The translations under genes were made by a program, and so were the position numbers. From the NCBI GenBank assembly GCA_012295275.1, contig CM022667.1, positions 18,228,001 through 18,292,000 on the forward strand: 64,000 nucleotides of DNA. Reading direction: 5' to 3'. Within the stretch, counting starts at the first letter, position 1, and each line of letters starts with the position of its first letter. The notes beneath the pieces were generated by a model, which was given only the letters and a program-made list of their open reading frames with translations, ran no database searches and was not told where the DNA came from. Shown here one piece after another: positions 1 to 64,000 of the stretch. The DNA is from Chrysomallon squamiferum (Eukaryota; Animalia; Mollusca).

Positions 1-2255
1 ACGTTTGTAACATTATTTACTTTACTGCTGTTAAGGTTCTGATGTCACATGATATCTGAAACTATATTTTATAATCCAACAGTATGGAAACATTAGAAGG
101 AACTTATTAGAACATTTTTAGAATGTTCTGTCAGTGTAGTAGTAGTACATACATTTTTATTTTGCTTTAAGACTAATTACAATATAAAACTTACTAACTG
201 TCACCTGCATTGTAATATTGTAAAATGTGAAATTTAATAGAAGTAAATGCAGTATTAACTGTATTAATAACACAATATGTTCTTTCTTACACTTTTTTGT
301 TTTTCTTAATTAAAAGTAAAATATCATTATATTATAGTATATTTTACAAATAAAATTTCATCATATATTCTGTAAAAATATTTACCTATGTATAACAGTT
401 AAAGTCTTTTGGTAACCTAGCCCTATATGGTTACCTAGTCATTTGTCAATGACACCTTTAAACTAACTTTCTCAGGTTTTTGAGGACAAAGTATGTTACA
501 TAATACTTAACAATTGTTGTAAAAACACATTTATCTGAATAATACATCTGTTTGTCAAATTAAATCCATTTTGCAGATTCACAAATTGTTAGACAAAATA
601 TTTGTTGGAGCAAAAGTTCATAGAATTTAAGTGAAATTTAAAGACAGTATTTAGATATTTATACATAGATTTGTTCATCACATTTTGTTCACCTTTCAGA
701 ACAAGTGTGTATGTATATGTATATATATATATATACATTGTTAAATAGGTGGTGTCTAATCTTATATATATATGTATGATCAAATGCCACCTTTTCAAAA
801 ATGTTACAAAGTTTTGTTCAATGCACAAGTTACTGGGAAAAGTTTAATATCAAAAGAAGGTACCCACATTTGCAATTTTAATTTTATTTTCATTTTGGCC
901 ATTTACATTGATTTTCTAAAGTATCAATTTCACTGTTTTCGAAATATGTCCAGTTTTGTTTTACATCATCAGTATTTAATAGATGGATGCCATTGGTTTG
1001 TTAATAACATTTAAAAGTTTCTAACACTAATATTTTCTGTAGAAAACAATAGGAAAACAAAAGCAAAGTGTCTCCAGCCATGCTATATTTCTTTAATGAA
1101 CTTTGTTATTTTAGATAAAGTTTGTTACATAAGGAATTAAAATGAAATGAATGGCAGTAAATTACAAGATTTCTGCTGTGTATAATGTATACAATAAAAA
1201 AAAGACATGCTTGAGATAAAAACAGCTTTCTCCCATTTGTTTTAACAATGTGCTTTTGAATAGATTCAGCTTGGTCCCTTAGTTTAACTGGAACAGCTCA
1301 TAATTAATAAGTTTTATGGCTGTTTTTAAATTCAAGTCCATACTTCAGACCACAGCATGCATGTTGTCACATTTATTACATTTTGTATAATAAACTCTAT
1401 GTGCTCTATTTAACTGTTATATTCATGTATTATTGGGAGTGTTCTTTTTATACATTTTTATTTATTTATTATTTTGCTATTTAATTTATACGAAGTATAG
1501 TTGTTGTTTTTGTGTGCATTTTATCAATCTGAAGACTAACAATATAAAAATTCCAGACTGATCTGTTTCAAGGTCATAGAATGTATCTAACTGACACACA
1601 GACCATCTTCATCAGATTTCCTATATCAACTTAGTTTAGTAACCTTATCAAAAGAACAGCAAAGATAAATATTTAATAATCAGTCTGGTAAAAATAATAA
1701 TAATAACAATAATAATAATAATAAATACATGTTAATATTAAAGATTATGAGAATGATCAAGAATCACATTATAAGTAATCATCTGAAAAGTTTAACACAC
1801 ACACATTCACAGAAACAAAATACAACACTGATATTAGTAATACACACAAAAAAGTTAGAATCACAAGACTAAAAATTTATTAATAGTGGAAAAGATAAAT
1901 CATTCATTTGCAGAAATAGGTTTTGTCATACTTGAACATATTAAATTTCTTATTTTTTAAATATCAAACATAAGCTGTTTATTGAAAACAGTTAATTTAA
2001 AATAGTTTGTAAAACCATTAGACAAACTTAGTTTTGGGCTATCATTAAAGATAAATCATTTTATATTTTTTCTTTTTGTCGTAACTTTCACACTGTTATT
2101 TATTTTATCCATTTATGATTATTATTATCATTGGGGTGCAGAACAACAACAACAAAACACACACACAATAAACTTAAACAAAAATAAATGAAAAAAGTAA
2201 TGAAAATAAATTACAGAATTGTATAAATTACAGTTTTATATGTATATATGTATGT

Positions 2256-2256
<1 letters not shown>

Positions 2257-2296
<40 letters not shown>
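2257..2296. repeat. (CA)20 microsatellite
   Basis: Perfect dinucleotide run. Confidence 0.97.
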
Positions 2297-2300
<4 letters not shown>

Positions 2301-2667
2301 TGTACAGATACATGCATACATGAATAGAAAGAAAAAACTCACCAAAACAGAACAAATAAAATAAAATAAAAAAATAATAAAATAAAATGATAATAACAAA
2401 ACAAAGAAAATAAACTTAAAAAGCAAGGCATTAACTATTAAAAAAAATAAAGGTAAATTATAAAGGTTAGTCATGCAGCTTAATGTGCTAGAGTCAGGCA
2501 TGGATAAACTAAACATGCCTGTATTTCACCTGTTACATTATTAATTTTGTTGTCAACAGGTAGCTAAGCTCTCTGGTTACTAGCAGTTGACAGATCAGCT
2601 GGTAGCAGTGGGTATGAAGAGGTTGTGGTAAATGGATCAGCTCTGAATCGTTCAGGAATCTCTAACT

Positions 2668-5600
2668 ATGTGGTGCAGAAGAGTGCACAATTTAAAATGT
2701 CGCTGTCTGTTATTGGTAAAGCATTCTTTAGTCAAAAGACAGACTCGACTGTACACTGTAGTTCAGCCAGGTGATTTCAATGTGGTTCCAAAGCAGGCTC
2801 GAGTAGTTATTGGAGGTGGTGGTGTTATTGGAACATCTCTCGCCTATCATTTGGCTGAAAGAGGCTGGACTGATGTTGTACTTTTAGAACAAGGAAGGTT
2901 AGTGTTCATTTTTATATCACATTGTTTGGTAATGAAGTAATGTCTGTAATTTTAAAAATCAATATTATTTCAGTATTTTAATTGGTATATTTATTTTGTT
3001 TATAGAGTGCAGAAAATATAATATAAAATAAGTAAACATTTCATTTTCATTTCAGTCCTGGTCAATAAAAATTAAAACTGATTTTCAAACAGAAAAGATT
3101 CTAGTTACATCTAGGTAGTCTAAAATCCTAATATTTTAAAACAAAAATATAAATAAATAATAAATTCAAAACAAAAAATAAATGTATAAATGAAAATTTT
3201 TAAAAATTAATAATAGCAAAATAAAACAGTTCAGATTCTAAAAGTTCCATAAAACTATTAAATTGCACAGAGCTAATGTTTCATTAAAAACAGTTCTGTA
3301 TATTCTATAGATATTTTTATCTTTACCAGTCTGTCTAATTTAATTATGCAAAATTGTAAGTATTTAGATTTTTAAATATTTTAATAAAAACTATACCAAT
3401 TAAAAATATATGTATAAAAAAATATAAGAAAACAAAAAATAACATAAATAATTTAAGAAATTAAACAATTACAAAAAAAAAGAATTTTAAAAGTAAATAA
3501 ATAAATTTAAAAATTTAATAGAATAAAAATATATTATAATAAATTTATATAAAATCATCTTATCAAAACTGATCCAGTTTAAAAGAAAATAAATTGCATA
3601 TAATTTTAATTTTTTTTTTTTAAACTAATGTAAGTGAAATATGTTTTACAGCAAAGATAAAAATAAACTTATAAAGTAATTATTTTAGACTTACCTGTGG
3701 GACAACATGGCATGCAGCAGGTTTGGTTGGAACTGTTCGTGGAAGTGCAGCAGAATCAAAAATTTGTTCTTACAGTCGAGATTTGTACAAGAAACTTGAA
3801 GCTGATGGATATGGCATGGGTAAGAGGTTACAACAGTTTTGAAAATTTATTAATTGTATTTAATGTATAATATACAATATAGTTTTAATGTGATAGAACG
3901 TTGTTATTTTTTCTTCTGTTGATTAACAGTTTGGATGGTGTCTTCCCGACTGGTAGAATTCCCAGTTCGTATAATTCCCATTTCGTAGAAAAAACTTGTC
4001 TACCGCAATACCTGGTTACCTCTGTTTATAATGAACTTGGCCTGTACATACATCTGGTTTCTTTCTAACATTCAGAGGCGGAGCATATTGTTCCTAAATC
4101 AATTATGTAACATACACCGAAAGCAGAATAAGCATTCACTACTCATTTGTTGTAGATTTTTAGTTTTTCATTATGATCATCATCATCTTCATCCTTCTCA
4201 TTATCATCATCATAATCATCATCATCATCAACATTATTATTACTATAATATTATTTCTATTATTAGTGTTGTTGTTATTATTATTATTCATATTCTTCTT
4301 CTTCTTCTTCTTCTTCTTATTATTATTATTATTTAAGCTGGTCATTTCTAATTCATAAACATTTCCTTTCCGTTACAAAACCACCACCAATAATAAACAA
4401 TTTTACATCAATTTCATCTATCTGTTAAAATACAAAAAAAAAAAGAAAAAAAAAGTGGCACGATGTGTTTTTTGTTACTTCTCATGGCTTGCTTCTGTAA
4501 AAGAAAATGACAAAAATATTATAAATAACTAATTTTATTCAGCAATATAATTTAAAAAATACATTTGATATATATGAGTAATTCACTTATAATCAGTAAA
4601 TAGAATATGTGAACGTTACATTTATCATTAACTGTTTGAATTAAACCATATTCAGCTTAAACATGTTCAAGATATATGTTACTGAGCATATTTACGTTAT
4701 GCACACATACATATTCACATTGTGCACTTATTAAACAATATATGTGACATAGTACATTAATAGTATGTACACTAAAAATATTATGACCTGCAAATACTTT
4801 GGCTCTGACTGAAAAAGTTTATGTGAACGACCAAATCATCGGGAATACTTTTAGATAAATACCTTCTTTTTTAATTATTTACATTCACTACATTCGATAC
4901 ATAGATTATTTCAATGCTTTATGCGATAAGCGATATCCATACTACAATAATAGCTCATATTAAAGATGTAATTGGTTCCAAATTTCCGATAGTTAAGTGA
5001 GGTATCGTTTAGTGGGAGACTAATTTACATAGAATTAAGGTTAAAAGCAGTGGTTACTTTCTCGCTGATGAAATTTGACATAAAATGAAAAGGTGAAATA
5101 AGGAGAAATAAAACGACAGTTTAGACATAAATGATTTAATAGATTATAGATATTAAGTAAACAGTAAATCATTTACAAATCATTTATACAAATACATTAA
5201 GAAATAATTATATGTTAATTTTTGTTATAGGTTAATTTTTGTTAGTTTTGGTTTCATTTAAGATAATGTATTTTGTTTCTAAAGTTATTGTCTTCCATTT
5301 CTTTTTATCATCAGCATTTGCTGGTATACTGTTATTCGTTTTGACATACTGGAAGGGAAAATTACAAATGAGTTTAAGTCTAAATCGAAGCAGAAGAGAA
5401 AAGAGAATCAGAATATCAGATGGATGTATGACTGAGAGAAGCACGTGAATGAATGAAAAACAAACGAAAACGGACTGAAAAACATGCATTGTATCCATTT
5501 GTATCATTTATTTTGAGCAATTAACTATTAAATTTCTATTTATATAATTTGTAAAGAAAAAAGATCGTTAAAGTGGGATATCATTAAGCGAGATATTAAT

Positions 5601-8600
5601 AATAATCACTTTCCAAATAATCTGGAACAGTTCATTACAATGACTGAGGTAAAACCAAGCATGTAAGTAAGACCACTGAACCACATTTAGCCTTTCGACG
5701 AAATGGGAATTCTACCAGATGGGAGTAAGCCATTTGGATGTATGTATGTATAATATGGCTTTAATATGATACATGCTGACTTTTTATTTTAACTGTACAT
5801 TCACAGGTTGGAGAGAGTGTGGAAGTATCAGTGTGGCTCGAACGAAGGACAGAATGGTGGATTTCAAGAGAAAAGAAGCACTTGCTAGGTGTCACTCTCT
5901 TAATTAATTAGAAAATTAATTTGGTTTTATATATAAAAATGTTATATTTTAATTTTTTAATATTTTATAATAATTTTGTACAAATGAAAGAGAAAAGAAC
6001 ATGTTGCTACATAAATTTTATTTTGTTTTATTTTATGGTATTTTTTTACAAATGGCTGCTATAAAAGTAAATTTTTATCTGTTTGCTTTTCAGAGCACAT
6101 GGTGCAGATGCTTTTATTGTTAATCCATCAGAAATTCAAAAGTTGTCTCCCTTGATCAACACCGAAGATGTTTGTGTAAGTTAAACATTACAAACAAAAC
6201 CTTGCCACAACCTCAGTTTATGAAAGGATAAAAAGTATTATTCATAGGATAACATTAATCAAATGATGCTAAATTGTAAATCAAAAAAATAAATAATAAT
6301 AAAAATAAACAAAACAACATCCAAACCAATTTGAAATTTAATTAAAGATTGTGATGTTACTGAATTAAATCAAATGCACTAAAGAATATATGCTTATTGA
6401 TATTAATATTCTGCATGTATTAAATAATTTATCATCATTTTATTTATTTTTATACATTCTGAAAATACAGGGAGGTTTGTATATACCTGGTGATGGAAAA
6501 ATCACAGCCCCTGATGTTGCTATTGTATTGGCTGATTTAGCAAAACAGAAAGGTAAAAATGTGTGTGAGTGTGTGTTGGTGTGTATTGGATTGGGACAAA
6601 AGTTCATAGCATTTTTTAAGTTAAATTCAAAGATAGTATTTAGATATTAGTACATGGCTTTATTCAACCGTGTCCATATTGTTCACCACCTTTTGCCATC
6701 TTTTGGATTACATATTCACATATATATATATATATATATATCTAACTGATAACTCATTTTCAGAATCACTAGGATCTATGAACTCTTAATTTAAAAACAG
6801 AAAAATAATAACTTTGCTTTATGTGATTTATTTATTTATAGTTTTTTTTCATGATACTTACTTAAAATGATGTGTAATTTATCTTAAAATATAAATATTT
6901 TTAAGAAAGCATTTGAAGAAGATTTATTTTTAATTTTTCATTTGTCACTGTTCAGGAGTACAGGTTTTTGAAGGGGTGCAGATCAAGAGAGTGTTGACAA
7001 AAAACAAATCACCTCAGGTGTCAGGACTGGAGACATCACATGGATCTATGACTTGTGAATATTTTGTCAACTGTACAGGACAGGTTAATATTTTCACATT
7101 CTTAGCTTCATATATGACAGCTTACTAACATCAGCAGTGCCTGACAGAAATGCCTTTCAATTTGTTGTTGTGTTTTTTCTTTAAGTCAATTTCATGAAAT
7201 GGCACTCTCATATTGTTTAAACATGTATATTTATATATAATAATATAACTAATAATAATATAAAATAACTAATGCAGAAAATAATATTATGCTTTGAATA
7301 ATTTTTTTTTATATTTTCATAAATTACTTTTTATAATATTTATTATTCTTCTATATAAATTTTATTCAATTTATCTGATTTACATGAAAATTATATTTAA
7401 AATCTGATTTACTACACATTTGTTTGTAAAAGTAACAACTTTGGTTCTGTTTAGTGGGCAAGAGAACTTGGAAAACTGTCCAAGCCAAGAGTGCGGGTAC
7501 CTCTACATTCATGTGAACATTTTTATGTTGTAACAAAACCCATAGAAGGAATTGATACCATGCATCCAGGTAATGAACAAATATTTCTTTGAATGTCCTA
7601 CGAGTTAACAGATATAGTTAATTATGTACTTCATTATTTGTTTAGTAATAAGAATTTAATTGAATGAGGCTTAATGAAATATATCTAGTCTCACAATTTT
7701 TAAATTATTTCAGTCTATGTTTTTGAAATTTCAGCAAAAATAATGCCTTACTACTTATTTTCTAAGGAAATTGTACATCATTTGTCTAAAATATCTATTT
7801 TAGTTAATGAAAAAGTAAACGGTTTATCTGACCTCTGTATTTCCTAAGTAACAAATTAATATATACTCTACTGGTTTCATTAAACAAAACAAAAACAAAT
7901 TCAAAAAAAAAAAAAAAAAAATATTTAAACATTTTTAATGGAGAAAGACAGCAATATACATATTACAAATATTTCAGTTATACGTGACTATGATGGTATG
8001 GTATACATTCGTGAATGGAATGGTGGTCTGTTGGCGGGAGGCTTTGAGCCAGTCGCAAAACCAGTTTTTCATAGAGGCATTCCTGACAAATTTGAATTCC
8101 AGCTTCTGCCAGAAGATTGGGATCATTTTCGTATGTAATAATCAGTTCAATAAAATTTATTGTTATTATTATTTTGATTATTATGATTACTATTACTATT
8201 ATTACTTTTTTTTTTTTTTTTAATTTTGTATTATTTTGGGGTGTCAGCTAATTGGAAAAAAAAAATAAAAACAAGTAAAATAAAAAAAATAAAAATAGAA
8301 TAAATAAATATAACATAAAGGTATATAATTTCAAAGATTAGAATTGTTTTTCCAGAAATCCTTCTGGATGAAATATTACACAGATTTCCAATGATGCAAG
8401 ATGCTCAAGTACGTCAACTGATAAATGGACCAGAGAGTTTTACGCCAGATGGCAAAATAATCCTAGGAGAGTCAGCAGAGGTGAGAAAGACAAAGTATTT
8501 TTCTTGTTCTGGTGAGAAAACAAAAAGATATTTTTCTTATATCACCTTTATTATTCCCATTTGTGCTACAGACGACAACAATTTTAATAAATTTGTCAGA

Positions 8601-10048
8601 TTAAAATAGTTAAAAAATCAGATTCAATATATGTCGCATTAAATCAAAAACAAAGTGTCAAAAATAAGAAATTGCATTAGATTTAATTTACAGTGTTCTG
8701 ATACATTGCAAAACAGTTATGTTTTAATGACAAATCTTTAATGAACATGCATCATATCAGTTTTAATTATTATGAAAAATATGTGTGAAAGCTAATTGTA
8801 ATTTTTGAAATACAAAATTTAAATTGACACATTTCCATTCTAGATAGATAATTACTTTGTTGCTGCTGGAATGAATTCACATGGTATTGCAATGGCAGGA
8901 GGAGTAGGTAAATACATGGCAGAGTGGATTATAAATGGCCGACCAAGTATTGACCTATGGTCAGCTGACATCCGCAGATTTGTCAGTCTCCATAACAATA
9001 AACGTTTTCTTGGCGAGCGTGTGAAAGAAATTCTAGGTTAGTTTTTATTACATATGATTTTCTGTATAGCTGGTAATAAAATAAACAAATTCTTATAATA
9101 TGCTATCTAATAATGAAGGGGCTATTTTGATAAGTTATATTACAAAGATAAAATACAAACTGTCAATTACTTTATCCCATAAAGATTATGGGTATCACTG
9201 TCCTTTTATTAGTTGATTGAATAATAATACATTTTTAAAATAAAATTACTTTGATTACTATTATTTTTTTATTTGATTATTACACACACACAAATACAAA
9301 TATACATACACATACACTCACACACACATATGCACACATATAAATACTTAAACACACACAAACACAGGCACTCACATGCATCCAACTATAATGATCTTTG
9401 TCAGGACAACAGTATAGCGTGCCCTACCCAAGAAAGGAATATGTCACTGGAAGAAAGTTGAGAACATCACCACTTCATACCAGACTGGAAGGGTTTGGTG
9501 CCTACTTTGGAGAAACCATGGCCTATGAAAGAGCTATGTGGTTTACTTCACAGTCTGAAGGTATAATTATTTAACAGAATAATTACTTTTGGTTTTAATT
9601 TTACATTTTAAAATATGAATCTGCACAAGTCGTATTATAATAAGAATTGTAACAGAATGGTTAATTGTTACTAAATAAAATAAAAATCAGCGGAAATGTT
9701 TTTTTAATTTTTATTTTATTATAACAAACAAAATCATAGTTTTTATTAAATTCTGAGGTGTCAAACAATTAATAGATAGAAACTTATAAAACTGATGATC
9801 AACAGAACATTTTAAATAAGTTAATCTTTCTTTTGGGTTTAAAGATGAGAAGGCATATAAACCAACTTGGGGAAAACCAAGCTGGTTTGAATCAGTTCAG
9901 GAGGAGTACTGGGCCTGTAAAGAGAGAGTCTGTCTCATAGATATGTCATCTTTTGCAAAATTTGAAATAAAGGTATGTTATTATGAAAGGGTTTAAATAC
10001 ATTGTATAAACTTTTGTCAGGGTTATTGATTAGTTAAGTAATTTAAAA

Positions 10049-10099
<51 letters not shown>

Positions 10100-13000
10100 C
10101 TCTGTCTGCAAGACTTTTGAAATAAAGGTGCAACTTCATTTAATTTATTCAATGAATCTTTTATTTTTTTATTTAAAAATTTGTTCTGTATACATCTTGT
10201 TTGTCTGTGTATGTTTCCTGAACTGTGAAACTGCTGAAATCGTTTAAACCTGGCAGAAATTAGTTACCTGTAGCAATAAACTAATTTTATTTTTATTGCA
10301 GTCAACTGGACCAGGTGCCTTGAAGTACCTCCAGTATCTGTGTTCTAATGATATTGATCAAGAAATTGGGTCTGTTGTGCATACAGGAATGCAGAATGAA
10401 ACAGGAGGTTTTGAAAATGATTGCAGTATAGCTCGCCTGCAGGAGAACTAGTAAGTAATTGACAAATACCCCTCAAACTATCAATTTAACAGGTTTGATA
10501 AATTGCCTTTTAATGGATTCTTTCAGCTTTTTCATGATTTGTCCAGCCACTCAACAAACAAGAGCCTCATTCTGGCTAAGACATCATCTACCAGAAGATG
10601 GCTCAGTCCAGGTTCGTGATGTCACTTCAATGTACTCAGGAATCAATCTAATTGGACCACATGCTCAGCAGCTGCTCGGTGATGTCACTGACATTTCTAC
10701 AGACAGATCTGACTTCAAAGCCATGACATGTAAAGTGAGTTTATTCATTGAAATATTTGAAACGATAAATAAGACAGTTTTGTTTGACATCAAGATACTG
10801 TTGGTTAAATTAACATGAGTTAATTTAAAAATTTATAAAAAAAAAATAATGTATTAATCAATAAATAATCCTTTTCTGTTAAAATAATAAAAGTGAAAAA
10901 GATTAGGCTAAAAGGAATATTTTTTTAATCATAAAATATTGGTAGTGATGTTCACTATATAAAACATTAAGTTGGCGTTTCTGTATTTCAGGAGATAGAT
11001 GTTGGATGTGTTAGTGTTAGGTCACTGTTTCTGTATTTCAGGAGATAGATGTTGGAAGTGTTAGTGTTAGGTCACTGTTTCTGTATTTCAGGATATAGAT
11101 GTCGGATGTGTTAGTGTTAAATCACTGTTTCTGTATTTCGGGAGATAGATGTTGGATGTGTTAGTGTTAAGTCAGTGTTTCTGTATTTCGGGAGATAGAT
11201 GTTGGATGTGTTAGTGTTGAGTCATCATTTCTGTATTTCGGGAGATAGATGTTGGATGTGTTAGTGTTAAGTCATCATTTCTGTATTTCGGGAGATAGAT
11301 GTTGGATGTGTTAGTGTTAAGTCATCATTTCTGTATTTCGGGAGATAGATGTTGGATGTGTTAGTGTTAAGTCACTGTTTCTGTATTTCGGGAGATAGAT
11401 GTTGGAAGTGTTAGTGTTAAGTCACTGTTTCTGTATTTCAGGAGATAGATGTTGGAAGTGTTAGTGTGGAAGTGTTAGTGTTAAGTCAGTGTTTATGTAT
11501 TTCGGGAGATAGATGTTGGAAGTGTTAGTGTTAAGTCAGTGTTTCTGTATTTCAGGAGATAGATGTTGGAAGTGTTAGTGTTAAGTCAGTGTTTCTGTAT
11601 TTCAGGATACAGATGTTGGAAGTGTTAGTGTTAAGTCAGTGTTTATGTATTTCAGGAGATAGATGTTGGAAGTGTTAGTGTTAAGTCAGTGTTTCTGTAT
11701 TTCGGGAGATAGATGTTGGAAGTGTTAGTGTTAGGTCAGTGTTTCTGTATTTCGGGAGATAGATGTTGGATATGTTAGTGTTAAGTCATCATTTCTGTAT
11801 TTCGGGAGATAGATGTTGGAAGTGTTAGTGTTAAGTCACTGTTTCTGTATTTCGGGAGATAGATGTTGGAAGTGTTAGTGTTAAGTCAGTGTTTATGTAT
11901 TTCGGGAGATAGATGTTGGAAGTGTTAGTGTTAAGTCACTGTTTCTGTATTTCAGGATACAGATGTCGGATGTGTTAGTGTTAGGTCACTGTTTCTGTAT
12001 TTCGGGAGATAGATGTTGGAAGTGTTAGTGTTAAGTCAGTGTTTCTGTATTTCGGGAGATAGATGTTGGAAGTGTTAATGTTAAGTCAGTGTTTCTGAAT
12101 TTCAGGAGATAGATGTTGGATGTGCAAGTGGAATACGAGCAATGAGACTGACACACTCAGGAGAAGATGGCTTTATTCTGTACATTCCTTCAGAGGTTTC
12201 TTTTTTCTTTATTTTCTTGTTTTTCTTAATGTATTTTGATGTGAGTATTAATTTGATAAATTAAATTATAGTGATTTTTTATATAGTTTAATGCAGTTCT
12301 GTGAAAAGGAATGATTGTGATGATAAAGTGAAAATATGTCAGTTTACAGTATGATCAGACCACTATATTGTAATTTATTTTTAAAGTTAAAAATGAATTA
12401 AACTCACATAATTTTACATTTTATTAGTTAAATAGTCTACACTTTCAGGAATTCTTTTTTTAAGGAATGTATTTAAACTCTTACTTCATCTTTTTATCTT
12501 AATCTGTGAGTTTATTTACTCTTTCTGTTCCTTTTGAAAAATAATGTTTTATATTAAAACATTTGAATTGTTTCAGTATGCACTACACACCTACGACACA
12601 CTGATACATGCTGGCAAAGACTATGGAACACGAAATGCTGGATACTTTGCTATGAGACATTTAAGGATTGAAAAGTTTTTTGCATACTGGGGTCTTGATA
12701 TCAATATTGGTACAACCCCTATGGAGTGTGGAAGAGAGTTCAGAGTAAAATTAGATGTAAATATAAAATGATAGTTATATATAAATAAGTAGATTATGCG
12801 GCATTTTCTATGCAAAAGTATTTCAAGTTTAAACACAGAAGATGGTTATTATTAGTAAAAGGTGAAACATTGTGACATGTTATTGCATTTTGAACACACT
12901 AAATATGACCACAAACATATACATACATATGTATGTGAGATAAATTTTAATTTCAATTTGAGTAATGTAGTTTTAATTGTTAATGTAAATATAGATCATA

Positions 13001-13485
13001 ATAAAATCTAATTTCTTTGTGGTATCTTCTATTTATAATTACTATTGAAATATGAAATACTGTTGTCATTTCAGAAAGGAGATTTTATTGGCCGAGATGC
13101 TCTGCAGAAACAGAAAGAGAAAGGAATAAGTCAGAAGTTTGTACAGTTTTTATTGGACGATTTTGATGTGAAGCATGATTTATGGCCATGGGGTGGAGAA
13201 CCAATTTATCGAAATGGCAAATATGCAGGACTGACAACAACCTGTGGCTATGGGTTTACTCTTGACCAGATGGTTTGTCTTGGATACATCAGTGACTTTG
13301 ATGAATCAGGAAAATGTCAGGTCAAGACTAACATGAACAAATGGGTCATGGAAAAGGAAGCACAGTATGAAATAGATATTGCAGGACGAACCTTTACAGC
13401 AAAAGCCGGGATCTATACGCCCAAACTGGCCATGTCGACATTTGAAACATCTTTTATCCCGGTACCAGTGCAGCAACCAAAATAG
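2668..13485 (+). CDS. PDPR: Pyruvate dehydrogenase phosphatase regulatory subunit-like mitochondrial flavoprotein (GcvT/DMGDH/SARDH family), 17 coding exons, ~880 aa
   Basis: GT-AG exons read by hand: 2668-2897, 3689-3819, 5807-5888, 6094-6175, 6471-6552, 6956-7083, 7455-7569, 7978-8130, 8356-8480, 8844-9036, 9405-9560, 9845-9972, 10302-10450, 10527-10734, 12106-12195, 12577-12756, 13075-13485 (2643 nt, frame-consistent). Basic N-terminal presequence and FAD motif VVIGGGGVIGTSLAYHL. PDPR-type segments VCLIDMSSFAKFEI, RIEKFFAYWGLDI..TTPMECGREFRVKL, DLWPWGGEPIYRNG and YEIDIAG. Orthology versus a PDPR paralogue needs a tree. Confidence 0.88.
3936..5732. mobile_element. Non-autonomous TIR DNA element (Mutator-like) in PDPR intron 2
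   Basis: Imperfect ~35-bp TIRs: left tggtgtcttcccgactggtagaattcccagttcgt versus reverse complement of right tggcttactcccatctggtagaattcccatttcgt. Subterminal repeat aattcccatttcgt. Flanking direct repeat tttgga(tg) at 3930 and 5733 (TSD of 6-9 bp depending on boundary). No recognisable ORF. Superfamily call is inference. Confidence 0.7.
4171..4331. repeat. Compound trinucleotide microsatellite (ATC)n/(ATT)n/(GTT)n/(CTT)n
   Basis: Seen directly; accounts for the poly-I/H/L/N/K ORFs at 4031-4358. Confidence 0.9.
10050..10095. repeat. (CA)23 microsatellite in PDPR intron 12
   Basis: Perfect dinucleotide run. Confidence 0.97.
10977..12124 (+). repeat. 50-bp minisatellite (22 units plus a terminal partial unit) built from the PDPR intron14/exon15 junction
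   Basis: Consensus gtttctgtatttc(a/g)g-gagatagatgttgga(t/a)gt-gttagtgttaagtca(c/g)t. Units start every 50 bp from 10977 to 11427 (unit 10 is 64 bp), then from 11491 to 12041. The terminal copy at 12091 holds the real acceptor and runs into exon 15 (EIDVGCASGIRAMRL). Confidence 0.97.
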
Positions 13486-16400
13486 CTTTCTTGAGTAGCA
13501 TCAATGGCAGGAAACAGTTGTAGATCAGTTTCTTTAAGTGTTTATTTCTCTCTGTCTCTTCCCATCTCTCTTTGGTGTTTGATTAATTTATTTTGACATT
13601 TTTAGAAAGGAAGGATTAATGTTAAAATTGATCTTTTTATCGAGTGTTTGTAAAATTTCTTGGTTTTAATTTCTGGTATGATCACTGAATGTGCTAGTTA
13701 GTCTTCTGATACAAATAACTGGTCAGTGCTGCAGCACCTTTTAAAACTTCTATATGTTCATATAGAAAAAAGTATTCAGTATTTGAGTTCTGTTTGATTT
13801 TGATTTTGTTTTAAGTACTTAAAAATTAGGCAATGCATCATACGTATGTATGGATGGATGTGTATATATAAAGTAATTAAGGAAAATAGACAGGGAAAAG
13901 GTTATCTCTATAGAATAAAAGCATAATCATGTGATTTGCTGAACAGAAGAAATGACATCATTACATAAATATAATTTCATCAGTTTTTCCAGAAATAAAT
14001 ACTCGTTATAATATTCATTAAACAAACATATAAACAAACCAACAAAATTATATTTATTTAGATCTTTGTTAATCCTTGAACTGTTGATTTTTGTTAAGGA
14101 CTTAGGAATCTATCAAAATCAGTTTTATTTAATATAATCACTTCAGATGATTGATTACTGATTCTAAACATATTTAACAGTATCATCATTGGTTCAGCAT
14201 TTGTAGGTGACCAAGTATCACAAACCTAATGGTGCAATAGTGACATACTCATTATACTATGTTGTATAGTGACACACACTGGCTGATTGTTGTATTAGAG
14301 TTGATACTGTATCTAGTTGGTGATTGGCAGACACTGTAGTTATTGGTTGCAGCTATCCATTAGATTAATAAGAGAATCGATGATATGACAATGTATTTCC
14401 CTATTCTGGCATGCTACATAAATTAATTTTATTTTTTTTTAAATTAAATTATTTATTAAGAATACTCATAAACCAGTCAAATTATTTGTTAGATTTAATA
14501 CTAATTAATCAGATTTTTCCTAACATTGTTAACTGTTTTAAGTAGATAATTTCAAATGTATCTGTGTACCGAATACTCACTTAATTTTTTAAATTTTAAT
14601 TGGAAATAAAAATATATGTTTTATTGTCTTCATTTTCAAACTGCTGAGTATCTGCTGGATGTTAGAATATCAATTGAATGATGAATCATAAGATTAGTAT
14701 TTTGAAGGTATTGATAGATTATCAATATATGATTTCATTCATATCTGTGATACAAATCTGTTTGTGATAAAGTAAGTGCAGCAATTAATAGGTTTTTGTT
14801 AGTATGAGTTTGTCATATTTAAATAGAGAATATCTATGCAGTTTGACCAAGGTTTTTTTTTACTGATCCCTGCAAAATCCACCAACAGACAAGAACTGAA
14901 ATAATAATTCATATTAATTGTTAAAACAGAATATGTACTGTTAAGAGATTTGTGTTGAAAACATGAAATTCTATCTTTGTATTAAGAGATTGTGTTGAAA
15001 AATTAATTAATGCTATCCATGTGTTAAATGTGAATGGTATTCAAATTATATGCAGATTTTTAAAAATATAATCTTTGTTGCACAGGGTTTAAGTAATAGA
15101 TCCACTGCTTCCTGGCTCAATGACTGTTGGAAGCCTTGCTGTTGATTAAAAGAATAACCCATGCAAGGGCAAGTTACAGGTTTCCTGTTGTCCATCATCA
15201 TTATATAAGAAACAAGTAATTAACGCCATTAATATTTATGACATACTGGGGTGTCATTATATTTATTTATATTTTTAATTTTTAAATTTCTAATATTTTA
15301 TAAACTTTTTAAATTATATATATGGGATACTTTTTCAGTTTTATTTTCTTACTAATCAAATGTTTGTTAACAAAATTTTTACCTTGAATGAAGTAACAAA
15401 CTTAACAAATAAAAGAATCTCATTGCTGTATGTATGTGTTTGTAAAAATAGTGTTTATGTCTATCTCAATTCTTTAGAATTATGATTTTAAAACTTCATG
15501 TTATGCATATCTGGCAATTTTACTTTTTAAAAATTGGTTGGAGTTTTGTGTTTGTAGTTCTCATGATCATCTAGATAGTAATTTTAACTAGACTGCTGAT
15601 ACATTTTAAATTATATATATGGGATACTTTATAACTGCAACTTTACTGCATTTTCAACTGCAGTTCTGAGAGAATGGTATTAATTTTTTAATTTGTTTTG
15701 AAGATTATTTCAGGGTGAATGATCTGTAATCTTAAGATATCATCACTGGATTTGGCCGAAATTTTTTAATTAAATGACATATCCACCTGACCTTTAGAAG
15801 CAGTAGGTGAATGTTGTTCAACATCCACTCATAGTCACAGCCTGTGACTACTAGTATATGAATATAACTTAGTGACTAAGTATTTCTTATTTATATATCT
15901 GACACTGGTAAAAATTAAAGACAAAACAAATTAATAAATTTATGCATAATTTTATTTCAGTAGAATATCTAGTTTAACAGAAACAAGTATACTTTATACA
16001 TTTTTTTATAAAAACTAGTTGAGTAATTGTGATTAGTACTAAAAGCCGTTCATCTGTTAGATTCATCATAAACTAATAAACACCGATATCTACTGTATTT
16101 TGTATTAACACTTGTAACATGAACATGCACATATTCCATTTCTTTCTGCTGTATTCAGTTATCCTTATATCCAAGCACTTTGCTGCAAAAATGTTACTTG
16201 AATTAACTTACAAAATATTTATTCATTTTCTCCACTAGTAATGTGAGTTCAAGATATGTAATAATACATAATTAAATAATAATAATTTATAACTGCAACT
16301 TTACTGCATTTTCAACTCATTTTAGAATTCTGTTGAAACACAAGCATGAAATATGTAATTGTTTGCTTTTTCTCTATGCAATGTAATTTAACAACCAATT

Positions 16401-18839
16401 TCTACAGTTAGTATAAATGTAATACATTTCTTTCTTGACAATGAAATAGCTACTGAGTTCCCAGATTTAGTCAGATTTAATTTAGTTTTACTCTATAACT
16501 TGGTTCAAAATAAAAATAAACCTTTATCACACATCTTGTTGGGTTTTTCCTTCCCTGTTCAAAGCAGCCACATTGAAAATATGATAAAAGATAATTTGTT
16601 TTATTTTTAATTCACTGCATTTATATCAATTATTTACAATTTTATGAAATAGCTGTATACTAAGAGGGTCACTCAAGTCAAGATGTTAACTTCTGGTGTA
16701 ACTTATTTGCTGTACATCATGTTTTACTTTCTTACAAACACTATTAAATATTTATTATAGTCTTAAAAAATAAAGAATAAACCATATACTTTTAATAAAT
16801 TATTCAAAATGATACATTTTTTTATATTTTTAAAATTAGATCATTAACTATTGTGCTTCTTAGTTCATGTATTAAGAATCTTCACTTTATATCAGAATTA
16901 TATACAATCAACTCCATCAACTAAACAATTATTACTATTCGGCTTTCAAAAAGGTTTATAATTAACAATGTGTAAGTTAAGGCACACAAGTATAAAAAGT
17001 GATCACAGAAAGGTCACAAATGGAATGTTTAACAACACTTTCTAACCTGCCACATCTTCTCAGACTTTACATGTTTATTTAATTTGTTTTTATTTTGAAG
17101 TTGACATTTTCCAGAGGAATCTATCTCAGAAAGTTTAACTGGGTGATGTGAAATGTGAATAAAAGGGAAAAAATAATAAATTGCAGGTCCTGTTATACCT
17201 ACATTTTAGGATTTATTATTTATATGTCTTTAAAAATTATTATTAATTTGTGCAATATATTTACTGTTCTGTATTTGAATAGAGTTAGTTAGTATGCATC
17301 AAGAACCATCTAATCTGTATTACTGCAAGAAATTGAAAAAGAAAAAAGTAAAAGAAATTATAAGTATCAAGACATTAACAGAGATATTGTAAAAATTATA
17401 GGCACTGTTTTAATGGATACAGTATATCATATAACTACATATTAAAATTTGATATCAGGATTGTTAAATATAAAAACATTTATATTTTCTAAGCAATATA
17501 TATTTAGACCATGTTACTTTTCTTACTTGTAGGTATTTATGCACAGTTTTAAATATTTTTTAAATGCTGCTCTCTGACTTCTTCACAGTTGAAGCAAATA
17601 TGACACTCATACTGAAAGAAATGTGTTCCATTATTATATATTGTTACAATAGTATGATTTTAAAGTTATATTCAGCAATCTACCAAGCATAGAATGTATT
17701 AAAATGGATTCTGTCTGCTATAGATATCAAAATAATAGTAATAGATATTAGTATTTGTATGCAGATAGTTTTTTCATAAATATGAAACACACTATGGTTT
17801 ACAGATTATTTTCATGTCCACATTTTGAGTTATATACACCCAACTACTGTAGATTTTTAAAAAAGAAAATAATTGTTAAAATATTAAATATATATTCTCA
17901 AAAAATCATGCAACTGATATCTAATGCATTTGTGTGTGTGTGTGTGGAAATAATAGTGGAATACTTAAAATATGAATATTAAAATAGTTTTAAAATTAAT
18001 ACAATAATAAATATTTATAAATAACAATATTGTACAATCAGACCAAGCATTTTTTGGTGTATTTTTTAAAGCAGTATTCAATACTCTGATAAATGCATCA
18101 AAATAATGTTAGTAAAATTCTGTAATAATCATAGAAAAACTGAGTGCATTATGTTTTATATACAATGTTAAATAACCATGTATTTTAATTCTTATTAATA
18201 ATAAAATTAATAAATATATAAATTTCATTTTTTCATAGTAACATTTTTTATCATTATGTCAAAAAAATATATAAAAAAATTTCATTTGAATATATATAAA
18301 TTCTGTATTATCCAAAAGCTAGCAAGCCATATAGAATCCTCTAAATACCAACAAATTGTCTAAAAACTAATAAATATCAAAAAGTCTTCATCGCAAAACA
18401 AAGTCAGTTTATACAGTTCATGTGAGTGAAAAAGAACAAAGAAAAAACAGACATTTTAAACAAATCCTCCATAATATGCAAACAACAGTATTGGAAACGC
18501 ACTTTATCAAAGACTTTCTGAAATAAAGTAAATAGATTAATAAACCTGTGTACTTTAATTAGTGAGCAGAAATAAAACAAGCATTTTTTACTAACTTTTT
18601 TCTGATACAGAGATTACTCCAGCTGATGACACACACACACACACACCCTACATATGTACATATAATATTATATTAAATTTTATTATAGTTAATGAAAAAC
18701 AGACTTTCTCATTCGGTGGGGGAAACGTTTTATACTATCTGGTTATTAAGGGTTTTAAGAAATACATTTAATCTGGATGTTTTGTTTCATCTTTTTGAGT
18801 AACAGTTACTAGAGGCACTCATGAAATGAAACATTTTTT

Positions 18840-19686
18840 TCAAATCAAATGTTGTGTACTTTCGCTGGAAATATTAGACTCCAAGGAATTCTGTGATCCA
18901 TGGTGAGATCTTTGGCTAGAGTGAATTATCTCTCTTTCAGAGTTTGGGTTTTCTGCACTGTTCTTTTTGTGTGGACTCTCTGAGGCTGGTAGGGACACAT
19001 TGTCTAAAGATATACTAGCACTTGCTGTGTCACTAAAGCATTCATCATGATTGTAACTGTCTGTTGACTGTTCTATCACAGCTGTTTCATTATCACTACT
19101 CTTGGCTGAGCTGGACCGCCATGTGGCAGTCACAGTAGAAGCTCCAGTCATGTCAATGTGTATTGAATCATCATCACATACTATGTTTTCACAGCCAGCA
19201 CTTTCCTCATCTGAATCACTAGAAATAGAAGGTGGAATCAACTGTACCATAGATGACCTCTCACCAGCAACTGGTTCATTTGTATTGTCTAAAGAAATTA
19301 ATGGAACATCATCTGGTGTTATTTCTATATTTGGATCATGTGTCTCTCGATTACCATGTGATGCATTCTCTGGATTAAGAGGAAGAGGTCGGTTTCTAGA
19401 AGCTTCTAAATGGAGATGACGGAAAAAATTCTGAACTTCGTTGTATGGAGCACTGGTTCTCATAGCCTCATTATATGATGGAGGTGGGGCTCGTCTGCGA
19501 ATAAGTTCTGCATGCACCCGACTTAGAGGTGTCTCATATCTTCCACTGTTCTGATCCTGCATTCTTAGTGCATATACTTTACAGGTACATCCTAGTGCCA
19601 CAACAAGCAGGAGGGAACAGACCATGGACCCAACAACAGCTGCTATTATTACACGTGGTGTGCTAACTGAAAACAACAAGGCAATT

Positions 19687-19771
<85 letters not shown>

Positions 19772-22700
19772 TATTTACATGATTTTGTTCTTATATATGA
19801 TTTGAAAACAAATGAATTGGGCAATTTAAACACCATCTGCCTTGCAGTTGGCAATTATTGAACTGAAATCGCTATTAAAACATAGATGAACAAAGCCAAA
19901 CAGATATCATTTTTTTTTTTTTTTTTAAATACAACAATATAAGAATAATTTTTGAATAACTTAAATAACAAATACTATATAAACAGAAATGTTCCTTACA
20001 GGTACAATTTTCTTCATCAGAATTATCTCCACAGTCATTGGTTCTGTCACAAGTCCACCACTGGTATATACACAAGTTATTCTTACACAAAAACAAACCA
20101 ATATCAGCACTGCATTTTTCTATGGCTGTGTCAGAAACGGAGAAGAAAATCAGTTAATAATTAGTGAATAATCATTTTAAACATGTAACAACATATTTGC
20201 TTTTAATTTAAAAATAGGTATACAGTAGAGAAATTCTCTACCAATCAGCCTGCTTCACAGTTATGTCTATTTGTTATTATGTATTATTCTAGAATATATA
20301 TGTCTGTCTGTCTCTCTGTCTGTCTGTGTGTGTGTTATAATTTTATGTAACTAATATATAACAGTTGCATTAAAACTGGGAGATATTGTGTGTATCTGTT
20401 ATTATGTAGAATATATATCTGTGTATGTGTGTGTGTCAGTTATAGTTATATGTAACTAATATATAATAACTGCATTAAAACAGACTTTGTTCTCTGGGAT
20501 ATATTTTATACTTACTACAGTTGGTCTCATCAGCATAACTCATACATGTGTGGTTGCCATTACATCTGTCTCTCATCTTATAACACTGTGCTGTCTTGTG
20601 TCCACAACTAAAGGAATCTTTATTACATTCATCTAAAAAAGTCATATGTATAAGATTATTTCAGTGACTGCATTTTATCTAATAAACATATAAATTCTAT
20701 CCTTATCATTTCAATACCATTTTAAAAATGATTTAAAAAAAGGTATTTATAAATAGAATTGCGTATATAAAATAAAAAAAGCAACATCAGAACATATATA
20801 TGCTAAGAAAGAAAATATTTCCTGAGGTTTTCAGGTTATGAACATTATAAATAAAATCATGTCCTATGCATCCAGTTTTTGCACATTTAAAGAAGATCCA
20901 AATACTAACAAAAAAGTGTGGATGTCTGATACAATTATTTAATACATTTACCACTTTATAATACAAGTAACAGGACAGTATAGACACTAATAATGATACA
21001 TAGAAGAGTTTGTTATAACATTAGGCTAGCTTATTCTTTCACTTTGATTAATCATTTTTCTACAGTATTGTAGCAGGCAAAAATTAAGAATTAAAAATTA
21101 CTGGACTCATGACTGATACTAACCACAACCTCTTTCATCAGCACCAAACTGTTTGCAGTCCCAAAACCCATCACATCTCTGACTGTTATCATAGCAGTCA
21201 ATATCTCCCAGACCACAAAAATACTGATTAGGCAGACAGTAACCTGAATGATAAAAAATGTTTATTACTCACTGAAAACAGAACAAATAGCGAAATAACT
21301 TTATTCTTCAGAAGAAAAAATTCAGTCAACTTTAAAAATTAATTTAGTTATGTTTCCATGATAATCTTTAAAAAAATTAGCATGTTATAAAAGATAAAAT
21401 AAAAAAGGTAATAAATAAGGTGTACAATTAAACCTTTTTGTTGAAAACTAGCATTAAATCCTTTTTCTGGATATTTATCATCTGAATGGAAGTGTACAAG
21501 CAACCAATTGCTAGTTGATTCTATCAGTGGAGGTGGACGATTTTTGCCATCATATTTTCCTATGATGTTACTGTTTTCATCTTTTCCATCATACACAATC
21601 ACATAGTCTGTGTCCTTTTCATTCTGCATTATCCAAGTAGTGAATCGTAACTGAATAGTTTTTGTTGGATACGACAGATGAAGTCGCCAATCACAGTCCA
21701 TGTTGTTTGGATAATCATTTGGAAAATTTGGGCTTGAAAAATGCCCAGCTGGACCATCAAGGTGTTTGCTACATGTCTGAGAATCTGAAACAAAATAAAA
21801 CATGTTAAAAAGTGCTGAGAAATAAAAAAAGATCGCTACAAAGGGTTGATGATACAAACACAACCAACTGATGTTTATAAAAACAAAGAACAAACTCCAA
21901 CCCCAAAAATACATTTATACATTCTGTCTTTTCAAACAATAACATATGTAAATGTATTTTTTTAGTTACAGAGTTAAATTAAACTGGTGTGCTCATCACT
22001 AATCAAAACACTTGTTGCTCTGCTGAGAATATAAAGTATGAGGTTTATTGAGAAATTCCCACAAGCTCACTCTGATATAACAACATATTAATCTATGGAA
22101 CAGATCTAAAACAAATTACCAGTAGTAATAATTACCAGTATCACAAAATAATGATGATTCATCAATGCCATTAGCACAGTCTTTGTGTCCGTCACACTGT
22201 ACAGATGGATGAAAACAAAATAATATGTGACTTTCAGCAGACAGACACTTGAAGTTTGGACTGACACACTGCTCACTTGGAGGATCAGTTGGGACTGATA
22301 TCGTTGAACCACAGAATCTTTCATCTGAGTTGTCACCACATTCATCCAGCCCATTGCATTCCCACTTGTCATAAATACATTTTTGATTTGCACACACAAA
22401 TTCATTTTCATCACAGCTCCTTTTTGATGGTACAAAACCTAAATACATAAATTAAAATATCTGCACTATGTAATTATATAACAATGCTTAACTACTATAA
22501 TATAAAATGTGTTATGTTTTAAACAACAGTCCTTATTAATTACATAAATTAATTTTTTTTTTTTTTTTTTATATTTATAGTATAATTTTGCAATTCTGTT
22601 GCTGTTTGCATATCAGTTATCAAAACAGGAAAAAAACATACATGTAATACATTTGACACTTGATTGGTCCCTCAACTAATAATTTAATGTACTCACCAAT

Positions 22701-25700
22701 AATGTAATTAAGCTTGAATCCACGACCCCTATTTTCACTATCAGTGACAAATCGTAACCATATATGGTCTTGTCTTATTGTTGTTATAAAAGGTTTTGGA
22801 ATATATGACCCACAGTATCTCTGAGTTTGTATCTTTTGACCCTGCACTGGACCAATCTCTAGAAAATCTTGATTACAGGTATCATTGTAAGTTGTTTTTA
22901 TATCCATGTAGTCAAAGCTGAAACAAATGAAGAACTTTAATCATTATTTTGATTAATGTATATTCTTAGAGACATATTACAAAGTAGAAACAGTTTCTAA
23001 TTGCTGTGTCAATGACAAATACATGAGAAATTATGCAAATTTTAGACATATGTATTTTATTTATTTTTATTCTGTTAAACAAATTTTTGTTTTACATTAT
23101 TTCAAAAGTTAACTGATGTTCGAAATATATTACATCACACATTTTGCACATATATCACAGGAAACGACTAAATCTATAATTGATGCAACCCTTTTATGAC
23201 AATCAGTACACTGAAATCTCAAGTTTCAATAATTTACTGATCTATGTGAATTCCAGGGAAAGGGATTTCATCAATTTTGTTAAATAGAATAAATGTAATA
23301 AAGTTGCTTACCTGATTGTTACAGTTGCATTCTGCTTTCCAGAAATACTCCAGTACTTGCAGTAATTATTTGAATATAAATATTCTGAGGGATCGCTTAC
23401 AATTGTTCCTTGATAGTAATTCCTAGTTTCTGTTTCACATTCTGCTGTAAAAACATTTACAAGATATTATTATATACTGTCATCTTTATTAATCTTATTT
23501 GACAATATTATCATTCCTATCCAATTAAAATAATGTGTGTATGGGTTTTTGTATCTCTGTACTTGTGATAAAAATTCAGATACACCTAAACTTATGAATC
23601 ACATGCAGACACATGCATAAACATACACCCCCATTTGGATCTAGTAATAACATATAATGATATATAATAGTTATTATATACTGAATTTTTGTCAAATTAG
23701 CCAACAAATGCAGTAACTATAAACAATCTACCTGCAATGAAACCATTCAATAAAACTAGTAAACAAATATATCTGTTACAACCAGGCAAGTCATTAAAAA
23801 AATAAAAATAAAACTTTTTTGTTGGTTTTGGTTGTTTTTTAAATGGTTGTGCATGTCCATGTTTGTGTATGTTAGTGGTGTGTTCATGTACGTTTGTGCA
23901 GGTATCTAAAAACAGTCTTTTGCAATGGCTGTCTTATTCAGTTTTACCTAATAAATTGTGAGTGTATATATATACACATTTCTTCTTTTCTTTCTTTTTT
24001 TATTATTTCCTTAAAACCCTGGGTTTCAATATTATTAGGTACATAATCCACTCAGTTATCAATATATTAAGTAAAAATAGTATAATTTTTTTTAAAGTAT
24101 AGATTACAATATGCTTTCTTGCATGACTAAACACAATAAATATCAATTTATAAAACATCAGTAGCTTAGTTTGCAGGTAATGTTATTCAATATCACTTGT
24201 AACTTGGTACACTGCTTAATCGCAACATAAAACTGATATGGTCTGTTAACTGAAGGATAATATGGCTGTTGGTTTAAAAAAATGCTATAATAATATATCA
24301 TGTATAGCTTTGATAAAATGTAACTGACAGAGTATGACTGCATAATAAATTAGTCAAATATATTTTAGGTACCAGCAACCTACTTTTTAATTAATTTAGT
24401 CTTATATAATATGCCTAAAAATAAGTTAAAAATAAAAAATGTAGAAAAATACAAACAAATCATTACGAATCCATTTCTATAGGTTCAAAAGAAACATGCA
24501 AATCAGCACCACATATAATTTGTTCATTTTCCACCATTATTTTGGCAAATTGAAGGAAAAAACATATTTGGCCAACTGAAGTTTGAAAAATAACAGTCCT
24601 CTGGTGGTAAAAGCAAAGTTACCCCACTGATGTTAATGTGACTGCTGTATGCTCCCATAGGATCCATGATCATGATCCTGTCAAGGCAGCTATTGAAAGC
24701 CAGTGTGTGCTCATCCCTGAAGGAAAAAGTCCTGACCAACAAAATAAGACCTGCTCAGATCCTGGCTAAAGGTCTACAAGAAGCACCAAATACTGTCCAT
24801 GCTAACCTTAGGAGAATGGACACTTTGAAAAGAACTAACTATTGGCAGAATTGGGGAACTCCCCTGCCCATCCTGAGCCGGCATCTCAGCACAGTTTGGT
24901 GATTAATAGTGATAAAGCTGGTGATAAGGATGATACCCAGTCTTTCCTCATTTTTCCTTCTAAGTATCTCCCATAATAATTGATTGTGCTAAACAGATGT
25001 GCTAAATTGTTTTTAATATAGCTGATTTAGAATTTTTTTTTTTTTATCTTTTTTATTTATTTACTTATCAGAGATTCCCACTCCTATCCAACCATTTACA
25101 CACATATATCATAACCTAAAATTAAAAAAAAATCAGTAATTATAATGAGCATTTGTCCTATATCTCACTTTACAGGTGAGCAATTGTCTGTACACCAGTA
25201 ATCAACTTATTCTCTGAGTGGAATAGATAGTAATTGGCAAAACATCAAGTTAATGTTTATTTCTGAATGTATTCATATTATACACAGTAAAAACTGAACA
25301 TGGCAGAAAAATATGCAACTAATTATAAAAATATAAATGCAATAATTTTAAACAGTGCCAGTCCTTTCTTACTGCACATAAAATGTAGGAAACAGAATTT
25401 ATAGCAATTTAGCTAAGCATGTGCTACTTTCAAATGCATTTTTGTTCTATGCAAAACATAGTGTAGTGTTGAACATTATTTAAAAGATAACTGAATAAGC
25501 CTTTATCTGATTATCATGACAGTTTATTACTCCATGCTATGAATGGCTGAATTTGTTTACCCCCACCATGTTTAACACTCTTGTACATAGGACTTATTTA
25601 ACATACAACAAAACACCACCACCATTTAAACAAAATCCACATAATCTTTATTTCCATATATATTTTTTCTTGTTATGTTTTATTTGGGAGTGGAGGAAAG

Positions 25701-26625
25701 TGGACAAAAACGGCTCTTTTAATAGCTTTATCCAATTATGCTATTTATGCTAACAGTGCCACCTTTATTGTTTTATATACTTTTTACAAAAGACAAAGTA
25801 TAAATTATAATAAAATGCATTTCTGCATGGATAAACAGTTAGTTTCATCTATCACAAAAAAATACAAATATAACACCTGATAAACTGATTCACATTTAAT
25901 TAAATGCAAAGTAGCCACACCCACAGTTTATCACAGTTTTGAACTTATCTCTGTATGAAATTACACAAAACACGAAAAATGTATCTGATCCCATGCATCT
26001 TTACAAGTCTGTTATTTTGTTTGAAAAATTTAAATAAATACATGTCTGAACAAATAAAGACATAATTATAATTAATTTACCTGAATGCACACCATGAAGA
26101 AAATTCTTCAATAATAGTAACACACCTGAAACAAAATAAATCTTAATTATATATGATGTAACAAAAGTGCATAAAGAATTTATAGTTATTACAATATGTC
26201 ATTCTTTATGGCTGGCTGATTAATAAATTAAAAAAAAAATAATAATAATAATAATTAATTAATAAATTAATTAATTAAACAAAAAATATAAAATAATAAT
26301 AACTGGCACAAGAAACTAAATGAACATACAATATCATTTACTCTTCGAACAAAGTTTACTGCTTTGATGTCTGACACTGACTGTACAAGTGTATATTACT
26401 GGCGATTCGTCGTCGTGTTGATATATATTAATCACTCTCACTCACACTCACAGTCAGTGAGTCACAGTAACAGTAACGTGAGATAATTCACCGATAACTT
26501 ATCACACGTGTGCACAGAGAGATTTAAAAATATAAATAATATGTTTGCTGTAATACAAGCAAATATATATCTAGTATTTTTTAAAAATGAAAATAACTTA
26601 ACTTACCACAAAGGTACAACATCAT
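18840..26625 (-). CDS. LRP12: LDL receptor-related protein of the LRP12/LRP10/LRP3 subfamily (SP-CUB-LDLa x2-CUB-LDLa x3-TM-tail), 10 exons, ~753 aa
   Basis: Minus-strand exons: 26607-26625, 26081-26125, 23312-23444, 22697-22917, 22136-22438, 21434-21784, 21124-21243, 20516-20632, 20000-20125, 18840-19666 (2262 nt). Signal peptide [21 protein letters not shown]; [21 protein letters not shown]; LDLa CxxxxxCGDNSDE; subfamily TM/juxtamembrane [53 protein letters not shown]; dileucine-type DDVPLI. Confidence 0.9.
19690..19769. repeat. (GA)40 microsatellite, read as (TC)40 about 20 nt upstream of the last LRP12 acceptor
   Basis: Perfect dinucleotide run. Confidence 0.97.
20268..20481. repeat. Diverged ~100-bp tandem duplication in an LRP12 intron
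   Basis: Both halves share tgttattatgta..tagaatatatat..(tg)n..ttatatgtaactaatatataa..tgcattaaaac. Confidence 0.6.
24540..24900 (+). mobile_element. Possible decayed FLYWCH/Mutator transposase fragment in LRP12 intron 2
   Basis: GC-richer island whose frameshifted peptides [11 protein letters not shown] and [30 protein letters not shown] resemble the HxHxP and following helical region of FLYWCH-MULE proteins. Recognised from memory only; no termini found. Confidence 0.35.
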
Positions 26626-27629
26626 GAAAGCTAATTTTAGAAAATTCGCGTTTAGTAAGTTTTCAACTTCTTACTTCCTACTTCAGTAGCTGTTGCTTTA
26701 CGTTATTTGTAGAATAACAAAATAGCCTCTCTTCTTTTATATTGAATTGACATTATTTCCTTGAAAAGCATTATTCTAACTTAGTGAGAGATTTTCAAAA
26801 CATCTCATGTTCTTTTAAACATTTAACGATGTCCTCATTACACTAAATTCCTTTTCTCCTCCATAGTCAATCTCGATTATACAGTCTCGCGGACGCTACG
26901 AGACTTTATAATTTCGGCTATTTCCGTAAAATATCTGCTATTTTGTAATGACAAATATATTTCTGGTATCGGTATAAACTGATTGTCTCAAATGTAGTTA
27001 TTTCATCGAGTAAGCGTAGATATCAAGAACAGAAAAACATTGGCATTAATTGTTTGTTTTTATATTCTAAGAACAACTCAAAAGAATCAGTAATAGTAAA
27101 GAGGACGCCCGTTTTGTATTAATAATTTATTAACAACATGAGGAGCAACAATTTTAATAATCATTGGTTTTATCACTTTCATTAGCACTAACAGCCATCA
27201 TCATCATAAAATTAATGATGAATAGATGGCTAATTTTAACAAAGTCAGACTAAAACAGCCTACTAATTTACAAATAGCAACGTTAAAATATAATTTAAAA
27301 TTACCCTTTTGATTTATTTTAATTCAATTTTTTTTTCTCTCTCCATTTCTTTTGGGTTTTTTAAATTGTGCATCATATAGTTTTATTTGAAACTGTTGTA
27401 CTCCATATGTCTACATATTAATGGTTTAAGAAAGAATCAGTCGAATGTTCAGATTACGCATAGCAGCTAATTATCAGTTACGAAAAGGGTCGTCCCGTTT
27501 TCATTATATGTTGGTACATTTTCTTCTTTTTTAAATTTTATATTCCTGCTATTAATACATATATTTGTATTAATATTCAAGTCATTATTTAAAGTAAAAT
27601 ACATTATTAACGTGCGGGGTATGTGTGTT

Positions 27630-27665
<36 letters not shown>

Positions 27666-28900
27666 TTATTTTGTTGATATGTGTATATTGTTAAAACTGA
27701 AGTTTTTTATTATAAAGAAAGAAAGAAAATTAGTTTACTTACAATAATGTGATTAAATCTGAATCAAACCATATTTAAACTGGAAATTGCAGCCATAATT
27801 ATGTTGTCTTGCTGATGTGATAATGGACATACTGTATATGAAATAATATCTCTGAGACTTTATCCATGAACCCTGCATTATCAATAAAATTAGGATTACA
27901 AATATTATTAAAATTTATATTCACCATATTTATTTATGGAATTTTGTACACATACATTTTGAACGAAACAATATTATTAATAAAATTACATCATATTTGT
28001 CAAATTTAAAATATTAAAAACATCGTAAACATTTATAAAATGAAACCGACATTTTTTAAAATAATAATAATCATAATAAATGACAGAACACTGCATGTCA
28101 CGAAACAAAATCTAACGTAAGGTTATGTATGCCGTCAGGATACATGATTTAGTCTCTAAAGACAGGTTTGGTCTTTATGGTATCATCTTATCCTTGGCCT
28201 TTTTTACTTTTATCTGTAACTTCATAAACACTCACGCCCACACATTCACACATAAACACTCATCCACAATATGGCAATAACTCGATTTTCAAGGGTTTTC
28301 AATAGGGATCCTACTTGACAGTTTTTTCGGTAATTAGTATATCCTACCAAATTTTGATGGCATTCGAGCTTGTTATCGGTATTTGACAATTGCGATCGGT
28401 TGTTAACGGTAATCAGTAAAGTGAAGAAAAAACATAACTAAAAATACACAACTCTGTCGTCTGCTCTGGCGAGATTATAAATTGGTTTGTTGATCAAGAT
28501 TCTGAAACGTGATCGATAGTATCGAAAATGTTAAACATATTAATAAGAAATGTTGAAATTACGATTCTTCTGAATTGGTGCATATAATTATAAAATAGGT
28601 AATTATAACAACCAAGTAATTTGTGACAAAACTAACTTTATAATATATATATTTTTTTTTTTTTTAGAAGAAAAAAAAAATACTAATAGTAGTAGTAATA
28701 ATTAAAAAATAAATTTTATAAAAATTGCTGTTCAGATTAGATTTCGCGGAAATGTCACACTTTTGATATAAATATATATTATTTACACTGTAACTGTAAG
28801 CATATCCAGTTTATTATTTTAAAATAAAATCGATATCGAAATATATTAAAGCTGAGATTCGAATAAAATAGATAAAGATTTCTGTGGCAGCATGCACATT
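26400..28900. promoter_or_regulatory. CpG-retaining divergent promoter region between LRP12-like (-) and the ZNF pseudogene (+)
   Basis: Visibly higher CpG density than the CpG-depleted gene bodies; lies between two head-to-head 5' ends. TSSs not determinable. Confidence 0.55.
27635..27661. repeat. (GT)n microsatellite
   Basis: Perfect dinucleotide run. Confidence 0.95.
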
Positions 28901-31900
28901 ATTATTAATTTCGTTGAGTTTTTCTTTTTATGTTTATTCCTCATTTATATTGAGAACAGTGAATAACAACGTAAAACAAAGAAGACCAGTATAATTTTTT
29001 GATTAGTATTTTTTATAAAGAATGTCATCATGTTAAAGTCATTTACTTATTTATTTTGATTATCATTTTATTACTACTACAGGTTTTTTCAATACCATTT
29101 CATATACAGTTTGTTAACAAAACTAATGTATCCTATTTTTATTTGTACAGCATTTAAATAATTTATCAGTCTTTAATGTAGATGTATGTTTGTTACAAAC
29201 TATTTGTAATCTTGCATTGACTGGATTTCACAAATGGAATTCTTATTATTAATAATATTAAGTTATATAAGATGTTTAATAATAAGCATTTATAAAACAA
29301 GAAGAAAATAATAAACTTACTTTTCCGTAACTTACTGTATAATAGAATAATGCTCATTAAAAAATTATCTGTTTATGTAACAATTTCAGAACATGAAATG
29401 AATCAGTGATTCAGAAGAAATGATCCTATCTGACTGTATTTTATACCTGTGAACAACAGACAAATACAAATTCTTTAATAAAACATGAAAATAACCTACA
29501 GCTTGAAGCAGCATGTTTTCAGTTGATGTAAAGCATGAAACATCAAGTTAAAATTCATTTTGAAGAATGATGTGAATTTGAAAGAAGTTAGTCAAAAAGG
29601 CAAACATGATTGTCAACAAACTGATTCAAAAATCTCGAATCTGATATCAGATAACAAAAAGAAATATTTGGAATTGATATGAAAATAGGCAGTTTTGAGC
29701 AAAAAGAAACTGATGTATTAGAACAAAATGAGTTTAAACACAATATTCCAGAAACATGTTATGATGAAACAAAATACACAAAGTCTAACAAATGTGTAAA
29801 ATGTCATTATTGCAGCCATTATAGAAATGATGTCGATCACCTCAATGCAAAGCATTTGAAAGAAAAGAAATTCAAATGTCCAAATAATGGATGTGATTTT
29901 GTCACAAAATGGTGCAGAAATATACAACATCACATACTTATCCAGTGTCGAAAGGCCACATGAATGCCACATTTGCTTTTACAAATTCAAAAGGCTTGGG
30001 GATCTAAAATATCATCTCTGTCACCATAATGATGAGAAACCGATATCTTGTGACGTGTGATTTTCAATGCAAAACAAATTATGAGCTCAGTTGTCATAAG
30101 CTCAAACATTCTACAGTCCGTAAATTTGCCTGCACATTTCCAGATTGTAAGCAGAAGACAAAAACAAAATCTGATTCGACCAAGCATATGAAAACACACA
30201 CCAAAGTAAGATTATTTATCATTTATATCATTACTAGATAAACTTGAACTTATAAAGAATAATAAAAAAAAGAATTAAGCTATAACATTTTATTTTGGTT
30301 AAATTATGTTTAAAATAGTAATTATAATTAAATTAGAGTGCTTGAAAATGTTTGGGATATCAATGATAGCTCTATAAACAAAAATGTTTTTTCCGTTTTT
30401 AGGTTTATGATTATCTCTGTCCTCAATGTGGAAAAGGCTTTTATATGCAAAATAGCCTAAAATGATATGGAATGTCATCCAGACAAAAGGAATTATAAAT
30501 GTGATTTGTGCACAGTCTTTTAAAACAAAATCCACTATCAGGGCACATATGCAAATGCACAATGGAGTGAAGCCTTGGACATGTGAAATCTATTCACAAG
30601 ACTTTCTTAATAAATGGAATATGATAAAACAAAAAAACTCATGATGAAAATCGCCCATATAAATGTCCTATTTGTCCATATGGTGCAAGAGTTCGTGAGC
30701 ATCTACTAGGCCATATAGGAGCCATGCATAATAAAGGTTTTTCTTATTACTGTGAAATTTGTAAAAAGCCATGGAAGAGATTTAGCCAGCTACAAATTCA
30801 TATAAAACACATGTACAGAGGAGCTGATCTTCACTGTTTAGGAACTAGCATGAACCTAAATATTAAATTGAAACCAGAATTGAATGGTGACTGTGTAAAA
30901 ATAAAACAACGCAAGCACCAACATGGACTATCTTCTAAAACAAAATGTAAACCTCATTGTCGTGCAGATGTCATAAAAGATAACCATAAGGATCCTGTCA
31001 CAACTGATGATGTTTGTTTTGGTAAGGAAAGAAACCCAATTCCCGGTTTATGAATCCAGAAAACATGCAAGGAAAAGCATCAGAAAAGCATCAAGCCTAC
31101 TTGGAAATGAAAGAACGTAACTGTGAGAAAAAATATGGGTACAGATCAGGCTGGCTTAGGTTAAGAAAAAGGTCAAAAGCAAAGGTTTCTCATCTTACTT
31201 TACCAGAATTGAAATGTTCAGATACAGATAAAAATAATATGAAAGAGATAACCAGTAGTAACAGTAATACAAAAAATAGAGTTTTAGATAGAAAGAAAAC
31301 ATAATTCTGTGGAATTGCTGATAAAAGGTAAAAAGAAATTGATGATAATGAGAAAAAGTAACAGACATCAGCACCATCAGAAGAATTTTTTAGTGAGTCT
31401 GTTGCAGCAGTTCAAAGTAATTTTTACAGTAGAAGTGTTAGACTATTGGGTAAACATTTGAGTGCTGAACCACAGCAAAACAATACCACTTGCCGAATTT
31501 TTTCTTGTTCTCTACAAAATAGCAAATTCAAACAGTCAGAAAATAGTTATCCAAAAAGAAATAAAATTGAAAATATTGTAGACAAGTTAAAAGGTAAAAA
31601 AGTTGATTCTTAAAATGCATAAGTGACAAAGTTTCACCAAACCTGCAAAAGAAAAGTGCAGAAACCCCAAAATTCAAAGGCTGAAAAGTCTGCAGACGGT
31701 GTCTCAAACATTCAGCAAATAACTTTAGCAGAAGAAAGACAACAAAGTTCAAATGAATCAGACATTTTCTGAAATGAAAAAGTATAAAATACCTAAATCA
31801 GACATTAGGATTTTCAAATCTAATTTAAAACCAGATAAATATGAAAATGTAAGAAAACCAGACAAGATTAAAAATAATGAGAAAAAGGTTCTTGGTAAAG

Positions 31901-32505
31901 ACAATGGTGCAAACAGTATTTCCTATAATTCAGAGGTTAAATGAGTTTAAAAAGTTGGAAAGTGCAAAGATGTTATTAATATTTGTTTGAAAAACAAACT
32001 ACTTGATAAAATTGCCAATTACCAGTCTGTGAAAGATGAATTAACTGATGATTTTTATCTCTCTATTAATCCTCGATATAAAACTCAAAATTCAATTATA
32101 TCTGTGATGAATCAGAAACCTGTATTGCAGAAAAGATGAAACTAAAAATGAAAAGTGTATAAAGCCCAAAATAAAAAAAATCACCTATCAGGATAAATTT
32201 TGAAAACAAATTTACAGATGCAAAGAAAATGAAAAAAATTAATGGTACTAAAAATGTCAATGGGTCATTCCGTGTCAAATCACCCCCCAAAAAAAAGAAA
32301 TTTAAACCCAACCGTCTCAGATTTTTATAAAATTTGGTATACTTGTTGACTGGGGTCCCACAGCACCAAATCTGAAATGTTAGCCCAATCAGACCAGTGG
32401 TGTGGGAGATATGGCCCACCGAATTTTGAGATTTTTGTCAACCTTAGAACCCTCATATCTCAGGAACTACTGGGCCAATCTTCATAAAATTGGTATTGTT
32501 AGAAA

Positions 32506-33143
32506 GGCAAAGTGACAAGGATACCAAATCTGCCATTTTTGTTTAGTTTGGAAAATACTGGAGTACCTTGACCTTCTGACCTTTGCTATGACCTTGAAAT
32601 TGACCGTGTGGATCACGTGATCTTGAGATAACCTTTATTGAAATTTAATCTCCCACATGTTAACTAAAACATATAAAAGTTTCCTGGCTGTAATATTTTT
32701 TGTTTAGCCATTTATAGATTTAAAAAATGCACATACATGAAAATAACACCTTTTCAGCCATTAACATCTGATTAACTAAAACCTGAATGATCAATTCTGG
32801 ATGCTAGGGATCACCATCTTTCTTGGCAAAGTGACAAGGATACCAAATCTGCCATTTTTGTTTAGTTTGGAAAATACTGGAGTACCTTGACCTTCTGACC
32901 TTTGCTATGACCTTGAAATTGACCGTGTGGATCACGTGATCTTGAGATAACCTTTATTGAAATTTAATCTCCCACATGTTAACTAAAACATATAAAAGTT
33001 TCCTGGCTGTAATATTTTTTGTTTAGCCATTTATAGATTTAAAAAATGCACATACATGAAAATAACACCTTTTCAGCCATTAACATCTGATTAACTAAAA
33101 CCTGAATGATCAATTCTGGATGCTAGGGATCACCATCTTTCTT
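32506..33143. repeat. 319-bp direct tandem duplication inside the left TIR
   Basis: 32506-32824 and 32825-33143 appear identical by eye (ggcaaagtgacaaggatacc ... caccatctttctt). Confidence 0.93.
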
Positions 33144-33165
33144 GATCATCAAGTAAGACATTGTA

Positions 33166-33987
33166 GGCCTACATGTATGCATAAAGTTCACATAAATTTG
33201 AGAGAACTAGGTGTTTCTGATGCTTAACCTTCTCACTATGTTTGTTTCAAATGATCACTGTATCCTTCATTCCCAGACACATTCTACTGTTCTCATCACT
33301 TTCATAAAATTGGATTATTTCCTCCTTCAATTCATTGTCCTTTCAATGGTAAAGGGTTACAAAATCAAGATTTGCACACACTCTGGGTAGGATTCAGACA
33401 TTAAGATGTCATTTTAATGTTACTGTAGCTGATGCTAGTTTTTTCTGTCCTTTCATTCATTTACTGGAATGTGCTAATGAATGGAGTTTGACAGGAGTTT
33501 CGCCTAAACTCGACAGAATAGAATTCAAATCAAAGTCCTTTTCTGGGGAAACAACAACCAGCGGTTTGCCTGGTAAGTTATCATCAAATTCTCCCATTGT
33601 AATACCACCCATTTTAAAGCCATCCTCTGCAGGACTTTTGATTTCTGAAGGGTAATCAGACAGTCACAGCACAACTTGTCTCCTGGCACTAGTGTCTTTG
33701 GAGGATTTACTAAGCATTTGTAAGTGCCCATGCTAACAATTCTTAAAGATCTAGTGTGTACTTGCTCAGGGTGGCGATTAAGGGGATCACAACAGTTTTT
33801 CTGCAATGTTGAAAATTTGATGAAAAGTTCTTGTTCATGATACTCTTGATGTCCCGTATTTTGATCCCACTTCAAAGAGTGAGGAGTTCGACTTCCTCAG
33901 TTTTCCATACACTTCGCAACAACTCCTTTTTAATATGATGGTGTTGATAACACACATTTTCAGGAGAGTTAAAGCTGCAGTTAGCCC
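33166..33987 (-). pseudogene. Truncated, frameshifted transposase N-terminal half (no catalytic core visible)
   Basis: After an acceptor at 33988: ANCSFNSPENVCYQHH..ELLTL, EYHEQELFIKFSTLQKNCCDPLNRH..LVPGDKLCCDC, SLGETPVKLHSL, EEIIQFYESDENSRMCLGMKDTVII*..KHQKHLVLSNLCELYAYM*, then TIR sequence. Confidence 0.75.
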
Positions 33988-36900
33988 TGGAAGAAATAAG
34001 GATTTTCAGTATTGGCCTGCACCTTCAATTCAATAGAACAAAGTCAGTCTTTCCTAAATATTAAATCAAATCCTGAAACCCTTTCAGTAAAGTTAAGCAG
34101 GTCATAAAATGGCAGCAGAGTACATGTGTTATTGCCAAAGGCCCACAAGTCTTGGGCATTTATGTCAATCTTCTCAAGTATAAATCACAGTTTATTAAGG
34201 TGAAGTAGGCCTTGTTCATACTCTGTGCCGAAGACTGGGTGTACAAATACATTATGCAGTACATCACTTGATGACGTCTGATTTCAGACTGGGTTGTACT
34301 GTTGTTGACTGAAACCTTGTTCAAAACCAATGGCAAGGCCCACATGACATGATAAAATTACTTAATAGGTTTTATGAAATAAAACTATTGTTTATATATC
34401 AACATCTGACATTGTGTCCAATTTAAAAAGCTTCAGATTGTCAAAGAAATGCAGATGAAGAAACTTCTTTGTCTTAAACTTCTAATTGCCATGTGCTCAA
34501 TGGGGATTGCACCAGGGAATCTAAAGGAGTTCCTGGCCTGCCTGAAGCATCACTTCCTGTTAACCCTTTGAGCCTGATTGTGTAGAACATGTCATGCCAT
34601 TTGGCATCTTTTCATATCCTTCAGGAATTCCTTCAGACATGTCAGGTGGGTTTTAACTCCAAAGATGAGTTTTTAGTCTCAGAGAAAATGTACATTGTAA
34701 TGCATTGTATCAATCATCCATGCAGGTATGCATTTGTTTAAATCTCTATTATGGCTAAACAAAAAATATTATACCCTGGAAACTTTTATATGTGAACTTT
34801 ATGCATACATGTAGGCCTACAATGTCTTACTTGATGATCAAGAAAGATGGTGATTCCTAGCATCCAGAATTGATCATTCAGGTTTTAGTTAATCAGGTGT
34901 TTAGAAAAGGTGTTATTTTCATGTATGTGCATTTTTTAAATCTATATTGTGGCTAAACAAAAAATATTACACCCAGGAAACTTTTATATGTTTTAGTTAA
35001 CATGTGGGAGATTAAATTTCAATAAAGGTTATCTCAAGATCACGTGATCCACACGGTCAATTTCAAGGTCATAGCAAAGGTCAGAAGGTCAAGGTACTCC
35101 AGTATTTTCCAAACTAAACAAAAATGGCAGATTTGGTATCCTTGTCATTTTCCCTTTCTAACTACCAATTTTATGAAGATTGGCCCAGTAGTTCCTGAGA
35201 TATGAGGGTTCTAAGGTTAGTAGTCACACCCATTTTTGGCAAAAATCTCAAAATTCGGTGGGCTATATCTCCCACACCACTGGTCTGATTGAGCTAAAAT
35301 TTCAGATTTGGTGCTGTGGGATCCCAGTCAACAAGTATACCAAGTTTCATAAAAATCTGAGACGTTCGGGTTTAAACCATTGGGTGATTTGACACGGAAT
35401 GACCCTAATATTTCACAAGCATCCAAGAAAAAGGAATTAGTGTACCAAACTCCGTATCAGCAAAAAATAAAAGAACAAAACAGAAGTCTGAACACCAGAG
35501 CTGGTTCATAGAAATTGAAAGAGCTGATGCAGATGGAATTGTAGACAATATGTCATTTATTAAATTTGAGTAAAATGTTCCAGGATTTGAATACACTGGT
35601 AAACAGATTGATAAATCAGTTAGTTTAAATGATCTAAATTTAGAAGATACAAAATCCATACCTTTCCAAACTAATTTGAAATCTGAAGATATCAACATGT
35701 ATATGGAACATGCCCAAGCATGGGGTGTACAGACTACTCATTGTATAAATAGTGACATGTTTTCTCACATTGTTAAGGGAGAAACAGCTGAGAGTGTCAG
35801 TAAAACTGGAATTTAAACAAAGCTTTTTATATCTATTCATCACAAGATATTAAGTATCACTTTGATCCCAATGTTATGACTGATCAAGAGTCTACACTTT
35901 CAAATAAAGATACTGGAGTCAGAAATCTTAAAATGAATGACGTAAATGAAATTTATCATTTTAATAAGAAATCAAATATTAAAAGCGAAAAGATAGGCCA
36001 TTCTGAAGTATCTAGAATAAAATGTAATGAGGTTTCAAGCAATTCAAACTCTCAAATAATTATTTTTGAAAATAATGACACCATATTTGTTCCTACATTT
36101 TCTCTATCTGAAATAGGAAATGGTGTCGATATATACTTGACAGAACATGTTAATCTTATTTCAAGTCCCTCTGGTACTCAATTAAACAAAATGGACTAGA
36201 GCAACTGGTGAAGGTTTCACCGATATGTTAAGTAATGAAAAGTCTTTCAAGATACTCAGTCTGTCACCAGGAAGATGTAAATCATAATTCGGATGCAGAA
36301 CCTAAGATAGCCATTACTATGATGGAATCCAGTAAAGAAATAGAAAAGTGTAGTTTTGAAAGGACTGACTTCTGTCAGACACCTCCATTTATTAATGTTA
36401 ATGAAATGCAAGCAGAGATGTCTCTTGTAATACACAATGTATCTTATAAAATTGTACTTGCTGATTCAGGCATAAAGTAATATAAAGAATTGCTATATAG
36501 AGTATTAAGAGAGAGAAAGACTATCAGTAATATAGAAATAAAGCTATATACTGTCCACAAGGAGGCTGAATATAAAAGTAAGAAAGGTCTAAAATTATTT
36601 CTAATCAAAATAACTACTCCAGTTGTTATCTATATCGGTTATGGAAAAACAATATAAGCATCATTCAATTACATTTATATTTATTTATGATGCATCATAC
36701 AAAAATACAGTGTTAACATGATACTTTGTTTCATATAAAAATCTTTATTTCATTATTCTGAACCATCTGTTTTAGAATGATTCATAACTTATAAGTTCCT
36801 GATAAATGTTTAAATTGGTATCATTTATGTCTCTAGATTCATTCAAATTGTGTATCATTCATCAGTTTAGGAAACTGAACTAAATGATTTGCATTCACTA

Positions 36901-37076
36901 GACTACGTGAATGAAGACTGTCACATTCATAAATAGATATTGAAATATGTGAAACATTTCAGCTGTTTCAACGTAATTAATAAACTGAAGGAATAATTTG
37001 GAGTAGTTTATTTCCTTTTTAATAGAATAGCAGTTATTTTGTAAAAAAAAAAAATATTTTTATAATTTTGTCATTG

Positions 37077-40000
37077 TTATGTATAAACTCTAATTGTCCC
37101 ATCTGCACCACTTGAGAATATCCATGGTTGAGAAGGATGAAACTGACAATCAAGTACGCCCAGACTATTAGTTGTTACATGACCTTTTAGAACTTTAACT
37201 GGCACAATCAGTGGATTCTGCAGCAAATCACTGAAAAAGACAGAACAAAATAAGGGATTACAATACACCACACTGAGTGATTTGTTAGCAAAAACAGGTC
37301 AGGAAAGTTTCAGTGGAAATGTCTAAAAAGAATATGTTTTCAGTTAACAGTCTTTACTTCTTGTAATTGTATTATTAAGACACCAAACATTAATCCTGGT
37401 TTTATGATAGTAAAGTATAATTAATGTATGCAGCAAATTATCTGACAAAATGTTTAAATATTTTAAAGGTATATTAACAGTAACAGTGCAATTTTCGTAA
37501 CATTTACCTGTAAACCATTCCATGGCACACAATAACACTTCCATCATCTGAAGCTGAAGCAAACAGTGGGTACCGTTTATGGTAAGTAACCTGTCGTAAT
37601 GCTTTCTTATGATGTCTGAAATAATTGTTTATAGAAATGACTTAAAACATGCATTATCAATAAGGAAAAATATAATAATAAAATATATCAAATTAGAAAA
37701 TGGAATGTATATGTAAAGATTCTTAACAATAATTTAGTCATTTCAAACACAACTGTTATTTTGCCTTTTGAATGTAATGCATTCTTCATATTTTTTATTT
37801 TCTTGTACTAGGAGCGTTTTTATGCCGTAAGTTAGTGACAGTAAATGCTTAATTTTTTTCCCCCTTACATTTCTTTGAAAAACATTAATTTATTAAAGTT
37901 GATAAAGTAATTAAATAAATTTATCATTTCATAATAACTACACTGACTTGAGTGTCTGATATGGTTTTGTGGAAAGATCTAGGTCAAACCAGCTAAGCCT
38001 GCTATCGTAACTTCCAATAAGAACATTATCACCTAATTAAAAAAAGAAAAAAGTTTGGTGGAATTGGAAATAATACAGATTTTAGAATTAAAAGAACTTA
38101 CCAAACAAAACAATAAATATCAAAATTGAAATACAGTGGTACCTTGACTTACTAGTTTAATTTTTTCCATGGCCAAGCTTGTAACTCAATTTGCTCCTAT
38201 ATCAAATACATATTCCCAACAGTAATATATTGAAATATCATTAATCTGTTCCAGCCCCTCAAAAACCACCCCAATTTTTTGTAGTGTTTTTAAATAAGAA
38301 AAATGTATTTATAAATGACAAATATTGTATAAAAAAAAAAAAAAATAATAAAGAATGTAAAGAAATAAATTGGTTTTATAAAGTGTACAGGGTTAGGGTT
38401 TCTCCATTTTTTCATGGACAGAGGCCTGCAGCTTAGAAATTATTTTAATGCCTTTCACTGGAGTTATAGCTTTATCGATTCCTACTTTTGTAGAAGTACT
38501 ATGCTTGTACTGCATAGCCAAGTCAACTACAAGCACACCTCGCATGTTTTTCTTTGATTTCATGCTTTAATTCAATGGACATCAGCTGCTTCTTCTTCTC
38601 AGCACTGCCCTTTGCACTCATTTTCTTAGGATCCATGGTCATGGATCCACTGAAATTTGGCAAAAAAAATGCACAAAACGCAAGCACAATATGACAGAGA
38701 TGCTTTCATGGTGAGGTAATGATATGAAGCAAACAATGATATGGCTAGCAATTCAAAGCACAAAATGGACTGGCATACTGCTCGTAACTCGGAAAACTCA
38801 TAATTTCGAGCACTTGTAAGTCAAGGTACCATTGTATAGCATTTCATAACAATGATTTTGTGTTTAACATTAATTGGCTTTAATATATTTTGAAAAAAGT
38901 CAAAGAAACCCAGAATTTAATAATCACTTAAACCATACCTCCTGGATGAATTGCAAGACTTGACACCCACTTGCAGTTAGTCATCAGTTTCTTTGTCAGC
39001 TCCTGTTTCAAAAGGTTGTAAATCCTAACATACCTTTGAGTCTGTGAACAAGCAAATCAAAAAAGTAAGACCATATTACCTGCATTTTAATATACACAGT
39101 TAATAAATTACCTTTTAATCCTGACCTATTCCAGTTATTTTGGTAAATGATCTGACATCATTACTGAGCCATTCCACCAAGAGAATATTAAAGGGACCTT
39201 AATTTTCTATAAAGCGTTCATGTAAACAAGATACACAACTTGCAAACCAATTAACTGTTTAAATCCAAAAAGCGCATGCTTCCGATTTGTCTTATTTTTA
39301 ATACAACAATATTAAATGATAAAAATGACTTAAATACTGGATTGACTATTAGATACTCACTGCCACAAGAAGATATGGTCTAATTGGATGAAAGTGAACA
39401 CATTGCACAAGACCTTTTGACTTCCTGAAAGGATTCTGTAAAAGAAAAAAATTAAATAGTTGTGGTTTTTAACAATGCATTTACTTTTCACAAATAGAAA
39501 ATAGTTACTCTGAGAACACATTTCAAGAATGTTCTAAACTATTTATTGATAACTTTGTTACATTGTATGGAAAGCTTTTCAAATACCTGAGAGCGTCGTT
39601 TTGACAACTGATGAATAAGAACAGACATACTGTCTCCTTTTGGCATCACAGTAGCCAGGTAATCTCCTTTCATGTGCCATGTCACTTGAGACACTTCCTG
39701 AAATAAAATATGATATAAAAAGTCTGGGAAACTGGATCAAAGTCTAGATTTCATTTGTTAAATAAATGTAACAATAGCAGGATGTTTATAATAATACTTT
39801 TTTTTTTTTTTTGTAGAGTGTCAGCAGTTTTTAAGTACATAAGCTTATTGGAAATGACTCTTGGGGAAGAATAGTATTTTTTTGTTGCTGATGTGTTTTT
39901 ACTGTGTAATATTATTATTATTATCTGACTGATTATAACAATAATTAGATCAGATCAGAATGTTTTAAAATAAACTATCTTTAGATGTTGTCTTCTTATA

Positions 40001-43000
40001 ATATTTATCATCTAGTTCATAATTTACATATGTAAAGCAGAACTAATTTCTGAAAATGAATTTGGTTTTATTTTGAAATGAATGATATCCTATCATTTTC
40101 CTTGTCCAAGCAAAATATTAAATCAAACAATTTCATAACAGTAGATATATATGTATTATACACATACATATTTTTATTTCACACCTTTAATAAATTTACA
40201 CTTTCTGAATTCCTTTGTTCTTAAATGTTCTAACTCAAGTTACTCAAGGCAAAATATTCATAAAAACATACAAAGAAATAAAGAGTACATGTATAATACC
40301 TTTGGATGTAAAATCTGGATTCTGAATCCTGTAATACTTTCTTCTCCTGAAAATGTTTCCCACTGCACAGGAACTTTCTTATCTTAAAAAAGAAATAAAG
40401 AAACCTTTACATCAGAATCTTTTTCAGATATGTGATTTGATCTATATATTCCTAAAAAAAAAAGTTTGTACTTTCTCTAGTCTGCTTATGAGGTGCATGC
40501 ATCATCATTGCTATAATTTCAAAGAATTTATCCAAGTCTTAAAATTACTAGAATTTGAATTCTTTAATGTATAAAATCTTCCATACCTGAAGATGGCTCA
40601 GTTGGGGGTTCATAGGAACTAATTAAATTATCTGTGTTTGTAATGACCAGTTTATCCCCAAGACCAGGATTCAAAATGAACACAGAATGTTCCCTGAAAG
40701 GTAAAACACATTAAAATTGTACAGTCAATGTGATTTCACCCACTTACAAACGTACAGAAACAAACAAAAAATTATTTATAAGACATTTTAAGTCTCTTAG
40801 GTAGGGAGTAATTAATGTTAATAAACTGTCACAAAATAAAATTATCATATTCATTTCCTCAGACAAATAAAAGGACAGTAAGAGTTTGATATACTCACAC
40901 CACTGCTGCTAGAAGACAAACTGAAGGTGATGGATTCCACACTAAACTCTTCACCTTCCCTTTCATGTGAATTGTTTTCATGCACCGCCCAGTAGCCACT
41001 TCCCAAAGTCGAACAGTTTGGTCATCAGAACCTGTTTATAAAAAATAATGTGAAAACTGGTAACAAATTATCAGCCACTAATACTTCCATAACATTGAAG
41101 TTAATGAACTTATTCCTTTCCACTGAGAACATATACCATGTTAGAATTATAAAGAGTGAAAGAAACAAATTTAATATTAAACAATAAAGAAAACAATAAA
41201 GCAAATGAATGAGCTACAAAGACAAAGTGTTAAACACAAACCTGAGGCCAACCACTGGCCAGTTTGTTCTACACTAATACACCGCACCATGTCTGTATGA
41301 CCTTTATATACCTGAAACATATTAAATATAAATTTCATTAAATTATATTATCTGGAAACAGGTATGTTAATGAACATATATAAATATATAGTTTTAATCC
41401 AGTAATCATTATAATGCAAATAAAGTATTTTTAATAAAAATTCATTCCAAGAAAATCTAATTTTTCATCAGTGTTAATCTTACCAAAGACAGTACTGTAG
41501 GGAATGGCTGAAGGTCTTTTGGCTTGGGAAGCTTTGGGATTAAATCTTCTGGGTTGACATTCATCTAAAAAAACAAACAAACAAAAAACAACAATTTATG
41601 TATAGCAGGCTCAACATAATTCGACATGCATTTGAACAGTTATTTATTCTTTTAATGTTATTTGCTAATATTAAATAATAATGATAAAAATAACAAGCTT
41701 CTAAAAATAATTGTCAGTGTACATTTTCTGGGCTGTCATTTCAAACTGTTTAACACAATTTCTATTAAGATTAAAGATAAAGAAAGCAAGATGATTTTTT
41801 ATGATATTTATGTGATGAAGATATTAAAAAATGTGAACTTTTATTTTAATAATATTATATTTTTAACGTTTATTTAGCATAGTGTCTCAAATATGTTTAC
41901 TCACTCTCATCTTCCTCTGTCGTGGACACAAGTAAAGATCAAGACATCTCTCAAATCTTTCATTCACAAATTTAGGATAAGCTGGCACCAGACGCAGAGA
42001 AGTGTATTTCTTTGGAATAAAATTTCTTCTCCTGTCTTCAGGATCAGTGTCCCACCATTTCTCCTCCTACAAAATAAAAAAATAAAAAAAAAAATAAGCT
42101 ATTTAATATTTCCTTTTGTCCGACTTCTTAATTCATTTAATTAACAATGTGTCATTAAGTAAGTATTTTTAAACTGGAATGTACAGCATTCAGTTTTTCA
42201 CCGATTTCTAATGATAATATAAACTGCATCTATTTAATAACAGAGCAGTCTTTTTTTATGCTAGTTTATATGTATTAATTTATTCATGTTTTCTGTTCAC
42301 AGTTGTTACTATCCTAATATTTCATTGTTTAACAAAAGAAAATATCCAGTCACCTTTTTAAAATGTTTAAAAAAAAAAGGTACAAAAGAAATGTCAACTG
42401 ATTCTTTCTTTTAATTACTATATAATTATATTTCAATTTGGTCACCATCATCACTTAATTTCGATGTTTGATTTCCATTTACAAACATTTATCATAAATA
42501 CCAATTTTATAAATAATTCAGAAAACAAACTCACCTCTTCTTCAGTCAGTAAATATTCTGGAGGAGGATTATATGATTCATCATGTCCAGGTAGTGGCAA
42601 TTTCGGAGCAGGTATGTTCTGTCTGTATCGACGAGTTATCTCAGACTAAAGATATGATATTTGATAAAAAGAGAACGTCAAAGTATAATTCCATTTATCT
42701 ATTCAATGTAACACATTTATAGAAATAATATTTTTAAAAAAAGATTTTTTTTTTTTACCTCATTATCATCTTTCCATAAATCATAGTATTTTATCTCTTC
42801 ATCTGCCTCCTCCTCTTCCTCTCCTTCCTTCTTTTCTTTTGGAGGTTTCATCCATCCCATCTTTAAAGCATGCACCATCTGACCAACCTGAAAAATGCAT
42901 TAATTAAGTATGATCCAAAAAACAGTACATATTCCTCCATAACATTATAAGTTTTATCTGTAAAATAAAAGGTTAAGTTGCATGTTGAATGTAAAAGAAA

Positions 43001-45600
43001 GATAACTTTATAAACGATTGTTATATATCAAGTGTTTCTAATACTGTTTTTACAAAAAACCTTAAATGTTTTGTGAGTAAAATATAAATGCATATAGTAA
43101 TGTTGTTTAATGTTAAAAAAAAAGAAAAGAAGATAATTTTTAATAAATGCTTGGAAGTTATTATTTCAGAACCTCATTTACTATTAATAATGGATTTTGA
43201 AATATATGAAAAATAATATTCAGTCTTTATTTATTTATAAGAGTAGTACTTATAACGATGTGTAATTATCAAGTGCTTTGCACTTAACAAAGAAATTATA
43301 ACCTGGCTTGCCTCTGTTTGATATATGTTAATCCAGTTAACCATTACACTATTATAAATAGTTTGGTTAACTTTGCATCTAAATTATTGTTATAAATTTG
43401 TATTCAGTTTATGCTACTTAGATATTCTAGGGTTATTTAATGAATTAGAAAAGTTTACACGAACTTTCAGTCTTTCCCATTTTGATGGGATAAAACTTCT
43501 TTTATCTTCAGGTCTGTTTGTCACAGGATGTAACATTGTCTCATAAGTAAAGAAGTCAACCCATGGCTGAAAAAAGAAAAAGAATAAAAAAAAGATTCAT
43601 TTATATTATACATGAATACATAACTCCATGAGGGAATCCAAAAGACATTTAAAAATGTTATGATAAATGAAAATGCAAAGAGCTGTTTCAATCTGATTAT
43701 AAAATTTTCTTACTTCATACATGCTTTCAGAACCCATAGGATGTTTTCCTTTCTGTACATTTTTAATCATCTTCACATCTGAGGCACTAAGCAATACTTT
43801 CTGGCCAGTCATCTTGTTAGTTACTGTTCTCCTGTGGAAAGAAAAATTATGAACTAATCTACTATTCCAATAAAACTAAACAAACCCTGAAGTAAGAAGG
43901 ATTAAAGAAACTGTTTATAATATATGAATGCTTTTAATATAAAGACATAACTTACAATTCTAAAGACTGAATTGAAACAAAAGTAAAACTATTGAAAGAT
44001 GCTTTTTTTGAAGCAACTAAAAATTGTGAAAATTCACCAGTAATTGGGATCATCAACTTTCTTGAGAAAGTCATCCAGCTCGTCACCTTTGGGAGGTTTA
44101 ATCAGTTTTCTGCCCTCAATATCATAACCAATGTGAGCAAAATCTCGATACCATTCTAGTGGAATATTGCCAATAGTATTTCGAATATCCTAAAAAATAA
44201 CAATTATTAAGTTAGTGGGGTTTTTTAATAAAAAAAAAAATGTTATGTTTATTATAGACATCTGAATTATTACTTTATTATATTAAAATGTAATCATAAG
44301 CAGCTACCTCTTCATCAGAGGAATCATATTCATATTCATCTTGTTTTTCATCACGTGAATCAGCCTCATTCTTTATGTTAATGTTGGTATTCAATGTCTT
44401 TTTTTGAAAGTCCACTCTAGACTGGGTCTCCTTACGATTTGGTGATTGGGATCTGTCTTCAGATTCTTCATTATTTAAGTCAGAATCTGTTGGCATATCT
44501 GAATCCTAAAAGCAAGGAAAATGTTTTTAATAATTCATTAAAATTATTACAAGTTGCAAGCTGTGCAATTATTTAAGGTATAATAAAAGAATAAAAATAA
44601 ATGTGAACTTGTTAATTCTTATACAAGAATTGTTTGTGATTTTGGGATGTTTTTTTTTTTTGTTAAACTGAATAAAGGTGTTTTTAGTTAATTCTCACAT
44701 GTAACTTATATACAGCTTTGTTAAATTTGATATTACTAGTATCTATTTTCCATTAAAAGCAAGATATTACTTTGTAATTTAATTAAAAAGATGTTAGGTA
44801 TCAGTTGGAAGACCACTATACTTATGTCAATACCTAATTAGTAGATATATCCTTATTTTCAATATTAAATTTTTGGTTTTTTGAAGAAAACATTGCAAAC
44901 ACACCTCAAATTCAAAAAAAAATAAATAAATAAATAAATAAATAAATAAATATCAACTAACTGCTTAAAAGTCAGAATTTCTAACGACATCAGATTAGTT
45001 TGTTTTCTTACCTCATCATTTGTATCAATATCAGGCTCTTCTTCCAACCCAGAGTAATCGCTTTCAGTAGAATCACTAGAATCAGATATATTATCATCAG
45101 TAGATTCATCAGAATTATGAGCTTTTTCAACGAATAATGAAACCTGGAAAGAAGAAAAGTGTGTGGAAATGGAATATCACGAAAAACAAACAAAAAACAC
45201 CACCATCTACAATTAAAAATTCTTGTTTACTTAGCCAGAATAATTTAACATGATACCGACTTTTACTTTGTTGGTTTGTTCCTCTATTTTGTTTTGTATT
45301 TGTATGTCCTTTTTTTTTTCCTTTTTTTTTCTTCAAATATCTATAACTTTAAATTGAGCATTCATTATGGCATTATGCATATAACTTATACACAATACGA
45401 AATTAGGATTACATTGGAAATATAATATATTGTGAACCATTATTAACATAAAAAGAAAATGACATAAAAAAAAAAAAAAAAAATAACAAAAACAAAGGTT
45501 ATGTTTTAATGTACTACTTGCTTTAAAAGCTAAATAAAAATATACTCACACTATCGTTATCAATATTAGATTTGTCAAGTTTTCTTTTAACAGTGGACAT
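37077..45600 (-). CDS. BOP1: Ribosome biogenesis protein BOP1/Erb1 (BOP1NT + WD40), 20 exons, ~754 aa
   Basis: Minus-strand exons: 45550-45600, 45012-45143, 44308-44505, 44038-44189, 43714-43831, 43465-43566, 42759-42887, 42535-42645, 41905-42066, 41484-41564, 41242-41311, 40899-41031, 40587-40693, 40300-40382, 39587-39697, 39361-39435, 38939-39041, 37948-38032, 37508-37615, 37077-37230 (2265 nt). Signature peptides [84 protein letters not shown]. Confidence 0.96.
38134..38834 (-). mobile_element. Tigger/pogo-family MITE in BOP1 intron 17
   Basis: TA flanks on both sides; TIRs cagtggtaccttgacttac / gtaagtcaaggtaccattg. Carries a decayed CENP-B-type HTH start at ~38430-38636 (-): [63 protein letters not shown]. 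Confidence 0.88.
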
Positions 45601-47024
45601 CTTGACGACTTGAATTTCAAGTTGAATATGAACCACGTGCGTAGATGTTAACAAACAATATGTCGATTAAAGTAATCTATACAGTTATTAAACAATATCT
45701 ATAGCTGATGTTGTGTTCCGAGAGATGCACAATAACATATATGTTTTGTTTTTTTTCCTTTAAATTTTAATACATGAATACACTTTCTCGACTTCTGCAA
45801 TCGAGCTTTCCAGTATGAAATATAAATTCGTTTGGTTGTGTTCAATCGTGGCAAAACCAAAACCGGTTAACAATTTAACACTACTATAACTTTTATAAGG
45901 CTGTGAATCACTTTCTACTCACAAGAAACAGCCGGTATTGGGGACGAAACACTGGGTAATAAATATTTAAAACATTTGTTTTAATTAATGTATACTGACT
46001 GTATACTTTGATGTCAAATGGTTTTATTATTATTATTATTATTTTTAGTTTTAGTTTTATTACAACATATTTTATATATATATTTTCTATAACTGAAACC
46101 TTTGGATTTTCAATTAACATACCGTGGTACCTCGAGTTACGAGTGCTCCAACTTACGAGTTTTTCGAGTTACGATCAGGCGATCTGTCAGTTTTTTGCTT
46201 TGAGCTGCGAACCAGAATCCGAGTTAACAGCGAGCTTCGGATACGCCTCCGCTGGTGGCGTATCGAACAATACAACATTTGCCCAGCATCTCGCGTCTTA
46301 CTCGATTGTTTCACGTGGTTATCTCGCCGTGGAAGCATCTCTGTTGTGTTGTGCTCGCGGTTTGTGCAGTATTTTGCCAAATTTACGTTGATCCTAAGAA
46401 AATGAGTGCAAAGGACAGTACTGAGAGGAAACGGATGATGAAAGCATGAAATCATAGAAAAAAATAACCTGTGAACCATGAAAAGATGGAGAAACCCTAA
46501 CCCTGTACACTTTACAAAACCAATTTAGTTCTTTACACTATCTTTTATTATTTTTTTTTTTTTTTATACATATTTGTCATTTATACATACATTTTTATTT
46601 AAAAACACGTTACAAAAAATTGGGGTGGTTTTTGGGGGGCTGAAACGGATTAATGGTATTTCAATTAATTTCTTTGGTTAAAACTGGTTTGATATACGAG
46701 CTCGGTAAACTCGAATTAAACTCGTGAGACGAGGTACCACTGTGTTTAATGAATTTTGCTTGGAATGTTTTATTACAGTTATGTTTATGCATCATTATTA
46801 TGCATTATCATGTTTTGAAAATTGTCAGACTTGTAAATCAGTTTAAAATGAATGCTTGTCTCAACAATTTTATTCTCTAAACATATTTCTGATTACAAAA
46901 AAAACGGATCCAAGACGTAAAATATTTTCCATCAAATGACCTTTCTAATAATCGAAATGAGCGCCCTCTCTCGGAAAATACACGAGAGTTCACCAGCTTG
47001 ACAAATACATCAGTTTATTGTGAA
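45601..47024. promoter_or_regulatory. Bidirectional promoter region of BOP1 and CDYL (1.4 kb ATG to ATG)
   Basis: Head-to-head start codons at 45600 (-) and 47025 (+); CpGs are retained. Confidence 0.7.
46122..46742 (+). mobile_element. Second Tigger/pogo MITE of the same family, inside the BOP1-CDYL promoter interval
   Basis: ta|ccgtggtacctcgagttacgag ... ctcgtgagacgaggtaccactg|tg. Shares gatcctaagaaaatgagtgcaaagg and atggagaaaccctaaccctgtacacttta with the reverse complement of 38134-38834. Confidence 0.85.
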
Positions 47025-47479
47025 ATGGCGGAGGAAAATGTATACGAGGTAAACATTTCATTTTTATCTGTGTTTGTGGAAGCTGCTGATCGTAAAAGAA
47101 ATAGTAATAAAAATTTAAAACATATATATCCTGCCGCGTCTTTAATTTTGTTAATTTTGTCTCTTTATAGCGAACACTCACACTTTGAGTTCTGCCGCGC
47201 TGTTTTCTGCTTTGCGTTCAATGTCAGTAAAGCTAAATTTAAAAAATATATATTGTATATTCGTATACTGTCGTAAATGTTTGTAGCTTATATTGTATTT
47301 AAATATATTTTCAATAAAAACTAATTTAAATATACTCAATACTGAGAAAAAACATGGGGAAATAAAAGTGAAAAGTAAGTGATAATATAAATATTAATAC
47401 ATTAAAATGATTAATACTCAGTATTATAATGAGTTGATTATACTGTTACTATTTTGGTATTATATATAATTATCTTTTA

Positions 47480-47531
<52 letters not shown>

Positions 47532-50500
47532 GAGTTCTGATAGAATGTATGCTTTGTTGTTAACAATTCTTAACAAAATTAACATTAAAAATATTAATAT
47601 TATATAATTCTTTAAAAATCAACGCCAAAGTTATATTTTTATTAATTACTATTATTTAAAAGAAACAGAAACGTTGAAAACAGAAAGAAAATTTGTGTTG
47701 GAGAAACAAAATTGCACAAATTAGGGTAAACGAGGTAAGATTTATTTTTATGTATTTGCATATTCAAAATGGTTTATAAAAGGAGACTAAAAAAGATAAT
47801 ACTAATAATAATACATGACATGAGCCATTGGTGACATGAACAAATGTAGTGAGTATATTTTACCATAGATTTTGTTAATTCTAAAAGAACGATTTCTGGT
47901 TTTAAAAATTATGAAAATAAAATAATTATTTAATTTGAAATATTATTATTATTATTTTTAAGGATTTTTTAATATTTTTTTATATTTCCAATAGCAAAAT
48001 TATTTCGATAGAATGTATTTTTGTTTTGAATTCAAAAGTTAACAATTAATAGCAAATTTTCAAAATTTGTGAATATACCATCAAAAGTACCAGTTAATAT
48101 TATATAAGAAAATTTACTTTATTTAATTTTATATTTTAAAAAAAATATTTTTTCTTCAGTTTGCTAAAGAAATAAACAAAGTTTTATAACCTTCAAGTAT
48201 TACAAATGAAATGCATTTAATTGTTGTAAGTTAACCTACATTGTATTTTGTAATTGTGTCAAATGGAGATTTAGCTTAAAAATCTAAAAACAAATAAAAT
48301 TTATGAAACTTGCCTTATAAGGCAATTTAGAAATTTTTGGAAACTATTATTATTATAAATATTTCCTTTAATTTAATATGTGCCTGACTATTATTTTGTG
48401 TATGTAAACAAAATACTCTGGGTCATAATTATTATAAACTATGACAACATTGATATTTATAGAATTAATACAGATTAAATGCAATATGTAAATATTTCTA
48501 TGCATTGAATGATTGATGTTGAGAGAAAATACTTGGATAGAAAAACCCCAGGTAATGATAATGTAAGTGTTACAACAGAAGTAATAATTTTTAATGTTTT
48601 GCAGGTAAAGCACATCTTAGGTAAAAGGAATATCAATGGTTATGTTGAATATTTGATAAAATGGAAAGGATTCACTTCAAAGTGGAATACTTGGGAACCC
48701 ATTTGTAACCTTTCCACTTGCAAAAGTCTAATCTGCAAATTTGAAAAAAATAGAAAAAAAGAGGAAAATGCTGAAAAAAATATAGTGAGGAAATATGCAA
48801 AACAATTAGTGAAAAAGAGTTTGATTACGCAGGACAGGGAGAACAACAACAAAGAGGATGGTGAAGGACCTCTTAGAAAATGCAACACTTGTCCAGAAAA
48901 TGCTTCAAAAAAATCTAGTCTAAAAAATAATGGCATCGCTTCTAAAAAAAAAAAGAATGACATGAAACAAATATCAAAAGCAAAACATTTTCTAACTAAA
49001 AATAAAAACTCATTAAACTGGCAGAACTTGTCAGTGATTTTGAAACATAACCTTGACAGAAGATTAGTCAAGCAAGTAAAGGCAAGGACTGTAAAACCCC
49101 AAAAGTTACCTCAAAAAGATAAACAGACTGTGCAAATCAAATATGCTAAAATACAGTCAGGAAAGGTTATTGTTTCAGATGTTTCTGCCAGACAGAAAAC
49201 AAATGTTGAGAATAATATTTTACTTTCTTCAGCAACTAAAAAAGCAGTAAGTGGAACTAAAATGACAAATACCTTAAAAGAAAAGAAAAGGAAATTTGGT
49301 CAGATGAAAGATTTTGCATGTTCCGGTGATAATGATGATGACATTTTATATTCTGTTAATGATGATGCAGACATTGATAAAAATATGAAATATGGCAAGA
49401 AAAAAAATATTTGCAAACGTTCAGAATCTGAAATGCCTAAAAGAAAACTCACTGAGAAGCTGAAAAAACAAATATTTAATGTTGATGATAAACAGGGAAA
49501 AATCAAATTACAGACATGGTTATCTCATGAAGACAATAATGCTGTAGATAAAAAGCCACAAAAACATTTAATTTGTGAGGATGAAACCAATGCAGATAAT
49601 GCTGCTGATCACGGTATTTTCCAATTCTTTTGATTAGTTTACAATATAAATCCTTTGATTATGTGGTACATTTTAGATTTAAGTCTGTAGATGTTTTAAG
49701 GCTACTCATAAATATATATTAGAGTTTCCTACATTTCATTGTGGAAATAAAAGGATGTTTGTGTTATATAGTTATGCCCATGGCTAATATTTATTCTAAA
49801 TAATATTCTTCTGATTGGTTAAATGCTGAATATTGTTTTGTTTTTCAAGCATAATTATTATATCTGTATTTTTCTGTTTATAAAGAATGTATAAAATCAG
49901 TTGTGATTAATTGCAGTAAAATATTTATTGTAACAATATAACTAGTCATCACAATACTTACATTTTGACTCTGAATGAATTATTTTTTATCAGTTTATTA
50001 TTATTATTATTATTATTATTGTTATTTTATTCTTCAGGTTCAGAACTAGTAGCTCCTCTGTCATTGTACACTTCTATGAAGTCTTGCAGTTCAATGCAAA
50101 CTCATCCATCTCTTGGATCTTCCAAAATGGATGCATATTTTGGAGATATGACATCATTTCAGATAAGGTCACCAGAGATTCCTGTCAGTCCAACAACATC
50201 AAGCACACAAAAAATGTTGCTGGACAGATTCCAACATCAGTTACTTTTAAAACCTAAAAACAAGAAATATGTGGAGAGTGAAACAGAAACTGTTGAAAGG
50301 AGAGTAAGTGTAAGGACAACTGAATGTGCTTTTCGCTACAAACAGATTGTAGTTAAGAAGTGTCAGGGATATACACAGATTTGGCTTAAAACTCTAACTA
50401 GTCAGAAAAATGCTATCAATCCACAGGTAAGCATGACATTAACATCACACATTTGGATAGGAGATAGTTGTTAGCATAGCATATTGAAGGTTAGGAAGAG

Positions 50501-52051
50501 AAAGCATAATAATTACAAAATATCTTCTTTTAGCTTTTACTATTTTGAAAACCTTGTCTTTAAAAAAATAACATTTGTACAGACAAAGCTATAATATTTG
50601 CTTTCCAATCTGTCATGTGCAAGACAAAAAACTGAATTGTTGCAGGTTGTGCAGGAGATTGTATCAGCTCTCAACTCTGCTAAGTATGATGACAGCAAAT
50701 TGGTTATGTTCAGCAGTATTGGTAATGTCTTTTGTTCTGGAGTTGATCTCAACTTCCTCATCTCATCAGATAGCAGCATTTCTTCAAGACAAATGGCAGA
50801 TGCTGTAAGGTAAATAATTCAGTTTAATTAAAAAATTGAAAATTGTTTATTTTGAAATGTGTACAGAATTGAAGATTAAAGATTATCATAACTCATAACC
50901 AGGAATTATCAAAATACTTACATATGTGAAAATAACTTTTCATTAATATTTATTTATGTAGCTCTTTTGAAAACTATGTTGTGACTGTAGCAAATATGTA
51001 ACACAAGAGTTCTGAATTAATTGCACTATTACTAAGAATTATAGGTACATTTTTTTAGATGAATATATTTAAGTAAGCGAAAAGAAACTGATAAATCATA
51101 ATTTTATTTATGTATATGATAAACTGATTCGAATTTCAGGGATTTAACTAAGACATTCATAACATTTCCGAAACCAGTAGTTGCTGCAGTGACTGGTGCT
51201 GCAGTAGGACTTGGGATGGCTCTTCTGCCATTGTGTGACATAGTTTATGCCAGTGATAAAGCTCTTTTCTTTTTGCCATACACCCAGCTATGTCAGACTC
51301 CAGAAGGCTGTATTTCTTACACACTGCCACAAGCTGTTGGACCAGCCATGGTAATTATTTTAAAACTTTATAAATTATTCTTCTACGATTCAAAAATATT
51401 AATTAACAAAATTATTCAATTAAAAAATGAATTGTATTTCTCATGCTTTGTGTAGATGCAAATTAATTGCTACTTTTCATACACATATTAATATACTTTT
51501 TTTCCTATTCCCTTTGTATATAGAGCAGTGACCTTTTGTTTGCGGGTCGGAAAATAACAGCACAGGAAGCCCATGAACTTGGACTTGTTTCTCAAGTATT
51601 CTGGCCAACCAGTCTCATGCAGGAAGTCATTCCTCGAGTGGAATGTATAGCTATGCACTCAGCGACAGTAAATCTTTATATTGATTGCTCTACACTTTAA
51701 ACAGTGACATTTCAACAGAGTTGATGAGGATACAGAATTCAAACATTTTCATTTTATTAACAAACCCAAATGATTATATCTAATGGATAGCCTGGGTTTA
51801 AAAGAAAGGCATCAGTAAATATTCTACTGTTTACATAACACTCTAATCTTTATTTATTACTATTTATTTGTTTTTGTTTTTTAAATTAGGCCATGGAAGC
51901 CACTAAACTACTTATTCGGAGTCATCACCGGACCAAACTTGAGCTGACCAATGAGACAGAGTGCAACATGCTGATGGAACGCTGGGCTAATGGAGAATGT
52001 CGGAAAGCTGTGAACACTTACCTCAGTGATGATAGAAATATTCTTCTTTGA
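47025..52051 (+). CDS. CDYL: Chromodomain Y-like protein (chromodomain + crotonase/enoyl-CoA hydratase fold), 7 exons, ~700 aa
   Basis: Exons 47025-47048, 48605-49613, 50038-50426, 50646-50809, 51140-51350, 51524-51667, 51890-52051 (2103 nt). MAEENVYE|VKHILGKR..EYLIKWKGFTSKWNTWEP chromodomain with intact Y/W/F cage; RRVSVRTTECAFRYKQIVVKK, GNVFCSGVDL, LPLCDIVYASDKA, QTPEGC, GLVSQVFWP. Confidence 0.94.
47480..47523. repeat. (AAT)n microsatellite in CDYL intron 1
   Basis: About 14 perfect units. Confidence 0.95.
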
Positions 52052-55000
52052 TCTGTGATACCTTTCCTTTTAAAATCATTTCATTAATTTATTAACTCAT
52101 TGAAAAAAGAAAAAGAAGTAATAATAATTTATTGAATTTTATCTTCTTATTGCAAAATGTTGACTGTAAGAGGAAGGAGTTTTGGACTGCTGTTTGTAAA
52201 ATATTGAATTGTTAAAACATTCTCTTTTGGGTTTTTGGGGGCTTTTTTGTATTATTTTTTTAAATATAATAAGGAGTGATATTTTACATGTCTTGGTTGA
52301 CATCAACATAAAAATAATTTTTAATAGTGTTTTGATCATTTATTTATTATTTATTTACTGCTGGAATTAAATGAGATTTTAAAAAAGAAAAGAAAGTTTC
52401 TGTGACATACATTTTAATAAAACATAGAGGCATTCCAGTTAATTTTATCATTGGTGCTGTTTTATCCACAGCAATGATTAGTATTCCAACTTCTTTTTAA
52501 AAATACAAATTACAATTTTTTTTCTAATATGCAGTTTAATAAATTTTAAATAAAAGCATTTGGTATAAAATTGCTTTATTTTGTTATTTTAAAGTAGAAA
52601 GAAATGAACAAATGAGAAATTTCAGGCTAATTTGTTTTCCTTTAACTGAAATTCTGAGTACTCATGCTCACCTGTCAGTAGTTTAATAAAAAAAAATAAA
52701 AAAAAGTAAAGATCACTGTCCTTCTGCTTTATTTTACAACAAAATATTTGTTCTGACCAAGAAACAATTTCGTTACACTTAGTGACTTACCAAACCCTAA
52801 TAGAAACTCACACATACTGACAGTGAGGCAGACTCGACAATACCCCAGTAGTGCACATTTCACTGCCAGAAAACCAGAATGTTCAGGGCATTGGGGCTTC
52901 CTTTGAGTTATGACTATGAATGTCATTTGTGGGGATTTCCAGGAGTGTTACCGGAATCATTCATAGGGACTTGAAATTTTTTGCAAAGTGCAGATTCTTC
53001 AGATTCAGAGCCTGGCCAACAAGAACCAAGGCTATAAATTTTGCAAGAGTATCAGCAAATGGTTCAAGAACAAATTCCTTCTGCTCTTTGGCAGGTAGGT
53101 ATGTTAATAAGCAACACATTCAGTGAATAGAAGCCACCTGCTAGTGTGCAGTAGGACAGGCAGGATACTTTAAGGAGATGACAGGTATTGTTGCAAAGTA
53201 AAGGTCAAGAATTAAAAATAAATTAATACCTTTAGAAAATACAAGTTTTTAAGAAAGTAATTTTTTTTCTAGACCATCTTGTACATTAAGATTTGTTATA
53301 AGAGAATTCAAGTATATAAATTTATGTTCAGCTTGTCATTTTGTTACTAATTAAAATATGCCTGTGATCTTTGTAACTTATTAACTATTTTTAAAACAAC
53401 TTGCAGTACATTTGTCAAACAGTCTGCTTTAAAAGTGTACTATATGTGTGGCTATTTATAATTTTCTTGAAATTAGCTTTATGTAGTAATTCACAATTTT
53501 TGTAGTAATTCTATCAAGACTAAAAAATGTAATTATATTTCTGTTAATATAATACACTGTACAGCCTGTACCGTATGCACTTTTATTGTATTATTTTAGC
53601 ATACATATCAGTATTGGTTACTAAAATAAAGAGCAAACATCAAAATAAACATTTGTCTTTGGTATTCTAATTAGAAAAGTGAGATAATTCGATAATTTAA
53701 AAATATATATATATAGTATGGGGAAATCATAATCAGTGTGATGCATCATTACTAATCCTAGCTGTTAAGGATATAGATTTGAATAACAGATCAAAGTAAA
53801 TATAAATATATTAATAAAATAGATTTAAGTTTTATCAACTGCTTTTCCTGAGAAAATGATTAAATTTACAAATGAGAAACAAAGATATCAGTTATGAAAA
53901 TTATTTTATTAAGCTATCAAATTATATTAAACTTTTTCTTTAATGTAAAAATAAAAGAAAATAAATTAGAAATAAAAAGAACAGTTTACATCATACATGA
54001 AGCAGAACAGAATTTATTTGCAAACTTAAAAAAAAAAATCGCATTCAATGTACCAAAAAAAGAAAAGGTGAATGCATAATAACTGCTGGCTGTCACCAGT
54101 TATAACCTGACTGACAACTGTAAATAAAATGTCATATTTGTAAATATTAACAAACAGTACTGACAATAAAAGCAAAACAAAAAAGACTAAAGACACTTCT
54201 GGAATGAGACCTAAAGTTAATATTAACCAAAGTAATCATTACAAAAATAATAATTTAAATAAATGAGATTCTGTAAATACAACATTAACAATGATGTAGC
54301 AAGGCACAGTTTGCTTGATAAAAAGTAACAATAGTAAAAGTGACAAAAGAAATAAACAATGTAAAATTATACACAAAGGTGTGGTTTTTTCATTTTTGTC
54401 TTATTATTAGATTTATTTTTCAAGGTAGTTTCAAACTGAAATTAATTTTACTTTAACATAAAATGTCATGAGTTAATATATATTAAAACATGTAATTAAA
54501 ATTATTTTCAAATAAAATGTTCAGGTGAAAATACAAATAATTATTCCTTTAAGAAATAAGTAAAGCCTTTATAAAATTTCAAATATTTTCTTGAGAATTT
54601 AAAAAAAAAAAATGTTTGTAGAACACAAATTTATAAGTAATTTGATTTCATTTACAGATTAAATGTTTTATATGCAGTGCTTCTGAGGGTTTTTCACTGA
54701 TAAAAATAGTAATTTAAAAATGTATTTCTTATATTAGTTACAATTAGCAATGCAATGACAATTGTTAAGTAGAAGTAATTTCATTATTAATAAGAAGTAA
54801 TTATTAAATGATGTCTGCATCATAAAAACCACATCAGTTTTGAAATTCTTGAAATAAAAATCTTATATACTTTAATTTTAATTTTTAAAAGTAATCAGTA
54901 TTTATATATACATTCACTTTTTTCCACGTTTTTTGAACATCACCCCAGTGATTAACTGAATACTTCTAATAAGAATTAGAGATATGTTAACAAATTTAAA

Positions 55001-56854
55001 TTAATGATGTCTGCAGTTTTAACAATATTATTTGCATACACATTTAAGAACAAGTAAAAATGAAATGCAACAAACATCAAATTGTAAAATCTGAATGTGT
55101 GCATAGACAACAAAGAATTAGTATAATAATTGTGACTAGAAAAAAACAATTGAATAATAAAAATGTTAAAATATTTTACCTGTTATAAAAATGCCATTTT
55201 TTTAATGTAAAGGTTTTAACACTGTCACACAGTAACAATTTAAATGGTCAATTTTACATGTATAAACAATGTATTGATGCACTATTTATTAAACATGGAA
55301 TGTCCATTATTTCTCAGGCTAAATAAAATTATTGTACAAAGTACAAGGGAAAATAAAATAATTTAACGTAATAAAAAAAATCAATACAAAACTTGTGGTC
55401 TTCTTCTCTCCCTTGTTAACATATGAGAAAATAATTGTTGAAATATTTTGTATACTTGGCTTATATTTGCTGATTTTGTGTTAAAAAACATATTACACAT
55501 AATTGAATATTCATGACAACACGGCACAGAGAAACAGATTTAGTTTTACTTTGCTGATTCTAGATTAATATGTGTGTGTGGTTGTGTGTGTGTATATAGA
55601 CATATATAGATTCAAACACACTCACATACATACATACATATTCATACACATATATTTTAATGTTCCTGAAATGATTAATAAACTATTAACAACAGGATAT
55701 TACTGTTATAACTGTCTGGGATCAAGATGAAACTGAATGATTTTCTTTGTGCAATTATCATAATCTGTTATGTTAATGGTTATGATGTCTCAATGTAGTT
55801 CATGTGAATGTTAGAACTGGAGAATATTATATCAAATATTATAAAACTGAATTATGGACATAATGCAATAATTTCTTATAGAGTACAGAAATTTCTGAAC
55901 AAAATGTGTACTGTATATTGTCAAGAACTTCATTTGTTTAATACTGTAATTTAATAAAAGGAAGATGAAAGTACTTCCCTTAGGCCTAAAGATTTCTTAT
56001 TTGATGAACTAAATGTAGGCATAATATGTCAGACACTAATAGAATGAATAACGTTAAAACAAGAAAAACTATAATAAAAAAAAAAAAAAAAACATAAATA
56101 TATATGTTGATCTAATAAACAGGTTAAATTAATCACATAAATGTTCATGACAAATACATTAATCATTCTAAATATGTCTATTTTGTGACAGACCAAATAG
56201 TTAGCAATAACTTTTAAAAACCTATAGCTCATCTGCAAAAAGTCAAATCGGTGTTAAAAGATATAAATTTATGCCAATTAGCAGCGACATTAAATACAGC
56301 ATGTATAATTTTTTTAATAATAATTTACTACTTTTAAAAAATATAAAAATGCTTTTAATTACAGATGTTGTTTTCAAAAGCAGTTTATTTAAAAAAAATT
56401 AAAAACTTTTGCCAAATTTAAGATTATTCTTGTCTAAAATTAATGAAAGAAAAAAGAAAACTTGAAAAATCTTATTCTTGAATAATAATAATGATAAGAA
56501 GAATAACATTAACAAAACAATAAAAAAAAAATGTATATATATATATTTTAAGTGTATGTTTGAATTGAATGAGACATCATACTTAACTTATTTCATCTTT
56601 AGCAGTCAATAAATATTTTATAAAACAAAATTTTAAAAAGCCATCAAAATAATAAAAACTAATTATTATAAAATTCATTCATTTAAGATTTATAATCAGT
56701 TTTGAATGAAATTAAATATTTTCTGTGTCCATTTGAAATTATTAAAACAAAATAATCACAAATGTAAAATTAAACAAATATGTGGCCTGGTTATAAAATT
56801 GGGAATTTAAAAGAGATTAAACTTATTATGTTTTGCTCTATGTGATTAAGAAGA

Positions 56855-59800
56855 TCACTCATTTTTTGACATTGAACATTCACCATTTGCTTCTTCTAGG
56901 TTGCCATTCTGCTCAACCAGATCTTGGTAGGTAATGAAAAGTTTTGCATACTCAGGCTTTTCCGAAGCATACTTGATAAATTCGTCTGTGGGGAAAAAAA
57001 ATTAATGAAATTTTTATTTAACCAAAGTTGGAAAATATATTGACCACAAAGCTTTTAAACAATGGACCTCTTTCTTTCTATCCAACATTTGTTAACATAT
57101 TTGATTTATAGTTCAGTTAAAACTAACACAATGTGTCTTTCTTAATTTTAAAATAATTTATTTCAACTGGATTTTAAATCTGAAAATAAATGGAAAACAA
57201 ATACCATATGATATTTTCCCATCTTTGTTGGCATCCACTTCTTCAAATAGGAGGTGAATGTCATCAAAATCCATTTTGAAAGCATTATGCAGAATGCTGG
57301 CAAAGTCTTCCTCACAGATGTAGTCGTTATCCTTTTGAAACATCTTAAAATACCAAAAAGAGCTAAAATAAGACATATTTCATTCAGTGAAAAGAAAAAG
57401 AGTTACATCTGATTATATAGTATCAATAAAAAGGTATCCGAATGAGTGCATGAAATGTTTTGTCTAACAAAAATAAATGAATCAAAAACATTTCTAAACA
57501 CATACATTCAAATAATAAACACTCTTAATATAAAATTCAAAAAAAAAAAAGGTAGGTGCAGACAGCACAGTTATCAAGATAAATTGCTGTTGAATATGAT
57601 GTCTGTTTTATCATGTCATATAATAATATACTATAAGATCCACATCAGAATTTTACGTTTCCAGTAACTAGAAATGACAAAAAACCAATTAGTAAAATAT
57701 TTACCTGAAATGCTAACTTAAGAGTCTCTTCAGTGTTAGCGGGATTTGAGATAAGCGAAAGACCGATTACATATTCACGGAAATCTATGGTGCCTGAGTG
57801 ATCCTGAAATAATTTGATTAATCAAACTGAGTTTGAAACATTATCTCACCAATATGATTTTTTGAAAAATTAATTATTTTTATTTAATTAGCTATATGTT
57901 GTTTTCTTTTAAGTATAGAAGTTCTGAATGTAATACAATTTTATTAAAATAAAAAATAACGAATAAACAAAAATTAAAAATTCCTCATTCTTTATATTGG
58001 ATCTTTCAACATTAAACAATAATTTAACTAACTCTGTCATAGAGTGTGAAAATTTCTTCCAAGGCTCTGGACAAAGGTAAATGTAAGTAGCCTGCAAACT
58101 CTTTCAGTGTCATATCTTTGTTTCCAGTGATCTTACAGAACCTCTCGAGGTACCGATTCATCTGATCATAGCTCACACTGCAATTAAAAAAACGAGACAT
58201 GAGGCCCCACAAATAATCTGTATTGGCTATATACAAACCATACAGTACTACTTGGAGGTCTGAAGGTCTGCTCTTTCACACAATACATTTTTAAAATAAA
58301 AATCAATTTTCTGCATTTTTCTCAAATAAAGCATAACAATCTGTTATAGAAGATAGTCTCTTCTGTTTCCCATTCTAGTGTGTAATATTAATGCAAGTGC
58401 AGGTATAATTTAAAAAAAAAAAAAAAAAAAACAGAAGAAAGACCTTAATAAAAACACAAGGATTTCAAATAATCTAAAAATATAACGAAAAATAAAAGAA
58501 AGACCTCAATAAGAATAATCAGCTTTCTTTATTTTCACGTTGTCTTTAAAGTATAAAGCTTACTGTAAGGCATACCCAAGTTTTTTATGAAGCTTCTGAA
58601 ATTCAACAATTCCTGCTTCCATAGGCATTTGAAGTTTGGCAGCTCCCATCATCAATCTGCAGTCATCATAAGTATGGTCAGTTGTTGGGCATTTCAAACA
58701 TCTAAAATTAAATTTCAAAATAAACACTTTAGCAAAAATAATGCTTCAATATAGATATATGTATTTGTAAGAATAAATAATGGTGTCTCACATTCTGAAC
58801 AAAGCTGTTCTAAATATTTATTACTATATAAAAAGTGTGTGACTTTTTTTTTTTTTTTACTTACAGCGCCATTTGTTTCCTCACATTATTTGCAAAAATT
58901 TTTGCATTCTTCTTTTCTTGTTCATTTGGAACATATACAGGCAAAAACTGGAGATAAAAATAAATAATAGGAATTAATAATATCAGAGATAAATTTTTAT
59001 TATTCTAATTTCTTTTTTGGATGGGTTATTTCAAAACGTAATTTAGAACAGATTAATGAATCTATGCTCTTTCAAGACAAAAAGAAAGAAACAATTGATT
59101 TATTAAGGAGAAATAATACAGTATTATTTATAGCACAAATCCAAATTTTTGACAGTATAAAATGTCAGATAGGTAAATAAACCAACTGATAACTGTTGGT
59201 GATTTTAAAAAATGTTTATATATGAATTGATTTTCCATACAAAATGTGTAAGTATTAAGAATAAGAAATTGGAGTAACACTCACTTCTATTTCCATATTG
59301 TTATGTAATTGGCACAAAGTCAGCCACAAGCAGGTAAACCTATCATTAAGAAAAATATATGTCTGAAAATTAATATTTTATTAATATTAACGAATGGCAT
59401 GAAACTATAAGGATAAATTTATTTTAAAGAGTTTCTTTCATACATGAAGCAACAAAATTAAAATTACTTACGCACTTGGTCCATCCCATGTCCATGTTAT
59501 AGTGTCCTGCAAAAAAAAAAAAGTTTGTTTCAGGTTTTGGACCTAATGGATCTATGTTTAGGTAATATCATGGGTTAACATAAAAAAATTACCAGTTATA
59601 GCCATTTCTTTAAACTAATATGGACCAGAAGGACAAACCTATCTTGAAAAATATTTTGAATGAAATGAAATTTCATGTAAAGACTGTAATTTATTTTAAA
59701 AAAAAATAAAAAAAAAATAAAGAGTAAAACAAATAAGATAAGAAAAAAAACAAAAAAACAAAAATAAAATAAAATGTGCAAAAAAACAAAGATGTGTTAC

Positions 59801-61960
59801 CAAATTTAGGAAAGACTAACAATACTAACTGGTTTATTTGAATAGCGTAAACACACTGGCTGTACAGGGACACCAGGATAAAAAGCACCTGTTGAAAGAG
59901 AAAATTAAATTTAAATTAAGTAACTGTTCACAGAATTATATTTGTTTAAAGAAATGTCATGCCCATACATGTAGCAGACTCAAACACCCATATGCAAAAT
60001 ATGTATTCAGGATTATTTTTACAGAATTTTTTGTTATTAACATTTTGTTTTAATCTGAAATATATAAATTTGTCCATCTGCCTGTGTCTGTGTTTACAGA
60101 ACTATTTTCATGTCACAAAATTTAAAATTATTTAGTATTGTCTGAGTTACCTGGCTTATATGTTATCAAACAGGATCTGTTTGTACAAGTGCCTTCAGGA
60201 AAGATAAATATCTGAGGCCATTCTCCATCAGCATGGCTTCTTCTTTGTATTTCTTGAATTGTTTTGGCTCTTGAATTTGGGTCCTCCCGTCTTACTAAAA
60301 CTGGCTGAGTAAATTCAACTAGTGCTAAAAGAAATTATCAATAATTATTATACTTCTGTTCAGAAAGATATAAACTAGACAGATAAAATGCATTAAAAAT
60401 GATAATAACATTTGTGAATTGTAAAAAGTTTTCAATAAAATTAAAATGTAAAATACATTCATATCTTTTATATCTTTTAAAAGCAGCAAATTAATTATTA
60501 AAGTGCACACTAAATTTAAGAAATTAAGAGGTGATCATTTTTTCTTAACATATTAATGAAGTTGTAATTGATGTTACTGGGGATGGGATGGTCAAAAGTT
60601 TTCCTTTCCAGTTTCAACTTACAGTGGTTTCATATGCCTAAGCAAATTAGTACTTGTAACACAGATTCCCAATAATATGTTAAAATCCTTGATTACATTT
60701 TTTTATTCTAAGACGATGTATTGGTATCACAACTTGCATTTAAATAATTTTTGTTCTACCTGTCATAAGTAATAAAAATTTATATATTTATATGAAAAAA
60801 CACAATAACTGATGAATATATTAAAAGGTAGCCTTAAAAACAAAACAAAACAAAGAAATACACAAGAAACAACAACTAAAAAAAGAAATAAACAGGTCTT
60901 ATTTTTATAATTCATCCAAAAAACCTTTGATTTCTTAAAATGAAGTAATTTGAATAAATATGGCTACTTTTTTAAATAAATTATTTCTAATCTATGAACC
61001 AATACAGGTTATTCATTATATTTAAATATTTTCTAGAAAAAAGAAAAAGAAAAAAATGAAATATATATATATATATTTTTTTTTTTCCAATAATAATTAA
61101 AACAAATTTAATGTATCAGAAGATACTGAAAATATTTCCATAATTAATTCAACAGGTTAAAATAAAATTAAAATACTAGAAGAAGGACAACATTTTGCAG
61201 TGATAATAAAACTACATTGTATTACTGTGATTAAGTATAGAAATATTACTATGAATTAAAAAGCAAAGCAAATCAGGTTAGCAAAACAAACTATTAAAAT
61301 TGTAAACAGCCTCAAAAACACATCACTTTCAGGAAGAAAAAGTATATATACACCAGATGAGAGTTATTACTAAATTGTTGATAGAAAGCAATAATAATAA
61401 AAATACCAGATTAGAATCCGTGTTAATAAATTATGTAGAGAAAACAAAAATAATGACGAGACAATAAATATAATAAAAACAATACTACTGCACAAAATGC
61501 AGTTTCAAAGACACATAATATATCATAAAATAACTGCTGATGGCTTCCATATACACATTTATTAATAATATGGGGTTTATTGGCATTAATTAATACCACT
61601 GAAAAAACTGTTTAGTGAATCCAAAACTTATTCATAAGAATGTGAAAAAAAACAACCATCATGAATACAGAAATAATGTTCTAGTAACATTTTTGAGGCT
61701 GTTTTATGTTAATATATAAGCATGGTGTGCACAACATACTTCCAAACAAGGGCACTGATGCAAGTTCCACCTTGGCAAGCACAGTTCCTAAAGTACTGCC
61801 TGCAAAGATGACGAGCATATCAAAAAAGCTTGAATGTGGTGCCACACACAGGATAGATACTTCTGAAGCAGGAGCCATTTTCCCCAAAATTCGGATTTTG
61901 TAAAATCCAAACACAAATGTGACACATTTTCCCCAAAAGTACAGCATTCGTCCCAACAAC
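56855..61960 (-). CDS. LPCAT2: Lysophosphatidylcholine acyltransferase LPCAT1/2-type with EF-hands; 11 3' exons, 5' exons outside the window
   Basis: Minus-strand exons: 61740-61960, 60151-60324, 59830-59888, 59472-59506, 59285-59339, 58865-58947, 58576-58701, 58033-58177, 57705-57803, 57205-57343, 56855-56985. Acyltransferase motifs APHSSFFD, WPQIFIFPEGTCTNR, GAFYPGVPVQP, DTITWTW; EF-hands DRDHSGTIDFRE and DANKDGKISYDE. Likely co-orthologous to vertebrate LPCAT1 and LPCAT2. Confidence 0.9.
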
Positions 61961-62615
61961 CTAGCAAAGTAAGAGAGGTTACTTACAAATGGAATAGTGG
62001 GCAAAGGCATAGTTATTATTTTATTACTTCACTCATTTTAAATTATAGCTCCTGGGAAGAATTTATTTGTTTACTTTAATCTTCTACAAGGAATATTTTT
62101 ATAATTTAGAATATCAGATATCCTGTCTTTAATAATATTAAAATAAACTGCATATGCCCTTTGCTTCATTGCAAAAGGTAATTTAAATTAACATATTTAC
62201 AATTTTTAAAATTTTTAATTTAAAAAAAGAAAACTTAATCTTCAAAATAAGGATACTGAGAATGAACCGAGAAATTTTAATTGCTACAGTCTGCAATTTC
62301 AATTCTCCAAGCTATTTATTATCCAATATTTTGGGGGGTAAAATGTTTGCATAACAAATTTATTAATGAAGTACCTTTTTTCGATGAAATGTATAATATT
62401 GTAGACTGGTGTTTTCTAATGGTTTATTTAATTTAATTTTTTTTTTTTTTTACCTTTATGAACATTGATTCATATGACATTCAAAAATAAATAAATAAAT
62501 AAAAAAAATAAAATAAAAAATGTTTTTCAACTATTTTTGTATTCCTTGAAGTAACAGATGGCACCATATGATATAACTAAATAATGTATATGTATATATA
62601 TATATATATATAAAT

Positions 62616-63263
62616 GGGTCATTCTGTGTCAAATCGCCCAATGGGTTAAACCCGACCATCTCCGATTTTTATGAAACTTGGTATACCTGTTAACTGCGAT
62701 CACACAGCACCAAATCTGCACTGATCGGACCAGTGGTGTGGGAGATATGGCCTCCCAAATTTTGAGATTTTTGGCAAAAATGGGCATGACCACCAACCTT
62801 TGAACCCTCATATCACAGGAACTACTGGGCCAATCTACATAAAATTGGTATTGTTGAAAAGGCAATGTGACAAGGATTCCAAATCTGCCATAATTGTTCA
62901 GTTTGGAAAATTTGGGGGTCTTTTGACTTTTTGACCTTTGTTATGACCTTGAAATTGACACAGTGGATCACATGACCTTGAGATGACCTTTATTGAAACT
63001 TAATCTCCCACATGTTAACTAAAACATATAAAGATTTCCTGGGTGTAATATTTTTTGTTTCAAAGGTTGGTGGTCATGCCCATTTTTGCCAAAACTCTCA
63101 AAATTTGGGGGGCCATATCTCCCACACCACTGGTCTGATTGGTCTAAAATTTCAGATTTGCTGTGGGAATCTAGTCAACAAGTATACCAAGTTTCATAAA
63201 AATCTGAGACAGTTGGGGGTAATTTTTTTTTTTTGGGGGGGTTGATTTGACATGGAATGACCC
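62616..63263 (+). mobile_element. 648-bp MITE derived from the same Sola2-like family, in an LPCAT intron
   Basis: Termini gggtcattctgtgtcaaatc ... gatttgacatggaatgaccc; flanks aaat/atat within (TA)n. About 445 bp of one TIR fused to about 200 bp of the other; orientation opposite to the 32262-35405 copy. Confidence 0.88.
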
Positions 63264-64000
63264 ATATATATATATTCTTTGACTAGACAATTTTATTAAT
63301 TGATTCTTACTGATACATGATGAAAACTAAAAAGAAATTGTCAGGTAAGTCACTAATGTTAGTGTTTGGGATTAAAAAATCATATACATAATATTATAAT
63401 GTTATTTATGTTTTCCTAATTGATTTAAAATGTACATTCTACAAAACTGAAGTAATAATGGTTAGAACAGTCAGGAGTTTAATAAGATGAAAAAAAACAA
63501 GAAAAAGCATTAGTTAAATCTGTGACTAAACCACTGAGTGATGATCATGTGTAAAAGCTATAAATTTAATTTAGTTTATTTTTTTACCAAAATAAAAATA
63601 TTGAACACTTTGTGTTCTATAATGACATATAGAGAAATACTTATTGTGATTAACATTCAACTTAATAACTCTAACAGAAATCCATAACAAGCAAGCAAAT
63701 CAGTGTTATTATATATTATAACCTAATCATTTATGAATCCACAAATCCAGTGACTAAAGACACAGTGATCATGACTCTAACTATTAGCATTTATACTGTT
63801 GACACTAAAGTTTCATGGTTCATTAACAATACCAGTATCAAAAATGTATTGGTTGTTACTAACATCAAAAAAAAAATATAGTAAACCAATGGACAACAAT
63901 TTTTATAATTTATTGCTTAAAGCATATGTTTTTGAGTGAAGGTACACACATACACATGAACACACACAAACATGCACCAAACGAAATGTTATGGATAAAA

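What the first reader, a model, noticed from the sequence alone, without database searches (positions are those of the whole stretch)
10977..12124. A 3' splice site amplified into a 22-copy decoy array in front of an essential PDPR exon, with most acceptors changed AG to GG
Seen: the 50-bp unit is 32 nt of intron end plus the first 18 nt of exon 15 (EIDVGC). Units 1, 2, 3, 10, 12, 13, 14 and 20 keep ttcAG; units 4-9, 11, 15-19, 21 and 22 (14 of 22) read ttcGG, including the two nearest the true acceptor at 12104-12105. Using a decoy AG and reading on meets a stop early in the next unit (unit 1: ..ttc agg aga TAG). Established: the acceptor AG is near-invariant. Inference: the most common variant in the array sits on the one base that silences a decoy, suggesting selection on repeat turnover, or a copy-number-variable dial that shunts transcripts to NMD.
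Basis: partly seen in the sequence, partly recalled or inferred. Interest (0 to 1): 0.85.

Follow-up and report, generated by a model that had tools for sequence, protein, structure and literature searches.

The report
Snail splice-acceptor "mirage" repeat in PDPR
The boundary between an intron and an exon of a mitochondrial metabolism gene, probably from a vent snail, is repeated 22 extra times, 14 of them without the AG splice signal, yet the spliced transcripts seen use only the last copy, so this is a repeat type already known from lancelets and is likely tolerated rather than a control switch.

Summary
The array is real. A 50-bp unit spanning the PDPR intron 14/exon 15 boundary gives 22 decoy acceptors (8 AG, 14 GG) before the true one at 12104-12105, and 4 of 4 DNA runs laid hold it in many copies. 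Spliced contigs from 4 of 4 RNA or RNA-like runs join exon 14 to the last copy; no decoy-spliced contig was seen, but contigs drop rare forms. This is a known class, the amphioxus 'mirage' (PMC3087553), whose supplement already shows the same cAG>cGG change in 3 of 6 copies of one haplotype. This scan noted similar arrays in other genomes (27, 53; unchecked). GG is not the commonest variant: -28 A>G (21 of 21 internal units) and -8 (22 of 22) exceed it. AG copies are not depleted near the exon, and neutral turnover loses AG this widely in 6-14% of simulated arrays. Contig patterns point to length and sequence variation between samples. Most likely a tolerated VNTR spliced out by exon definition. 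Weak selection against decoys remains open (about 0.33); an NMD dial has no support.

The parts
2668..13485 (+). PDPR gene (pyruvate dehydrogenase phosphatase regulatory subunit-like), 17 coding exons, 880 codons from ATG 2668 (start codon chosen by frame, not shown by RNA)
   Evidence: open frame across 17 exons, 84.7% identical to Gigantopelta P0001 over 789 aa; Pfam DAO, FAO_M, GCV_T, GCV_T_C
10527..10734 (+). Exon 14; donor AAA|gtgagt after 10734
10735..12105 (+). Intron 14, 1371 nt, of which about 1130 nt is the array
   Evidence: RNA contigs skip it
10960..11010 (+). Copy 1: AG acceptor (10990-10991) with ordinary intron upstream and 19 nt identical to exon 15; likely the original acceptor
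   Evidence: left junction present in DNA runs X1, X2, X4, X5
10977..12124 (+). 50-bp tandem array, 22.7 copies: 22 decoy acceptors (8 AG at 10990, 11040, 11090, 11440, 11554, 11604, 11654, 11954; 14 GG, each making a CpG and a GGG triplet) plus the true acceptor
12075..12079 (+). TTAAT with A at -28 (12078), branch-point-like; all 21 internal copies have G here, copy 1 has A
   Evidence: function as branch point not tested; the motif is in 7 of 15 other PDPR introns against 34% background
12104..12105 (+). True acceptor AG
12106..12195 (+). Exon 15 (90 nt, phase 0-0, begins EIDVGCASG), inside the GCV_T domain region
   Evidence: junction peptide identical in P0001

Best explanation
A 50-bp stretch across the PDPR intron 14/exon 15 boundary is tandemly repeated, leaving 22 spare acceptors inside intron 14 that the spliced RNA contigs skip, likely because only the last copy sits one exon length (90 nt) from a donor, and the AG-to-GG change likely spread through the copies by ordinary repeat turnover. 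Shown: the array, its variants, and splicing of exon 14 to the last copy in four libraries. Inferred: (1) slippage or unequal crossover copied the boundary, so copy 1 keeps the old intron context and the last copy keeps the exon; (2) exon definition, possibly helped by the only TTAAT branch-like motif at -28, picks the last AG; the nearest AG decoy would need a 240-nt exon; (3) one A>G mutation was copied between units like the +16 and -17 variants, perhaps helped by GC-biased conversion; (4) the array still changes length and make-up between individuals.
For:: X8 (one 2327-nt contig, depth 16.2) and X9 (1048 nt, 12.1) run exon 14, then the 19 shared bases, then true exon 15 letters; X7 (3061 nt, 43.7) starts at 12106 with exon 14 letters before it; X6 shows the same loose end. 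Minor intron-13 retention was visible in 2 of 3 of the RNA-like runs (3.4 vs 10.2; 9 vs 23.2), so forms of about a quarter survive in these contigs. Eight decoys keep AG, and 5 of those 8 score above the true site on a 15-intron matrix (10.1-11.6 against 8.5), yet splicing is normal. No positional gradient of GG. Neutral model: AG lost in at least 14 of 21 units in 144 of 2279, 242 of 2307, 335 of 2342 and 247 of 2406 kept arrays. -2 shows all four combinations with -22, -17, -11 and +16, as expected from exchange between units. Published mirages keep many AG/GT signals without disturbing splicing (PMC3087553, PMC3902484 passages).
Against: The two commonest derived variants are both A>G at splice-signal-like adenines (-28 in 21 of 21, -2 in 14 of 21); neutral chance 0.1-0.3% for three preset sites and 1.6-2.6% for a wider set of seven, though the sites were picked after the fact. 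GG creates a CpG in a CpG-poor gene (observed/expected 0.39), against the usual decay direction. The same cAG>cGG change is in 3 of 6 copies of one amphioxus haplotype. The inferred extra terminal copy in X2 and X4 is GG although only 6 of 30 comparable duplication starts give GG (one event). All RNA evidence is contigs, which drop rare forms and cannot show NMD-degraded ones. The exon-definition step was not tested.
Confidence: 0.6

Rival explanations
1. Purifying selection on repeat turnover: alleles whose copies keep both AG and the branch adenine leak into stop-containing transcripts, so variants that disable them (-2 A>G, -28 A>G, -22 A>G) are favoured; the new GGG triplets might also push the spliceosome to the last site.
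For: Four of seven intronic adenines of the unit have an A>G variant, none of five exonic ones. Top two derived variants are at -28 and -2. GG persists as a CpG. Same change in amphioxus BflGb6. The extra terminal copy inferred in X2/X4, which has the -28 A, is GG. G runs between duplicated acceptors promote the distal site in CBS 844ins68 (PMC1802585 passage).
Against: 8 AG decoys persist with no gradient. The branch motif is unproven (7 of 15 introns against 34% background). AG loss alone has a neutral chance near 10%. The second amphioxus haplotype keeps AG in 3 of 3 copies. Run X5 has a depth profile shifted toward the AG-type register (ratio 1.02 against 0.21-0.24 in X2/X4; 0.19 for an all-GG and 0.61 for an all-AG model), a weak hint of an AG-richer allele; its letters were not visible.
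Confidence: 0.33
2. A copy-number dial: the number of AG copies sets how much PDPR RNA is shunted to nonsense-mediated decay.
For: All 8 AG read-throughs hit stops upstream of two more junctions; length variation is inferred.
Against: No decoy-spliced contig in 4 of 4 RNA or RNA-like runs; no conservation, expression or phenotype evidence; published mirages give no aberrant mRNA.
Confidence: 0.04
3. AG copies act as in-frame 18-nt microexons (AG, six codons, then gttagt), adding short repeats to the protein rather than stops.
For: gttagt follows +18 in 22 places in the array and is the donor hexamer of 2 of 16 PDPR introns; these sites score 5.6-6.2 against 4.9-11.6 for true donors.
Against: Contigs show exon 14 joined to one copy of the shared bases and then exon 15; homologues have no insertion here.
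Confidence: 0.02
4. Assembly artefact.
For: No long read spanning the array was seen.
Against: Both junctions and many array pieces occur in DNA runs of three studies; summed array depth is 40-95 times single-copy depth in 4 of 4 DNA runs; 18 distinct types among units 2-23.
Confidence: 0.01

Closest known systems
Amphioxus 'mirage' minisatellites: Adh3, globins BflGb6/BflGb9, troponin C, PGBD5 (PMC3087553 passages and Additional file 4; PMC3902484 passage)
   Same: Tandem copies of an intron 3' end plus exon 5' start; normal splicing kept; not all copies keep AG; length differs between haplotypes; edge units escape homogenisation; BflGb6 haplotype 1 has cAG>cGG in 3 of 6 copies.
   Different: Here a mollusc, a 50-bp unit in 23 copies (BflGb6: 150-160 bp, 3-6 copies), 14 of 22 decoys GG, and a second A>G at a branch-point-like site in all internal copies.
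Human CBS 844ins68 (PMC2630376 and PMC1802585 passages)
   Same: Duplicated intron/exon junction with two 3' splice sites; the distal one is used and the upstream copy is spliced out.
   Different: One extra 68-bp copy with an intact acceptor; G runs between the sites were shown to drive the choice, which is untested here.
Human F7 intron 7 37-bp VNTR, with IFI6 (6-16), CBS intron 13, LMNB2 and PDGF junction minisatellites (PMC1557585 abstract, Introduction, Discussion)
   Same: Polymorphic minisatellite that repeats a splice site; the copy next to the exon is used.
   Different: Donor side; F7 pseudo-sites are identical to the real one; in 6-16 and CBS two pseudo-sites are also used.
Intron creation by tandem duplication (Rogers model as cited in PMC3087553; PMC3265369 abstract; PMC2812944 Results part 1)
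   Same: Internal tandem duplication at exon-intron boundaries changes gene structure while the mRNA stays intact.
   Different: No new intron here; an existing intron is lengthened about sixfold.

Membership tests
Mirage minisatellite | Tandem repeat whose unit spans an intron-exon boundary | tested here: met
Mirage minisatellite | Regular splicing kept despite repeated splice signals | tested here: met
   4 of 4 RNA or RNA-like runs; major form only, since contigs drop rare forms
Mirage minisatellite | Many but not all copies keep the splice dinucleotide | tested here: met
   8 of 22 keep AG
Mirage minisatellite | Length instability between haplotypes | tested here: inconclusive
   Contig pattern in X2 and X4 is reproduced by a heterozygous one-unit duplication starting at 12049-12054 and by none of the other 39 of 45 starts tried; inferred from lengths and difference counts, letters not seen
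Mirage minisatellite | Exchange between inner units with divergent edge units | tested here: met
   copy 1 differs from the others at 9-13 of 50 positions, inner units from each other at 0-8
Mirage minisatellite | Somatic instability (reported for Adh3) | not testable with these tools
   needs single-molecule reads from one animal
PDPR (DAO + GCV_T family) | DAO, FAO_M, GCV_T and GCV_T_C domains in an open frame; best hits named PDPR | tested here: met
   (5 of 17 exons scanned)
Regulated unproductive splicing (poison acceptor, NMD dial) | Stop-containing isoform detected and raised by NMD block | tested here: inconclusive
   not seen in contigs; no NMD-block data, no raw reads
Regulated unproductive splicing (poison acceptor, NMD dial) | Conservation of the element in related species | not testable with these tools
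   no genome held; no match in metagenome contigs

The most novel reading that the evidence does not exclude
Selection on splicing fidelity steers minisatellite turnover: in boundary-spanning arrays, A>G changes that remove the acceptor adenine and the branch adenine, and create G triplets, are repeatedly amplified (here -2 and -28; the same cAG>cGG in amphioxus BflGb6), so repeat-unit variant frequencies give a direct readout of selection against cryptic splice sites.
Probability: 0.3. Interest if true: 0.62.

Novelty: new member of a known kind. Interest (0 to 1): 0.27.

Why it matters
As it stands it extends lancelet mirages to a mollusc and gives a clean natural test of 3' splice-site choice among near-identical sites. 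If a survey showed that splice adenines are lost more often than chance in such arrays, it would make a hard question, how strongly selection acts against cryptic splice sites, measurable from repeat-unit frequencies. The recurrence of the same change in amphioxus makes that survey worth running. This one locus cannot decide it.

Tried and rejected
No whole genome is held, so the genome-wide test of boundary repeats could not be run; in the window no second boundary-spanning array stood out (exons of the other genes were not mapped). No copy of the unit in metagenome contigs (0 matches). RNA structure hiding the decoys: 4 of 4 folded 140-nt stretches were no more stable than shuffles (z 1.12, 0.71, 0.53, -1.10). 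Branch point as proven discriminator: motif in 7 of 15 other introns against 34% background, so only a lead. Rescue of GG copies by nearby AGs: the +3 GAG and +7 TAG score 1.5-2.3 and 0.0, below all 15 training acceptors (5.8-15.2), so GG does remove the good site. Copy number from summed contig depth: X1 94.8 against 103 simulated, X2/X4 about half of simulated, but the tool states that this is no copy number and my laying rule is an imitation; rejected as a measure. Two runs of another organism held next to none of the words; no evidence either way. Simulation timed out; one search kept only 10-40 of 3000 arrays per setting and was not used; one search dropped arrays outside 11-17 variants (kept 2279-2406 of 4000). 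The original Adh3 mirage paper is not held. Searches for a paper on selection against splice sites inside such repeats: one search found none, searches listed nothing on it by title and abstract start; the library is partial, so this does not show absence from print.

Full report
Observation. A script found 23 acceptor-like copies; 8 of the 22 upstream ones keep AG (1, 2, 3, 10, 12, 13, 14, 20) and 14 read GG. A 22-base pattern matches 23 times against 0.00 in shuffles. Read-through from all 8 AG copies meets a stop, 6 of them five bases into the next unit's exon part.

Gene. The last exon finds 78 proteins at E<=1e-10, the best being Gigantopelta PDPR-like at 86%. Seventeen exons form an open frame of 880 codons, 84.7% identical to P0001, with Pfam DAO, FAO_M, GCV_T and GCV_T_C in the 5 exons scanned. 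The exon 14/15 junction peptide is identical in P0001. The window is therefore probably from a vent snail related to Gigantopelta; the species is not established, and essentiality was not tested.

Anatomy and origin. Copy 1 has ordinary intron upstream that resembles the unit only from about -29, and differs from other copies at 9-13 of 50 positions, against 0-8 among inner copies. I infer that copy 1 is the old acceptor and that duplication moved the exon 1.1 kb downstream. Using the two edge copies as the ancestral state, about 14 derived variants segregate. The commonest are -28 A>G (21 of 21 internal copies), -2 A>G (14 of 21), +16 T>A (13) and -17 (12, two alleles); -8 is private to the true site. 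So GG is not the most common variant. It shows all four combinations with four other sites, no significant clustering (runs P=0.10) and no gradient: 4 of 11 AG in each half. GG makes a CpG in a gene body with CpG observed/expected 0.39 and a GGG triplet (sequence).

Reality and variation. Nine of 11 listed runs, from three studies, hold the stretch, all as contigs. I laid 8 of the 9 on two flanking stretches. X1 covers 10110-11033 without a difference (it may be the source of the window). Array-derived contigs sum to 40-95 times single-copy depth in X1, X2, X4 and X5. In X2 and X4 the exon contig starts at 12074, with a 55-nt identical piece at 12049-12103 and a 55-nt piece at 12074-12124 with two differences at about half depth. 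A heterozygous one-unit duplication starting at 12049-12054 reproduces these lengths, places and difference counts; none of the other 39 of 45 starts did. That extra copy would carry the true site's -28 and -8 alleles but GG. In X5 the exon contig starts at 12099, as predicted for heterozygosity at -8, and its depth profile differs from the reference model. These are inferences from contig geometry; the letters were not shown.

Splicing. X8 and X9 (RNA on record, one study) each have a contig running from exon 14 through the 19 shared bases into true exon 15 letters; X6 shows the same loose end; X7 has a contig starting at 12106 with exon 14 letters before it and a joint to exon 16. X6 and X7 have no library record and behave as RNA. 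No contig joins exon 14 to a decoy continuation. Retention of the 76-nt intron 13 was visible at about a quarter in X9 and X6, so moderately minor forms survive; rarer ones may be dropped, and NMD would deplete decoy products. Unspliced array-derived pieces occur in X6, X7 and X8 (for example X8 10852-11037, depth 3.2), which may be pre-mRNA or DNA.

Why the last site. On a matrix from the 15 other PDPR introns the AG decoys score 8.8-11.6 and the true site 8.5, so local strength does not explain the choice. The true site alone gives a 90-nt exon to the donor at 12195; the nearest AG decoy gives 240 nt, the others 540-1204. It alone has a TTAAT at -28, but that motif is in 7 of 15 other introns against 34% background. 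Folding gave no signal. Exon definition is established knowledge (recalled; also discussed in PMC1557585) and is my preferred, untested mechanism.

Selection or turnover. In a neutral conversion-and-mutation model, arrays with 11-17 variants lose AG in at least 14 of 21 units in 6-14% of cases, 10-12% among those with 2-4 high-frequency variants; the simple exchangeable figure is 0.08-0.12. That is unremarkable for a feature picked out by eye. The top two variants both falling on AG or the -28 adenine has 0.1-0.3%, or 1.6-2.6% for a wider set of seven sites, but those sets were chosen after seeing the data. GC-biased conversion (recalled) could also favour A>G. Persistence of a CpG, the GG extra copy in X2/X4 (6 of 30 comparable starts) and the amphioxus parallel keep selection alive at about one in three.

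Known systems. The class is in print as 'mirages' (PMC3087553: listing, passages, Additional file 4; PMC3902484: passage). I took the term from earlier scan notes and then checked it. That paper says many but not all repeats keep AG/GT and that splicing is regular; its supplement shows cAG>cGG in 3 of 6 copies of BflGb6 haplotype 1 and 0 of 3 in haplotype 2. Human parallels: CBS 844ins68 (PMC2630376 passages; PMC1802585 passages) and F7 intron 7 (PMC1557585 abstract, Introduction, Discussion). Also seen: PMC2812944 (outline and first half of Results) and PMC3265369 (abstract). The Adh3 paper was not available and may say more on AG loss. Earlier scan notes list eight similar arrays in other genomes and one with all copies lacking the signal; these are unchecked.

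Verdict. A real, tidy, probably polymorphic mirage in a snail PDPR intron that is spliced out normally. New member of a known kind; interest 0.27. The open point is whether splice adenines are purged from such arrays more often than chance, which needs many arrays.

Noticed in passing
window 10451-10526: The 76-nt PDPR intron 13 is retained in a minor contig in 2 of 3 RNA-like runs (about a quarter of the depth).
   Followed up: no
window 32282-35405: Long inverted repeats (97-100% over several hundred bases, with a 319-bp direct duplication in the left arm) flank about 1.6 kb with ORF fragments; related copies at 62616-63242. Looks like a DNA transposon.
   Followed up: no
window 29655-31944: Clusters of C2H2 zinc-finger-like reading frames broken by frameshifts or stops; motif recognised by eye.
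   Followed up: no
window 18840-23933 (-), 37077-45176 (-), 48509-51455, 57158-62028 (-): Neighbouring genes recognised by eye from ORF translations (recalled names, no search): an LRP12/CUB-LDLa receptor, a BOP1-like WD40 gene, a chromodomain/CDYL-like gene and an LPCAT-like acyltransferase.
   Followed up: no
window 38193-38417 and 46476-46701: Inverted pair of a degenerate repeat with pogo/Tigger-like reading fragments (family name recalled).
   Followed up: no
window 12216, 12702: Run X5 differs from the window by a T insertion at about half depth and a C>A at full depth.
   Followed up: no
P0001, P0002: Gigantopelta has two PDPR-like proteins on contigs of the same length, about equally similar to this gene; possibly a local duplication.
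   Followed up: no
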